The notes: generated by a model from the letters alone, not told the origin. Shown: positions 1-64,000, numbered from the stretch's first letter. The stretch: DNA of 64,000 nucleotides from an uncultured Chloroflexia bacterium (GCA_963768035.1 CAVYGJ010000002.1:305453-369452); one strand, 5' to 3'. Program-made: numbers and translations.

Positions 1-538
1 CCGCCGCCGCCCGGAGCCAGGGGAGCACGCGCTCGGCGAGCGGGCCCTCGTACCAGGTGTCGGCGGCGAGCAGGACATCGACCGAGGGCGGCGGCTCGTC
101 GAGCAGGTCGCGCGTCGAGTAGGCCACGTGGACGTGGTTGGCACGCGCGTTCAGCGCGACGGCCGCCTCGGCGAACGGGTCGACGTCGACCGCGGCGACG
201 TGGTCCGCGCCCGCCTGTGCGGCGACGATGGCGACGAGGCCGCTCCCGGTCGCGAAGTCGAGGACCGTGCGGCCCGCGACCTCGTCGGGATGCTCCTGCA
301 CGTACCGCGCGAGCGCGAGCCCGCCGGCCCACGCGAACGCCCAGAACGGGATCGGCGCCCCGTCGATGCCGAGCGCCTCCTCGACCGCGTGCCACACGGG
401 CTCGACCGCGTCGGCGAGGTGGAGGCGGACGCCCGGGACGCCCTCGACGTCCCGCAGCCGCGTGTGGCGCTGCACGAACGCCCGCCGCTTCGAGAGCGGC
501 AGGCGCCGCGGCTCGTCGGATCGGTCCGGGTCACGCAT
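1..538 (-). CDS. class I SAM-dependent methyltransferase (partial; runs off the window start)
   Basis: Reverse-strand ATG at 538-536. Translation is MRDPDRSDEPRRLPLSKRRAFVQRH...FWAFAWAGGLALARYV...VLDFATGSGLVAIVAAQAGADHVAAVDVDP, with SAM-binding motif I (DFATGSG) and acidic motif II (VDVD). It is absent from the ORF track because it is open at the window edge. Confidence 0.6.
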   Translation of the reverse strand, partial: MRDPDRSDEPRRLPLSKRRAFVQRHTRLRDVEGVPGVRLHLADAVEPVWHAVEEALGIDGAPIPFWAFAWAGGLALARYVQEHPDEVAGRTVLDFATGSGLVAIVAAQAGADHVAAVDVDPFAEAAVALNARANHVHVAYSTRDLLDEPPPSVDVLLAADTWYEGPLAERVLPWLRAAA

Positions 539-761
539 CGCCCGAGGATCGCACGCGTCGGCGCGACCGGCGCCGCGCGCGCGGTCTCACACACCGTGAA
601 CGCACCCACGATCCGGCCGCTCGCGCGGTTGTGCGGTGGTCACGCCTTGGAAACGCCCCGACGGGTCCTTCCGCGGCCTCCATGACCGCGGATCCGCCCG
701 TCGAGGACCGTGCTGGGCGAAGTCACGGTCTCACTGACCACGCGCGGTACACTCCCGCGTC

Positions 762-2573
762 GTGATCATCCCCCAGTCCCGCCTCCGGAACTTCTCGATC
801 ATCGCGCACATCGATCACGGGAAGTCGACGCTGGCGGACCGGCTGCTCGAGACGACCCACACGATCGACGCCCGCCAGATGACGAGCCAGGTCCTCGACT
901 CCATGGATCTCGAGAAGGAGAAGGGGATCACGATCAAGGCGCGCGCGGTGCGCCTCGAGTACAAGGCCGCGGACGGCCTCGTGTACGGCCTCAACCTCAT
1001 CGACACGCCGGGTCACGTGGACTTCGCGTACGAGGTCAGCCGCAGCCTCCAGGCGTGCGAGGGCGCGATCCTCGTGGTCGACGCGGCGCAGGGCATCGAG
1101 GCCCAGACGCTGGCCAACGTCCACCTCGCGATCCGCGAGGGCCTCACGATCATCCCGGTCATCAACAAGATCGACCTGCCGTCCGCGCAGCCCGACGTCG
1201 TGATGGAGGAGCTCGAGAACGTCCTCGCGATCCCGCGCGAGGAGGTGATCCTCGCGAGCGCCAAGGAGGGCCGCGGGATCGACGAGATCCTCGAGGCCAT
1301 CGTGGCCCGCGTGCCGCCGCCCAAGGGCGACCCGACGAAAGAGCTCCAGGCGCTCGTCTTCGACTCCCACTACGACCCCTACAAGGGCGTGCTCTGCTAC
1401 ATCCGGCTGGCGTCGGGGACGATCCGCAGCCACGACCTCATCCGGCTCATGGCGAGCGGCGCCGAGGCGGAGCTCCTCGAGCTCGGCGTGTTCCGCCCGC
1501 AGCTCGTGCCGGTGAAGCAGCTCGTCGCGGGCGAGGTCGGCTACGTCGCGACGGGCCTCAAGAACGTCCGCGAGGCGCAGGTCGGCGACACCGTGACGAC
1601 CGTCGCGAAGCCCGCGGCCGAGCCGCTGCCCGGGTTCCAGGAGGCGAAGAGCCTCGTGTTCGCGGGCCTCTATCCGCTGAGCGGTCCCGACTACCCGCTC
1701 CTGCGCGACGCGCTCGAGAAGCTCCACCTCAACGACGCGAGCTTCACCTACGAGCCCGAGTCGTCGGTCGCGCTGGGCTTCGGGTTCCGGTGCGGCTTCC
1801 TCGGGCTGCTCCACATGGAGATCGTCCAGGAGCGCCTCGAGCGCGAGTTCAACCTCGACCTCATCGCGTCGGCGCCGTCGGTCGAGTACCGCGTCCAGCT
1901 CACGATGAACCGGGGCTGGGTCAACGTCGACAACCCCGCCAAGTTCCCCGACGTGGGCGAGATCGAGTCGATCGAGGAGCCGTGGGTCAAGCTCGGCATC
2001 GTCACGCCGGACCGCTACATCGGCAGCCTCATGGAGCTCACGACGGGCCGTCGGGGCTCGTTCGAGAACATGGAGTACCTCGACCCGCAGCGGGTCCACA
2101 TGCACTTCGAGCTGCCGCTCGCCGAGCTGATCGTCGACTACTACGACCAGCTCAAGAGCCGGACCCAGGGCTACGCGTCGATGGACTACGAGGAGACCGG
2201 CTACCGCTCGGCGAACCTCGTGAAGCTCGACGTGCTCGTCAACGGCGAGCCGGTGGACGCGCTGAGCCTCATCGTCCACCGCGACCGCGCCCAGACGACC
2301 GGCCGGCAGCTCACCGACAAGCTCAAGGAGCTCATCCCGCGCCAGATGTTCGAGGTGCCCATCCAGGCGGCGATCGGCAGCCACGTCGTGGCGCGCGAGA
2401 CCATCCGCGCGATGCGCAAGAACGTCCTCGCGAAGTGCTACGGTGGCGACATCAGCCGCAAGCGGAAGCTGCTCGAGAAACAGAAGGAAGGGAAGCAGCG
2501 GATGAAGCGCGTGGGATCGGTCGAGATCCCGCAGGAGGCCTTCCTCGCCATCCTCAAGATGGGCGACGCGTGA
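762..2573 (+). CDS. lepA: elongation factor 4 (LepA)
   Basis: 603-aa ORF. GTPase motifs [18 protein letters not shown]. LepA-type C-terminus ...[38 protein letters not shown] start with TACACT 8 nt upstream. Confidence 0.97.
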
Positions 2574-2609
2574 CGACGCGCCCCGTCGCCGGCTGCTGAC
2601 GCCCGCCCC

Positions 2610-3393
2610 ATGCCCGAGTTCGACCTCATCGGCCTGCCCGGCATCGACGACGTCCCCGACACGCTGCGGATGCTCATGGCGGTCGGGCTCACCGGGCTCC
2701 TCGTCCTGCTCCGGTTCGACGCCGAGCGGTTCAGCGCCGCCGAGTACAACGACATCGACCGCTGGGGCCGTCGGCCGTCGCTCCTCCGCCGCCTGGCCTG
2801 GTACGCGCTGGGGATCGGCCTGATCCTCGTCGTCCTCAAGGTCCACCCCGATCCGGTCAACGACCTGTACCTGAGCCTCGGCGACCGCGCCGGCGCGCTG
2901 TTCCTCGGCCTCGCCTACGGCGCGATCGGGACCGCGATCGCGATGGGCATCGCGTTCTACCGCTACCACTACCTGCGGTTCCCGGGCCTCCGGCTCTACC
3001 CGGCCAACGTCCTCAACGCGGTCGCGACGGCGTTCTTCGACGAGGCCGTGTTCCGCGGGATGGTGTTCGGGTTCCTGCTCATGACGCCGATGGACGCGAA
3101 CCTCGCGAACCTCACCCAGGCGCTGCTCTACGGCCTGGCGACGCGGCTCGGGGCGCCGGGCCGGCCGTGGTACATGCTCGCGGCGATGGTCGCGATCGGC
3201 CTCGCGGGCGGCTGGCTGACCGGCGATCACGGGCGGCATCGGCGCGGCGTTCATCGGCCACGCGATCACGCGCGTCGCGATCTTCCTCGTGACCGGCCAC
3301 GCCGGGATCCCGAAGCCGAAGGGCACCGAGGACGAGGAGATCGAGCGCCGCCACCGCACGCCCGAGGGCTGGCGCGTCCTCGGACCCCGGTAG
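2610..3393 (+). CDS. polytopic membrane protein, CPBP (CAAX/Abi)-like intramembrane protease family; one frame break near 3222
   Basis: Hydrophobic ORF with an EExxxR-like FFDEAVFRG motif. After ...GGWLT the listed frame turns Arg-rich. The +1 frame from 3223 reads AITGGIGAAFIGHAITRVAIFLVTGHAGIPKPKGTEDEEIERRHRTPEGWRVLGPR, ending at TAG 3391-3393. Confidence 0.5.
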
Positions 3394-3435
3394 CGCCCGT
3401 GGCCGCGTGACGGCCGTGACCTCGTTGCGGCCGCA

Positions 3436-4677
3436 ATGCCCGTGTCGCCCGCCCCGCCCGTCGCGCTCTACGTCCACGTCCCGTTCTGCGTCTCGCTCTG
3501 CCCGTACTGCGACTTCGTCGTGTACGCGGGATCGGCCGCGCGCGGACCGGCGTCGCGCGTGGACGCGTTCACGGGCGCGCTGCTGACCGAGCTCACGCTC
3601 CGGGCGGACGAGGCCGACGCCGCCTTCGGGCGCCCGGGCGAGGCCGGACGCGCGCCGCTCGAGACCGTGTACCTCGGCGGCGGGACGCCGACCCTGCTCC
3701 CCGCCGCATCCATCGAGGCGATCCTGGGCACCGTCCGCGAGCGCTTCGGCATCGCCGACGGGGCCGAGGTCACGATCGAGTCGAACCCGGGCCCGGACGA
3801 GCGCGGCGACGCACGGGCGCTCGTGGCAGCGGGCGTGAACCGGCTCTCGCTCGGCGCCCAGTCGTTCGAGCCGGCCCTCCTCCGACGGCTCGGCCGCCGG
3901 CATCGACCGGGCGACGTCGCCGACGCGGTCGGCGAGGCGCGCGACGCGGGGATCCGCTCCGTGTCGGTCGACCTGCTGTACGACGTGCCGGGGCAGGACG
4001 AGGCGACGTGGGCGACGACGCTCGACGCGGCGATGGGCCTCGGCGTCGACCACGTCTCGGCGTACGCGCTCACGCTCGACGACCCGGACGCCGAGGGCAT
4101 CACCGGGCCGCTCGGGGACCACCTCCCGACGCGGCCGGGCGCCCGCCGCTGGCGCGTGGACGCGGTCCGCGACCAGGACGAGGACGTCGCCGCGGCGCAG
4201 TACGCACACGCCGTCGATCGGCTGGGGGCGGCCGGGCTGCGTGGCTACGAGATCTCGAACTGGGGCCGGCCCGGGCACGAGAGCCGCCACAACCTCGTCT
4301 ACTGGCAGCGCCGCCCGTACGAGGCGGTGGGTCCGGGCGCGCACGCCTTCGACGGCGCCGTCCGCCGCTGGAACGCGGCGCGGCTCGACGGGTACCTGCG
4401 CGCGCTGGCGCCCGCGGACGGGGCGTCGGCGACACTCCCACCCGGCGGCTCGGAGCCGGTCGATCCGGGGACGGCGGCCGCCGAGGCCGTGATCCTCGCC
4501 CTCCGGCTGGACACGGGCCTGTCGATGGCGGACGCCCGGTCCGGGCCGCTCGCGCCGCACCTCGACTGGGCGCTCGACAACGGGCTGCTCGAGCCGTTCG
4601 AGGCCGCCGAGGAGCGCGTGCGCCTCACCACCGGCGGTCGCCTGCTGTCGAACGAGCTGTTCGCCCGGCTGGTCTAG
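3436..4677 (+). CDS. hemW: radical SAM heme chaperone HemW (HemN-like, oxygen-independent coproporphyrinogen oxidase family)
   Basis: 413-aa ORF. N-terminal LYVHVPFCVSLCPYCDF radical-SAM CxxxCxxC motif. Sits near lepA, as in many Gram-positives. Confidence 0.9.
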   Translation: MPVSPAPPVALYVHVPFCVSLCPYCDFVVYAGSAARGPASRVDAFTGALLTELTLRADEADAAFGRPGEAGRAPLETVYLGGGTPTLLPAASIEAILGTVRERFGIADGAEVTIESNPGPDERGDARALVAAGVNRLSLGAQSFEPALLRRLGRRHRPGDVADAVGEARDAGIRSVSVDLLYDVPGQDEATWATTLDAAMGLGVDHVSAYALTLDDPDAEGITGPLGDHLPTRPGARRWRVDAVRDQDEDVAAAQYAHAVDRLGAAGLRGYEISNWGRPGHESRHNLVYWQRRPYEAVGPGAHAFDGAVRRWNAARLDGYLRALAPADGASATLPPGGSEPVDPGTAAAEAVILALRLDTGLSMADARSGPLAPHLDWALDNGLLEPFEAAEERVRLTTGGRLLSNELFARLV

Positions 4678-4782
4678 GGCGCGCGGCCGACTGGGCGTCG
4701 ACCCGGACGCCGGGGCCGCCGGTGGTCGACAATGACGCCGCGGCTACGTGCGTTCCCGGGCCGTCGCAAGGAGAGTCGCGGC

Positions 4783-6512
4783 ATGGGGATGATCGCGTTG
4801 CAGGGAGTGCCGGCCGCACCGGGCGTCGCGCGCGGGGCCTGGGTCCATGTCCGACGCCGGGAGCTGCCCGTCGGCGGGCGCGTGACACCGGGCGGGGAGT
4901 CGGCCGAGGCGGCCCGGTTGCGCGACGCCGCGAACCAGGCGGCGGACGACCTCATGGCGCTGTCCGAGCGGGTCGGCGCCGCCGGCCACGAGGACGAGGC
5001 CGCGATCTTCATGGCCCACGCCGCGATGGCGTGGGACCCGACGCTGATCGACGGCGCGGTCGCGCGGATCACGGGCGAGGGCGAGGACGGCGTCGCCGCG
5101 ATCCAGGCCGCGGGCGCGTCCGTCGCCGCGATGCTCGTGGCGCTCGACGACCCGATCCTGTCGGCGCGCGGCGCTGACGTCATCGACGTGGCGGACCGGA
5201 TCGCGCGCCTGCTCGCCGGGCTCCCGGTCGAGGAGGATCTCCTGCCGTCGCCGGCCGTCGTCGTGGCCGACGACCTGTCGCCCTCGCTCACGGCCACGCT
5301 GCCCCGCGAGCACATCCTGGGGATCGTGCTCGAGGCGGGGTCGCCGACGGCCCACGCCGCGATCCTCGCCCGGGCCTACGGGATCCCGGCGGTCGTGGGT
5401 GTCCGCGGCGTGCTGGCGCTCCTGGCTGCGAGCGGCGCGGGCGCGGAGCTCGCGCTCGACGGCGCCACGGGCGAGGTCGTCCTGGCGCCCGATGCCGCGA
5501 CGATCGCCGACTTCGACGGGCGCGCGGCGCGCGTGACCGCCTCACGGGCGACCGATGCCGCGGAGGCGTCGCTGCCGGCCGTGACGCTCGACGGGCTCGA
5601 GGTGACGCTGCTCGCGAACATCGGGACGCCGGCCGAGGCGGCGCCTGCACGCGCGTTGGGGGCTCGTGGCGTCGGCCTGTTCCGGACCGAGTTCCTGTTC
5701 CTCGAGCGGTCCACGCCGCCGACGGAGGACGAGCAGGCGGCCGCCTATCGCGAGGCCGTCGAGGCCTTCGGTGGCGACCCGGTCACGATCCGGCTGCTCG
5801 ACATCGGGGGCGACAAGCCGATCCCGTACCTGCCGATGCCGGCCGAGGACAACCCGTTCCTCGGGGTGCGGGCGCTCCGCCTCGCCCACGATCGGCCGGA
5901 GCTGTTCGTGACCCAGCTGCGGGCGTGCTACCGGGCGGCCGTCGGCGGGCCCGGTCAAGGTCATGGCGCCGATGGTCGCCGACGCCGGCGACGCCGCGCT
6001 GCTCCTGGAGCTGGCCGCCCGGGCGCGATCGGAGCTGGCGGCGGCCGGCGTCCCGATGGGGCGACGTGGACCTCGGCGTGATGCTCGAGATCCCGTCGGC
6101 GGTGCTCGCCGCGGACTCGTGGTTCGCGGAGGTGTCGTTCGCGAGCCTCGGCACCAACGATCTCACCCAGTACACGCTCGCCGTCGACCGGGGCAACCCC
6201 GCGCTGGAGCGGTACCGCGACGCGATGCACCCGGCCGTCCTGCGGCTGATCTCGATGGCGGCGGAGAGCGCGCAGCGGGCGGGGATCTCCCTCTCGGTGT
6301 GCGGCGAGATGGGCGGCGACCCGGCGGCCGCGCTCGCGCTCGTCGGGCTCGGCGTCACGCAGCTCTCGATGGGCGCGGCGTCGCTGCCCGCCGTCAGGCG
6401 GGCGATCCGCGGGGCGTCGTCGGCGGCGCTTCGGGAGACGGCGCTGCTCGCCCTCCACGACCGCTCGGCCGCGGACGCGCGGGCCCGGTTCACGGCCCTG
6501 CTGCCCGCGTGA
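4783..6512 (+). CDS. ptsI: phosphoenolpyruvate-protein phosphotransferase (PTS enzyme I); two frame breaks (about 5953 and 6060)
   Basis: AAGGAG 9 nt upstream of ATG 4783. MGMIALQGVPAAPGVARG start; phospho-His region GSPTAHAAILARAYGIPAVVG; LFRTEFLF. The protein continues in a second frame (VKVMAPMVADAGDAALLLELAARARSELAAAGVPMG), then a third (DVDLGVMLEIPSAV...GTNDLTQYTLAVDRGN...SVCGEMGGDP). Confidence 0.85.
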
Positions 6513-6922
6513 CGATCGGCGAGCTCGTCCGTGAGCCGGCGCTCGTCTTCGCGTTCGTCTACGCGCTCGCGACGGCCGCTGTCGTCGTGTTCCAGGTCGG
6601 CGTCGCCGCCGGCAAGCCGTGGGGGCCGTACACGATGGGCGGCCGCTACCCCGGCCGGCTGCCGGCCCTGATGCGCGTCGCGGCGCTCGCGCAGGCGGTG
6701 TTCCTCGCGGTCCTCGCGGCGGTCGTCCTCGACGCGGCCGGGGTGGGGGACCTCGGCTGGGTGGCGACGTTCGCCTGGCTGCCGTGGATCCCGGTCGTCG
6801 TCTCGGGCGCGAGCCTCGTGCTCAACGCCTCGAGCTCCAGCGAGCCCGAGAAGCGGACCTGGGTCCCGGTGGCGATCGTGCTCCTCGTCTCCAGCGTGGC
6901 GGTCGCGCTGCTCACCGCGTGA
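6509..6922 (+). CDS. small hydrophobic membrane protein, function unknown
   Basis: GTG 6509 overlaps the ptsI stop (GTGA). Translation VTIGELVREPALVFAFVYALATAAVVVFQVGVAAG... has about four predicted TM stretches. No recognisable motif. Confidence 0.45.
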   Translation: MTIGELVREPALVFAFVYALATAAVVVFQVGVAAGKPWGPYTMGGRYPGRLPALMRVAALAQAVFLAVLAAVVLDAAGVGDLGWVATFAWLPWIPVVVSGASLVLNASSSSEPEKRTWVPVAIVLLVSSVAVALLTA

Positions 6923-6983
6923 GGGTCCACCCTGATGCGTGCGCCGGACGCGGTGTGCGAGAGTTCGCCGGGTGAGGCGAACC

Positions 6984-7331
6984 GTGCTCGTCGTCGACGA
7001 CCACGCCGGCTTCCGCGAGATGGCGCGCGCCCTCGCGGTCTCCGGCGGCCTCGAGGTGGTCGCCGAGGCCGCCGACGGGGCGACCGCGCTGACCCTGTGC
7101 CAGCAGCACCACCCCGACCTCGTCCTGCTCGACATCGGGCTGCCCGACCTCGACGGCTTCGACGTCCGCCGCCGGATCCTCGAGGGGGTCGACCCGCCGG
7201 TCGTCCTGCTCACGTCCTCCCGGGATGCGGCGGCGTATGGCGCGCGGCTCGTCGGGCCCGAGCCCATCGCCTTCGTCCCCAAGGATGAGCTGAGTGTCGC
7301 TGCGCTCGTCGATCTCCTCGCGCCCGACTGA
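6984..7331 (+). CDS. stand-alone response regulator receiver (REC-only) protein
   Basis: VLVVDDHAGFREMARAL...DLVLLDIGLPDLDGF...FVPKDEL carries the acidic pocket, phospho-acceptor Asp and conserved Lys, with no output domain. Start chosen at GTG 6984 (GGTGAGG upstream); the ORF is open from 6939. Confidence 0.8.
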   Translation: MLVVDDHAGFREMARALAVSGGLEVVAEAADGATALTLCQQHHPDLVLLDIGLPDLDGFDVRRRILEGVDPPVVLLTSSRDAAAYGARLVGPEPIAFVPKDELSVAALVDLLAPD

Positions 7332-8904
7332 GATCCCGGCGTCCGCCAGGATCGCGGCGGCGATCGCTGGTGGGATCGCGCTGACGGTCCTCGGCCTCGG
7401 CGGCATCACCGGTCGGCCACCCACGGCGCTCGACCTCGCGGTCGGCTGGGTCGTGCTCGGCTGCGGGATCGGCCTCTGGCGGTCCCGGCCGGCGTCGGCG
7501 AGGTCCGGGACGCTCATGGCGATCACGGGGCTCGCCTGGCTCGCCGGTGGCGTCCTCTACCGCGGGCCCCTCGCGCACCTGCTGCTCGCGTGGCCGGGTG
7601 GGCGCCTCACCTGGCCGCTGCGCGTCGTGACCGCATTCGCGTACGCCGACGCGGTGCTCGAGTCGTGGAACCCCGTGGACGCGATGACCGTCGCCTACGG
7701 CCTGGCGCTCGCGATCGCCGGGCTCGCCCGTGTCGCGACGTCGACGGGTCACGTTCGACGCGGGAGGCTGCCGGCGGCCGCGGGCTCGGTCGCCGTCGGG
7801 GGCCTGCTCGTCGTCGACCGCATCGGGCTCGTCGGGTGCGTCGAACGGATCCGGGCTGCTGGTCCTCTACGAGCTGCTCGTCGCGGTCCTGGTGGTCGTG
7901 CTCACGCTCGACGTCCGGCGGGGCGCGTGGGCGCGCGGCGCGGCGACGGGACTCGTGGTCGAGCTCGGGTCGCGGGCCGGCGGGACGCTGCGGGACCGCC
8001 TCGCGACCGTCCTCGGCGACCCGTCCCTCGTGGTCGGCTATGCACTGCCGGGGGGCGGCTTCGCCGACGAGGCCGGTCGGCCGGTCGACCTGCCGCCGGA
8101 CGGGTCGGGCCGAGCGGTGCTGCCGGTCCGGGAGGGCGCCGAGGTCGTCAGCGTCATCGTCCACGACGCGACGGTCATCGACGACGAGGCGCTCGCGGGT
8201 GCGGTCGCGGCGGCGGCACGGCTCGCGGTCGCGAACGCGCGCCTTCGCGACGAGGTCGACGAGCACGTGCGCGAGCTCGATGCCTCCCAGCGGCGCATCC
8301 TCACGGCGGCCGACGACCAGCGCCGGTCGATCGAACGCCGTCTCGCGGCGGGTGCGCTCGCGCGGCTGGACCGGGTCCGCGGCGATCGTCGACGACGACC
8401 TGCTGTCCGACGTCCTGGGAGCGGCACCAGTCGACGTCCGAGGCGCGGTCCGCGCAGCGGATGACGAGCTCCGGGCATTCGCGCGCGGGGTGTACCCGCC
8501 GGCGCTCACGACCGGCGGTCTCGCCGCTGCCATCGCCGAGCTCGCAGCCGCCGGCACGCTCCCGGTGACGGTGACGATCGCGGGCGGCAGGCTCCCGGTC
8601 GACGTGGAGGCGACCGCGTACTTCGTGTGTGCCGAGGCCCTTGCCAACGCGAGCAAGCACGCCCGCGCGGGCCGGGTGACGATCGCCGGCACGTCCGACA
8701 GGGACGCGCTGCGGCTCGCGATCGCGGATGACGGGGTCGGCGGCGCCGACCCGGCGGGATCGGGACTGCGCGGGCTCCGCGATCGTGTCGCGGCACTCGG
8801 CGGGACGCTGGACGTGGACAGCCCGGCCGGTGGGGGCACCACCGTCCGGGCCGTCATTCCCGTGCGCCCGTCGCACGTCGAGCGTCCGAGGCGCCGGCGG
8901 CTAG
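7294..8904 (+). CDS. HisKA_3-type sensor kinase paralog 1 with a polytopic N-terminus, a His-less H-box and an intact ATPase domain; 2-3 frame breaks (about 7850, 8381, 8862)
   Basis: Three frames join up. The TM-rich N-terminus comes first. Next is ...LRDRLATVLGDPSLVVGYALPGGGFADEAGRPVDLPPDG...AADDQRRSIERRLAAGALARL. Last is ...ELRAFARGVYPPAL...EATAYFVCAEALANASKHA...DDGVGGADPAGSGLRGLRDRVAALGGTL...VIP. The probable end is ...PCARR... at TAG 8902-8904. Start is uncertain. Confidence 0.7.
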
Positions 8905-10306
8905 CCCTCCTGGCGCACCCACGGCAGGGCGCGGATCGGCGCCGGGGTGACCGCCTTCGCCTTCGCAGGCAGGCTCAGCGACAGCTGGTCCTGGAACAGG
9001 CTCCAGGTGAACTCGAACAGCTCCCCGTTCGCCCGGATGACGACCAGCTGGTGGTCGTCCGTCCAGCGGGTAGGCCCCAGGCGTCCGGGCCGGCGGAACC
9101 GGCGCCCGTCTCGCGGAACGTCCCGCGATCGAACGTCATCGTCGTGCAGCCCTCGTTGATCTGCGCCTCGTCCGGGAGCCCGCCCGCGGCGATGATGTCG
9201 GCCTGGGTGGGGCAGGCCGACCACGTGCCGTCGATGGCGGTGGCCACGCCCGCTTGCGCCACCGGCTTCGTCGCGTCGACAGGACAGGCGAGGCTGTCGC
9301 CGGCACCGGTGCGGAGCGCGGCGATCGCGTCGATGGCAGTGCTCGTCGTGGCGTCGGACCGCAGGCTGGCGTACACCGGCTCGACCGCGGCGCGGAGCGC
9401 ATCGACGTCGTCCGAGGACGCCTCGATGAACCGCACGCCGTTGCGGCAGGCGGCGTCGACCACCTGCTCGTCGCCCAGCCGGAGGTCGTCGATCATGGTG
9501 TCCGTCGATGCCCGGATCGCGTCGCGCAGCGCCGCCTGCTGCTCGGGGGGAGGGCCGCGAAGCGCTCCTTGTTCACGATCACCGAGATCGGGCGCGGCCA
9601 CAGGACGACGTTGCCGGTGACCACTCCGATCGCGGCCGGGCCGTCCATCCGCATCGCCTCGACCTGCGCCTCGATCCCGTCGAGCGCGCCGATGTCTCCA
9701 CCCGGGACGATCGGCTCGTGCGTGCGCGCCGAGCGCGGCGAGCGTCGCCTCGCTGATCGACGACTTGGTGATCGCGAGGTTCGCGCCGGCGAAGCTCGCG
9801 GGCGTCGTGAACGCGCGCTGACGCCCGCCCGGCACGCGGAGAGGACCAGGCAGGAGCCCGACCGACGTGAGCCCGAGGGCGTCCAGCCCGGCGCCGGCGC
9901 CGTCGAGGATCGAGCTCTGGAGGACCGACCGCTCAAGGTCCAGGCTGTCGATGAGGAACGGCGCGTGGAGGGCATCGAAGTCGTGGATGTCGTACTCGGT
10001 CCACGCCCGAGTGCCGACGAAGGCTGCGTCCAGGGCCCCAGACCGCACCCGCTCGATGATGTCGTGCTCGAATGCCGGCGTCGTGGCGTCCACGTCCGCG
10101 ACGTCGAGACGGACGAGGTCGCCCGTGGCCTGTGACACCCGGCGCGCGTACGCCGCGACCTCGTCGGGGTTGAACCCCGTCTCCGCGTGGAGGACGACCG
10201 GCGCGGCCGGTTCATTGCCGAGCCTGTCCACGGCCTGGCCGCAGGCCGTCGTCGTGACGGCCAGCGCGACGAGGGAACCGAGGACGAGCGATCGCATCCG
10301 AGTCAT
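8901..10306 (-). CDS. orphan DctP/TRAP-type solute-binding lipoprotein with an extra C-terminal domain; at least 3 frame breaks (about 9727, 9545-9550, 9075)
   Basis: AGGAGG SD before ATG 10306. Lipoprotein-like signal MTRMRSLVLGSLVALAVTTTAC. DctP-like body (...GLDALGLTSVGLLPGPLRVPGG...ANLAITKSS...GALDGIEAQVEAMRMDG...VIVNKERFAALPPEQQAALRDAI) is spread over three frames. One break lies in a C6 run at 9545-9550. No DctQ/DctM genes are nearby. Confidence 0.65.
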
Positions 10307-10511
10307 CGTGACACCTCCTGTGATGGTCGGATCAGCCTGCGATCGCGAGCCCCGCGCGCCATCCGGCGCCACCCGCGAACTGCCGCGCACCACGTGAGGG
10401 TCTGCACCGAGGTCGTGCGAGGGCGGCCACTGTGTCGCGGCGCCGCGCTGACACCTAGCGTCGACCGGGACATCGCGGCGGACGCCCGCGGTACGGACGG
10501 AGGGTCGTCAC

Positions 10512-11032
10512 ATGACCCAGCTCATCGGCACCCGCGGGCTCCATCGGCCCTCGCGGCTCGGGATCGCGCTCGGGCTCATCGCCGCGGCCATCGCGGTCGC
10601 GCCGGCCGCCGCCGCACGGCCGGTGGTCACTCGAGTCGTGAACATCGGGTTCCACATCGAGCAGCACTTCGACGCGGACCCGTCGTGTGGTCCGTTCGCC
10701 ATCGGCGTCACCGAGATCGCCGACGGCAACTCCCACCTCGTGATCGTCGACGACGGGACGCGCCTGGCGATCACGTCGGCGAGACCTTCCGGATCACGGC
10801 GATCCCGGACGATCCGACGATCGCCTCCAACACCCGACAGGGGACGGACTCGGGGCACTTCCTGATCAAGCGCAACGGCGACCTCGTCGTCCACGAGTCG
10901 TTCCACGACTACGGCGTGGCCGCCTGGGATCTCGACGCGAAGATCCGCCTCTCGACCACGTTCATCACCCACAACGGCGAGGTCCAGGTCGACCACGGGA
11001 TCTTCAACGACATGCCGCCCGACGGCTGCTGA
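10512..11032 (+). CDS. secreted protein of unknown function; one frame break (about 10757-10785)
   Basis: GGAGGG SD. Signal-like N-terminus MTQLIGTRGLHRPSRLGIALGLIAAAIAVAPAAAA. The C-terminal part (GETFRITAIPDDPTIASNTRQGTDSGHFLIKRNGDLVVHESFHDYGVAAWDL...DMPPDGC) lies in a second frame. Confidence 0.4.
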
Positions 11033-11109
11033 TCGTGCCGAAGGCGGACCCGGCCGGCGATCGCGCCCGGCCGGGTTCCTCCTTGAGGTGGGCACGTTGG
11101 GCTGTCAGG

Positions 11110-12898
11110 ATGCGCGCCATGCAGCGGACGCGGATGGGCGTGGGGGCAGCGGCCGGGCTGTTCGCGGCGGTGGTCGCGTTCGGTCTCGGCTCGACGTGGC
11201 TCGCCACGCGGCCGCCGTCGATCGCGCTTGGCGTCGAGCCCGCCGATGCGGTCTTCCTGTTCGTCGCAGCGGGGCTCGCGCTCGCCGGCGCGGGATGTGC
11301 GGCGCTGGTCGCCTACCCGGGAGAGGCGTTCGGGCGCCTCACGGTCGCTGCGTCGCTCGCGTGGTTCGCCGCCGGCTGGACGAGCCCCGGGACCGGCATC
11401 TCGCTGCTGTTCACGGCCGGGCTGGTGCTCGCATCTGCGACCGCGCCCCTCGTGGGCCACGCGATCCTCGGCTACGGGACGAGCGTCACGGGTCCGATGC
11501 GGATCCTCGTCGCGACCGGATACGTCGCGTGCATCGTGCTGGTCGGGCTCGTTCCTGCCGTCACGGGCGCCTCGACGGCGGACTGCGTCGCCTGCCCGAC
11601 GAGCTTGCTCGGGCTGGTGGACGCGCCCGCCGCCGGTCGGACCGCGGCGTCGGCCGGGCTCGCGCTCGCCGCCGCCTGGGCGGCCATGGTCGCCGTCGTC
11701 GCGGGCGTCCGGGTCGCGCGTGCCTCGGCCGCCGCACGTCGTCTGATCGGCCCCGTCGTGATCCCCGGCGTCGATCGCGATCGCCGCCTTCGGGCTGGAC
11801 GCCGCCCGAAGCATCCCGCGCGGGTGGATCGGCGTCGACGAGATCGACCGCGTGACGTGGGCCGTCCGGGCCGTCGCGCTGATCGTGCTTGCTGTGGGCT
11901 CCGGGGCCCGGATCGTCCGGGGCCGTCGGACCAGGGACGCGATCGCGGCGATCGTCCTCGACCTCGCTCGGGGGACCGAGGCGGGTCGGCTGCAGGACAG
12001 GCTCCGCTCCGTGCTCGGCGACCCCGGCCTCGTGCTCGCGTACCCGACCGGCGACGGGCGTCTCGTCGATGCGACGGGGCGCGACCGCGCCGCCGCTCGA
12101 TGGCCCCGGACGGCACGCGACACCGCTGGTCCGCGACGGCGACGTCGTCGCGGTCATCGGGCACCGGGCGGGCATCGAGCTGGATCGCCGACCGGATGAC
12201 CGGGATCGCGGCCGGCGCCGGCCTCGCGCTCGACCACGAGCGGCTCCTGGCGGAGTCCCGCGCGCGCCTCGCCGACATCCGCGCCTCGCGGGCCCGCGTC
12301 GTCGAGGCCGGCGATCGCGAGCGCGCGCGCCTCGAGCGGGATCTTCACGATGGGGCACAGCAGCGCCTCGCCGGGCTCGCCCTCGCGGTCCGGGTCGCGC
12401 GGTCGGGCCTCGTCGCCGGCGGCGCGGTGATCCAGGGCGAGTCGTCGGCGTCCGGGAGGGCCGCGGCGGCACTCGCCGACGCCGAGACCGAGGTCCGGGC
12501 CGCAATCGCCGACGTGCGCGAGGTCGCGCACGGGATCTATCCCGCGGTGCTGGCCGACATGGGTCTCGGACCCGCGGTCGTCGCGCTCGCCGAGACCGGG
12601 TCCGTCATCTATGTCGTCGAGAAGATGCCCGCCGAGCGCCTCCCCGTAGCCGTCGAGGCGACGGCCTACCTCGTGATCGCCGAGACGCCGGCCCGCGCCG
12701 GCGCCGTCCACGCGACGGTCGGCTCCGAGGTCGTCGGACGGCCGGCTCCGGGTTCGCATCGTCCTCGACGGTGTCGCCGGCCGGGACGTGGAGCTGACCG
12801 ACCTCGAGGATCGCGTCGGTGCGCTCGACGGCTCGCTCGTGGCCACGCAGGATGGCGAGACGATGGTGATCGAGGTGACCCTCCCATGCGCGTCGTGA
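11110..12898 (+). CDS. HisKA_3-type sensor kinase paralog 2 with an intact H-box and a degenerate ATPase domain; about 4 frame breaks (about 11767, 12080, 12183, 12749)
   Basis: Polytopic N-terminus. Then ...LQDRLRSVLGDPGLVLAYPTGDGRLVDATGR / PPLDGPGRHATPLVRDGDVVAVIGHRAGIELD / ...RARLERDLHDGAQQRL...HGIYPAVL...VEATAYLVIAETPARAG / GRLRVRIVLDGVAGRDVELTDLEDRVGALDGSL...TLPCAS, stopping at 12896-12898. Start ATG 11110 or 11119. Confidence 0.7.
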
Positions 12899-13533
12899 TC
12901 GCCGACGACGAGCTCCTCCTCCGCGAGGGCCTCGCGCGGCTCCTCACGGACGCCGGGATCGAGGTCGTGGGCACCGCATCGACGGGCGAGGATCTCCTGC
13001 GTCGAGTCGCCGTCTCGCGGCCCGACGTCGCACTCGTCGACATCCGGATGCCACCGACGCACACCGACGAGGGCCTGCGCGCGGCCGAGGAGATCCGGGC
13101 GTCGTACCCGGAGGTCGGCGTGCTCGTCCTGAGCCATCACGTCGAGTCGGCGTACGCGATGCGACTGCTCGCCGACCACCCGGAGCGGTCCGGCTACCTG
13201 CTCAAGGACCGGATCTCGGACATCGCCGTGCTGACGGACGCCCTGCAGCGGCTGACCGAGGGCGAGTCCGTCGTGGACCCGACGATCGTGAGCCGTCTGC
13301 TCCGTCGGCCGCGCGACCCGGACCCGCTCGCGGACCTCACCGAGCGTGAGCGCGAGGTGCTCGGGCTGATCGCCGAGGGACGGTCGAACCAGGCGATCTC
13401 GGACCGGCTCGGCCTGAGCCCGAAGACGGTCGAGGCGCACATCCGCGCGATCTTCATGAAGCTCGACCTCGAGGAGGCGCGCGACGACCACCGGCGCGTG
13501 CTCGCGGTCCTCGCGTGGCTTCGGGCCGGCTGA
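12886..13533 (+). CDS. NarL/LuxR-family response regulator
   Basis: MRVVIADDELLLREGL...DVALVDIRMPP receiver domain plus C-terminal LTEREREVLGLIAEGRSNQAISDRLGLSPKTVEAHIRAIFMKL HTH. Overlaps the kinase stop by 13 nt. Confidence 0.9.
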   Translation: MRVVIADDELLLREGLARLLTDAGIEVVGTASTGEDLLRRVAVSRPDVALVDIRMPPTHTDEGLRAAEEIRASYPEVGVLVLSHHVESAYAMRLLADHPERSGYLLKDRISDIAVLTDALQRLTEGESVVDPTIVSRLLRRPRDPDPLADLTEREREVLGLIAEGRSNQAISDRLGLSPKTVEAHIRAIFMKLDLEEARDDHRRVLAVLAWLRAG

Positions 13534-13540
13534 CGCGCTC

Positions 13541-13870
13541 GGCGGCGCCTGCGAGTCGACGAATTCGCCGGGTTGGGGCCCGGATCGGCGGATCTGTCGC
13601 CTCCTGGTCGACGGGATCGCCCAGGCGCCACCGACATCGGCAGTTTCGTCGCCGGAGAGTCGCCAGTTGCACGGTACCGGCTTCCCGGGCGGCGAATCCG
13701 TCGCCTGGGAGTCGCCGCCGGGCCAGCGCGTTGCCTGGGAGTCAACCAAATCGAGCCGGTCGACGCATCAGCTCGCGATCGTTGACTGTCCGGCACGATC
13801 TGCGGCCAGGGCCAATCGGGCGTCCGGCTCCGGAGTCGGCCCAGCCCGGTTTGGTAGCCGTGGAGTCAAC
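13541..13870. repeat. array of GAGTC-containing direct repeats in the intergenic region upstream of the hrcA promoter
   Basis: GAGTC occurs at 13553, 13657, 13709, 13739, 13833 and 13863. Exact 11-mer GCCTGGGAGTC at 13703 and 13733. Exact 9-mer GGAGTCAAC at 13738 and 13862. Inverse GTTGAC at 13781 and 13898. Confidence 0.7.
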
Positions 13871-13898
13871 ACGCCGCCGACGGGGCGTTCGTCCCGCG

Positions 13899-13928
13899 TT
13901 GACACTCGCACGGCGCGAGCGCTAGACT
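13899..13928 (+). promoter_or_regulatory. sigma-70/SigA-type promoter of the hrcA-grpE-dnaK operon
   Basis: TTGACA (13899-13904), 18-nt spacer, TAGACT (13923-13928), directly upstream of CIRCE. Confidence 0.6.
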
Positions 13929-13941
13929 TTCGACACCGCAG

Positions 13942-13968
13942 TTAGCACTCTCATGGTTCGAGTGCTAA
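13942..13968 (+). promoter_or_regulatory. CIRCE operator (HrcA binding site)
   Basis: Perfect TTAGCACTC-N9-GAGTGCTAA (13942-13950 / 13960-13968), 20 nt upstream of hrcA. Confidence 0.92.
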
Positions 13969-13987
13969 CCACTGCAGGAGAGGCTCC

Positions 13988-15049
13988 ATGGCGCGTCGAG
14001 TGCGCTCCAGCGGCCCCCTTGATCTTCGCTCCCAGGCGATCCTTCGGGCCGTCATCGAGGAATACGTGACCACCGCCCAGCCGGTGGGCAGCCAGGCGCT
14101 CGTGGAGCGCTATCGCCTCGGCGTGTCCAGCGCCACCGTGCGCGCCGTGCTCGCGGAGCTGGAGGCGGCCGAGCTGCTGACGCATCCGCACACGAGCGCG
14201 GGGCGCGTTCCCACGGAGCAGGGCTACCGCTACTTCGTGGAGTCGATCATCGAGAGCGCGCCGCTGCCGCCCGTCGAGCAGCTGATGATCCGCCACCAGT
14301 TCGGGCAGGTCGAGTACGCGAGCGAGCACTGGTTCCGCCTCGCCGCCACGACGCTCGCGAGCCTCACCCGCGCCGCCGGCCTCGCGACACCCGCCAAGCC
14401 GAGCACCGCGCACCTGCGCCACCTCGACCTCGTCGCGATCAGCGACCGCCTCGCGAGCCTCATCCTCGTGCTTCGAGAGGGCAGCCTGAAGCAGGTCCTC
14501 GTGACGCTCGACGAGCCGACGGACCAGGCCGACCTGTCGGCCGCGGCGGCCTTCCTCAACGACCTCCTCGCGGGCCTCACCGCCGATGACGCCGAGCGCG
14601 TCCTCGGGCGGCTCGACCCGGCCGATCCCACGGTCGCGCTCCACCGCCGCGTCGGCGAGCGCGTCGTGCGCAGCCTCCACGAGTTCGACAGCGCCGCCAT
14701 CGAGGAGCTGTTCAGCGACGGCCTGCTCAACGTGATGGCCGCGCCCGAGTTCGCCCAGAGCGAGAAGCTCCGGCGCGTGTTCGCGGCGCTCGAGAACCGC
14801 GCCTATCTCGCCGAGCTCATCAGCGGCGTCGCGGGGGCGGGCACGGTCCGCGTCTTCATCGGCAGCGAGAACCCGGCCGAGGACATGGCCGACGTCTCGC
14901 TCGTCCTCGCCCCGTACGGGCGCCCGGGCCGCGCCGTCGGCGTGGTCGGCGTCCTCGGGCCGACGCGCATGTCGTACCCCCAGGCGATCGGCACCGTCCG
15001 GTTCATCAGCGGGCTGATGAACGAGCTCATCGACCACCTCTACGCATGA
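13988..15049 (+). CDS. hrcA: heat-inducible transcription repressor HrcA
   Basis: 353-aa ORF. N-terminal winged-helix LRSQAILRAVIEEYVTTAQPVGSQALVERY. AGGAGAGG SD. Sits behind CIRCE and ahead of grpE-dnaK. Confidence 0.95.
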   Translation: MARRVRSSGPLDLRSQAILRAVIEEYVTTAQPVGSQALVERYRLGVSSATVRAVLAELEAAELLTHPHTSAGRVPTEQGYRYFVESIIESAPLPPVEQLMIRHQFGQVEYASEHWFRLAATTLASLTRAAGLATPAKPSTAHLRHLDLVAISDRLASLILVLREGSLKQVLVTLDEPTDQADLSAAAAFLNDLLAGLTADDAERVLGRLDPADPTVALHRRVGERVVRSLHEFDSAAIEELFSDGLLNVMAAPEFAQSEKLRRVFAALENRAYLAELISGVAGAGTVRVFIGSENPAEDMADVSLVLAPYGRPGRAVGVVGVLGPTRMSYPQAIGTVRFISGLMNELIDHLYA

Positions 15050-15696
15050 CCCAACCCCGGAGATCCATGAACCGCAAGACCCGCGCCGAGCAGCGGATCG
15101 AGGAGCTCGACGTCTCCCCGGCCGCCCTCATCGCCGCCCTCGAGAAGACCGTCGCCGACCGCGACGAGGCCGTCGTCGCGCGCGACGAGGCCGTCGCCAA
15201 GGCCGACGAGTACCTGTCCGCGCTCCAGCGCGAGCGGGCGGAGTTCACCAACTTCAAGCGTCGGACGACCGAGGAACGCAACCGCGACGCCGGCCTGGCC
15301 GGCGAGGACCTCATCCGCAAGGTCCTCGTCCTCGCGGACGACTTCGACCGCGCGATCGCCAACGCGCCGGCGAGCCTCGAGGGCGACCCCTGGTTCGACG
15401 GCATCGCCGCCATCGACCGCAAGCTGCGCCTGCTCCTCGAGAGCGAGGGCGTGACGACCGTCGAGGCCGGGCCGGGCATGGCGTTCGACCCGCGCGAGCA
15501 CGAGGCCGTCGTGAGCGTCCCGGGCACCGGCCGTGCCGACGGCGAGATCGTCGACGAGATCCGGCGCGGCTACCGGCTCCGTGACCGCGTGATCCGCCCG
15601 GCGCTCGTCGCCGTGGCCAGCGCGGGCGACGGTGACAGTCGCCGACGGCCCCATCAACTGATCCATCCCCTTCAACCCGAACACAACCCTCACTGA
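15046..15696 (+). CDS. grpE: nucleotide exchange factor GrpE
   Basis: ATGA overlap with the hrcA stop. Coiled-coil N-terminus, [12 protein letters not shown] motif and C-terminal ...FDPREHEAV...[14 protein letters not shown]. Confidence 0.9.
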
Positions 15697-15719
15697 CCGT
15701 TCAAGGAGAGACCCCGCAC

Positions 15720-17663
15720 ATGGGCAAGATCATCGGCATCGACCTCGGGACGACGAACTCCGTCGTCGCAGTGATGGAGGGCGGCGAGCCCACCGTCATC
15801 CCGAGCTCGGAAGGCAACCGCACCGTCCCCTCCGTCGTCGGCTTCAGCAAGTCCGGCGAGCGCGTGGTTGGCCAGCTGGCAAAGCGCCAGGCCGTGACCA
15901 ACCCGACCAACACCGTCTACTCGATCAAGCGCTTCATGGGCCGCCGCTGGGACGACGCGGAGGTCCAGCGCTCGAAGGGCTTCGTCCCGTACACCGTCGA
16001 GAAGGACGGCAAGTCGGACGGCATCAAGGTCGTCGCCGACGGCAAGAGCTACACGCCGCCGGAAGTCTCGGCGATGGTGCTCCAGAAGCTGAAGGCCGAC
16101 GCCGAGGCGTACCTGGGCGAGAAGGTGACCGAGGCGGTCATCACCGTCCCGGCCTACTTCGACGACACCCAGCGCCAGGCGACGAAGGACGCCGGCCGGA
16201 TCGCCGGCCTCGACGTCAAGCGGATCATCAACGAGCCGACCGCGTCGGCCCTCGCGTACGGCCTCGACAAGAAGGCCGACGAGAAGGTCGCGGTCTACGA
16301 CCTGGGCGGCGGCACGTTCGACATCTCGATCCTCGAGCTGGGCGAGGGCGTGTTCGAGGTCAAGGCCACGAACGGCGACACCCACCTCGGCGGCGACGAC
16401 TTCGACCAGCGCGTCATCGACTGGCTGCTGACCGAGTTCAAGAAGGACCAGGGCATCGACCTGGCCAAGGACCAGCAGGCCCTCCAGCGCCTCAAGGAGG
16501 CCGCCGAGAAGGCGAAGATCGAGCTGTCGTCCACCGCGTCGACCGAGATCAACCTCCCGTACATCACCGCCGACGCCTCCGGGCCGAAGCACCTCGTGAT
16601 GAACCTGACCCGGGCCAAGCTCGAGGACCTCGTCGGCGACCTCATCATCCAGACGAAGGCGCCGGTCATCGCCGCGCTCAAGGACGCGGGCCTGAAGGCC
16701 GGCGACATCGACGAGGTGATCCTCGTCGGCGGCATGACCCGCATGCCCGCGGTCGTCGAGGCCGTCAAGGCGATGTTCGGCGGCAAGGAGCCCCACAAGG
16801 GCGTCAACCCGGACGAGGTCGTGGCCATCGGGGCGGCGATCCAGGCCGGCGTGCTCGGCGGCGAGGTGAAGGACGTCCTCCTCCTCGACGTGACGCCGCT
16901 GTCGCTGGGCATCGAGACCCTCGGCGGGGTCATGACCCGGCTGATCGACCGCAACACGACGATCCCGACGTCGAAGTCGCAGGTGTTCTCGACGGCCTCT
17001 GACAACCAGAGCCAGGTCGAGATCCACGTCCTCCAGGGCGAGCGCGACTTCGCCGCGGACAACAAGACGCTCGGCCGGTTCATCCTCGACGGGATCCCGC
17101 CGGCACCGCGCGGCATCCCGCAGGTCGAGGTCACGTTCGACATCGACGCGAACGGCATCCTCGACGTCAAGGCGAAGGACCGGGCGACGGGCAAGGAGCA
17201 GCAGGTCCGGATCACGGCCTCGTCGATGCTCGACAAGAGCGCCGTGGACCAGATGGTCCGTGACGCCGAGATGCACGCGGACGAGGACAAGAAGCGGCGC
17301 GAGGAGGTCGAGATCCGCAACCAGGCGGAGCAGCTGACCTACCAGGCCGAGCGCACGATCAAGGACCTCGGCGACAAGGTGTCGTCCGAGGACCGGGCGG
17401 CGGTCGAGACCCAGGTCACCGACCTCCGCGAGGCGCTCAAGGGCTCGGACATCGCGCCGATCCAGACCGGGATGTCCACGCTCGTCGAGACGCTCTCGCG
17501 CATCTCCACGGCCGCCTACCAGGCGTCCGCGGCCGATGCCGGGGACGGCTTCTCGGGCGACGGCACCCAGGGGGAAGCCCCGAACGGGGAGGCCCCGTCC
17601 GAGGACGCCGCTCCGGCCGCCGACGCCGAGGAGGCGGTCGAGGGCGAGTTCAAGGAGGTCTAG
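15720..17663 (+). CDS. dnaK: molecular chaperone DnaK (Hsp70)
   Basis: 647-aa [52 protein letters not shown]. Confidence 0.98.
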
Positions 17664-17688
17664 CCTCCGCTCAGTTCGTTCATTGCAC

Positions 17689-17725
17689 GGCCCGCCGGGT
17701 TCGCCCGGCGGGCCGTTCTTCGTCT
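17689..17725 (+). terminator. rho-independent terminator after dnaK
   Basis: GGCCCGCCGGG-TTCG-CCCGGCGGGCC (17689-17714), an 11-bp perfect stem, followed by the T-containing tail GTTCTTCGTCT. Confidence 0.7.
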
Positions 17726-17808
17726 CTCGCGCCGGCGCCCGCGCCCGCCGTCCGCTAATTTCCACCGATTAGCACCCACACGGGTCGTCGCGCCCGATCC
17801 GGACCCGG

Positions 17809-18543
17809 CTAGCCGTGTCGAGACTTGGCGGTGGCGGAATCGGCGGTTTTGGCGCGACGGCGGTCGTTTCGACCCGGCTGGGGACTGGATGGGAGAAACA
17901 CGATCCCGGCGACGGTGCCAACGGGGTTCGCGGCCCACTGGCGCATCGCAACCGTCCGGCCGGGGAGTGCAGCGCGGAACGTCGCGGCGTGCTGTTCCAG
18001 CCGCCGCCGCGTGGTCGTCGTGTCCGGTACGACCAGCCATCGAGAGACTGAGCTGACGTGCCACCCACGGTCGCGAGCAACCTGCGCGGCGAGGCGCACC
18101 TTCCGGTCGATGCCGGCGATCGTCGCCTGGACGTCGGGGATCGCGCTCTTCACCTCGATGACGAGGAGCGATCCCGTTGGCGGGTGGAACGCGAGCACGT
18201 CGATCGAGCCACGCTCCCCGTAGATGCTGAAGGTCGCCTCTGGCGCGACCTCCCAACCACGTGCGAGCAGCAGCCGTGTGACCTGCTCGACGAGCGCGGC
18301 GTGGTCGCGGTCGAGGAGCCGATCGAGGTTCTCTCCGTCGGCGAGAACCGTGATGCGGATGCGGGCGCCGATCGCGCCGGCTACCCGGTCAAGTGAGCGG
18401 ACTGTCAGGCGGTCGGCTACCCCACGCTCGACGCGTGAAATCGCGGATTGCGAGAGCCCGGCGGCTGTCGCGAGCTCGGCCTGGGTCCAGCCACGCCGTC
18501 GGCGGAGCGCGCGGATGCCGAGCCCGAACCGGATCGCGTCCAT
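17809..18543 (-). CDS. XRE-family HTH protein fused to a PD-(D/E)XK nuclease-like domain
   Basis: N-terminal LRRRRGWTQAELATAAGLSQSAISRVERG (Cro/C1 HTH). C-terminal part has ...YGERGSIDVLAF...GSLLVIEVKS..., matching a D...ExK restriction-endonuclease-fold signature. Confidence 0.7.
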   Translation of the reverse strand: MDAIRFGLGIRALRRRRGWTQAELATAAGLSQSAISRVERGVADRLTVRSLDRVAGAIGARIRITVLADGENLDRLLDRDHAALVEQVTRLLLARGWEVAPEATFSIYGERGSIDVLAFHPPTGSLLVIEVKSAIPDVQATIAGIDRKVRLAAQVARDRGWHVSSVSRWLVVPDTTTTRRRLEQHAATFRAALPGRTVAMRQWAANPVGTVAGIVFLPSSPQPGRNDRRRAKTADSATAKSRHG

Positions 18544-18588
18544 CGAGCGAGGATGGCGCCGGACGCTTACCTGCCGATCACCCGCGAC

Positions 18589-20634
18589 TCACGCCGCGGT
18601 GTCGGCCGGGCCTTCCTCGCGGACGTGGTCGTCGCGGCGGTAGGGGACGTCGACGACGACCGTGTGCGGGCGACCGAGCAGCATCGTGCGCAGGTGGCGG
18701 GCCGACTGGTTGTAGAGGATCCGCTCCCACCAGTGGCGGGCGACGTACTCGGGGACCACGACGAACGTGATCGGGGCGGGCTTGTCGGGCGGCCAGGCGC
18801 GGTCGAGGACCTCGAGGTATGCGGAGAGCGGCCCGGCCAGCGCCCGGTACGGCGACTCCACGACGACCAGGTCGACGCCCGGCACGTGGCGCTCCCACTT
18901 CTCGCGCATCTCGGCTGTCGCCTCCGCGTCCGCGGAGATGTAGACCGCGATCACCTGGGGCGTGATCGACCGGGCGACGTTCACGGCCCGGATCACCGCG
19001 CGGTTGAGCCCCGGCACGGGGACGATCGCCCGCTCCTCGCGGTTGGGGGCGGCCGCCACGAAGTCGTCGCGGATGGCGAGCTGGCGTGCCGATGCCGAGT
19101 ACTGGCGATGGATGAACAGCATCATCCCGACGAGCACCGGGATGAGGATCACGACGAGGTACGCGCCGGACGTGAACTTCACCGCCGTCACGACGACGAG
19201 CACGACGCCGGTCAGCACGGCGCCGAAGGCGTTGATCGTCAGTCGCCGGCGCCAGCCCGACTCCTGGTTCCGCAGCCAGTGGAGGACCATGCCGCCCTGG
19301 CTCAACGTGAAGCATACGAACACGCCGACCGAGTACAGCGGGATGAGCAGGGTCGTGACACCGCCGAACGCGACCAGCAGCGCGACCGCCACCGTCGACA
19401 GCAGGATGATCCCCCACGAGAACGCGAGCCGATCGCCGCGGAACGAGAACTGGCGGGGCATGTAGCCGTCCTCGGCGAGCAGCGCCGCGAGGCGGGGGAA
19501 CGCGTTGAACGAGGTGTTGGCGGCGAGGAACAGGATCAGGGCCGTCGCGATCTGGAAGGTGTAGTACAGCGGGCTGTCGTTGCCGAACGCGGTCTGCGCC
19601 ACGAGCGCGATGACGGTCGGCCCGCCCGAGCCCTCCACCGACGGGACGATCTGGTACGCGTCGGCGACGATCGTGATCCCGATGAACAGCACGGCGAGCA
19701 GGACCGCCATGATCACGAGCGTGTTCGCGGCATTCTTCGCCTCGGGCGGCTTGAATGCCGGCACGCCGTTGGCGACGGCTTCGACGCCGGTGAGCGCGAC
19801 CGAGCCGCTGGCGAAGGCCCGCAGGACGAGGAAGATGCCGATCGCCTCGGTGCCCATGGGCACGGCCTCGGGGTGCGGCGGCAGGGTGGTCGCCGAGCCG
19901 GTGAGGATGTGGACCGCGCCGATCGCGACGATCGCCAGTGCCAGGACGGCGAACAGGTAGGTCGGGATCGCGAAGATGTTCCCCGACTCGCGGAGGCCGC
20001 GCAGGTTGGCGATCGTGATGAGGGTGATCGCCACGACCGCGAGCTGGACCCGGAAGTCGTTGATCCCGGGGTTGATCGAGATCAGCTGCTCGACCGCGGA
20101 CGAGGTCGACACCGCGACGGTCATGACGTAGTCGATGAGCAGCGCCGCGGCGGCGACGAGCCCGAGCAACGGCGAGAGCTCCTGGCGGGCGACGGCGTAC
20201 GCGCCGCCGCCGTTGGGGAACGCCCGGCAGACCTGGCGGTACGAGATCGCGACGACGGCGAGCATCACGGCGATCGCCGCGGCGACCTCGACGCTGAGCA
20301 GGAATGCCGCCGCACCGCCGACGACGAGCACGCGCAGGATCTCCTCCGTCGCGTACGCGGAGGACGAGATCGCGTCCGAGCTGAAGATCGGCAGGGCGAG
20401 GCGCTTCGACAGGCGCTCGCCGGCCTCCTCCTCGTTGGCCAGCGGACGGCCGATGAGCCACGACTTGGCGCGCAGCAGGCCACGCCCGAGCGGCGTGCGC
20501 GGGACGTTGGCGGACGGCTTGGCGACCAGCTGGTTGACGCCGGTGTAGCGGAAGTACGCCGTGTGCGGCCGTTCCACGCGGACGCGTCGGTCGCCCGGCT
20601 TGCGGCCCGAGATGGGTTTCCGTCCGCCGATCAC
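18589..20634 (-). CDS. APC-superfamily transporter, KimA-like (putative K+/H+ symporter) with a C-terminal cytoplasmic domain
   Basis: 681-aa ORF. N-terminal ...WLIGRPLANEEEAGERLSKRLALPIFSSDAISSSAYATEEIL resembles the KimA/YdaO-type N-terminus as I recall it. About 12 TM segments plus a roughly 200-aa soluble tail. The true start is uncertain; 20634 is the upstream limit. Confidence 0.7.
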   Translation of the reverse strand: MIGGRKPISGRKPGDRRVRVERPHTAYFRYTGVNQLVAKPSANVPRTPLGRGLLRAKSWLIGRPLANEEEAGERLSKRLALPIFSSDAISSSAYATEEILRVLVVGGAAAFLLSVEVAAAIAVMLAVVAISYRQVCRAFPNGGGAYAVARQELSPLLGLVAAAALLIDYVMTVAVSTSSAVEQLISINPGINDFRVQLAVVAITLITIANLRGLRESGNIFAIPTYLFAVLALAIVAIGAVHILTGSATTLPPHPEAVPMGTEAIGIFLVLRAFASGSVALTGVEAVANGVPAFKPPEAKNAANTLVIMAVLLAVLFIGITIVADAYQIVPSVEGSGGPTVIALVAQTAFGNDSPLYYTFQIATALILFLAANTSFNAFPRLAALLAEDGYMPRQFSFRGDRLAFSWGIILLSTVAVALLVAFGGVTTLLIPLYSVGVFVCFTLSQGGMVLHWLRNQESGWRRRLTINAFGAVLTGVVLVVVTAVKFTSGAYLVVILIPVLVGMMLFIHRQYSASARQLAIRDDFVAAAPNREERAIVPVPGLNRAVIRAVNVARSITPQVIAVYISADAEATAEMREKWERHVPGVDLVVVESPYRALAGPLSAYLEVLDRAWPPDKPAPITFVVVPEYVARHWWERILYNQSARHLRTMLLGRPHTVVVDVPYRRDDHVREEGPADTAA

Positions 20635-20780
20635 GGGCGATGTCCCGGACGAGCGCGATCGTCGCGGTCACGTGTGGGGGTCGCGCGCCGTCGTCGGCCG
20701 CGGAGGTCCGGTACATCGCGACAGTATCGCCCCGAACGACAAGCAGAACCGCACGTCCCCGCGCCGCTAGACTCGGCGAC

Positions 20781-22211
20781 ATGGCGTTGCGGCAGGATGG
20801 TCGACCGGGTGCCGCGGGCACGCGGGCCGACGGACCACGCCCGCGGCGGTTCGCGCTCGAGGTCGGACGCGTCGTCAAGCGGGCGCCCCGCCGTCCCGCG
20901 CTCGTCCTCGCGCTCGGGTTCCTCGTCCTCATCGCGATCGGCACCGGGCTGCTGATCCTGCCCATCGCCTCGGTGGACGGCTCGTGGACGAACCCGATCA
21001 CGGCCCTGTTCACGGCGACGTCCGCGGTGTGCGTCACGGGGCTCGTCGTCGTGGACACGGCGACGCACTGGAGCCCGTTCGGGCAGGTCGTCATCCTCGC
21101 CCTCATCCAGCTCGGCGGGTTCGGCTTCATGACCGGGTCGACGCTCCTGCTCCTCCTCCTGGTGGGCCGCCGCACGGCGCTCAGCGACCGGATCGTCGCC
21201 CAGGAGTCCGCCGGCGCCCGCGACCTCGGCTCGGTGCGGACGGTCCTCCGGCGGGTCGCGGTCTTCACGCTCCTCGCGGAGGGGATCGGCACCGTCGTCA
21301 TGACGGGCGCGTTCCTGCTCCGCTACGGGGACCCGGCCCGCGCGGCGTGGCACGGGCTGTTCCACACCGTCTCCGCCTTCAACAACGCGGGCTTCGACCT
21401 GATGGGGAGTTTCCAGAGCCTCAACGGCTTCGCGGACGACCCGGTCGTGTTCGTCCCGCTCGGCGTGCTGATCGTCCTCGGCGGGCTCGGCGTCGCGATC
21501 GTGGGCGACGTGATCGACAAGCGCCGCTGGACCCGGTTCGCGCTCGAGACGAAGCTCGTCCTGGTGACGTCGGCGGTGCTCCTCGCCGGCGGGACGCTCG
21601 CGCTGCTCGCGTTCGAGTGGGGCAACCCGCACACGCTCGGCGCGATCGACCCGGTCCAGCGGCCGCTCAACGCGCTGTTCGAGTCGGTCGCGTTCCGGTC
21701 GGCGGGCATGAGCACGATCCCGATCGGCAGCCTCACCGACTCCAGCCTCGTGACCGCGATCGCCCTGATGTTCATCGGCGGTGCGTCCGGCTCCACGGCA
21801 GGCGGGATCAAGGTGACGACCTTCGCGATCCTCCTGTTCACGATCATCTCCACCGTCCGCGGCCGGTCGTTCACCGAGGCGTTCGGACGGCGCGTCACCA
21901 ACGAGGTCGTGTTCCGCGCGCTGTCGATCGCGCTCCTCGCCGTCGCCGTCGTGTTCGGGGCCACGCTCCTGCTCGAGGTCCTCGGCGGGCGCGCAACGTT
22001 CCTCTCGATCGCCTTCGAGGTGGTCTCGGCGTTCGGTACCGTCGGCCATACCACCGGGATCACGCCCACGCTGGGTGACCCGGCGCTGCTGACGCTCGCC
22101 CTCGCCATGTTCTTCGGCCGCCTCGGGCCGCTCACGCTCGTCCTCGCCCTCTCGGCTCGCGCGAAGCCGGTGTCGTACCGGCCGGCCGTCGAGACGATCC
22201 GCATCGGCTGA
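20781..22211 (+). CDS. trkH: TrkH/KtrB-family potassium uptake membrane subunit
   Basis: ATG 20781 lies 7 nt after TAGACT. Repeated pore-loop-like segments (...SAVCVTGL..., ...FNNAGF..., ...RSAGMS..., ...GTVGHTTG...) are typical of Trk/Ktr channels. Followed by trkA. Confidence 0.85.
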   Translation: MALRQDGRPGAAGTRADGPRPRRFALEVGRVVKRAPRRPALVLALGFLVLIAIGTGLLILPIASVDGSWTNPITALFTATSAVCVTGLVVVDTATHWSPFGQVVILALIQLGGFGFMTGSTLLLLLLVGRRTALSDRIVAQESAGARDLGSVRTVLRRVAVFTLLAEGIGTVVMTGAFLLRYGDPARAAWHGLFHTVSAFNNAGFDLMGSFQSLNGFADDPVVFVPLGVLIVLGGLGVAIVGDVIDKRRWTRFALETKLVLVTSAVLLAGGTLALLAFEWGNPHTLGAIDPVQRPLNALFESVAFRSAGMSTIPIGSLTDSSLVTAIALMFIGGASGSTAGGIKVTTFAILLFTIISTVRGRSFTEAFGRRVTNEVVFRALSIALLAVAVVFGATLLLEVLGGRATFLSIAFEVVSAFGTVGHTTGITPTLGDPALLTLALAMFFGRLGPLTLVLALSARAKPVSYRPAVETIRIG

Positions 22212-22226
22212 CCGCAAAGGAGACCC

Positions 22227-22874
22227 ATGAAGACGTCGGTCCTCGTCATCGGCCTCGGGCGCTTCGGCGCCGCCGCCGCACGGGAGCTCATGGCGCTGGG
22301 GCACGAGGTGCTCGCCGTGGACACGAGCGAGACGGTGATCAACGAGATCGCGCCGGACGTGACCCACGCGGTCCAGCTCGACGCCGCCGACGAGGCCGCG
22401 CTGCGCGCGATCGGCGCCGCCGACTTCGAGCACGCGATCGTCGGGATCTCCGACGGCGTCGAGGCGAGCGTCTTCGCCGTGATGGCGCTCAAGCAGCTCG
22501 GCGTGGGCAACGTCATCGCGAAGGCGGGCTCGACGCTCCACGGCGCGATCCTCGAGCGGGTCGGGGCGGACCGGGTCGTGTTCGCCGAGCGCGAGATGGG
22601 ACAGCGCGTGGCGCACTCGTTCGCGATGCCCGACATCGTCGACTACCTGGACGTCGGGCCGCGCTTCGGGATCGTGCGGGTGCGGCCGTCGGAGCGCTGG
22701 GTCGGCCATCCGCTGAGCGACCTCGACGGCGGCCTGACCGCCGTCGCCATCCGACGCGGCGACGCCGTGACCGTGAACCCGACGCAGGACGAGCTGGTGC
22801 AGGCCGGCGACGAGGTGATCCTCATCGGCAAGGACGACCTGCTCGAGCGGCTGGGGGGTCGCGGGGCGCGGTAG
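22227..22874 (+). CDS. trkA: TrkA/KtrA-family RCK regulatory subunit
   Basis: 215-aa ORF. MKTSVLVIGLGRFGAAAARELMALGHEVLAVD Rossmann (RCK_N) plus a C-terminal RCK_C-like part. Confidence 0.85.
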   Translation: MKTSVLVIGLGRFGAAAARELMALGHEVLAVDTSETVINEIAPDVTHAVQLDAADEAALRAIGAADFEHAIVGISDGVEASVFAVMALKQLGVGNVIAKAGSTLHGAILERVGADRVVFAEREMGQRVAHSFAMPDIVDYLDVGPRFGIVRVRPSERWVGHPLSDLDGGLTAVAIRRGDAVTVNPTQDELVQAGDEVILIGKDDLLERLGGRGAR

Positions 22875-23121
22875 GGTCGTTCGTCGTCCCAGTTCCCGGT
22901 TTCCCCCGTTTAGTACCCACGCGGTTCGAACGTCGCGATCCGGGCCGCGGTACCCGTGTGAGTACTGAGACGGCCGGAATACGGTGGTTTCCGGTCGGAT
23001 CCGGCGCGTTGCACCCGCGCCAGGACTGAGTGGGGGAAACGCGGGCTCGCGAGCACTCCCGGCGAAACTCGATACGTCGCGGGCGCACGTTCTTCGTGGA
23101 GATGGAGTACGATGCCCGGGA

Positions 23122-23143
23122 ACCGACCGACTGGTCGGTCGGT
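23122..23143. promoter_or_regulatory. candidate TetR operator (perfect 10-2-10 palindrome) at the men operon promoter
   Basis: ACCGACCGAC-TG-GTCGGTCGGT at 23122-23143, immediately downstream of a TACGAT -10-like hexamer (23108-23113) and 32 nt upstream of the tetR start. Confidence 0.55.
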
Positions 23144-23174
23144 CGCATCGCCAGGACCGTCGAGAGAGCACCCG

Positions 23175-23858
23175 ATGAGCCGTCCCGATCCCGCCGAACA
23201 GAGCCGCAGCCGTCGCGAGCGGATCCTCGACGCCGCGTTCCACGCGTTCGCGACGCGCGGCTATCGCGACACCGCCGTGGACGACATCGCGGGCGCGGCC
23301 GAGACGTCGAAGGGCGGCATCTACTTCCACTTTCCGACCAAGGAAGCGATCTTCCGCGAGCTCATGGAGACGACCGCGGACAAGCTGGTCGCGCGGGTCG
23401 AGAAGGCGGTCGCGCTCGAGACGGAGCCCGTCGCCCGCGCCGAGGCGGCGATCCACACGGTCCTCACGACGTTCGCCGGCCACCGCACGATGGCGCGGCT
23501 GCTGTTCCTCGACACGGTGGGCGCGGGGCGCGTGTTCCAGGCCGAGACGAACGCCCTCCACGCGCGGTTCGCGACGCTGATCCAGGGCTACCTCGACGAC
23601 GCCGTCGCCGCGGGCGCGATCCCGCCGATCGACACGCGGATCACCTCGATCGCCTGGTTCGGCGCGATCAACGAGGTGGTCGCCCGGTGGCTCCTCGCCG
23701 ACGACGCGGCCGGCCTCGAGGAGGCGTACCCGGCCCTCCGCGCGACGCTGCTGCGGTCCGCGGGCGTGCCCGAGGCCCGGATCGGCGAGGTGCCGCTGCC
23801 CGAGCCCGGCTGGTCCTTCCCCGAGGTCCCGAAGGCCGGGAAGGCGACCGGCCGATGA
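23175..23858 (+). CDS. TetR/AcrR-family transcriptional regulator, first gene of the men operon
   Basis: MSRPDPAEQSRSRRERILDAAFHAFATRGYRDTAVDDIAGAAETSKGGIYFHFPTKEAIF, the TetR N-terminal HTH. Its stop overlaps the menF start (ATGA). Confidence 0.85.
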   Translation: MSRPDPAEQSRSRRERILDAAFHAFATRGYRDTAVDDIAGAAETSKGGIYFHFPTKEAIFRELMETTADKLVARVEKAVALETEPVARAEAAIHTVLTTFAGHRTMARLLFLDTVGAGRVFQAETNALHARFATLIQGYLDDAVAAGAIPPIDTRITSIAWFGAINEVVARWLLADDAAGLEEAYPALRATLLRSAGVPEARIGEVPLPEPGWSFPEVPKAGKATGR

Positions 23859-25313
23859 CCGCGACCCGCGACCCGCGCATCGACACCGGCGCCGGCCTCG
23901 GCGAGCGCCTGGCCGCGCTCCTCGCGACGACGACACACGACGGCAAGCGATGGCGACGCCCCGACGCTCGTCTCCGCGACCCTGCCGGCGCCGGCCGCCG
24001 ATCCCGTCTCGCTCTACGCCGCCGCCGTCGAGGTCGGGCTCGAGGCCGCGCTGTGGCTCCGCCCGTCGGAGGGGTCGGCGTTCGTCGGCATCGGTCGGGC
24101 ATGGGCGACGGAGCCCTCGGGCGAGGGACGGTTCCATGCGGCCGAGGCGGCGTGGCGGGCGCTGCTCGCGGGTGCGCGCCTCGACCGGGCACCCGATGGC
24201 GCACGCGGCACCGGCCCGGTCCTGCTCGGCGCGATGGGCTTCACCGGCCGCGAGCCTGCGGCAGACGACGCGTGGGCGCCGTTCGGGGCGAGCTCGCTCG
24301 TGCTCCCGTCGCTCACCCTGGCCGTGTCGCCCACCGGGTCGACCGTCACCGCATCGGTCGTCGGCGGCGACGCGGACCCGCGCGACCTCGAGCGACTGTG
24401 GCGATCGCTCCTCGAACGCGCCCGCGAGCTCGCCCCGAGCCCCAACGGGATCGTCGCGATGCCCGTGTTCGCGCCGCTCGTGGTCGCGGACGAGCAGCCG
24501 TCGAAGGACGTCTTCAAGCGCCTCGTCGGCATGTTCGCCGGCGCGGTCGGCCGCGGCCGGATCGACAAGGTGGTGCTCGCGCGGCGGGTCGGCATGCGCT
24601 CGCCCGTCGAGCTCGACGTCGTCAACGCCCTCCGCCGCCTGTCGGTGAGCGCGCCCGAGAGCACGACCTACGCGTTCCGGCGCGATGGACGGACGTTCCT
24701 CGGCGCCACGCCGGAGCGGCTCGTCAGGACCGAGGGCCGCACGTTCCACACCGTCGCCGTCGCGGGCACGATCCGCCGCGGGGCGGGCCCCGAGGAGGAC
24801 GCCGAGCTCGGCCGCCGGCTCCTCGCCAGCGAGAAGGACCGCGAGGAGCACGCGATCGTCGTGGACGCGATCCGTGGCCTGCTCGCGCCGGTCTCGGACT
24901 CGCTCGCGGTCGCGCCCGAGCCCGGCGTCATGACCCTCCGCTACGTCCAGCACCTCGTGACCGAGATCTCGGGCACGGTCCCCGAGGGCCACGGCCTGCT
25001 GGCCCTGGGCGAGCGCCTCCACCCGACCCCGGCCGTCGGCGGCGACCCGCGGGACGTCGCGCTCGCGCTCATCGACGAGCACGAGGGCTTCGACCGCGGC
25101 TGGTACGCGGGCCCGATCGGCTGGCTCGGGGCCGACGGCGACGGCGAGCTGTGCGTCGCCCTCCGGTGCGGGATCGTCGACCGGACCCGGGCGACGCTGT
25201 TCGCGGGCTGCGGGATCGTGGCGGACTCCGACCCGGACCAGGAGTGGGAGGAGTCGCGGATCAAGCTGCAGGCCGTGATCTCGGCGCTGGGCATCCCGGG
25301 GGAGGACGCGTGA
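23855..25313 (+). CDS. menF: isochorismate synthase MenF; one frame break near 23946
   Basis: C-terminal chorismate-binding signature ...ERLVRTEGR...AGTIRRG...SEKDREEH...LHPTPAVGG...GWYAGPIGW...ALRCG... The N-terminal 30 aa (MTATRDPRIDTGAG...) lie in another frame starting at the ATGA overlap with tetR. Confidence 0.88.
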
Positions 25314-27088
25314 GCGACGCCCGGCTCCTGCGCGCGTTCGCGGCCGAGCTCGTCGCGGCCGGGGTCACCGACGCCGTCGTGTGTCCCGGGTCGCGCTCGA
25401 CGCCGCTCGCCCTGGCGCTCCGCGCCGCGCCCGGCCTCCGGGTCCGCGTCCTCCTCGACGAGCGTGCCGCCGGCTTCTTCGCCCTCGGCATGGCCCGCAC
25501 GAGCGGCCGCCCCGTCGTCCTGCTCGCGACGTCCGGGACGGCGACCGTGGAGTTCGGCCCGGCCGTCGTCGAGGCGAGCCTCTCGCGTGTCCCGCTCGTC
25601 GTGCTGACCGCGGACCGCCCGCCCGAGCTCCGCGACCGCGGCGCGCCCCAGACCATCGACCAGGACCACCTGTATGGCGTCCATGCCAAGTGGTACACGG
25701 AGCTGCCGCTGTTCGACGGCGACCCGGCGACCGAGGCGCACGTCCGATCCGTCGCGGGCCGCGCCGTCGCGACCGCCGCCGCCGGGCCCGCGGGACCGGT
25801 CCAGGTCAACGTCCCGTTCCGCGAGCCGCTGCTCCCCGACGGGCCGCTCGCGGGGTCCGAAGACGGCACCAACGGCGCCGATGCGCCCCTCGCCGCGCCG
25901 TTCACGAGCGCCATCGCCGGGCGGCCGATCCTCGACGACGACCTGCTCGCCGAGCTCGCCGGGCTCCTCGGTCGGACGGCCCGCGGGCTCATCGTCGCCG
26001 GGCCGGACGACGACGCGGAGCTGCCCGAGGCCCTCGCGGGACTGGCTCGGGCGACCGGCTTCCCGATCCTCGCCGACCCGCTGTCCGGGCTGCGCACCGG
26101 TCCCCACGACCGGTCGCTCGTCGTCACCCGGGCGGACCAGCTCGTGCGTCCCGGCGGCTGGATCGAGGCCCATCGCCCGGACCTCGTGATCCGGACCGGG
26201 GCGATGCCCACGTCCAAGCCGATCCTCCAGCTCCTCGAGCGGACCCGGCCGGGGCTCGTCGTGATCGACGGCGACGGCGGCTGGCGCGAGCCCGCGCTGC
26301 TCCCGGCGATGTTCGTCCACGCCGACGCCGCGGCGACCGCCCGCGCGCTCACGGTGCGTCTCGGCAGCTCCGTGCGCCGCGGCACGTGGACCCGCGACTG
26401 GACCGAGGCGGAGCGGACCGCCGCCCGCGCGATGGACGGCTGGCTGGCGGCGCTCGACGAGCCGTTCGAGGGCTCCCCGTTCCCGGCCCTCGCCGAGGCG
26501 CTCCCCGACGGCGCCGTCCTGTGGGCGGGCAACTCGATGCCGGTCCGCGACCTCGACGGGTGGCTGCCGTCGACCGGGCGGGCGATCACGGTCCGCTCCA
26601 ACCGCGGCGCGAACGGGATCGACGGCGTCGTGTCGACCGCGCTCGGCTCGGCGGCGGTCGCGCCCGGGCCGGTCGCGCTCGTCGTCGGGGACGTGTCGTT
26701 CCTCCACGACCTCAACGCGCTGCTCGCGGCGAAGCTCCACGGCCTGTCCGCGACGATCGTGCTCGTGAACAACGACGGCGGCGGCATCTTCTCGTTCCTG
26801 CCCCAGGCGCAGCCGGGCACGCCGCCCGGCTCCGGCCTCCCGGAGCACTACGAGGAGCTGTTCGGGACGCCGCACGGGGTGGACGTCGCGCCGATCGTCG
26901 GCGCGCTCGGCGGCGAGCACGTCCTGGTGGCGGGCAACGCCGACCTGGCCGCGGCCATCGCGGACTCCGTCGGGCGGCCGGGCGTCCGCGTCATCGAGCT
27001 GCGCACCAACCGCGACCGCAACGTCGAGCTCCACCGGGGCGTGGCGGCGGTCGTCGCACGCGCGCTGGCGACGGCGGTGCCGGCATGA
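25310..27088 (+). CDS. menD: SEPHCHC synthase MenD
   Basis: GTGA overlap with menF. ...VCPGSRSTPLALAL...LLDERAAGFFALGMAR...ATSGTATVEF...LTADRPPELRDRGAPQTIDQ..., a ThDP-enzyme signature. Confidence 0.93.
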   Translation: MSDARLLRAFAAELVAAGVTDAVVCPGSRSTPLALALRAAPGLRVRVLLDERAAGFFALGMARTSGRPVVLLATSGTATVEFGPAVVEASLSRVPLVVLTADRPPELRDRGAPQTIDQDHLYGVHAKWYTELPLFDGDPATEAHVRSVAGRAVATAAAGPAGPVQVNVPFREPLLPDGPLAGSEDGTNGADAPLAAPFTSAIAGRPILDDDLLAELAGLLGRTARGLIVAGPDDDAELPEALAGLARATGFPILADPLSGLRTGPHDRSLVVTRADQLVRPGGWIEAHRPDLVIRTGAMPTSKPILQLLERTRPGLVVIDGDGGWREPALLPAMFVHADAAATARALTVRLGSSVRRGTWTRDWTEAERTAARAMDGWLAALDEPFEGSPFPALAEALPDGAVLWAGNSMPVRDLDGWLPSTGRAITVRSNRGANGIDGVVSTALGSAAVAPGPVALVVGDVSFLHDLNALLAAKLHGLSATIVLVNNDGGGIFSFLPQAQPGTPPGSGLPEHYEELFGTPHGVDVAPIVGALGGEHVLVAGNADLAAAIADSVGRPGVRVIELRTNRDRNVELHRGVAAVVARALATAVPA

Positions 27089-27900
27089 CCTCGGCGGCGA
27101 ACGCGCCGGCCTGGGCGCTCCGGGTCCACGGATCGGGACGCCCGCTCGTGCTGCTCCACGGGTTCACCGGGACCGGGGCCGCGTGGGACGAGCTGCTCGA
27201 CGGTCTCGGGGCCGGCCACCGGCTCATCGTCCCGGACCTGCCGGGGCACGGCGGCACATCGGCCGTATCGGCGGATGACGCCTCCGTCGAGCACGCCGCG
27301 GACGCGCTGGCGACGCTGCTTGACGCCCACGGCGCCACCCCCGCCGACGTCGTCGGGTACAGCCTCGGCGCGCGTGTCGCGCTCAGGCTCGCCGTCGTCC
27401 ACCCGTCCGCCGTCGCGCGCCTCGTCCTCGAGAGCCCGAGCGCCGGCATCGAGGCCGCCGATGCCCGGGCCGAGCGCCGCGCAGCCGACGAGGCGCTGGC
27501 CGACCGGATCGAGCGCGACGGGATCGCCTCGTTCGTCGACGAGTGGGAGCACCACCCGATCTTCCACACCCACGCCGCGCTCCCCACCGAGCGCCGCGAC
27601 CGGATCCGCGCGATGCGCCGCTCGAACACCCCATCGGGGCTCGCCGCGAGCCTGCGTGGGGCCGGCCAGGGCGCGATGGAGCCGCTGTTCGACCGCCTCG
27701 CGCTCGTGACCGCGCCGACGCTCGTGCTCGCGGGCGCGCTCGACGACGCCGGCCGGCCGCGCGCCGCCCGGGTCGCGGCGGGGATCCCCGGGGCGCGGCT
27801 CGTCGTCGTCGACGGCGCCGGCCACACCCCGCACGACGAGCAGCCCGACGCCTTCCGCACCCACGTGCTCGACTTCCTGGAGGAGGACCCCGCCGCATGA
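27085..27900 (+). CDS. menH: SHCHC synthase MenH (alpha/beta hydrolase)
   Basis: ATGA overlap with men[31 protein letters not shown] nucleophile elbow, GHTPHDEQP. Confidence 0.85.
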
Positions 27901-28727
27901 CCGATCCCGTCGCCTGGACGCCCGTCGTCGAGTACAAGGACATCCGCTACGAGCACTCGGGCACCGGCATCGCCAAGGTCACGATCGACCGCCCGGAGGT
28001 CCGCAACGCGTTCCGGCCGCAGACCGTGCGCGAGCTCATCGACGCGTTCGCCCGGATCCGCGACGACCCGTCCGTCGGCTGCGTCCTGCTCACGGGCGCC
28101 GGCGACATGGCGTTCTGCTCGGGCGGCGACCAGAAGTACAAGAGCCACGGCGGCGGCTACCTGGACTCGGACGGCGTGGCCCGGCTCAACGTCCTCGACC
28201 TCCAGCGCCAGATCCGCTCGCTGCCGATCCCGGTGATCGCCCTCGTGAACGGCTACGCCATCGGCGGCGGCCACGTGCTCCACGTCGTGTGCGACATGTC
28301 GATCGCGAGCGAGAACGCGATCTTCGGGCAGGTCGGGCCGCGGGTCGGGAGCTTCGATGCCGGGTTCGGCGTGGGCCTCCTCGCGCGGCTCGTGGGCGAC
28401 AAGAAGGCGAAGGAGATCTGGTTCCTGTGCCGCCAGTACACGGCGGCCGAGGCGATGGCGATGAACCTCGTGAACAAGGTCGTGCCGCTCGCGGACCTCG
28501 AGGCCGAGGGCGTCCAGTGGGCCGACGAGATCCTCGAGATGAGCCCGACGGCGATCCGCTTCCTCAAGTCGTCGTTCCTCGTCGCGACCGACGGGCTGGC
28601 CGGGCTCCAGGAGTTCGCGGGCAACGCGACGGGCCTGTACTACACGACCGACGAGGCGCACGAGGGGAGCACCGCGTTCCTCGAGAAGCGACGCCCCGAC
28701 TACCGCAAGTACCCGCGCCGCCCGTGA
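27897..28727 (+). CDS. menB: 1,4-dihydroxy-2-naphthoyl-CoA synthase MenB
   Basis: ATGA overlap with menH. ...[27 protein letters not shown]...FCSGGDQK...[16 protein letters not shown]...[10 protein letters not shown]. Confidence 0.95.
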
Positions 28728-28729
28728 GC

Positions 28730-29692
28730 ATGACCGCCGCCTCCCCGGCCGCGCCCCGGCCCTCGGGCTTCCGGATCTGGATCGTCGCCGCGCGCCCCGC
28801 GACGCTCCCGGCCGCGGTCGCCGGCGTGCTCGTCGGGCTCGGCGCGGCGCTCGCCGTGGGGACGCCGTTCCGCCTCGACACCGCGCTCGGCTGCATCGCC
28901 GTGGCGCTGCTGCTCCAGGTCGCGGCCAACTTCGCGAACGACCTGTCCGACTTCCGGCGCGGCGCCGACACCGACGCGCGGCAGGGGCCGCTGCGGGTCG
29001 CGGCCGCGGGACTGGTGACGGAGCGCCAGCTGGAGATCGCGATCGGCGTCGTCCTCCTGCTCGCCGGCCTCGTCGGGCTGTGGCTCGCGACGATCGGCGG
29101 CTGGGTGCTCGTCGCGCTCGGGGCGGCGGCGATGGTCGCGGCGCTCGCGTACACGGGCGGGCCGTTCCCGTACGGGTACCGGGCGCTGGGCGAGGTGTTC
29201 GTGTTCCTGTTCTTCGGCCTGGTCGCCGTCGTCGGGACGGCGTATCTCCAGGCGCTCCGGCTCGACGGCGTGTTCTTCGCGGCGGCGATCCCGCCGGGCC
29301 TCCTGATCACCGCGATCCTCGTCGTCAACAACCTGCGCGACATCCCGACCGACACCGCTGCCGGCAAGCGGACGCTCGCGGTGGTCCTCGGCAGGCGGCG
29401 GACGCAGGCGGAGTACGGCGTCCTCCTGGGGATCGCGTACGCCGTGCCGGTGGTGCTCGCCGTCGCATGGGTCCTCGGCGCGCGGCCGGCGGGGGAGCCG
29501 TGGGGCCTCGCGTTCGTGACCGCGCTGCCGCTGCTGACGCTGCCGATGGCGCGGCCGCTCCTCCGGACCGTGGCGACGTTCGACGAGCCGCGCCAGCTCA
29601 ACCTCGTGCTCAAGGGGACCGCCCGGCTGTCGCTCGTGTTCGGGCTGCTGTTCGCGGTGGGGCTGGCCGTGGGCGGCGGGGTCGCGGCATGA
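28730..29692 (+). CDS. menA: 1,4-dihydroxy-2-naphthoate polyprenyltransferase MenA
   Basis: UbiA-family NFANDLSDFRRGADTD motif and 8-9 TM segments. ATG 28730 is 3 nt after the menB stop; an alternative GTG 28724 overlaps that stop. Confidence 0.9.
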   Translation: MTAASPAAPRPSGFRIWIVAARPATLPAAVAGVLVGLGAALAVGTPFRLDTALGCIAVALLLQVAANFANDLSDFRRGADTDARQGPLRVAAAGLVTERQLEIAIGVVLLLAGLVGLWLATIGGWVLVALGAAAMVAALAYTGGPFPYGYRALGEVFVFLFFGLVAVVGTAYLQALRLDGVFFAAAIPPGLLITAILVVNNLRDIPTDTAAGKRTLAVVLGRRRTQAEYGVLLGIAYAVPVVLAVAWVLGARPAGEPWGLAFVTALPLLTLPMARPLLRTVATFDEPRQLNLVLKGTARLSLVFGLLFAVGLAVGGGVAA

Positions 29693-30756
29693 CGGCCGCG
29701 CTCGGCGTCCGGCGGGTCCGCGTCCCGTTCCGCGTGCCATTCGAGACGGCGGCGGGCACGTGGGCCGCGCGCGAGTCGCTGCTCGTGGAGATCCGCTCCG
29801 AGGAGGGCGCGCGAGGGATCGGGGAGGCGCCGATCGACGCATCGCTCCGGACCGCGGACCTGACCGGGTACGTCCAGCAGCTCCTCGAGGGGCCAGGCGA
29901 AGGCGTGCCCGATCACGTTCGTCATGCGTTCGCGTCCGGGCTCGGCGGCGCCGTGCTCGACCTCGCGCCGCCGCCCGAGCCCGTCGCCGCGGCGATCCGC
30001 GCCGGGGTCGGCGTCAACGCGACGATCCCGGTCGACGGGATCGACGAGACGGTCGTCGCCGCGGCGGCCGCGGTCGGGGCCGGGTACCGGACGCTCAAGC
30101 TCAAGGCAGGCGCCGCGGAGCGCGCGAGCACGCTCGTGGACCGGGTGCGGGCGGTCCGCCAGGCCGTCGGGCCGCGGGTCGCGATCCGCCTCGACGCGAA
30201 CGGATCCTGGGAGCTCGAGGGCGCCCTGGAGCGCCTACGACTCCTCGAGCCGATCGGGATCCAGTACGTGGAGCAGCCGCTGCCGATCGGCGCTCGCGGC
30301 GGCGCGGCCGCGCTCCGGGAGGCGACCGGCGTGCCGATCGCGGCCGACGAGGCCGTCACCTCCCCGGAGACGGCGATCACGCTCGTGGAGCACGGGGCGG
30401 CCGACGTGCTCGTCGTCAAGCTCGCACGGGTCGGCGGTCCGGGTGCCGCGGCAGCGATCTCGGCCGTCGCCGCCGAGGCGGGCGTGCCCGTCGTGATCTC
30501 GTCGCTGTTCGAGACCGGGTTCGGGCTCGCGGCCGCGGTCGCGTGCGCGGCCGCGCTCCCGGACGTGGACGGGTGGCCGGCCGCGGAGCGCGACCACGGG
30601 CTCGCGACGGCGGGCGTCCTCGTCCACGACCTGCTGCTCGAGCCGCTCGTGATCGCGGACGGGCGGATCCGGGCGCCGTTCGCGGAAGGGTCGGGCGGGC
30701 TGGGGGTCGTCGTCGACGAGGCGGCGGTCGACCGGTACGCGGTGGACGACGCATGA
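29689..30756 (+). CDS. menC: o-succinylbenzoate synthase MenC (enolase superfamily)
   Basis: ATGA overlap with menA. ...YRTLKLKAG...IRLDANGSW...YVEQPLP...PIAADEA...VVKLARVGG... Confidence 0.88.
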   Translation: MTAALGVRRVRVPFRVPFETAAGTWAARESLLVEIRSEEGARGIGEAPIDASLRTADLTGYVQQLLEGPGEGVPDHVRHAFASGLGGAVLDLAPPPEPVAAAIRAGVGVNATIPVDGIDETVVAAAAAVGAGYRTLKLKAGAAERASTLVDRVRAVRQAVGPRVAIRLDANGSWELEGALERLRLLEPIGIQYVEQPLPIGARGGAAALREATGVPIAADEAVTSPETAITLVEHGAADVLVVKLARVGGPGAAAAISAVAAEAGVPVVISSLFETGFGLAAAVACAAALPDVDGWPAAERDHGLATAGVLVHDLLLEPLVIADGRIRAPFAEGSGGLGVVVDEAAVDRYAVDDA

Positions 30757-32963
30757 CGTGGTCGCTGCCGGGACTCGTGGAGCGGCATGCCGCCGAGGCG
30801 CCCGAGGCCATCGCCATCCGCGATGACACTCGCGTCATATCGTGGGCGGAGCTGTCGGCGCGGGCCGATGCGTGGGCGGCGACGGTGCGCGAGCGCGGCG
30901 TCGGTCCCGGCGAACGGGTTGCCCTCGCGATGCCGCCCTCGGGTGAGCTCGTGGCGGCGATCATCGGCGTGCTGCGCGCCGGCGCGGTGGCTGCGCTGAT
31001 CCCGTCTGGCCTGACGACCCGCGAGACGGACGCGGCACTCGAGGTGCTCGCGCCGGCGCTCGTGCTGCGTGACGGCGACGCGGCGGCAGCCACGGGGGCA
31101 GCACACACGCCGCTCGACCCCGATCCCGAGGCCCCGGTCGTCGTCGTCCTCACGTCGGGCACGACCGGGCGACCGAAGGGCGTGGTCCTGTCCGGTCGGG
31201 CGATGGCGGCGAGCGCGGATGCCTGGCTCGCGGTCCTCCCACCCGTCACGGGCTGGGCGATGCCGCTCGGGCTCGCGCATGTCGCGGGTCTCGGCATCCT
31301 GTGGCGCGCCGTCCGTGATCGGGTGCCCGTGACGCTGCTCCCGCCGACGGACCCGGACGCGCTCATCGCGGCGCTGGAGGCCGATGGCGGGCCGAGCCAC
31401 GTCTCGCTCGTGCCGGGACAGCTCGTCCGGCTGCTCGACGCCACGAACGACGCCGCGCCGCCGCCAACCGTGCGCGCCCTCCTGCTCGGCGGCGGCACGA
31501 TCCCGGCCGCGCTCGTCGAGCGCGCCACGCGCGCCGGCTGGCCGGTCGTCACGACGTACGGCCTCTCGGAGATGGGCTCCGGCGTCACGGCGGACGGGCG
31601 GCCGCTCCCCGGCATGTCGCTCACGATCGACGAGCCGGGCCGGGACGGGGTGGGGGAGATCGTCGTCGCGGGGCCGTCGCGGTTCTCGGGCTACCTGGGC
31701 GAAGCACCGGCCGCACCCGACGAGCCGTTCCGGACCGGCGACCTCGGCCGCCTCGACGATGACGGCCGGCTCGTGGTCGTGGACCGGCGCACGGACCGGA
31801 TCGTGCGTGGCGGCGAGAACATCGATCCCGGCGAGGTGGAGGCGGTGCTCGAGGCGCATCCGGCCATCGCGACAGCGGCCGTCGTCGGGCGCCCGGACGA
31901 GACCTGGGGCCAGGTCCCGGTCGCCGCCGTCGTGCTCGCGGACGGCGCGACGGACCCCGGCGACGACGCCCTCGCCACCCACGCCCGCGCGTCCCTCGCC
32001 GGGTTCAAGGTCCCGGCGACGTTCACTCGCCTCGACGCCCTCCCGCGGACGCCCGGCGGCAAGCTCCGCCGCGACGCCGTCCGCGCGCTCCTCGCCGGCG
32101 AACCCGCCGGCGAGCTCGCCCGGCCGGACGGCGACGCCATCGGCTGGCGCGTCACCGGGTCCGGCCCGACGCCCGTGATCCTCCTCCACGGGACCCTGAG
32201 CACCGCGCAGCAGCTCGATCGTCTGGCGGCCGCGATCGCCGCCCCGGGCGACGTCACCGTCCACGCGATCGACCGCCGCGGCTCGGGCTCCAGCCGCCTC
32301 GCCCGGCCCCGTCCCCTCGATGTCGCCATGCACGTCGACGACGTCCGCGCCTACCTCGACGCCCGCGGGATCGGCCACGCGCCGTTCGTCGGCATCAGCA
32401 TGGGCGGCGTGGTCGCGCTCGAGATGGCCGCCCGCCACCCGACGCGGGTCGACGCCGTGGTCGCCTACGAGCCGCCCTATGGCGTGGTCGCGGACGCGGA
32501 GCGCATCGCCTGGTTCCGCCGCGTCGCCGCCGACACCCAGCGTGCGCACGACGAGGGCGGCCCGCCGCTGGCGGCCGAGACGTTCCTCCGCCACGTCGCC
32601 GGCGCCGAGTCCTGGGACCGCCTGCCCGAGCGCGCCCGCACGTTCCTCGCCCGCGAGGGCGACGGCGCGCTCGCCGACGCGTGCATCACGGGCCTCGACC
32701 CCGACGGCCTCGCGCGGATCGTGGCGCCGGTGCTCCTCCTCACGGGCGGCGACAGCGAGCCGTTCTACGCCCCGATCGCCGCCGAGCTCGCCCGACGGAT
32801 CCCCGGCGCCCGCCTGCAGGCGCTCGAGGGCCTCCGCCACCCATCGCCGATCACCGACCCGCCGTCCGTCCTCGCGGCGATCCGCGACGGCCTCGGCCTC
32901 GATCCCGACCCCGGACCACCCCCGACCACGGCGCCCGCCGTCCCCCTGGAGCCCGCCCGATGA
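30753..32963 (+). CDS. menE: o-succinylbenzoate-CoA ligase MenE fused to a C-terminal alpha/beta-hydrolase domain (736 aa)
   Basis: ATGA overlap with menC. Adenylation motifs LTSGTTGRPKG, TTYGLSEMG, FRTGDLG, PGGKLRRDAV (up to about 32100). The frame then continues uninterrupted into ...PVILLHG...GISMGGVVALE...LLLTGGDSEPF...LRHPSP (about 32110-32960). Confidence 0.88.
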   Translation: MTWSLPGLVERHAAEAPEAIAIRDDTRVISWAELSARADAWAATVRERGVGPGERVALAMPPSGELVAAIIGVLRAGAVAALIPSGLTTRETDAALEVLAPALVLRDGDAAAATGAAHTPLDPDPEAPVVVVLTSGTTGRPKGVVLSGRAMAASADAWLAVLPPVTGWAMPLGLAHVAGLGILWRAVRDRVPVTLLPPTDPDALIAALEADGGPSHVSLVPGQLVRLLDATNDAAPPPTVRALLLGGGTIPAALVERATRAGWPVVTTYGLSEMGSGVTADGRPLPGMSLTIDEPGRDGVGEIVVAGPSRFSGYLGEAPAAPDEPFRTGDLGRLDDDGRLVVVDRRTDRIVRGGENIDPGEVEAVLEAHPAIATAAVVGRPDETWGQVPVAAVVLADGATDPGDDALATHARASLAGFKVPATFTRLDALPRTPGGKLRRDAVRALLAGEPAGELARPDGDAIGWRVTGSGPTPVILLHGTLSTAQQLDRLAAAIAAPGDVTVHAIDRRGSGSSRLARPRPLDVAMHVDDVRAYLDARGIGHAPFVGISMGGVVALEMAARHPTRVDAVVAYEPPYGVVADAERIAWFRRVAADTQRAHDEGGPPLAAETFLRHVAGAESWDRLPERARTFLAREGDGALADACITGLDPDGLARIVAPVLLLTGGDSEPFYAPIAAELARRIPGARLQALEGLRHPSPITDPPSVLAAIRDGLGLDPDPGPPPTTAPAVPLEPAR

Positions 32964-33712
32964 CCGACAGCCTCCCGCCCGACCACACGCCGTCCGGCGC
33001 CGGCACGGGGGCCGGCAACGCCGCCGCGCCGACCGAGGTCCGGGTCATGTTCGACCGGATCGCGAACCGCTACGACCTCATGAACCTGCTCATCTCCGCG
33101 TTCCAGGAGCCGCGCTGGCGCGGGAAGCTGGTCGCCGCGGCGAGCCTCCGCCCCGGCGACGCGGCCCTCGACGTCGCGAGCGGCACCGGCAAGGTGGCGG
33201 CCGACCTCCACGCACGGGTGGCGCCGTTCGGCCGGGTGCTGGGCGTGGACCTGAGCCCCGGGATGATCGCCGTCGCCCAGGACCGCTACGCCGGTCGCCA
33301 GGGCCTCGAGTACGTCGTCGGCGACGCGCTCGCCCTGCCCACCGAGGACGCCACCTTCGACGCCGCGACGATCGCCTTCGGCATGCGCAACCTCCCCGAC
33401 TACCGACAGGGGTTCGCGGAGATGGCCCGCTCCGTCCGGCCCGGGGGCCGGGTCCTGTGCCTCGAGATCGCCCGGCCGCGCAGCCGGCTGTCGCGGTTCA
33501 TGCGCTGGTGGTTCGACCGGATCGTGCCCGTCATCGGCCGCCTCGCGGGCCAGGGCTCCGCGTACGGCTATCTCGTGAAGTCCGTCCAGGCCTACCCGTC
33601 GCCCGAGCGGATCGCCGAGATCATGGGCGAGGCCGGCCTGGTGGACGTCCGCTGGCAGGGCCTCACCGGCGGGATCGTGACGCTCCACGAGGGCACCGTC
33701 CCGCCCGCCTGA
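32960..33712 (+). CDS. menG: demethylmenaquinone methyltransferase MenG/UbiE
   Basis: ATGA overlap with menE. VMFDRIANRYDLMNLLISAFQEPRWR, LDVASGTGKVA, FGMRNLPD. Confidence 0.92.
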   Translation: MTDSLPPDHTPSGAGTGAGNAAAPTEVRVMFDRIANRYDLMNLLISAFQEPRWRGKLVAAASLRPGDAALDVASGTGKVAADLHARVAPFGRVLGVDLSPGMIAVAQDRYAGRQGLEYVVGDALALPTEDATFDAATIAFGMRNLPDYRQGFAEMARSVRPGGRVLCLEIARPRSRLSRFMRWWFDRIVPVIGRLAGQGSAYGYLVKSVQAYPSPERIAEIMGEAGLVDVRWQGLTGGIVTLHEGTVPPA

Positions 33713-33770
33713 CGCACGCTGCGTCGAATGTCCGATGGCCCCCGACGGGGTCGCACCGTAGACTCCCGCG

Positions 33771-35049
33771 GTGCCGAATCCCCTCGGCCGGGCCGCGGAC
33801 GCCGTCGCGCCGCCGCGGCTCGGTCGCTCGTTCCGCCTGCTGCTCCTCACGTCGGTCGTCACCAACACCGGCGACGGCATCGCGCTGGCCGCCGGGCCGC
33901 TCCTCGTCGCGAGCCAGACCCGCGACCCGCTGATCGTCTCGATGGCGGTGCTCGCCCAGAACCTCCCGGTGCTGCTGTTCGGGTTCGCCGCCGGCGTCGT
34001 GGCGGACCGCGTCGACCGGGTCCGGCTCATGGCCGTGGTCAACGTCGTCCGGGGGATCGTCCTCGCGCTGCTCGCCGCGAGCGTCGCGACCCACGTCGTC
34101 AGCATCTGGGTCGTGCTGGCCGCGCTGTTCGCGCTCGGGACGGCGGAGACGTTCGCGGACATCGGCAGCGCGAGCATCCTGCCGCGGCTCGTCCGGCGCG
34201 AGGACCTGGGCATCGCGAACGCGCGCATCACGGGTTCGGTGCTCCTGACCAACCAGCTCGTGGCGCCGCCCATCGGCGCGTTCATGTTCGCCGCGGGGAT
34301 GGCCCTGCCGTTCATCGCTGACGCGGCGGGGTTCCTGCTCGGTGCCGTGCTGGTGTCGCGGGTCGTGTACTCGGTGGTCGTGGACGCGCCCGGCCGTCGT
34401 CGAGCGCCGCCACTGGCGCCACGAGATGGCCGAGGGCCTGCGCTGGCTCTGGGACCACCCGCCGATGCGGACGCTCGTGATCACGATCCTCGCGTTCAAC
34501 GTCACCTTCGGCGCGGCCTGGTCCGTGCTCGTCCTGTACGCGCAGGAGCGGCTGGGCATGACCGCGGTCGGCTTCGGCCTGATCACGACCGCGATGGCGA
34601 TCGGCGGGATCGCCGGCACGGTGTCGTACGGGCGGCTCGAGCGGCGGTTCTCGCTCGCCGACATCATGCGGGTGGGCCTGGTCATCGAGACGTGCACCCA
34701 CCTCGTGCTCGCGCTCACGACGCTGCCGGCCGTCGCCCTCGTCACGTTCACGGTGTTCGGCGCGCACGCGTTCGTGTGGGGGACGACCGCCACCGCGATC
34801 CGGCAGCGGGCCGTCCCGGATGCCCTCCTCGGGCGGGTCACGAGCGTGTACCACGTGGCCGTCATGGCCGGCATCGTGGTGGGCACGCCGATCGGGGGGT
34901 TGCTCGCCCGGCAGTTCGGGATCACCGCGCCGTTCTGGTTCGGCTTCGCGGGCTCGGCGATCCTCGTCGTCCTCCTGTGGAAGGAGTTCGCGCACATCGT
35001 CCACGCGAGCGAGCACCCCGACGAGTCACCGGCGCCCGCCAATTCCTGA
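33771..35049 (+). CDS. MFS transporter (EntS/MFS_3-like); one frame break near 34391
   Basis: GTG 33771 lies 6 nt after TAGACT. ...LLLLTSVVTNTGDGIALAAGPLLV...VADRVDRVRLM... The second half (...EMAEGLRWLWDHPPMRTLVITILAFN...) is in the +1 frame. Confidence 0.75.
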
Positions 35050-35088
35050 CAGGAGATGGCTGGAGTCGGGCGGTACCATGTGCCGCCC

Positions 35089-36030
35089 ATGTCGGAACAA
35101 CCCGCTCCCACGCCGCTCATCCACGCCCGAGGCCTGACGAAGCGATTCGGCGAGCTCACGGCCGTCGACGGGATCGACTTCGACGTCGCGCCCGGCGAGA
35201 GCTTCGGCTTCCTCGGCCCGAACGGCGCCGGCAAGACCTCGGCGATGCGGATGGTCGCGTGCGTCTCGCCGGTCACCGCGGGCACGCTCCGGATCCTCGA
35301 CCTCGACCCGGTCACCGACGGGCCGCGGATCCGCGGGCGCCTCGGCGTCGTGCCCCAGCAGGACACCCTGGACACGGAGCTGTCGGTCAAGGACAACCTC
35401 GTGATCTACGGCCGCTACTTCGGCCTGTCGCGCAAGGAGGCCGCGCGGCGCGGCGACGAGCTGCTCGAGTTCGCCCAGCTCACCGAGCGTGCCAACGACA
35501 AGGTCGAGCCGCTCTCGGGCGGCATGAAGCGCCGGCTGACGATCGCCCGGGCGCTCATCAACGAGCCCTCGATCCTGCTGCTCGACGAGCCGACGACGGG
35601 CCTCGACCCGCAGGCGCGCCACCTGCTCTGGGAGCGGCTGTACCGGCTCAAGCAGCGCGGCGTGACGCTCGTGCTGACGACGCACTACATGGACGAGGCC
35701 GAGCAGCTGTGCGACCGGCTCGTCGTCATGGACAAGGCCCGGATCGTCGCGGAGGGCTCGCCGCGCCAGCTCATCGAGGAGTACTCGACCCGCGAGGTGA
35801 CCGAGCTCCGGTTCCCGGTCGGCGTCCAGGAGACGCTCGACGGGCAGCTCGAGGGCCTCGGCGAGCGCATCGAGCTGCTGCCCGACCGCGTGCTCGTCTA
35901 CTCGGACGACGGCGAGGCCGCGGCCGCCGCGGCCCACCAGCGCGGCCTGGCGCCCGAGACCGTCCTCGTCCGCCGATCGTCGCTGGAGGACGTCTTCCTC
36001 CGGCTCACCGGACGGAGCCTCGTCGAGTGA
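35089..36030 (+). CDS. ABC transporter ATP-binding protein, NodI/DrrA-like
   Basis: Walker A GPNGAGKTS, signature LSGGMKRRL, Walker B LLLDEPTTGLD, and the NodI-like strings VIYGRYFG and LEFAQL. Confidence 0.9.
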   Translation: MSEQPAPTPLIHARGLTKRFGELTAVDGIDFDVAPGESFGFLGPNGAGKTSAMRMVACVSPVTAGTLRILDLDPVTDGPRIRGRLGVVPQQDTLDTELSVKDNLVIYGRYFGLSRKEAARRGDELLEFAQLTERANDKVEPLSGGMKRRLTIARALINEPSILLLDEPTTGLDPQARHLLWERLYRLKQRGVTLVLTTHYMDEAEQLCDRLVVMDKARIVAEGSPRQLIEEYSTREVTELRFPVGVQETLDGQLEGLGERIELLPDRVLVYSDDGEAAAAAAHQRGLAPETVLVRRSSLEDVFLRLTGRSLVE

Positions 36031-36854
36031 CCGCGGCCGCGGGCCCGCTGCGCGGCAAGGCGATCCCGCTCCAGGGCTCGCTCCGGAGCGCGTACGCCGC
36101 GTACGAGCACCAGTGGCTGCTCTACCTGCGGACCTGGCGCGGGTCGATCTTCGGGTCGTTCGCCCAGCCCGTCCTGTTCCTCGTCGCGATGGGGATCGGG
36201 CTCGGCGGGTTCGTGGACGCGTCGGGCAGCGGCGCCATCGACGTCCCGTACATCCAGTTCCTCGCCCCGGCGCTGCTCGTGTCGACGGTCATGCAGGGGT
36301 CCACGTTCGAGGCCACGTTCCCGGTCCTCGGCGGGTTCCGCTGGAACCGCCGCTACCACGCGATGTACGCGACGCCGCTGTCGCCGTACGCGATCGCGTT
36401 CGGGCAGATCGCCTGGATCGCGACCCGGGCGACGATCGTCGCGACGATCTTCTGCGGCGTGATCATCGCCTTCGGGGCCGCCGGATCGCCCGGCATCATC
36501 TGGACGATCCCGGTCGGGACGCTCACCGCGCTCGCGTTCGCCGGGCCGATCGCCGCCTACATGACGACCCAGCGCGACACGACCGCGTTCAACGCGATCT
36601 GGCGGTTCGGGATCACGCCGCTGTTCCTGTTCTCGGGGACGTTCTTCCCGATCGAGTCCCTGCCCGAGCAGGTCCGCTGGATCGCCTGGCTGCTGCCGCT
36701 GTGGCACGGCGTCGACCTCGCCCGCGCCCTGTCGCTCGGGACCGTCGGCGACGCGCCGCTGGTGCAGATCGCCCACGTCCTGATCCTGGCCGGCTGCGCG
36801 ATCGCCGGCGTCATCGCGATGTTCCTCATGTACCGAAGGCAGCTCGAGCAATGA
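36027..36854 (+). CDS. ABC-2 type permease (subunit 1)
   Basis: GTGA overlap with the ATPase gene. Six-TM ABC-2 topology; ...GITPLFLFSGTFFPIESLPEQVRWIAWLLPLWHGVDLAR. Confidence 0.8.
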   Translation: MTAAAGPLRGKAIPLQGSLRSAYAAYEHQWLLYLRTWRGSIFGSFAQPVLFLVAMGIGLGGFVDASGSGAIDVPYIQFLAPALLVSTVMQGSTFEATFPVLGGFRWNRRYHAMYATPLSPYAIAFGQIAWIATRATIVATIFCGVIIAFGAAGSPGIIWTIPVGTLTALAFAGPIAAYMTTQRDTTAFNAIWRFGITPLFLFSGTFFPIESLPEQVRWIAWLLPLWHGVDLARALSLGTVGDAPLVQIAHVLILAGCAIAGVIAMFLMYRRQLEQ

Positions 36855-37660
36855 GCGGCTTCGTCGCCCCGCTGCGCATCGCGCCGTTCCGCCTCGGCAG
36901 CCGTCGCGCGGCGCTGCTCATCGAGCGCAACGTCTACGTCTACAAGACCGGCTGGCTGGTCATCTTCAGCGGCTTCTTCGAGCCGCTGTTCTACCTGCTC
37001 TCGATCGGCCTGGGCATCGGCGGGATCGTCGGCGACATCCCGGGGCCGGACGGGACGCCGATCCCGTACGCGCTGTTCGTCGCCCCGGCGCTGCTCGCCT
37101 CCGCCTCGATGAACGGCGCGATCGCCGAGAGCACGTTCAACGTGTTCTTCAAGCTCAACTACCAGAAGACGTACGACGCGGTGCTCGCGACCCCGCTCGG
37201 CCCGGGCGACGTGGCGCTGGGGGAGATCGGCTGGGCAGTGATCCGGTCGACGCTCTACGCGCTGGGGTTCATGGTCGTGATCTTCGTGCTCGGGCTCGTG
37301 GTGTCGCCGTGGGCGATCTTCGCGGTGCCGGCGGCGACCCTGCTCGCGTTCGCCTTCGCGGCGGCGGGCATGGCCGCGACGACGTTCATGCGGTCGTGGC
37401 AGGACTTCGACCTGATCCAGCTCGTGGTGCTGCCGCTGTTCCTGTTCAGCGGCACGTTCTACCCGATCACGGCCTACCCGCCGGCACTCCAGCTGTTCGT
37501 CCAGCTGACGCCGCTCTACCAGGGCGTCGACCTGATCCGTGCGCTGATCACCGGCGTCGTGGACCCCGGGATCCTGTGGCACGTGGTCTACCTGAGCGTC
37601 ATGGGCGTCATCGGGCTGGCCATCGTGGCGCGCCGGCTGGACAAGCTGCTGCTCAAGTGA
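36851..37660 (+). CDS. ABC-2 type permease (subunit 2, paralog)
   Basis: ATGA overlap. ...VVLPLFLFSGTFYPITAYPPALQLFVQLTPLYQGVDLIR parallels subunit 1. Confidence 0.8.
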   Translation: MSGFVAPLRIAPFRLGSRRAALLIERNVYVYKTGWLVIFSGFFEPLFYLLSIGLGIGGIVGDIPGPDGTPIPYALFVAPALLASASMNGAIAESTFNVFFKLNYQKTYDAVLATPLGPGDVALGEIGWAVIRSTLYALGFMVVIFVLGLVVSPWAIFAVPAATLLAFAFAAAGMAATTFMRSWQDFDLIQLVVLPLFLFSGTFYPITAYPPALQLFVQLTPLYQGVDLIRALITGVVDPGILWHVVYLSVMGVIGLAIVARRLDKLLLK

Positions 37661-38985
37661 CCGAGCCCGAGACCGACGCCGCCGCACCAGAGGCAGTCCC
37701 GCGGCCGCGGTGGAAGCGCGACGTCGCCGCCTTCCTCGGCGGGCAGACGATCAGCCTGTTCGGCTCGATGCTCGTCCAGTACGCCGTGTTCTGGTACCTG
37801 GCGATCCAGTTCCAGTCGGGCGTCATGATGATGCTCGCGGCGCTGTTCGGGTTCCTCCCGCAGGCGGTCATCTCGCTGTTCGGGGGCGTGTGGGCCGACC
37901 GCCACAACCGCAAGTTCCTGATCATGGGCGCCGATGCCGCGATCGCGTTGTCGACGCTCTGCCTCGCGGTGATCATGCTCGCGGGCTTCAGCGAGCCCTG
38001 GCTCATCTTCGTGGTGCTCGCGATCCGGTCCGCCGGCGCCGGGATCCAGATGCCGGCGGTGTCCGCGCTCATCCCGCAGATCACCCCCACCGACCAGCTG
38101 ATCCGCGTCAACGGCTTCCTCGCGTCGATCCAGTCCGCGATGGCGCTGCTGGCCCCGGCCGCGGCGGGCGTGATCTATGCGGCAAGCGCGGCGAGCGCCG
38201 AGGACTCGCCCCTGGCGATCGTCCCGATCCTGTTCGTCGACGTCGTGACCGCGGCGATCGCGATCGCGCTGCTGGCGACGATCCCCGTGTCCGCCGTCGT
38301 GCGAACGGGCGCGGACGCGGCGACCGGCTACTTCGCGGACCTCGTGGACGGGGTGCGCTACGTCGCCGACCACGAGGTCGTCCGGTGGCTGCTCCTCCTG
38401 TTCGGGATCATCTTCGTGCTGACGGTCGCGCCGGGGAACCTCATTCCGCTGCTGCTCGTGCGGTCGTTCCCCTCGGGCGAGCAGGGCAACGTGGTGAACC
38501 TCGCGCTGTTCGAGATGGCGTTCAGCCTGGGCATGGTCGCGGGCGGGGTGCTGGTTGCCACGCTGGCGTCGAAGTGGGACCGCATCAAGCTCATCGCCGC
38601 GTCGTCGCTGACCTTCGGCCTGCTGTCGATCGCGCTCGGTCTCGCGCCCGGCCTGCTCGTCGTGTTCGCGGTCATGCTGCTGGTGGGGATCGTCGTGCCG
38701 TTCTTCTCGACGCCGTCGATGACGCTCCTCCAGGAGACCGTCGAGCCGGAGCGGCAGGGCCGCGTGTTCGGCTTCGTCGGGATCGTGATGGCCGTCGCGA
38801 TGCCGGCCGGGATGCTCGTGTTCGGGCCGCTCGCCGACGTGGTCCCGGTCGAGACGATCCTCGTCGTCACCGGGCTGGCGACCTTCGCGGTGGTCGGGCT
38901 CGCCCTGTTCCTCCCGGCGGGCCGGCGCGCCGTGGCCGCGGCGCATGCGATGTCGCGCCCGGGAGCGGTGGCCGAGCCCGAGTAG
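37657..38985 (+). CDS. MFS transporter (EntS/MFS_3-like, second copy)
   Basis: GTGA overlap with permease 2. ...FLGGQTISLFGSMLVQYAVFWYL...GVWADRHNRKFLIM...; about 12 TM segments. Confidence 0.8.
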   Translation: MTEPETDAAAPEAVPRPRWKRDVAAFLGGQTISLFGSMLVQYAVFWYLAIQFQSGVMMMLAALFGFLPQAVISLFGGVWADRHNRKFLIMGADAAIALSTLCLAVIMLAGFSEPWLIFVVLAIRSAGAGIQMPAVSALIPQITPTDQLIRVNGFLASIQSAMALLAPAAAGVIYAASAASAEDSPLAIVPILFVDVVTAAIAIALLATIPVSAVVRTGADAATGYFADLVDGVRYVADHEVVRWLLLLFGIIFVLTVAPGNLIPLLLVRSFPSGEQGNVVNLALFEMAFSLGMVAGGVLVATLASKWDRIKLIAASSLTFGLLSIALGLAPGLLVVFAVMLLVGIVVPFFSTPSMTLLQETVEPERQGRVFGFVGIVMAVAMPAGMLVFGPLADVVPVETILVVTGLATFAVVGLALFLPAGRRAVAAAHAMSRPGAVAEPE

Positions 38986-38998
38986 CGCTCCGACGGCG

Positions 38999-39724
38999 AT
39001 GCCCATCACCGATCCCGCGGCCGCCGCGCGCGAGGCGCACGACCTCCCGATGCTCGACGCCGCGATCGTCGACTGCTTCGCCTGCCCGCGGCTCGTCGCG
39101 TGGCGCGAGGAGCAGGCGCGGGTCAAGGTCGCGCGGTTCCGGGACGAGACGTACTGGGGTCGCCCGATCCCCGGCTATGGCCCCGCCGACGCGCGGATCC
39201 TGCTCGTCGGGCTCGCGCCGGCGGCGCACGGCGGCAACCGCACCGGCCGCGTGTTCACGGGCGACGAGTCGGGCGAGTTCCTGTGGCGGGCACTCCACGC
39301 GCAGGGCCTCAGCGACCGCCCGGTCAGCCGCCGCGCCGACGACGGCCTCCGGCTCATCGACACCCGGGTCGCGGCCGCGGTCCGGTGCGCCCCACCCGCC
39401 AACAAGCCGACGCCCGAGGAACAGCTGACCTGTCGCCCGTACCTCGTCCGCGAGATCGAGCTGCTCACCGAGCTCCGGGTCGTCGTCGCCCTCGGCGCGA
39501 TCGGCTGGGACGCGGCGCTGAAGGCCCTCGCCGCTCTCGGCCACGGCACCCCGGCCCCGAAGCCCAGGTTCGGCCACGCGGCCGAGGCGCGGATCGGCCC
39601 GCTCACCCTCCTCGGCAGCTATCACCCGAGCCAGCAGAACACCTTCACCGGCCGCCTCACCCAGCCGATGCTCCAGGACGTGCTCGCGCACGCCCGCGAG
39701 CTGGCAGGGCTTCCGGCGGCCTAG
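38999..39724 (+). CDS. uracil-DNA glycosylase, family 5 (UdgB-like, Fe-S)
   Basis: CFACPRLVAWRE Cys motif; motif A LLVGLAPAAHGGNRTGRVFTGD (Ala in the catalytic position, typical of family 5); motif B GSYHPSQQNTFTG. Confidence 0.8.
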   Translation: MPITDPAAAAREAHDLPMLDAAIVDCFACPRLVAWREEQARVKVARFRDETYWGRPIPGYGPADARILLVGLAPAAHGGNRTGRVFTGDESGEFLWRALHAQGLSDRPVSRRADDGLRLIDTRVAAAVRCAPPANKPTPEEQLTCRPYLVREIELLTELRVVVALGAIGWDAALKALAALGHGTPAPKPRFGHAAEARIGPLTLLGSYHPSQQNTFTGRLTQPMLQDVLAHARELAGLPAA

Positions 39725-39763
39725 ACCGGCTCGAGCCCGGACCTCCCGTACACTCGTCGTCCC

Positions 39764-40885
39764 ATGGCCGCTGAACGAGAACGCGACTTCTACGAGGTGC
39801 TCGGCGTCGAGCGCGGCGCCGACGATGCCGCGATCAAGCGCGCGTTCCGCAAGCTCGCGCAGCAGTGGCACCCGGACGTCAACACGAAGCCCGAGGCGCA
39901 GGAGCGGTTCAAGGAGGTCAACGAGGCCTACCAGGTCCTGAGCGACCCCCAGCGCCGGCAGCAGTACGACATGTTCGGTCGGGCCGGCGTCAACGGCGGC
40001 GGCCAGCCCGGGTTCGACGCCGCGGGCTTCGGCGGGTTCTCGGACATCTTCGACGCCTTCTTCGGCGGGGCGATGGGTGGCAACGCGCGGCGGGCGCGGC
40101 CGCAGACCGGCTCCGACCTCCGCTACGACCTCCGGATCACGTTCGACGAGGCCGTCCTCGGGACGGAGAAGGAGATCGAGTTCCCGGTCCTCGGCCGGTG
40201 CGACACCTGCAGCGGCAGCGGCGCGAAGCCCGGCACCGAGCCCATCGAGTGCCCGCAGTGCAAGGGCCGCGGCGAGGTCCGGAGCATCCGCCAGACGATG
40301 CTCGGCCAGATGGTGAGCGCCAGCCCCTGCCCGCGCTGCCGGGGCGAGGGCCGGATCGTCGAGACGCCCTGCGAGACGTGCCGCGGCGAGGGCCGGACGG
40401 AGCGCCGCCGGAGCATCCGGGTCTCGATCCCGGCCGGCATCGACGAGGGCCACCAGATCCGGCTCACGAACGAGGGCGAGGTCGGCCCGCGCGGCGGGGC
40501 CCCGGGCAGCCTCTACGTCGCGGTCCACGTCGCGGACCACCCGGAGCTCACCCGCGAGGGCACGGAGCTCTACTACGAGGCCGAGCTGTCGATCGCGCAG
40601 GCCGCGCTCGGGACGAGGATCCTCGTCCCCACCGTCGAGGGCGACGGCACCGAGGTCGAGATCAAGCCGGGCACGCAGCCGGGCACGGAGATCCGCCTCC
40701 GCGGACGGGGCGTGCCGCACCTCCGCCGGTCGTCGTCGCGCGGCGACCTCCACGTGATCGCCAACGTCAACGTCCCGACGAAGCTGACGAAGAAGCAGCG
40801 CGAGCTGCTCGAGGCGTTCGCGAAGGAGTCGGGCGACACGATCGCCGAGCACCAGGGCCTGCGCGAGAAGCTGGGCCTCGGGTGA
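39764..40885 (+). CDS. dnaJ: co-chaperone DnaJ
   Basis: J domain DFYEVLGVERGADDAAIKRAFRKLAQQWHPDVN, a G/F region and four CxxCxGxG zinc-finger repeats. TACACT 9 nt upstream of the ATG. Confidence 0.97.
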   Translation: MAAERERDFYEVLGVERGADDAAIKRAFRKLAQQWHPDVNTKPEAQERFKEVNEAYQVLSDPQRRQQYDMFGRAGVNGGGQPGFDAAGFGGFSDIFDAFFGGAMGGNARRARPQTGSDLRYDLRITFDEAVLGTEKEIEFPVLGRCDTCSGSGAKPGTEPIECPQCKGRGEVRSIRQTMLGQMVSASPCPRCRGEGRIVETPCETCRGEGRTERRRSIRVSIPAGIDEGHQIRLTNEGEVGPRGGAPGSLYVAVHVADHPELTREGTELYYEAELSIAQAALGTRILVPTVEGDGTEVEIKPGTQPGTEIRLRGRGVPHLRRSSSRGDLHVIANVNVPTKLTKKQRELLEAFAKESGDTIAEHQGLREKLGLG

Positions 40886-41920
40886 CGGGCGGCGCGCCCG
40901 ACGGCGAGCCTGCGGACGAGCCTCGAGCACGACCCGCTCGCGGGCGTCGACCTCGCGGCCGCGGCCGCGACCCCCGGCGCGTGGCTCGAGCTCGCCGTCT
41001 CCGCTGACCACGAGGCCGTCGAGGCCGTGTCCGAGATCCTCTCGCGGGCCGCGCCCGGCGGGACGTCCGTGGAGCCCGCGTTCGAGCTCGTGGAGGAGGG
41101 CCTCGCGGCGCGCGTGGACCTCGAGCGACCGGCCCAGGTGCGCGCCCACCTCCCGCTCCTCGACGTCGATGCCGTCCGCGCCGCCGTCGCGCGCGCCGAC
41201 CGCGAGCTCGGCCATCTCCAGGCCTTCGGGCTGCGGCCGATCGGCGACCTGACGACGCGCGTCGTCCACGAGGAGGACTGGGCGAACGCCTGGAAGGCGC
41301 ACTTCCCGGTCCTGCGGGTCGGCCGCCGGATCGTGATCCGGCCGACGTGGCGCCGCCACAAGCGCCAGCCGGACGACGTCGTCCTCGCGCTCGACCCGGG
41401 CATGGCGTTCGGCACCGGGCTCCACCCGACGACGCGGCTGTGCCTCGCCGCCCTCGAGTCGCTCGCGGATCGCGGGATCCTGCAGACGGGCGGCGCGGAT
41501 GGCGGACCGGCCCGCGTGCTCGACGTCGGCTCGGGCTCCGGGATCCTGTCGATCGCCGCCGGGCTGCTCGGGGCGGGGTCCGTGCTCGCCGTGGACGTGG
41601 ACCCGATCGCGGTCGAGGCCTCGGCCTCCAACGCGGCGCGCAACAAGCTCGGGCGCGTGATCACGTCGAGGGAGGGGAGCGCGCCCAGCGGCGAGGGACC
41701 GTTCGACGTCGTCCTGGCCAACCTCATCGCGTCGCTGCTCGTCCGGCTCGCGGACGGCCTCGTCGAGGACCTGCGGCCCGGCGGCACGCTGCTCGCGTCC
41801 GGGATCTTCGAGAACCGCGAGGCCGACGTCGTCGAGGCGTTCACCGCGCGGGGCCTGCGGATCGCGCAGCGCTGGGCCGAGGGCGAGTGGGTGGCGCTCG
41901 AGGTCGTCCGGCCCGACTGA
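40882..41920 (+). CDS. prmA: ribosomal protein L11 methyltransferase PrmA; N-terminal start inferred, probable frame break about 40900-40960
   Basis: ...AWLELAVSADHEAVEAVSEIL...EDWANAWKAHFPVLRVGRRIVIRP...LDPGMAFGTGLHPTT...VLDVGSGSGILSIAA. The conserved N-terminus lies upstream of the first in-frame start (GTG 41027) and has no ATG/GTG/TTG. GTG 40882 (GTGA overlap with dnaJ) is in another frame. Confidence 0.8.
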
Positions 41921-41955
41921 GCAGACGCGCCCGCTGCGATACGATCGCGCCGACG

Positions 41956-42486
41956 GTGCCGCACCCCACGCGCCCGGCTCCCGAACCAGCCGACGAGATG
42001 CCCGACCTGTCGCAGTCCTTCCCCCTGATCCTCGGCACGCACATCACCCTGGCGATCGCGCTCTTCGTGCCCAGCCTCCTGCTGCCGTTCACGCTCCGCA
42101 ACCGGCTCGTGAACCGGGGCTACGACGCGCCGGAGCCCAGCGGCTTCGTGCGGCTGCTGCTGTGGATCCAGGCGCACGGCACGATCGTGATCGGCGCCGG
42201 CCTCGCGCTGACCGGGATCGCGATGCTCACCGTCCTCGGGCCGCGGATGCTCGAGCAGCCGTGGCTCCTCGTCAGCCTCGCGACGTACGCGGTCACCGCG
42301 GTCGTCGCCTTCGGCTTCCAGCGCCCTTCGCTGCGACGGCTCGTCCGGCGCGACGGGATCGAGTCCGATGCCGACCGCGAGGCGTGGCGAGCCCGCGCCC
42401 GCCGCCAGCGCTACATCGCCTACGCGATCACGACCGCGGTCGGGTTCATCGCGTTCATGATGTCGACCAAGCCGGTGCTCTGGTGA
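41956..42486 (+). CDS. integral membrane protein (four TM, DUF2269-like), unknown function
   Basis: ...SFPLILGTHITLAIALFVPSLLLPF...LLLWIQAHGTIVIGAGLALTG... GTG 41956 is 10 nt after TACGAT; ATG 41998 is an alternative start. Confidence 0.5.
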   Translation: MPHPTRPAPEPADEMPDLSQSFPLILGTHITLAIALFVPSLLLPFTLRNRLVNRGYDAPEPSGFVRLLLWIQAHGTIVIGAGLALTGIAMLTVLGPRMLEQPWLLVSLATYAVTAVVAFGFQRPSLRRLVRRDGIESDADREAWRARARRQRYIAYAITTAVGFIAFMMSTKPVLW

Positions 42487-43962
42487 TGGGCACGATGTCG
42501 CCGGCCCGGCCGCGGACGGCGGCGATCGTCAACCTCGGCTGCAAGGTCAACCAGTCCGAGATGGAGGCCGCGGCGCGGCTGCTGCGCGAGGCGTCCGTCC
42601 CGCTCGTGGACCCGGACGGGGCCGCGGACCTCGTCCTCGTGAACACCTGCACGGTGACGGCGACCGCGGACGAGAAGTCGCGTGCGGCCGTCCGGCGCGC
42701 GCGCCGCGCGAACCCCGACGCCGAGATCGTCGTGACCGGCTGCTCGGTGCAGGTGGGGCCCGAGGCGTTCGCGGCGGTCGATGGCGCGGCGCGTCTGGTG
42801 GGCAACGAGGACAAGGCCGCGTTCCTCGCGGAGCTCGAGGGGCTGCTGCGGCTGCCCGGTGATGCTGCCGGCGTCCCGCTGCCGACGCTCTCGGGCGTCG
42901 AGGCAGTGGTCGCCACGCCGATCGACGGCATCGCCGACGACCGCGCGTCGGTGGAGCGGACCCGGGCGTTCGTCAAGGTCCAGGACGGCTGCTCGTTCTA
43001 CTGCACGTACTGCATCATCCCGCGGGCCCGCGGCGCCGAGCGGAGCCTCGCGCCGGAGGCCGTGCTCGCGGACGTGCGCCGGGCGCTCGCCGCCGGGCAC
43101 CGCGAGATCGTGCTCACGGGGATCAACATCGGCACGTACGACGGCGGCCGGTCCGAGCGCGGCCCGCGCGGGAGCCACGTCCGGAGCGCGATGACGCTCG
43201 CCGGGCTCGTGCGGCTGCTCCTCGCCGAGACGCCGGTGGAGCGGATCCGCCTCAGCTCGATCGAGCCGCAGCACGTGGACGACGAGCTGCTCGCGGCGTG
43301 GGTCGACGGCGGGCCGCGGACGCTGCCGCACCTCCACCTGCCGCTCCAGTCGGGCGACGACGGCGTGCTCCGCCGGATGGGCCGGCGCTACCTCACGGCG
43401 GACTACGCGCGAGTGGTCGCCCGGGCGCGCGCCGCGATCCCCGGCGTCGCGATCCACGCGGACGTCATCGCCGGCTTCCCGACCGAGGACGCCGCCGCGC
43501 ACGAGCGCTCCGTCGCGTTCATCCGCTCGCTCGACCCGGCCGGGCTCCACGTCTTCCGCTACTCGGCGCGTCCCGGGACGCCCGCGACGCGCATGGCGGG
43601 GCACGTCGAGGAGCGCACGAAGCGGTCGCGGGCGGCCGACCTGCTGGCGCTCGGCGCGGAGGCGAAGGCGTCGTTCGCGCGGCGGTCGGTTGGGACGGTG
43701 ACGCGGGTGCTCATCGAGCAGCGGCTCCCGGACGGCCGATGGGTGGGCCACTCGGAGGATCACGTCCTCGTGGCGGTTGCCGGGCGCGCGGGCGATCCCG
43801 TAGACCTCGAGAACGTGATCGTGACGGTGCGTCGAGCCGCCGTGGACGTCACGGCACGCGGACCGCGTGACAGGCGAGATCGTCGCGCTCGATCCCGCGC
43901 CGCGCCGGCTGCGGGCCGCGCTCCCGGTGCTCGCGCCAGCCGCGACGGCCTCGCACGGCTAG
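42486..43962 (+). CDS. mtaB: tRNA (ms2t6A37) methylthiotransferase MtaB; probable frame break near 43853 (the uncorrected frame stops at 44036)
   Basis: ...AAIVNLGCKVNQSEME...VNTCTVT...VQDGCSFYCTYCIIPRARG (radical SAM)...LHLPLQSGDD... The last roughly 60 aa of the listed frame are Arg/Ser/Pro junk. The +1 frame reads HADRVTGEIVALDPAPRRLRAALPVLAPAATASHG, ending at TAG 43960-43962. Confidence 0.88.
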
Positions 43963-43974
43963 CGTCACCCTCGG

Positions 43975-44104
43975 ATCGCCCAGCGTTCCAAGCAGCGCCC
44001 GCCGACGACGTTCGGAACGCCCCGCGAGCCACCTGACCCGGTTCGGCGCCGGTTGGAACACGGCCTGTTCCAAGCGACCCCATCGGCCGCCGTTTGGAAC
44101 GCCC
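43975..44104. repeat. imperfect tandem duplication of about 82 bp carrying TTCCAA/TTGGAA inverted half-sites
   Basis: GTTCCAAGC at 43985 and 44067. GTTYGGAACGCCC at 44010 and 44092. TTGGAAC (44053-44059) and GTTCCAA (44067-44073) form a 7-bp inverted repeat with a 7-nt spacer. Confidence 0.65.
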
Positions 44105-44148
44105 GGAGATCCACGAGCCGAGCGGGGCAGGCAGGGTACGCTGCGCCC

Positions 44149-44493
44149 ATGTCCGATGACTGCCTGTTCTGCCGCATCGTCGCGGGCGAGATCCCCTCGA
44201 CCCGGCTCCACGAGGACGACCTCGTGGTCGCGATCCGGGACATCGACCCGCAGGCGCCCACCCACGTCCTCGTGCTCCCGAAGGCCCACATCGCCTCGGC
44301 CGCCGATCTCACGGACGCGGACGGCCCGCTCCTCGGACGGCTCTTCGAGGTCGCGGCGACCCTCGCACGGCAGGAAGGCCTCGACGGCGGCTGGCGGCTC
44401 GTGACCAACGTCGGCGACGACGGCGGGCAGACCGTGGACCACCTCCACGTCCATCTCCTCGGCGGCCGGCCGATGACCTGGCCGCCCGGATGA
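44149..44493 (+). CDS. HIT-family (Hint-like) nucleotide hydrolase
   Basis: MSDDCLFCRIVAGEIPS...HVLVLPKAHI...VDHLHVHLLGG histidine triad. TACGCT 6 nt upstream of the ATG. Confidence 0.9.
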   Translation: MSDDCLFCRIVAGEIPSTRLHEDDLVVAIRDIDPQAPTHVLVLPKAHIASAADLTDADGPLLGRLFEVAATLARQEGLDGGWRLVTNVGDDGGQTVDHLHVHLLGGRPMTWPPG

Positions 44494-45086
44494 CGACGGC
44501 GCCCGTTCCCGGCAGCGGCGCGACGACCGGCGACGACACCCCGCGCGCCGGTGGCCCGCCCGGCTGGTTCATCCTGATCGCGGTCGGGAGCCTCGCCGTG
44601 GGTGCCGTCATCGTCCTGCTCGGCGCGCTCGGGATCACGATCATCAAGCCCTCGCCGGCCCCGACGCTCGCCCCGACGGGCCAGGCCGCGGAACGCACCT
44701 GGAACGAGGTATCGGCGGCGCTCCAGGCGCAGCGGTTCCAGGTCGTCGAACCGCAGAACCCGTTCCGGCCCGGCGAGACCGCGGAGCTGCTCCAGGTCCC
44801 GCGCAGGCTCCTCCAGACCGTGCTCCCCGACAGCCCGGAGGACGGCTACGTCGTCGTCTACGAGCTGCCGTCGAACAACGACGCCGAGCGCGCCGGCCGC
44901 GACCTCGCGACGTACGTCGCCTCGGGACCCGGCGCCGTCCAGTACCCGCGCGACACGCAGTTCACGATCAGGCGCGTCGGCCAGACGCTCGTGTTCTTCT
45001 CGTACTCGCCCGAGGCGAACCCGGACCCCGCGCTGCCGCAGATGGCCGCGGTCCTGGAGACGCTCGGGACGCCGCTGACGCCCTGA
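44490..45086 (+). CDS. membrane-anchored protein of unknown function
   Basis: ATGA overlap with the HIT gene. Single TM (WFILIAVGSLAVGAVIVLLGALGI), then a roughly 130-aa soluble domain. No motif recognised. Confidence 0.45.
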   Translation: MTTAPVPGSGATTGDDTPRAGGPPGWFILIAVGSLAVGAVIVLLGALGITIIKPSPAPTLAPTGQAAERTWNEVSAALQAQRFQVVEPQNPFRPGETAELLQVPRRLLQTVLPDSPEDGYVVVYELPSNNDAERAGRDLATYVASGPGAVQYPRDTQFTIRRVGQTLVFFSYSPEANPDPALPQMAAVLETLGTPLTP

Positions 45087-45105
45087 GCGCGGCTATGCTC
45101 CGCGC

Positions 45106-45561
45106 ATGAGCGAGACCTTCCGCGCCACGATCCAGCAGACCGGCAAGACCACGTGCGGCATCGAGGTGCCCGAGGCGGTCATCACGGCCCTCGGCGGCTC
45201 GAAGCGGCCGGCGGTGTCGGTGACGCTCAACGACTACACGTACCGGAGCACCGTCGCGCCCATGGGCGGCGGCTGGTGGGTCGGCGTCAACGCGGACCAT
45301 CGCGAGGCGTCGGGCCTCAGGGGCGGCGACGAGGTCCAGGTGACGCTCGCGCTCGACACCGCGCCGCGCGAGATCGAGGTCCCGCCGGAGCTCGCCGCCG
45401 CGCTCGACGCGGACCCGGCCGCCAAGGCGTTCTTCGACGGGCTCTCGTACAGCAACAAGTCGGTGTTCACGCTCAACGTCGCCGGGACGAAGAACCCCGA
45501 GACGAAGGCGCGCCGCGTCGAGCAGGCGATCGCGAAGATGCGCGAGGGCCGCGTCCGCTAG
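45106..45561 (+). CDS. DUF1905 / YdeI-like family protein
   Basis: MSETFRATIQQTGKTTCGIEVPEAVITALGGSKRPAVSVTLNDYTYRSTVAPMGG... followed by ...AKAFFDGLSYSNKSVFTLNVAGTKNPETKARRVEQAI. TATGCT 6 nt upstream of the ATG. Confidence 0.55.
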   Translation: MSETFRATIQQTGKTTCGIEVPEAVITALGGSKRPAVSVTLNDYTYRSTVAPMGGGWWVGVNADHREASGLRGGDEVQVTLALDTAPREIEVPPELAAALDADPAAKAFFDGLSYSNKSVFTLNVAGTKNPETKARRVEQAIAKMREGRVR

Positions 45562-45568
45562 GCCGCGA

Positions 45569-46307
45569 TCAGTCGCAGCGCGGCGTCGTGCACAGCTCGA
45601 GGCCGAGCTGCTCCAGACCCTCGGCGAGCGGCGTGAAGCCGAGCGCGCCACCGAAGCTCCGGCTGGCGACGCCGCCCGGCAGCCCGCGGACGAGGACCGC
45701 GCCGCCGAATCGCCCGAGTTGACCTGGACGCGGGCCGCGATCATGCACGGGAAGTACATCCCGTCCTCGGGAAGTCGTTCGATCCCTTCTCGGCGACCGC
45801 GCCGGAGCGGAACAGGCCCTGGCCGTTGATCTCGACGGCATCCCCGATCGCGACGTCCTCGCAGCGCAGCGGCTTCGTCCCCGGCGCGAGCTCGCGGTAG
45901 CCACCGGCACCCATGTCGACGAGGTTGAGCCGACCCCACGGGATCCTGTCCGCCGCGACGACGAGGTAGGTCATGTCGGACGCCGAGCACGTCTTGCCCG
46001 GCCGGTCGCAGGTCGCCGCCCGCGCCGGGGGGCCGAACACGCCGCGGACCCCGGTGCCATCCGGGTCGGTGGCGACCGTGCCCTCCGCGGTGCAGTGGCC
46101 GGTCGACGTGAGCACGATCGTGTCGCCTCGACGCGCGTAGAAGCCTCCCGAGCACTCGTGAAACAGCGGCTGGCCGGCGAGGACCGGCGGGTCGTAGAGG
46201 TCCGTGGTCCGCGGGCCGTAGACGTGCGTGGCCCGGAAGTCCCAGAGCCGGCCGGTGACGAGGATGACGGCGACCACGACGATCCCCAGCGCACAGGACG
46301 GCGGCAA
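45569..46307 (-). CDS. secreted S1-family (chymotrypsin-fold) serine protease; two frame breaks (about 45769 and 45700)
   Basis: TTG start 12 nt after the upstream ligase stop. TM/signal segment, catalytic His context TSTGHCTAEG. After two frame switches it reads ...EDGMYFPCMIAARVQVNSGDSGGAVLVRG... (GDSGG catalytic Ser), ending ...LELCTTPRCD. Confidence 0.65.
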
Positions 46308-46319
46308 CGCGCCGCGTCG

Positions 46320-47984
46320 TCAGCCTGATGCCGCCGCTCCTTCGGTCACCGGCAGGGCCGCCTCGTCGGTCGCCCAGGCGCGGACCTTGTCGCGCTTGAC
46401 CTTGAGCGTGTGGGTCCGCGGGAAGTCCGCCTCGGGCCACATGCGCCAGCCCGCGATCCGCTGGCTCGGGCCGAGGGCGGCGTTGGCCGCCTTGAGCGCG
46501 GCGTCGATCGTTGCCCGAACCTCGTCGGTCAGCTCCGGCGCGGGCGTGTCCGCGTTGGCGGCCGGCCCGCCGCCCGGGCCGAGCACGATCGCCTCGATCC
46601 GCCCGGGTCGCGTCTCGAGCGCAACCGAGTCGCGGATGCCGGCGACGCGGAGGGCGTTCTCGAGATCCTCGGGGTACACGTTGAACCCGTTGGGCAGGAC
46701 GATGATGTCCTTGCTCCGCCCATGGAGGTGGAGCCGGCCCTGCTCGTCGAGCTGGCCGAGGTCGCCGCTCTTGTACCAGCCGTCGTCGGTATAGGCGGCG
46801 GCCGTGGCCTCGGGGTTGTTCCAGTAGCCCTTGAACAGCGTCGGGCCGCGGAACTGGATCTCGCCGTCGGCCGCGATCCGCATCTCCACGGGGGCAGGCG
46901 GCCAGCCGACGCAGCCCAGCGGGTGGCTGGCCATCGTCGTGCACGAGCCGGCGGCGGTCTCGGTCGCGCCGTAGCCCTGGAGCACGATCACGCCCATGTC
47001 CTCCCACGCCTGCTGGAGCGCGGGCGGCAGGAACGCGCCGGCCGTCGCGAACAGGCGCAGCCCACCGCCGAGCTGCTTGTGGACGTTGCGGAACACGAGG
47101 CGCCGCGCCCGGTAGGGGAGGTAGCGCGCGACGCGGCGCAGGCGCCCGAACGTCGCCGTGCGGCCCTGCTTCTCGACCTCGCGCTCGATCGCGCTCCAGA
47201 ACAGGTCCAGGACCTGGGGGACGAGGAGCATCGTGGTGACCCGGTGCTCGCGGAGGCTGTCGAAGATGACCCGCGGGTTGCGCGACCGGACGTAGAGGAT
47301 GTCGGCCCCGACGTCCATCGCGTAGAACAGGCTCACGGCCTGCTCCAGCGAGTGCGAGAGGGGGAGCAGCGACACCAGCCGGTGCTCCATCGGCTCGATG
47401 ATCCGGTGGAACGAGCTGACGCCCGCGAGCACGTTGTCGTGGGCGAGCATCACGCCCTTGGGGTTGCCGGTCGTGCCGCTCGTGAACACGAGCTGGAAGA
47501 CCTCGTCCGTGCGCGGTCGCTCCCAGGCCGCGACCTGTGCCTCCCAGTCGGGCGGGAAGGTGTCGTCGGGCTCCTCGCTGAGCGAGTCGATCGTGGTCGT
47601 GGGGAAGGACCCGAGGCCCACCTCGCCCGGATCGGGCGCGTCGCGGCCCGTGCCGAGGAGGAGCCGGACCGCGCCCGACGCCGAGATGATGTTCGTGATC
47701 GCGTCCGCGCTCATCCGCGAGTCCAGCGGGACGTAGATGAGCCGGGCGTACATCGCGCCGAAGTACGCGGCGGGGAGCGCCGGCGTCGACGGGCTCCAGG
47801 TCAGCACGCGGTCACCGGGCTGCAGGCCGAGCGCCCGGAGCCGCCACGCGGCGAGGCGCGCCCGACGCTGGACCTCGGGGTACGACCAGTGGAACCTCGA
47901 GCCGTCGTCGCCCCGGAGGCCGAGCGCGTTGCGCCCCGCAAACCGGGTCGCGGTGCCCTCGAGGAGGTCGAGCAGGGTCTCCAT
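46320..47984 (-). CDS. AMP-dependent acyl-CoA synthetase (long-chain-fatty-acid-CoA ligase-like)
   Basis: 554-aa ORF. FTSGTTGNPKG, QGYGATET, YKSGDLG, HTLKVKRDKV. TAGGAT 9 nt upstream of the ATG. Confidence 0.85.
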   Translation of the reverse strand: METLLDLLEGTATRFAGRNALGLRGDDGSRFHWSYPEVQRRARLAAWRLRALGLQPGDRVLTWSPSTPALPAAYFGAMYARLIYVPLDSRMSADAITNIISASGAVRLLLGTGRDAPDPGEVGLGSFPTTTIDSLSEEPDDTFPPDWEAQVAAWERPRTDEVFQLVFTSGTTGNPKGVMLAHDNVLAGVSSFHRIIEPMEHRLVSLLPLSHSLEQAVSLFYAMDVGADILYVRSRNPRVIFDSLREHRVTTMLLVPQVLDLFWSAIEREVEKQGRTATFGRLRRVARYLPYRARRLVFRNVHKQLGGGLRLFATAGAFLPPALQQAWEDMGVIVLQGYGATETAAGSCTTMASHPLGCVGWPPAPVEMRIAADGEIQFRGPTLFKGYWNNPEATAAAYTDDGWYKSGDLGQLDEQGRLHLHGRSKDIIVLPNGFNVYPEDLENALRVAGIRDSVALETRPGRIEAIVLGPGGGPAANADTPAPELTDEVRATIDAALKAANAALGPSQRIAGWRMWPEADFPRTHTLKVKRDKVRAWATDEAALPVTEGAAASG

Positions 47985-48366
47985 GTGCGGTCGATCCTAC
48001 GGTGGCGGGGGAGCGGCCGTACGCAAACCGACGGACAACCCTGAACGCCACGTTCACACGGCGTTCACGGACGGGGGCGAGGCTACGGGTGTCACGGCAC
48101 TCCCTCCAGCGACGGGACGCTCCTCCCCGGCGCTGCTCGCTCCTCCGGCCGGGGCGGTCCATCGCGGGCCGTCCCGGTTCGTCGATTCCGGCCCGGACTC
48201 TACAGTTCCGCGCCGCAACGAGATATGCCAACCGGGACTCGTCTGATACGTGCGAGGTCCCCGCCACACAACCGCCGATGCCACAGCCGACTGAAACGTC
48301 CCGCGACGCGACCGTAGAGTCCGCCCTGGAATGAGGGGCGTGCGGGACGCCGGAGCCGACGACCGC

Positions 48367-49048
48367 TCAGTCGCCCGCCGGTGCCTTCGGCCGCGTGAGC
48401 AACGCGAACAGCGCGATCACGCCGATCCCGGCGAGGAACCCACCGAGGACGTCGCTCGGGTAGTGCGCGTTGATCGACACCCGCGCCACGGCCACGGCTG
48501 CCACGAACAGGATCGTGAACACGAGCATCGCGATCTTGATCCAGCGGTCGACGCCGCTCCGCCAGGTGATCAGCGTCAGGATCCCGAAGATCGTGAGCAC
48601 CTCGAGCGTGTGCCCGGACGGGTAGCTGTAGACCACCCCCGGGACGACGGTGTCGCTGCCCGGCGGTCGCGGCCGGTGGATCAGCTGCTTGACGCCCTCG
48701 CTGCCCGCGGTCGCGGCGGCGAGCACGAAGAACACGGCGATCGCGTCGCGCCGCCGATGGGCGAGGAACAGCATCGCGACGATGCCCAGCCCGATCGCGA
48801 CGAGCGGGAAGTTGGCGCTCTCCGAGAGGAAGTTCCACGCGAACTTGTCGACGGCATACGGCTTCGCGAGCGCCATCAGCGGCTCGTCGAACGGGATCGT
48901 CTGGTGCATCGCGAGCAGCGCAGTGAGGATCACGAACCCGCTGATGCCGACGACGGCCGCGACCACCCAGGCGATCGTCGAGGCACGCCGCCCGGCGTCG
49001 TCGTCCGTGAGCCGCTGCCGTCCCGAGCGGCGTCTCCCGCGCGCTCAC
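48367..49048 (-). CDS. PAP2-family lipid phosphatase (copy a); start inferred, probable frame break about 49000-49040
   Basis: PAP2 motifs KQLIHRPRPPG / YPSGHT / ARVSINAHYPSDV. The first in-frame start is GTG 48966. GTG 49048 (GTGA overlap with the kinase stop) is in another frame. Confidence 0.8.
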
Positions 49049-49941
49049 TTCGGCACCAGCACGATCAGCGCCTTCGCGTCGACCTTGATCGAGACCGGCG
49101 TCGAGCCGATGACACTCCCGTCAACCTCCACGAGTCGACCGGGCTCCGTCTCGATCTCGATCTCCCGCGCCTGCGTCCGGAACACGCGCCCGCTGTCGGT
49201 GCTGCCGAGGTCCTCCTGGACCATGGCGTCCCACCCGGCGAGGAGGGCCGGGAGCGCGCCCGACGCCCGCACGACGATGACGTCGAGCTTGCCGTCGTCG
49301 GGCCGGATCTTCCGCCGCGGCGCCACGATCGGCAGCATCTTTCCCTGGTTGGCCACGAACACCTGGGACGCCTCCGTCTCCATCCGCGTCCCGTCGATCG
49401 TGAGGACGTGCTTCACGGCATGCAGCTCGTCGGCCTGGCCGACCGCGTTGGCGAGGTACGCGAGCTTCCCCCAGCGCAGCTTCTGCGGCGGGGTCGTCTT
49501 GTCCATGACCTCGGCGTCGTAGCCGATGCCGCAGGCGACGGTGAAGCAGCGCTCGGTGCCGTCGACCGTGATCCGCCCGACGTCGATCCGCCGCCGCCGC
49601 TTGCCGAGGATCGTCTTCACGGCATCGGCCGGCTTCTTCGGAATGTCCAGGTTCCCCGCCAGCAGGTTGCCGGTGCCGAGCGGGATGATCCCGAGCGCCG
49701 TCTTCGAGCCGGCGAGCGCCGTCGCGACCTGGAGCACGCCGCCGTCGCCGCCGACCGCCACCACGACGTCGATCCCGTGCGCGGCCGCATCGCCGGCATG
49801 CTTCCGCAGGGCCTTCTTGCGCTTGACCACGCGGTCCTCGACCGTCCAGCCGGCGGCGCGCAGCGCCTTGCTCGTCTCGTCGACGTGGAGCGCGACCTCG
49901 CGGCCCTTGCGCCAGCGGCCGATGACCAGGGCGCGGGTCAT
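49045..49941 (-). CDS. diacylglycerol/lipid kinase (YegS/BmrU family)
   Basis: MTRALVIGRW...DVVVAVGGDGGVLQVA...LGIIPLGTGNLLA... ATGA overlap with the upstream gene. Confidence 0.85.
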   Translation of the reverse strand: MTRALVIGRWRKGREVALHVDETSKALRAAGWTVEDRVVKRKKALRKHAGDAAAHGIDVVVAVGGDGGVLQVATALAGSKTALGIIPLGTGNLLAGNLDIPKKPADAVKTILGKRRRRIDVGRITVDGTERCFTVACGIGYDAEVMDKTTPPQKLRWGKLAYLANAVGQADELHAVKHVLTIDGTRMETEASQVFVANQGKMLPIVAPRRKIRPDDGKLDVIVVRASGALPALLAGWDAMVQEDLGSTDSGRVFRTQAREIEIETEPGRLVEVDGSVIGSTPVSIKVDAKALIVLVPK

Positions 49942-50918
49942 GCCTCGGCTCCCGGGCGCGTGCCGTGCTCGGCCTGGAGACGCAGCCGGTAGAGCGTCTC
50001 CCAGTCGCCGTACGGGATCACGAGCTTCGCGAGCTTCTCGTCGACCGAGGCGAAGTCGTCGGCCGATCGCCCGCGCCGCTTCGCGAGCTCCGCGAGGCGG
50101 TCCTCGATCTCCTCGGTCTCCTTCGTCTGGGTCAGGTAGGCATCGGTGAAGGCGAGCCGCTGCGCGAGCACGGCCCGCGCACGGGCGAGGAGCTTCTCCG
50201 GCCCGAGCAGCGCGATGTCCGAGGGGTAGACGAGGATCCCGAGGCCGTCGACACGGAGCTCGATCAGCCGGTCCGGGATGAGGGTGTCGATCCCGACCCC
50301 GCTCACCGCGGCGAGCAGGCGCGGCGGCACCTCGAGCACCCGGGGCGCGAACTGGCGGCGGACGGGCATGCCGGCGTCCTCGAGCGCCGCCTCGATGCCC
50401 TCGACGACCTTCTCGTACTTGCCGCCCTTGATGATCACGGGCAGGTGGTCGCTCGCCCAGCCGTTCTGGAGGCTGCGCACCTTGCGCACGATCGCGACCG
50501 CGGCGAGGAACAGGATCGTGAACGCCATCACCGGCGCGTAGAGATACCCGCGGAGCAGCTGGACGACGAACGCGCCGCCCTTCGGCCGGTCCTTGGGCGC
50601 CACGATGTTGATCGTCGCGGCGCCGATCGCGAGCGGCATCAGCATCGCCGTCCCCAGCACGATCCACGCCAGCCACGCGAGGGCGACGAACCCGGGCCGC
50701 GGGACCGCCGCGAGGAGGAACGCCTCGACGCCCGGGATCGAGACCGCGATCAGGGCGCCGAGCCACGCGAGCGAGCCCAGCGCGATGAACGAGAGCAGCG
50801 TCCGCTTCTCCCCGGGCACCCGCCCGAACAGGAGGATCACGGCCCAGCCGACGGTCATCGTCGCGACGCCGCCCATGAGCCGCGAGAGGGCCGTGAACGT
50901 GCCCGTGACGATCATCAT
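49938..50918 (-). CDS. membrane protein (N-terminal TM bundle plus a roughly 190-aa cytoplasmic domain), unknown function
   Basis: MMIVTGTFTALSRLMGGVATMTVGWAVILLF... then ...HLPVIIKGGKYEKVVEGIEAALEDAG...TEEIEDRLAELAKRRG. ATGA overlaps on both sides. Confidence 0.5.
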   Translation of the reverse strand: MMIVTGTFTALSRLMGGVATMTVGWAVILLFGRVPGEKRTLLSFIALGSLAWLGALIAVSIPGVEAFLLAAVPRPGFVALAWLAWIVLGTAMLMPLAIGAATINIVAPKDRPKGGAFVVQLLRGYLYAPVMAFTILFLAAVAIVRKVRSLQNGWASDHLPVIIKGGKYEKVVEGIEAALEDAGMPVRRQFAPRVLEVPPRLLAAVSGVGIDTLIPDRLIELRVDGLGILVYPSDIALLGPEKLLARARAVLAQRLAFTDAYLTQTKETEEIEDRLAELAKRRGRSADDFASVDEKLAKLVIPYGDWETLYRLRLQAEHGTRPGAEA

Positions 50919-52604
50919 CGGGGCGTCCCCGTGGCCAGCCCCTGCGGCCGCCGTCCGTCGGTCAGGTTGCGGTAGGCCTCCGGCACGCGCTTGGCGAGCG
51001 TCACCTCGCCCTCGTACTCGGACTTCTGGAGGCCGAACTCGGCCGTCCGCCCGTCGAAGCGCAGCGACGCGACGTGGTTGCCGAAGAACGGGCCGCCCGT
51101 CGTCGTCCAGTCGATGGTCGCGGGCGTCGCCCGCGCGAACCGGACGAGGAACCGGGTCAGCCGCGAGGCGAACCGGTTCCAGGCGACCTTGAACACCGCC
51201 CGCATCGCGAGCGGGATCCCGTTGTGCATCGGTGAGCAGGTGAGCTGGTAGACGCGTGATTGCATGGGGTGCCGGTAGGCCGCCTCGCTGACGTACGTGT
51301 GGTGGACATCCCCGGAGATGACGCAGATGGTTGCCGGCGCGGGCGCGCCGTCCTCGCCCGAGCCGATCCGGCCGATCAGCCGGGCGAGCCGCTCGAACGA
51401 ATCGTCGAAGGCGGCCCAGTGCTCGAGGTCCACGGCCCGCCGGACGTGCTCGGAGAGCCGCGCGACGAGCCGCCCGCGGCTGCCGTCGCACAGCGCCTCG
51501 TTCGCGGACTCGACGTCGTGGAGCGCCCGCGGCAGCAGCCACGGGACGGACGTCCCGATGACGAGGTGGTCGTACGCCCGGTCCGCGACCTGCTCCTCGA
51601 TCCAGGCGAACTCGCGCTCGCCGACCATGAGCCGCTTGTCGCCCTGGAGGATCCGGCCCGCCCGCGAGTCGATGATCAGGAGCCGCAGCCCGCCGAAGTC
51701 GCGCCGGTACGACCAGAGCGCGCCCCGGGCGCCGTCGGCCTCGAGGTCCGCGGCCTGGGCGAACGCGCGCAGGACGGCCTCGCCGTCGGCCGCGGCGCGG
51801 ACTCGCGCGTACGTCTCGTCGGCCTCGAGCCCGGCCGGGGACAGGTTGCCGAGGTGCTGGTAGACCCAGTAGGAGCTCAGGGCGCCGGTGATCCGCTCCT
51901 CCCACCAGCTCGTCGCCTGCATCTCGTCGCGCCACGCGCGCGAGGTGTTCCAGTCGTCGAGGACGTCGTGGTCGTCGAAGATCATCGAGCTCGGCATCAC
52001 GGACAGCAGCCAGCGGACCTCCGGGGTGCCCCACGCCTCGTGGTAGAGGTGCGTGTACTCCTCGAAGTTCGCGACCTGCTCGAACGGCGCCTTGGTGGTG
52101 TCGCGGCGCGCGGCCAGCCACTCGCGGGTGGGCTCGGACGGCTCGTCGGCGTAGACCTGGTCGCCGAGCATGAACAGGGCCTGGGGCCAGTCCTCGGGCG
52201 CACGGGTGGCCATCCGCCGCGCGTACCCGGCGAGGACGTCCTCGCCGGATCCCGTCGGGTCCTTCACGACGACCGCGGCGGGCGACCGGCACGACCCGAA
52301 CAGGACGTGGAACGGGCGCGACGTGTCGATCGTGCGCAGGACGCTCGGCGGATACGGACGAGTCGGCGAGCGGCCACGCCTGCGCGCCGTCGAGGTGGAC
52401 CGTGTACGCCTCGCAGGTGCGCTCGGGCAGCCCGTCGAGCACGAGGATCGCGTAGTGGTGGCCGGCGACCGCGAACGTGCGCCCGCTCGCCTGGCCCGAC
52501 GTGCAGCGGACGGCGACCTCGCACGGCGCGTCGGTCTCGACCCACACGGTGACGTCGTGGGTGCCGACGTGGCGGAGCAGGGGACCCAGGAGCAGCTCGG
52601 CCAT
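50915..52604 (-). CDS. PhoD-like metallophosphatase / alkaline phosphatase D family; one frame break near 52355
   Basis: N-terminal MAELLLGPLLRHVGTHDVTVWVETD... Then, in a second frame, ...FHVLFGSCR...LFMLGDQVYADE...MIFDDHDVLDDW...VISGDVHHTY. Confidence 0.8.
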
Positions 52605-52731
52605 GGGTCAGCTGACGCCCGGACGCGGTTGGACAGGGTGGACGGTTGCAGGACTGGGGGTCATGCGCTTCCTCGGAGGCGAAGGTGGCTCAGCGCATGG
52701 GATACCGCGCCGCACGTTAACGGACGCGTGC

Positions 52732-53478
52732 TCAGGAGCCGCCGCGCGTTGCAACCTCGCGCGCCCGCCGGCGCCACGCCGCGCGGAACGCCCACACGAC
52801 GGCGACGAGCCAGATCGCGCCGGCGATGTAGCCGCCGATCACGTCGGTCAGGTAGTGCGCGCCGAGGTAGATCCGGCTGAACCCGATGAGCAGCGCCAGC
52901 CCGATCGCGACGCCCGTCGCGACGATGCCGACCCGCCGTCCGAACAGCGCCCAGACGACGAACGCCACCGCGACGAGCACGACGATCGAGTCCATCGTGT
53001 GGCCGCTGGGGAAGCTGAAGTCCGGGTACACGCCCGCCCAGTCGAGCTTCGGGCGCGGCCGTCCGACGATCCGCTTGAGCACCTCGTTGACGAGGACGAC
53101 GCCGACCGCTGCGACGGCGACGAGGCCCGCGAGCCCGGGCCGGCGACGCGACAGCGCGACCGCGGCGGTCGCGGCGGCGAGCAGGAGCAGCGACGGGACC
53201 GTCCCGACGGCGCTCGCGCCGAGCATGAGCGAGTCCACGACCGGCGACGCGAACGAGTGCACGAACGGCGACGCGAACGTGTCGAGGGCGTTGACCTCCT
53301 GGTCCTGGACGACCGCGGCGAGGACGCCGAGCACGAAGACGAGGACCACGACGATCCCGACGCCCGACGACCAGGCGCGGGACGAGCTCCTTCGTCGCGG
53401 CCTCGGCGTCGACGGGCGCGCCGAGCTGCGCCGGCGAGGGCGTCTCGTCGATGGGGCGGTCGTTGGGTGTGGCTGACA
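52732..53478 (-). CDS. PAP2-family lipid phosphatase (copy b); one frame break near 53385
   Basis: MSATPNDRPIDETPSPAQLGAPVDAEAATKELVPR, then in a second frame ...VGIVVVLVFVLG...KRIVGRPRPKL / FPSGHT / SRIYLGAHYLTDV. Confidence 0.8.
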   Translation of the reverse strand, partial: CQPHPTTAPSTRRPRRRSSARPSTPRPRRRSSSRAWSSGVGIVVVLVFVLGVLAAVVQDQEVNALDTFASPFVHSFASPVVDSLMLGASAVGTVPSLLLLAAATAAVALSRRRPGLAGLVAVAAVGVVLVNEVLKRIVGRPRPKLDWAGVYPDFSFPSGHTMDSIVVLVAVAFVVWALFGRRVGIVATGVAIGLALLIGFSRIYLGAHYLTDVIGGYIAGAIWLVAVVWAFRAAWRRRAREVATRGGS

Positions 53479-53678
53479 TCGTGGCCGCGAGTATGGGCGG
53501 GCCCGCCGCGGCGTGACGTTGCAGCGTGCCTCGCGGGGCTTGCGTCTGCGACGCTCCAGCGGCTGCCCGCGGGCGCACCAGCGCCGCCGACGATGACGCA
53601 GCTCGCGCCGGACCGTGGGGACGCCGCGAGCGCTGGCGGGTGCCATCGCACGCCCGCGGATAGGGCATCCGCCCACGT

Positions 53679-53707
53679 TTGACCCCTTCTGGGGTCGCGC
53701 GTACACT
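53679..53707 (+). promoter_or_regulatory. candidate promoter of rpsU
   Basis: TTGACC (53679-53684), 17-nt spacer, TACACT (53702-53707). This leaves a leader of about 120 nt before rpsU. Confidence 0.5.
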
Positions 53708-53831
53708 CCGGCGGCCTGCCGACAGGGCCGCGCGCATCGTGCTCGTGTGCTCGTCGGGACGCCCCCTGCGCCGTCGGGCATCGCGCGCGGGAGGCGGGTA
53801 CGAGACTCCTGCCCGAGGAGGTGAACCGGGT

Positions 53832-54017
53832 TTGGCCGAAGTCCGAGTGGGTGAGAACGAGACGTTCGAAAGCGCCCTGCGACGCTTCAACAAGAAGATC
53901 CAGCAGAGCGGCATCCTCGCCGAGGCTCGCCGTCGCGAGCACTACGAGAAGCCGTCCGTGAAGCGGAAGCGCAAGGAAGCGAAGCGCAAGAAGAACGCAC
54001 GAGCGAGCCAGGGCTGA
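53832..54017 (+). CDS. rpsU: 30S ribosomal protein S21
   Basis: TTG start about 8 nt after GAGGAGG. (M)[54 protein letters not shown]. Confidence 0.85.
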
Positions 54018-54189
54018 GCCACCCGGGAGCCGCGGATCAGTCGCCCAGCGACACCGACCGCGGCCCGAGTGACCGTCCCACCGCGTCGACCCCGGGATCC
54101 GTCCCGCGGCTCACCATCGGCGCAGCTCGCGGGTCCGGCACATCGTCAGCACGCGGAACGACGAGGCCGACCGCCCGAGGAGCCATCCG

Positions 54190-54666
54190 GTGACCCTACG
54201 CGAACGACTCCAGGCAGATACGACCGCAGCGATGCGGTCGGGTGACGCGCTGCGCCGCGATGTCCTGCGCATGGCCCAGAACACCATGTACAACATCGAG
54301 AAGGCGAAGAAGGTCACGCTGTCCGAGGACGAGGTCCTCGGCGTGCTGACGCGCGAGGTCAAGACCCGGCGCGAGAGCGTCGAGGCGTTCCGCTCCGGCG
54401 GGCGCGAGGACCTCGCCGCGAAGGAGGAGGCGGAGATCGCCATCCTCCAGGGCTACCTGCCCGATGCCCTCACCGAGGCCGAGATCGGCGCGCTCGTCGA
54501 AGAGGCGGTCGCGGCCACGGGCGCCTCGAGCGCCCGCGACCTGGGCAAGGTGATGGGCTGGCTGTCCCCGAAGACTCGCGGCCGCGCCGACGGGAAGGTC
54601 GTCTCCGGGCTCGTCGCCCAGGCGCTCGCCCGCGCGGACCTCGCGGGTCACGACACGGAGCACTGA
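54190..54666 (+). CDS. GatB/YqeY domain protein
   Basis: MTLRERLQADTTAAMRSGDALRRDVLRM...LTREVKTRRESVEAF...DLGKVMGWL. Follows rpsU, as in Firmicutes. Confidence 0.85.
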   Translation: MTLRERLQADTTAAMRSGDALRRDVLRMAQNTMYNIEKAKKVTLSEDEVLGVLTREVKTRRESVEAFRSGGREDLAAKEEAEIAILQGYLPDALTEAEIGALVEEAVAATGASSARDLGKVMGWLSPKTRGRADGKVVSGLVAQALARADLAGHDTEH

Positions 54667-54699
54667 GCGTCCCAGCCGGGACGTCCAGGAGCCACCACC

Positions 54700-56867
54700 A
54701 TGCTGTCCGCATCGGTCGACCCCGCAAGCAGCCGCTTCACGCGCAGTGACGCGGGGCGTCTGCTCGCGGCCAGCGCCGTCCTCGTGCTGGCGATGTCGGT
54801 CATCCTCGGGCTCGACATCCTGCCGGCGCAGACGCAGCTCGAGGTCGGCAAGCCCGCGCCCGGGAACGTCGTCGCCCCCGCAACGCGGGAGTACGTGTCC
54901 GATGTCCTCACCGAGCGCGAGCGGGCCGCCGCCAGTGGCGCCGTGCTCCCGCAGTACGACTTCACGATCGCGCAGGGCGCTGCAATCGCCGCGCAGCAGG
55001 TCCGGGCGCTCGACCGCAAGATCGCCCCGATCGACGCGGCGTTCGCGGAGGGCGTCAAGGCCGGAGGACCGTGCGACGCTGCTCGCGGACGCGCTCCCGG
55101 GCGAGCTGAACGAGGCCGACCGCGCGACGCTGACCGGCGCTCGACGCCGCCCGCTGGCAGGCCCTTCGAACGGAGGCGTCGCGGGTCCTCGACACGCTCG
55201 AACGGTCGGAGCTTCGCGACACCGAGGTGCCGCTCGTCGCCGACGGCGTCGAGAGCCGGTTCGCGGGCGATCTCACCGAGCCCGAGACCGCCCTCGGTGC
55301 GGCGCTGATCCGGCCACTCGTCGTCGGCAACTCCTCCTTCTCCGAGCTGATGACCGCGGCGGCGAAGAGCCGGGCGGCGGAGGCCGTCAAGGACCAGACC
55401 AAGGCGTGGGAACGCGGCGAGACGATCGTGCGGGCCGGCGACCGGGTCGACGAGGTCGCCTGGGAGGCGATCGACACCTTCGGGCTCAACGAGGGCGGCC
55501 TCGACGTCGCGCGGCTCGTCGGCTTCGTCGTGCTGTCCGTCCTCGTGATCGGCCTGCTCCTCACGTGGACGTGGCGCTTCCGGCGAGCCGTCTGGCATCG
55601 CAACAACGTCCTGCTCCTGCTGAGCCTCCTCCTGCTCGTCGCGGTGTTCGCGCTCAAGCTGACCGCCGGCCGGCCCTGGCTGCCGTACGCGCTGCCGCTC
55701 GCCGCCGTCGGGATGATCGTCACCGTCCTCCTCGACGCCGGCGCCGCGATGGTGATGACGGCGCTCATCGCGCTCCTCGCGGCGGCCGTGAGCAGCGCCG
55801 CCGGGACGACCGCGGGCGTGGAGCTCGCGGCGTACGTGCTGCTCGGCGGGATCGCGGGCATCGTCACGGTCCGGCGCGGCGAGCGGCTCGCCGTGTTCGT
55901 CCAGGCGGGCCTCGCCGTGTTCATCGTGAACGTGCTCGTCGTGGTGACGTTCGGCTTGTTCGGCGACCACGACATCTATGGCGTGCTCCAGCTCATCGGT
56001 GCCGCCGGCGTGTCCGCGGGCGGCGCGGCGGTCGCGACCGTCGGGTCGTTCGCGGTGCTGGGGTCGCTGTTCGGGATCCTCACCGCGTTCCAGCTGCTCG
56101 AGCTCGCGAACCCGTCGCAGCCGCTCCTGCGCCGGCTGCTCGTGGAGACGCCGGGCACGTACCACCACAGCCTGATGGTCGGGAACCTCGCCGAGCGGGC
56201 CGCGGAGGCGATCGGCGCGGACCCGCTGCTCGCGCGCGTCGCGGCCTACTACCACGACATCGGCAAGCTCTCGAACCCGGTCGCGTTCATCGAGAACCAG
56301 GCCGGCGGCGACAACATCCACGACGACCTGGACCCCGAGACGTCCGCACAGCTGCTCAAGAGCCACGTGAGCGCGGGCATCGACATCGCGTACAAGTCGG
56401 GGCTGCCCAAGGCGCTCATCGCGTTCATCCCGCAGCACCACGGGACCGCGGTCATGTCCTACTTCTACGCGCGGGCGAAGGAGCAGGCGGCGGCGCCGTT
56501 CGGCGGGGTCGACACCGTGGAGGGACGCAAGGCGGCCGAGGCCGTCGACATCCGCAAGTTCCGCCACGGCGGCCCGAAGCCCCAGGTCCGCGAGGCCGCG
56601 ATCATCATGCTCGCCGACTCGGTGGAGGCGTCGGTGCGGTCGCTGTCCGCCCGCGACGAGCCCGCGATCCGGGCGATGGTCAGCCGGATCATCGAGGAGC
56701 GGATCGCCGACGACCAGTTCGACGAGTGCGACCTCACGCTGCGCGACATCGAGATGATCCGCGAGGCGTTCGTGGCCCAGCTGCTGGGGATGTACCACCA
56801 GCGCGTGGCCTACCCGCAGAACAAGGTCGTCGAGCTCGAGAGCCGGCGCGCGGCAGGGGACAAGTAG
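54700..56867 (+). CDS. pgpH: 7TM-receptor HD-domain phosphohydrolase (PgpH/YqfF family, c-di-AMP phosphodiesterase-like); two frame breaks (about 55059 and 55138)
   Basis: AGGAG SD. Extracellular N-terminal domain spread over three frames, a 7-TM block, then the HD domain GTYHHSLMVGNLAERAA...AAYYHDIGK...IPQHHGT...MLADSVEA. Confidence 0.85.
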
Positions 56868-56881
56868 GGGCGTCGGCGACC

Positions 56882-57043
56882 TCGTGCGTACCACGCACGA
56901 TTTCTGCCCTCACACGTCGTCCCTGTGCGCCGGACGCACAGCCAAGGCCCATCGAGCACCGATTCCGGCCCGAGCAGTGTCGCGGCTGTGCGTCGCACGC
57001 ACGAACACGTCCAGACGCGTCGCGGATCGTGCGTCCCACGCAC
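56882..57043. repeat. array of four GTGCG..CGCAC palindromic hairpins in the pgpH-ybeY intergenic region
   Basis: TCGTGCGT-ACC-ACGCACGA (56882-56900). CTGTGCG-CCGGA-CGCACAG (56923-56941). GTGCGT-CGC-ACGCAC (56988-57002). GTGCGT-CCC-ACGCAC (57029-57043). The last two are each preceded by GTCGCGG. Confidence 0.75.
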
Positions 57044-57238
57044 AGACGCACCCCATGCGCGCTTCTCCGCGCGAAACGAGCCGTGTTCGCGCATCCCGTG
57101 CGCCATCCCGCTGCGAATCGTGGCTGGCTGGCCCTCGCGGGCGCCCGATCGCGCACCCCATGGACGATCGTCGCGCTGGTCGCCCGGAAACGTGCACCGC
57201 ATGCGCGATGGGTCGCCGGGCGCGGGTACGATCCCGGC

Positions 57239-57775
57239 GTGGGCAGTCACTACCTGGGTCCGTGGCGCATCGACGTCGAGTGGCGCGACGGCGTCGAGCG
57301 TCTGCTCCCCGCGACGAGGCTCGCCCGGGCGGTCGCGGCCGCGCTCGACGCGGCGGGTGCGCCCCAGCCCGCGTCCATCGGCCTGATCCTGTCCGACGAC
57401 GCCGAGCTCGCCGACCTCAACGCGATCCACATGGGCAAGGACGGCCCGACCGACGTCCTGTCGTTCCCGCTCCTCCCGCCCGAGGCGTACCCGCGGCACC
57501 CCGGCAAGGCCGCGGCTCCGGCGCAGGGACCGGGCGCGTTCGCCCTCCCGCCGGGGACGCGCCAGCACCTGGGCGACGTCATCGTCTCGGTCGAGCGGGC
57601 CGTCGACCAGGCGGAGCAGGGACGCGGCGGCCACACGGGCGACGTGCGCTGGGACGCCCGCGACGAGCTCCGCCTCCTCGTCACCCACGGCACGCTCCAC
57701 GTCTGCGGCTGGGACCACGCGGAGCCGGACGAGGAGGCCGCGATGCGCGCCCTCGAGCGGGAGCTGCTCGGGTAG
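57239..57775 (+). CDS. ybeY: rRNA maturation endoribonuclease YbeY
   Basis: ...TDVLSFPL...HGTLHVCGWDH zinc motif. GTG 57239 is 6 nt after TACGAT. Confidence 0.9.
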   Translation: MGSHYLGPWRIDVEWRDGVERLLPATRLARAVAAALDAAGAPQPASIGLILSDDAELADLNAIHMGKDGPTDVLSFPLLPPEAYPRHPGKAAAPAQGPGAFALPPGTRQHLGDVIVSVERAVDQAEQGRGGHTGDVRWDARDELRLLVTHGTLHVCGWDHAEPDEEAAMRALERELLG

Positions 57776-57913
57776 CTCGTGGGCCGACGCCCTCAACTGA
57801 CGACCACCGCGATACCATGGCGAGCGAGCCCCGTCGGACGCCGTCCCGGGGCCGTTCGCCGTGTCCGGGCGCGCTCAGCGCCGGGGCCGGCACGCTGAGG
57901 GCAGCCTCGAAAC

Positions 57914-58639
57914 GTGAAGCTCGTCGTCGGCCTGGGGAACCCGGGCAACCAGTACGCGGAGACCCGGCACAACGTCGGCTGGATGGTCCTGGACCGCATC
58001 GCGGACAACGCCGGCAAGTCGGGGCGTGGCCGCGACCGCGACACGTCCTCCGTCGTGGAGATCCGGACGGGCGGGCTGGAGCTCGTGCTCGCGAAGCCGC
58101 AGACGTACATGAACGACTCCGGGGCGCGCCGTCCGCCGGCTGCTCCAGAGCTACCACGTGCCGCTCGTCGACCTGCTCGTCGTCGCGGACGACTTCGCGC
58201 TGCCGTTCGGCAAGCTGCGGTTCCGCGAGGCGGGGACGCACGGCGGGCACAACGGGCTGCGATCGATCATCGCGGAGCTCAACAGCGAGAAGTACAGCCG
58301 CCTGCGCGTCGGCATCGGCGAGCCCGGGCGGGGCGCCGTGGACCACGTGCTCAGCCGGTTCAGCACCGACGAGCGCGCCCGCCTGCCGATCCTCCTCGAC
58401 GCGTCGGCCGAGGCGGTCGAGATGTGGGCGAAGCACGGCACCTCCAAGGCCGCGAACCGGTTCAACGCCTGGGACATGCAGGCGCCCGCGGCCGCCACCG
58501 AGGACGACGCCACGGCCGCAAAGCCGGGCGAGGTCGGCGGGCCCGCCGACAGCAACGGCGTCCGCCGCACGAAGACCGGCTGGCGCAAGATCCTCCCCGG
58601 CGCCGACGAGTCCGAGGACGAGAAGGGCGGCAGCCGCCG

Positions 58640-58643
<4 letters not shown>
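57914..58643 (+). CDS. pth: peptidyl-tRNA hydrolase with a roughly 55-aa charged C-terminal extension; one frame break at the G run 58121-58124
   Basis: (M)KLVVGLGNPGNQYAETRHNVGWMVLD...TYMNDSG, then in a second frame RAVRRLLQSYHVPLVDLLVVADDFALPFGKLRFREAGTHGGHNGLRSI... Confidence 0.9.
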
Positions 58644-62499
<3,856 letters not shown>

Positions 62500-62597
62500 A
62501 GCGTTCGATTCGTCAGGCTGCGTAGCTGCGCTGGCGGACCGCACCGACCTACCATTTGAGCAATGGAAGCCCTAGCGGTGACAACCCGTGCGTCTGA

Positions 62598-62753
62598 GTG
62601 ACGAGGACCGAACTCCTGATCAGCCTGGCGCCGGTCCTGCTCGGGAGTGGCACGCGGCTGTTCGACCACATCGGCAGTCAGTACCAGCTCGAGCGGATCG
62701 ACGTCGTTCCCACACCGAACGCGACGCACCTGCGGTTCCGCGTGGTCCGATGA
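62598..62753 (+). pseudogene. C-terminal remnant of a RibD_C/dihydrofolate-reductase-like family gene
   Basis: Reads (V)TRTELLISLAPVLLGSGTRLFDHIGSQYQLERIDVVPTPNATHLRFRVVR then stops. This matches only the last roughly 50 aa of this family, which has an intact paralog 300 bp downstream. No N-terminal part lies upstream. Confidence 0.45.
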
Positions 62754-63046
62754 TCCCAGCTCGACGCCGCCGACGTCGATCGTCGGCCGCCCGGTCGTGA
62801 CTCGGCTCCCGGTCCGTGCGGCACGTGGGTGCGATGTTCCGGATACGCCGCGCTGACCTGGGTCCAGCCGAGCGTTGATGCAGCCCGGCGGCCCGCGCGG
62901 TCGGACACCGCGTGGGCGCCCTCACGACCCTCGTTCTCCGAGCGGTCGTGGTCGAAATGGGCATGCTGTGGGTGGCGCCGCGATGCATTCGCCCTCGGCG
63001 GGCCTCAACATCACACGGATCGGGTCGCAAACGCGAGGAGACCGAC

Positions 63047-63631
63047 GTGACCGCTCTCTACACCTTCGATGTCTACTCCACCCTCGACGGCTATGGCTCC
63101 TACGGTCCCGAGGGTGATTGGGGCGGCTACTGGGGCAAGCAGGGACCGGAGTTCCTCGATCGCCGGCTCGCCCTGTATCACGAGCGGCAGCGGCTGGTCC
63201 TCGGCGCGAACACCATGCGGATGTTCATGCAGTCCATTGGCCCGCAGACCGGGTTCCTGAAGGACGTCGACCGTGTCAACGGCGCGATGCGGAGCCTGCC
63301 GACCATCGTCGTCTCGTCGACGCTCGACGGACCCCTCGATTGGCCCGACGCGACGCTGCTGCGCGGCGACGCTGTCACCGTGGTCGCCCGGCTCAAGGAG
63401 GAGTCCGACGTGCCGCTGCGGTCGCACGGCAGCCTGTCGATGAACCGAGCGCTCATGGCCGCCGGCGTGGTCGATCGCGTGCAGGTCACCCTCTTCCCCG
63501 TGGTTTCTGGCCAGACCGGCACTCGCCCGATCTTCGAGGGAGCCTCCGACTTCGACCTCGAGTTGCTCGAGAGCCGGACACTCGACGGCCACACCCTGGA
63601 GCTCACCTACCGGCCGACGCTTCACGCCTGA
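63047..63631 (+). CDS. dihydrofolate reductase-like (RibD C-terminal domain) family protein
   Basis: GAGGAG SD 7 nt before GTG 63047. ...TLDGYGSYG...LVLGANTMRMF...IVVSSTLDG...LRSHGSLSMNRALMAAGVVDRVQVTLFPVVSG... Confidence 0.7.
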   Translation: MTALYTFDVYSTLDGYGSYGPEGDWGGYWGKQGPEFLDRRLALYHERQRLVLGANTMRMFMQSIGPQTGFLKDVDRVNGAMRSLPTIVVSSTLDGPLDWPDATLLRGDAVTVVARLKEESDVPLRSHGSLSMNRALMAAGVVDRVQVTLFPVVSGQTGTRPIFEGASDFDLELLESRTLDGHTLELTYRPTLHA

Positions 63632-63674
63632 TCTCGTTCATCGCGACGCCGAGGACCTCGCACTCCGGCGCGCC

Positions 63675-63914
63675 GTGATAGACCGCGCCGACGTGTCGAA
63701 AGCGACCCCGGCCGATACGGGTGTCCGCGGAGCGGAGCGAGTGCGCGCGGCCTTCGGCCTTTGGGCTGACGCACCATCCGAGCCGACGTGGGACCACTTC
63801 GTTGGAGTGCTGCAGGAGGTTGTCGGCGAAGGGGACGCCGCATGGATGCTGGCCGATCTCGAGCCTTACCTCGGTAGGAATGTGGAGTCGGACCGCGGAG
63901 CGCCTCCCGCCTAG
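63675..63914 (+). CDS. hypothetical protein (weak call, possibly a gene fragment)
   Basis: 79-aa ORF. G-rich first codon positions and GC-rich third positions favour the forward frame over its exact antisense ORF (63603-63920). No motif recognised. Confidence 0.25.
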   Translation: MIDRADVSKATPADTGVRGAERVRAAFGLWADAPSEPTWDHFVGVLQEVVGEGDAAWMLADLEPYLGRNVESDRGAPPA

Positions 63915-64000
63915 CCTCAAGTGACATTCCCGCTCGCTGGCGGATGAGAGCGCACGGCGTGAGGGAGGCGTCGCTCGAGCTGCGAACGGACCATCACGAG

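Follow-up and report, generated by a model that had tools for sequence, protein, structure and literature searches.

An alpha/beta-hydrolase linked to MenE in the menaquinone operon of Chloroflexota as a candidate DHNA-CoA thioesterase

The hydrolysis of 1,4-dihydroxy-2-naphthoyl-CoA (DHNA-CoA) was the last step of classical menaquinone synthesis to receive an assignment. To our knowledge, it has been filled so far by hotdog-fold enzymes only, and many phyla are left without an assigned gene. The known representatives are E. coli MenI/YdiI, Synechocystis Slr0204, plant DHNAT, and the MenI proteins of Listeria and S. aureus. Cyanobacteria, plants and Enterobacteria each recruited a hotdog DHNA-CoA thioesterase of their own; the known enzymes are stand-alone proteins and often unlinked to men genes, E. 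coli menI being located far from menFDHBCE. Menaquinone enzymes also occur as fusions, as in plant PHYLLO, which joins MenF, MenD, MenC and MenH. In gut bacteria, MenY(HAD)-MenI fusions have been predicted, in a study whose new proposals comprised MenJ and MenY only (PMC4746308). Both are Rosetta-stone fusions of consecutive or cooperating menaquinone enzymes, although their partner domains differ from those of the MenE-hydrolase protein described below, and the MenY-MenI inference follows the same reasoning as ours, combining general chemistry, fusion and co-location. A literature search for MenE-hydrolase fusions, alpha/beta-fold DHNA-CoA thioesterases and menaquinone synthesis in Limnocylindria returned no description.

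The window analysed here is a stretch of 64,000 nucleotides from an uncultured Chloroflexia bacterium (GCA_963768035.1, CAVYGJ010000002.1:305453-369452). The MenF, D, H, C, E, B, A and G enzymes named in the original prediction were all found, in the order F-D-H-B-A-C-E-G, within a plus-strand operon (TetR-menF-D-H-B-A-C-[menE::hydrolase]-menG) whose genes are joined by 4-bp start/stop overlaps. The operon is headed by a TetR-family regulator (23112-23858, starting at 23112 or 23175; NCBIfam TetR-type matches), a gene that lies upstream of menF in every full-length related locus. The isochorismate synthase gene menF (23855-25313; TIGR00543, 310 bits, over the cut-off) overlaps the TetR stop with its ATG and is followed, through a GTGA overlap with its own stop, by the SEPHCHC synthase gene menD (25310-27088; TIGR00173, 435 bits against a cut-off of 244). 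Next come menH (27085-27900), the DHNA-CoA synthase gene menB (27897-28727; ATGA overlap; NF005637, 445 bits against 380) and the DHNA polyprenyltransferase gene menA (28724-29692, starting at GTG 28724 or ATG 28730; NF004751, 306 bits against 264). The o-succinylbenzoate (OSB) synthase gene menC (29689-30756) is divergent, scoring 149.6 bits with NF002782, below the cut-off of 288, and matching MR_MLE-family models; NF002782 is nevertheless its best NCBIfam match, and the menC position is kept in all related loci. The demethylmenaquinone methyltransferase gene menG/ubiE (32960-33712; TIGR01934, 203 bits against 158) overlaps the stop of the fusion gene through ATGA. Every classical menaquinone step is thus encoded in the operon, DHNA-CoA hydrolysis excepted.

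Frame disruptions were observed at two places in the window within 11 kb, one in menF and one in an MFS gene (34346-34417). In menF, an apparent 1-nt frameshift is located between ~23921 and 23950: the 23859 frame shares 75% identity over 478 aa with MenF of the related locus L001, and the N-terminal AGLGERLAAL matches the same protein in the 23855 frame. The 197-aa ORF following menG was considered as a hidden thioesterase and rejected, being the N-terminal half of the frame-disrupted MFS transporter.

The ORF between menC and menG (30753-32963, plus strand) encodes 736 aa without an internal stop. Its GC3 phase is unbroken from ~30820 to ~32980, spanning both parts, and Pfam assigns AMP-binding, AMP-binding_C (residues 361-437) and Abhydrolase_6 (475-709), which confirms the in-frame joining of MenE to a complete alpha/beta-hydrolase. 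The junction (32091-32120, residues ~447-456) falls where split relatives have their ATGA stop/start overlap; as the original prediction had it, no stop and no ATG, GTG or TTG occurs there, as verified for codons 425-474, and the lone start-type codon nearby is the GTG at codon 475, within the PVILLHG strand. The short linker envisaged between the domains was not borne out, since the structure model shows an ordered junction (pLDDT 86-87) in which the last MenE helix runs to about residue 447 and, after a 4-residue connection, the first hydrolase beta-strand spans residues 452-456. The spacing between D441 and H479 is the same in 116 of the 117 fused homologues. The fusion of MenE with a dedicated serine hydrolase of the men operon, within a single 736-aa chain, is genuine and selected.

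The MenE domain (30753-32099, residues 1 to ~449) carries the A3 motif LTSGTTGRPKG and the A10 lysine in PGGKLRR, the signature of ANL ligases, and scores 157.5 bits with PF00501 and 72.1 bits with PF13193. No curated NCBIfam menE cut-off was reached, whether by TIGR01923 (262.8 bits against 330.15) or by the other menE models; TIGR01923 is still the top-ranked family and aligns end to end (residues 30-443 to positions 1-442 of 442). Its closest characterised relatives are MenE enzymes, the best PDB matches being B. subtilis MenE 5buq (E 2e-50) and 5x8f, and this domain is the sole ANL enzyme of the complete men operon.

The hydrolase domain (32106-32963) comprises residues ~452-720 followed by a disordered, proline-rich tail. 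Its AF2 model (mean pLDDT 92.5) has the canonical strand and helix order of alpha/beta-hydrolases, the fold that Foldseek matched in the PDB with probability 1.00 and a TM of ~0.72, and Pfam recognises it through generic families only (Abhydrolase_6, Abhydrolase_1 and Hydrolase_4). The nucleophile Ser549 (32397-32399) is located in the GxSxG elbow after beta5, and His696 (32838-32840) after beta8. In an alignment of 223 hydrolase sequences from fused (n = 117) and stand-alone or split (n = 106) relatives, G547, S549, G551 and H696 were invariant, while Glu573 (32469-32471; 'YEPPY', after beta6) and Asp642 in the lid were conserved in at least 97%. The acid had originally been placed at Asp667 (LLLTGGDSEPF), at the canonical site after beta7; this is unlikely, because the Asp, though present here, is replaced by Ala in 107 of the 117 fused and 76 of the 106 stand-alone relatives. 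Judging from conservation, Glu573 is the likelier acid, and we infer the triad geometry rather than see it, since most members have Ala at the canonical position. With an invariant Ser549/His696 pair on a confidently modelled fold, the hydrolase is predicted to be catalytically competent.

The same MenE-hydrolase architecture was found in at least 119 other protein clusters (P0002-P0120), 58-79% identical and coming from several sources and assemblers. Survey of Chloroflexota loci of the Ca. Limnocylindria type revealed a shared layout, TetR-menFDHBACE-X-menG, in which X is the hydrolase: it follows menE directly in 76 of the 76 informative loci, fused in 38 and split in 38 (36 of them unique). 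Among the unique split loci, the junction is a 4-bp ATGA, GTGA or TTGA stop/start overlap in 33 of 36. The fusion or adjacency that the original prediction proposed to look for in related genomes is thus present in all informative loci, as fusion or translational coupling. A one-base change is enough to interconvert the two states, and a single origin of the fusion was rejected because neighbour-joining trees require at least 7-9 switches between them. The hydrolase family is tight, with just 45 representatives at E ≤ 1e-30 among 1.84 billion. Among matches outside Chloroflexota (31-36% identity), no men context was found; in the more distant matches the alpha/beta-hydrolase was duplicated in tandem or fused to a rhodanese, architectures that were rejected as functional clues, having no relation to men. 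Both the conserved linkage and the invariance of Ser549 and His696 point to a catalytic function linked to the pathway, and participation of the hydrolase in menaquinone synthesis is strongly supported. This part of the original prediction stands on the 76/76 linkage, whereas activity on DHNA-CoA or OSB-CoA in particular is suggested through guilt by association.

The cluster had been described as devoid of a hotdog DHNA-CoA thioesterase, and the searches agree. A Pfam scan of 20 small or unassigned ORFs in the window gave no match to hotdog/4HBT families, a tblastn query with E. coli MenI returned nothing from the window or from 1.6 Mb of related men neighbourhoods (best E 0.58), and no hotdog gene was present within +-10 kb in six Pfam-annotated related loci. 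A hotdog enzyme may be encoded elsewhere in these genomes, given how often the genes for DHNA-CoA thioesterases lie apart from men operons. The hydrolase itself is outside the MenI/YdiI/Slr0204/DHNAT group: it lacks the hotdog fold, has no homology to E. coli MenI or sequence similarity to the other MenI-type enzymes, and its Ser-His machinery is unlike theirs. Any DHNA-CoA thioesterase activity would therefore make it an analogue rather than a member of the hotdog enzymes, with which it would share the proposed reaction, DHNA-CoA to DHNA and CoA, supplying free DHNA for MenA.

Our best guess, made by association, is that the hydrolase is a DHNA-CoA thioesterase, a candidacy we consider evenly balanced. 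Its gene, placed directly after menE as an ATGA-overlapping, translationally coupled gene or as an in-frame fusion, would encode an enzyme whose Ser549 and His696 are probably joined by Glu573, located after beta6, as the acid, and which most likely cleaves the thioester of the MenB product. The DHNA released would pass to MenA and the CoA would return to MenE, the fusion setting a 1:1 ratio of CoA-consuming and CoA-releasing activities and the hydrolase acting as an alpha/beta-fold analogue of MenI/YdiI/Slr0204. In its full form, which we put forward tentatively, the proposal is that this is the DHNA-CoA thioesterase of the Ca. Limnocylindria type, a non-orthologous displacement of hotdog MenI carried on the mobile C-terminal domain of MenE, with CoA handed back to the ligase. 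Ser-His alpha/beta-hydrolases commonly cleave thioesters, those of CoA included, and both type-I acyl-CoA thioesterases and type-II thioesterases (PF00975) have this fold. Against the DHNA-CoA reading, the partner of the hydrolase is MenE rather than MenB or MenA, which flank the thioesterase step; its closest characterised relatives are generic esterases and lactonases, and the family of the nearest structure is not linked to men.

If true, this would be the first alpha/beta-hydrolase-fold solution for DHNA-CoA hydrolysis, and the MenE-linked hydrolase offers a concrete candidate, cheap to test, for a further independent recruitment to the step. The current annotations 'O-succinylbenzoate-CoA ligase', 'alpha/beta fold hydrolase' and 'pimeloyl-ACP methyl ester carboxylesterase' would also be corrected, and the DHNA-CoA step would gain a marker in Chloroflexota that are abundant in soil and freshwater, within a scope limited to a single uncultured lineage and a single housekeeping step.

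Comparison by sequence, profile and fold placed the hydrolase closest, among characterised proteins, to carboxylesterases, enol-lactonases and PHB depolymerases (17-28% identity). Assignment through curated families was rejected: the domain reached no NCBIfam cut-off, its matches being generic or sub-threshold models (PcaD, PHA-depolymerase, esterase and MenH). Assignment by structure was likewise rejected, as the top 50 Foldseek matches in the PDB (TM ~0.72) were generic esterases, lactonases and PhaZ, with no thioesterase or MenH among them. YbfF of E. coli (3bf7/3bf8), an esterase/thioesterase of the alpha/beta-hydrolase fold, was among the sequence matches. Similarity to the alpha/beta-fold thioesterases (type-I ACOTs, type-II PF00975 enzymes and YbfF) is generic, at 36-69 bits, and shared substrate determinants were not evident. 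The best solved relative (E 7e-27) is 3r0v from Sphaerobacter thermophilus, also of the Chloroflexota, a structural genomics entry with no assigned function. It shares DRRGxGxS, GxSxG, EPPY after beta6 and GGAS, which places Ala at the canonical acid site, together with the lid Asp and the His in the profile alignment, but it is only ~26% identical and belongs to a large, stand-alone family (7986 matches at E ≤ 1e-20). Following 3r0v to a men context failed: on three long contigs, the 3r0v-like genes had unrelated, variable neighbours and no men genes nearby.

Origin in this very large stand-alone family, whose EPPY/GGAS motif set occurs in unrelated contexts, together with the lack of a recognised substrate-specific signature, speaks for a role outside the classical scheme, be it a lineage-specific tailoring or regulatory esterase, a largely structural partner of MenE, or a hitch-hiker kept by operon structure. 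We regard such a role as unlikely, though it merits serious consideration, given the 76/76 linkage, with coupling or fusion maintained despite repeated rearrangements, and the strict conservation of Ser549 and His696.

The constant physical partnership with MenE also accommodates an enzyme acting on MenE chemistry. OSB-CoA has been reported to form OSB spirodilactone spontaneously, and metabolite repair by OSB-CoA salvage or proofreading, for instance hydrolysis of excess or wrongly made OSB-CoA, or by opening of the spirodilactone, at the very enzyme that makes the labile product, could be pictured for a hydrolase whose top NCBIfam matches are 3-oxoadipate enol-lactonases and whose fold matches include the enol-lactonase 2xua. 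This seems improbable: the lactonase similarity is generic, at 71-86 bits against cut-offs of 256-430 (71.4 against 255.85 for TIGR02427, PcaD; 85.7 against 390 for NF051488), an OSB-CoA thioesterase fused to MenE would run a futile ATP-consuming cycle, and the DHNA-CoA step of the operon would be left without a gene.

The hydrolase shares with MenH the alpha/beta-hydrolase fold, the Ser and His, a place in the men operon and, with the operon's own MenH, 30% identity, so that a divergent additional SHCHC synthase, or an enzyme of a related elimination, comes to mind. Besides Ser86 and His232, the residues invariant in MenH are Tyr85, Arg90, Arg124, Asp128, Trp147, Arg168 and Asp210 (PMC3630204). 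The product of 27085-27900, claimed from the outset as a separate canonical MenH and SHCHC synthase, passes the TIGR03695 cut-off (219.3 against 208.55 bits) and retains 9/10 of the MenH-invariant residues, carrying Y85, S86, R90, R124, D128, W147, R168, D210 and H232 (E. coli numbering). The fused hydrolase, in contrast, scores 41.9 bits with TIGR03695, over the N-terminal half only, and lacks Tyr85, Arg90, Trp147 and Arg168; across its family, the columns of Tyr85, Arg90, Arg124, Asp128, Trp147 and Arg168 hold I/V/H, V/C, variable residues (at both Arg124 and Asp128), L/M and a gap, respectively, and that of Asp210 holds E/D/Q, in a region where the alignment is less reliable. A fully canonical MenH is, moreover, present at every related locus covering the menH position. 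By these residues and this co-occurrence, the MenE-linked hydrolase is not MenH, in line with the original argument that SHCHC synthesis has no need of it, and a second SHCHC synthase is very improbable.

That the window really holds two genes joined by an assembly indel at the ATGA overlap is scarcely credible: a 1-nt indel would suffice, and two further frame disruptions (menF and the MFS gene) occur within 11 kb, but no start codon lies near the junction and all the nearest relatives of the protein, including loci L001, L002, L007 and L008, are fused with equal spacing. On this comparison an assembly artefact is ruled out, and the in-frame junction residues are conserved between the window and its closest fused relatives.

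The men operon (window 23855-33712) runs in the order TetR, MenF, MenD, MenH, MenB, MenA, MenC, the MenE-hydrolase fusion and MenG/UbiE, and its nine genes are translationally coupled throughout, each junction from TetR through menG being a 4-bp ATGA/GTGA start/stop overlap. The N-terminal half of the fusion matches the NCBIfam menE model end to end and as the top-ranked model, at a score under the cut-off (262.8 vs. 330 bits), and its nearest solved structure is B. subtilis MenE (5buq, E 2e-50). Since the G+C content of the window DNA (~76%) yields chance long ORFs in every frame, frames were fixed by third-position G+C. One such phase extends unbroken across the proposed junction, from ~30820 to 32980, and translation gives a single frame of 736 codons at 30753-32963 (+), with no stop and no ATG, GTG or TTG in a scan of codons 425-474, as originally predicted. 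The sole start-type codon near the junction, a GTG at codon 475, lies within the PVILLHG strand and could not start an intact hydrolase. Pfam domains are AMP-binding, AMP-binding_C (361-437) and Abhydrolase_6 (475-709). The short linker of the original prediction is effectively absent from the full-length AlphaFold model (pLDDT 88.2, pTM 0.73), where the last MenE helix (440-447) is followed by the first hydrolase strand (452-456) at a junction pLDDT of 86-87.

Related genomes displayed the same fusion or adjacency, for which a survey had been proposed. The full-length protein, used as query, recovered at least 119 further clusters from NCBI, ENA, JGI and Logan assemblies, 58-79% identical and with the same domain order; nearly all measure 710-830 aa (three shorter entries appear truncated), and several carry a Candidatus Limnocylindrales or Chloroflexota label. 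The hydrolase domain alone, searched exhaustively and profile-free against 1.84 billion representatives, defined a tight family of only 45 at E<=1e-30, weaker scores grading into generic hydrolases, and some close members (45-59% identical) were genuine stand-alone proteins of 250-300 aa. Four genomes, all with a separate MenH, carry the stand-alone gene immediately 3' of menE in the same syntenic operon, with a 4-bp overlap of the menE stop in three and a gap of 117 bp, by gene calls, in the fourth. Scanning a single genome for each GTDB species yielded 80 loci, which were pooled with six further ones; the family hydrolase occurs in 78, every one labelled as a Chloroflexota lineage, and wherever upstream sequence was available (76/76) the hydrolase, X, was directly downstream of menE in TetR-menFDHBACE-X-menG, a context lacking in eight matches from other phyla (31-36% identical). 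These 76 loci were divided into 38 fused and 38 split (36 once two duplicates were removed), and 33 of the 36 unique split loci have an in-frame hydrolase ATG/GTG/TTG that overlaps the menE stop, often after a GGAG-like motif. Both states are found in assemblies of different projects and form clades, yet need at least 7-9 changes on neighbour-joining trees of hydrolase or MenB; the picture is of a coupled gene pair repeatedly fused or split via single-base changes.

The hydrolase domain was modelled confidently (pLDDT 92.5), and Foldseek matched it in the PDB to carboxylesterases, an enol-lactonase, PHB depolymerases and haloperoxidase-type esterases (TM ~0.72, 17-28% identity), with no thioesterase and no MenH among the top 50. 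The expected alpha/beta-hydrolase assignment stood. No curated NCBIfam family was reached; PcaD-type enol-lactonases, the best matches, scored 71-86 bits, under cut-offs of 256-430, and membership of that family was rejected. First in the PDB profile search was 3r0v (E 7e-27), an uncharacterised Sphaerobacter thermophilus hydrolase sharing DRRGxGxS, GxSxG, EPPY, GGAS, the lid Asp and the His. Its family, unlike the men-operon hydrolase, is very large and not men-linked, and is best regarded as the parental group that gave rise to the men-operon subfamily by recruitment. It gave 7986 matches at E<=1e-20 (among them proteins P0382-P0501; loci L087-L089), ~263-aa hydrolases with the EPPY/GGAS motif set, Ala at the canonical acid position and a solved structure, often encoded near glyoxalase, AHSA1 or luciferase-like oxidoreductase genes.

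Both the nucleophile and the His initially recognised, Ser549 (G547-x-S549-x-G551) and His696, are the same in all 223 sequences compared, fused and split. Asp667, originally taken as the acid, is replaced by Ala in 107/117 fused and 76/106 split members. Glu573, which follows strand beta6 directly in the YEPPY motif, and Asp642 in the lid are the conserved acidic candidates. An acid after beta6 is known in other alpha/beta-hydrolases, such as LinB/DhaA-type dehalogenases; the catalytic triad geometry is one that we infer. Arg613 (32589-32591) and Arg627 (32631-32633) occur in 117/117 and 116/117 members of the window's fused clade, whereas most stand-alone members carry Ala or Glu there, a comparison confounded by phylogeny. 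The two arginines may contribute to a domain interface or contact the substrate in a clade-specific way.

The protein is a conserved Ser-His hydrolase dedicated to the men operon, tied to MenE physically or translationally, and is almost certainly catalytic. DHNA-CoA hydrolysis is the sole classical menaquinone step without a gene in the operon; because the reaction needs no more than hydrolysis of a thioester, and CoA thioesterases of the alpha/beta fold exist, the hydrolase would fill the missing step by hydrolysing DHNA-CoA, an assignment with roughly an even chance of being correct. The absence of a hotdog thioesterase from the cluster was borne out among 20 small ORFs of the window and, out to 10 kb from the operon, in six loci with Pfam annotation, and an E. 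coli MenI query found no match in 1.6 Mb of such operon neighbourhoods. However, menI frequently lies apart from men genes, so a hotdog enzyme could sit elsewhere in these genomes, and the fusion partner is MenE, not MenB or MenA. Neither a MenE-hydrolase fusion nor a DHNA-CoA thioesterase of alpha/beta fold turned up in a literature search; the comparative-genomic prediction of MenJ and of MenY-MenI fusions (PMC4746308) comes nearest in approach. Public annotations read O-succinylbenzoate-CoA ligase, alpha/beta fold hydrolase or pimeloyl-ACP methyl ester carboxylesterase. The hydrolase is plausibly a non-orthologous replacement in a well-known pathway, confined to one uncultured lineage, and this reading is open to direct testing.

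Another or undefined pathway-associated role is possible but doubtful, and salvage of OSB-CoA or spirodilactone by the MenE-bound domain is unlikely. MenH-like activity is distinctly improbable: the hydrolase, 30% identical to the operon's own MenH, scores 41.9 bits against a MenH cut-off of 208.55, misses Tyr85, Arg90, Trp147 and Arg168, and is accompanied by a canonical MenH wherever a locus spans the menH position. The separate MenH was correctly called, exceeding its equivalog cut-off and keeping 9 of the ten residues reported invariant in MenH (PMC3630204), and the hydrolase was rightly set apart from it; a hotdog protein was likewise rejected. That the fusion is an artefact in this genome, a concern raised by two nearby frame disruptions (menF ~23921-23950; MFS gene ~34346-34417), is very unlikely given the shared architecture, the ordered junction with conserved residues and an Asp441-to-His479 distance identical in 116/117 fused homologues.

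The menF gene starts at ATG 23855, over the TetR stop, and its homology to relatives' MenF changes frame between ~23921 and 23950, the downstream frame running 125 codons without a start codon; this apparent 1-nt frameshift (23855-23950) is an assembly indel or a pseudogene. Several MAG loci (L012, L016, L024, L044, L065, L073 and other 'MFD') have broken tblastn matches in menD, menH, menA, menC or menE, as indel errors would produce; proteins such as P0371 and P0375 (367-430 aa, AMP-binding_C plus hydrolase) probably arose through breaks of this kind and do not form a third architecture. In split-type relatives L004, L003, L037, L041 and L069 menG does not follow the hydrolase, and L004 has a HAD-family hydrolase (10822-11523) in its usual place. 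After the window's menG, comparison with the L001 orthologue resolved an MFS transporter gene split over two frames (33771-34346 and 34417-35019), with ~23 residues unaccounted for between the pieces, which rules out a hidden small gene at 33771-35019. Further 3' lie a NodI/NodJ-like ABC exporter (ATPase and two ABC-2 permeases; 35056-37660) and a family-4 uracil-DNA glycosylase (38969-39724), an arrangement recurring in related loci (L001-L006) with DnaJ, PrmA and a HIT protein.
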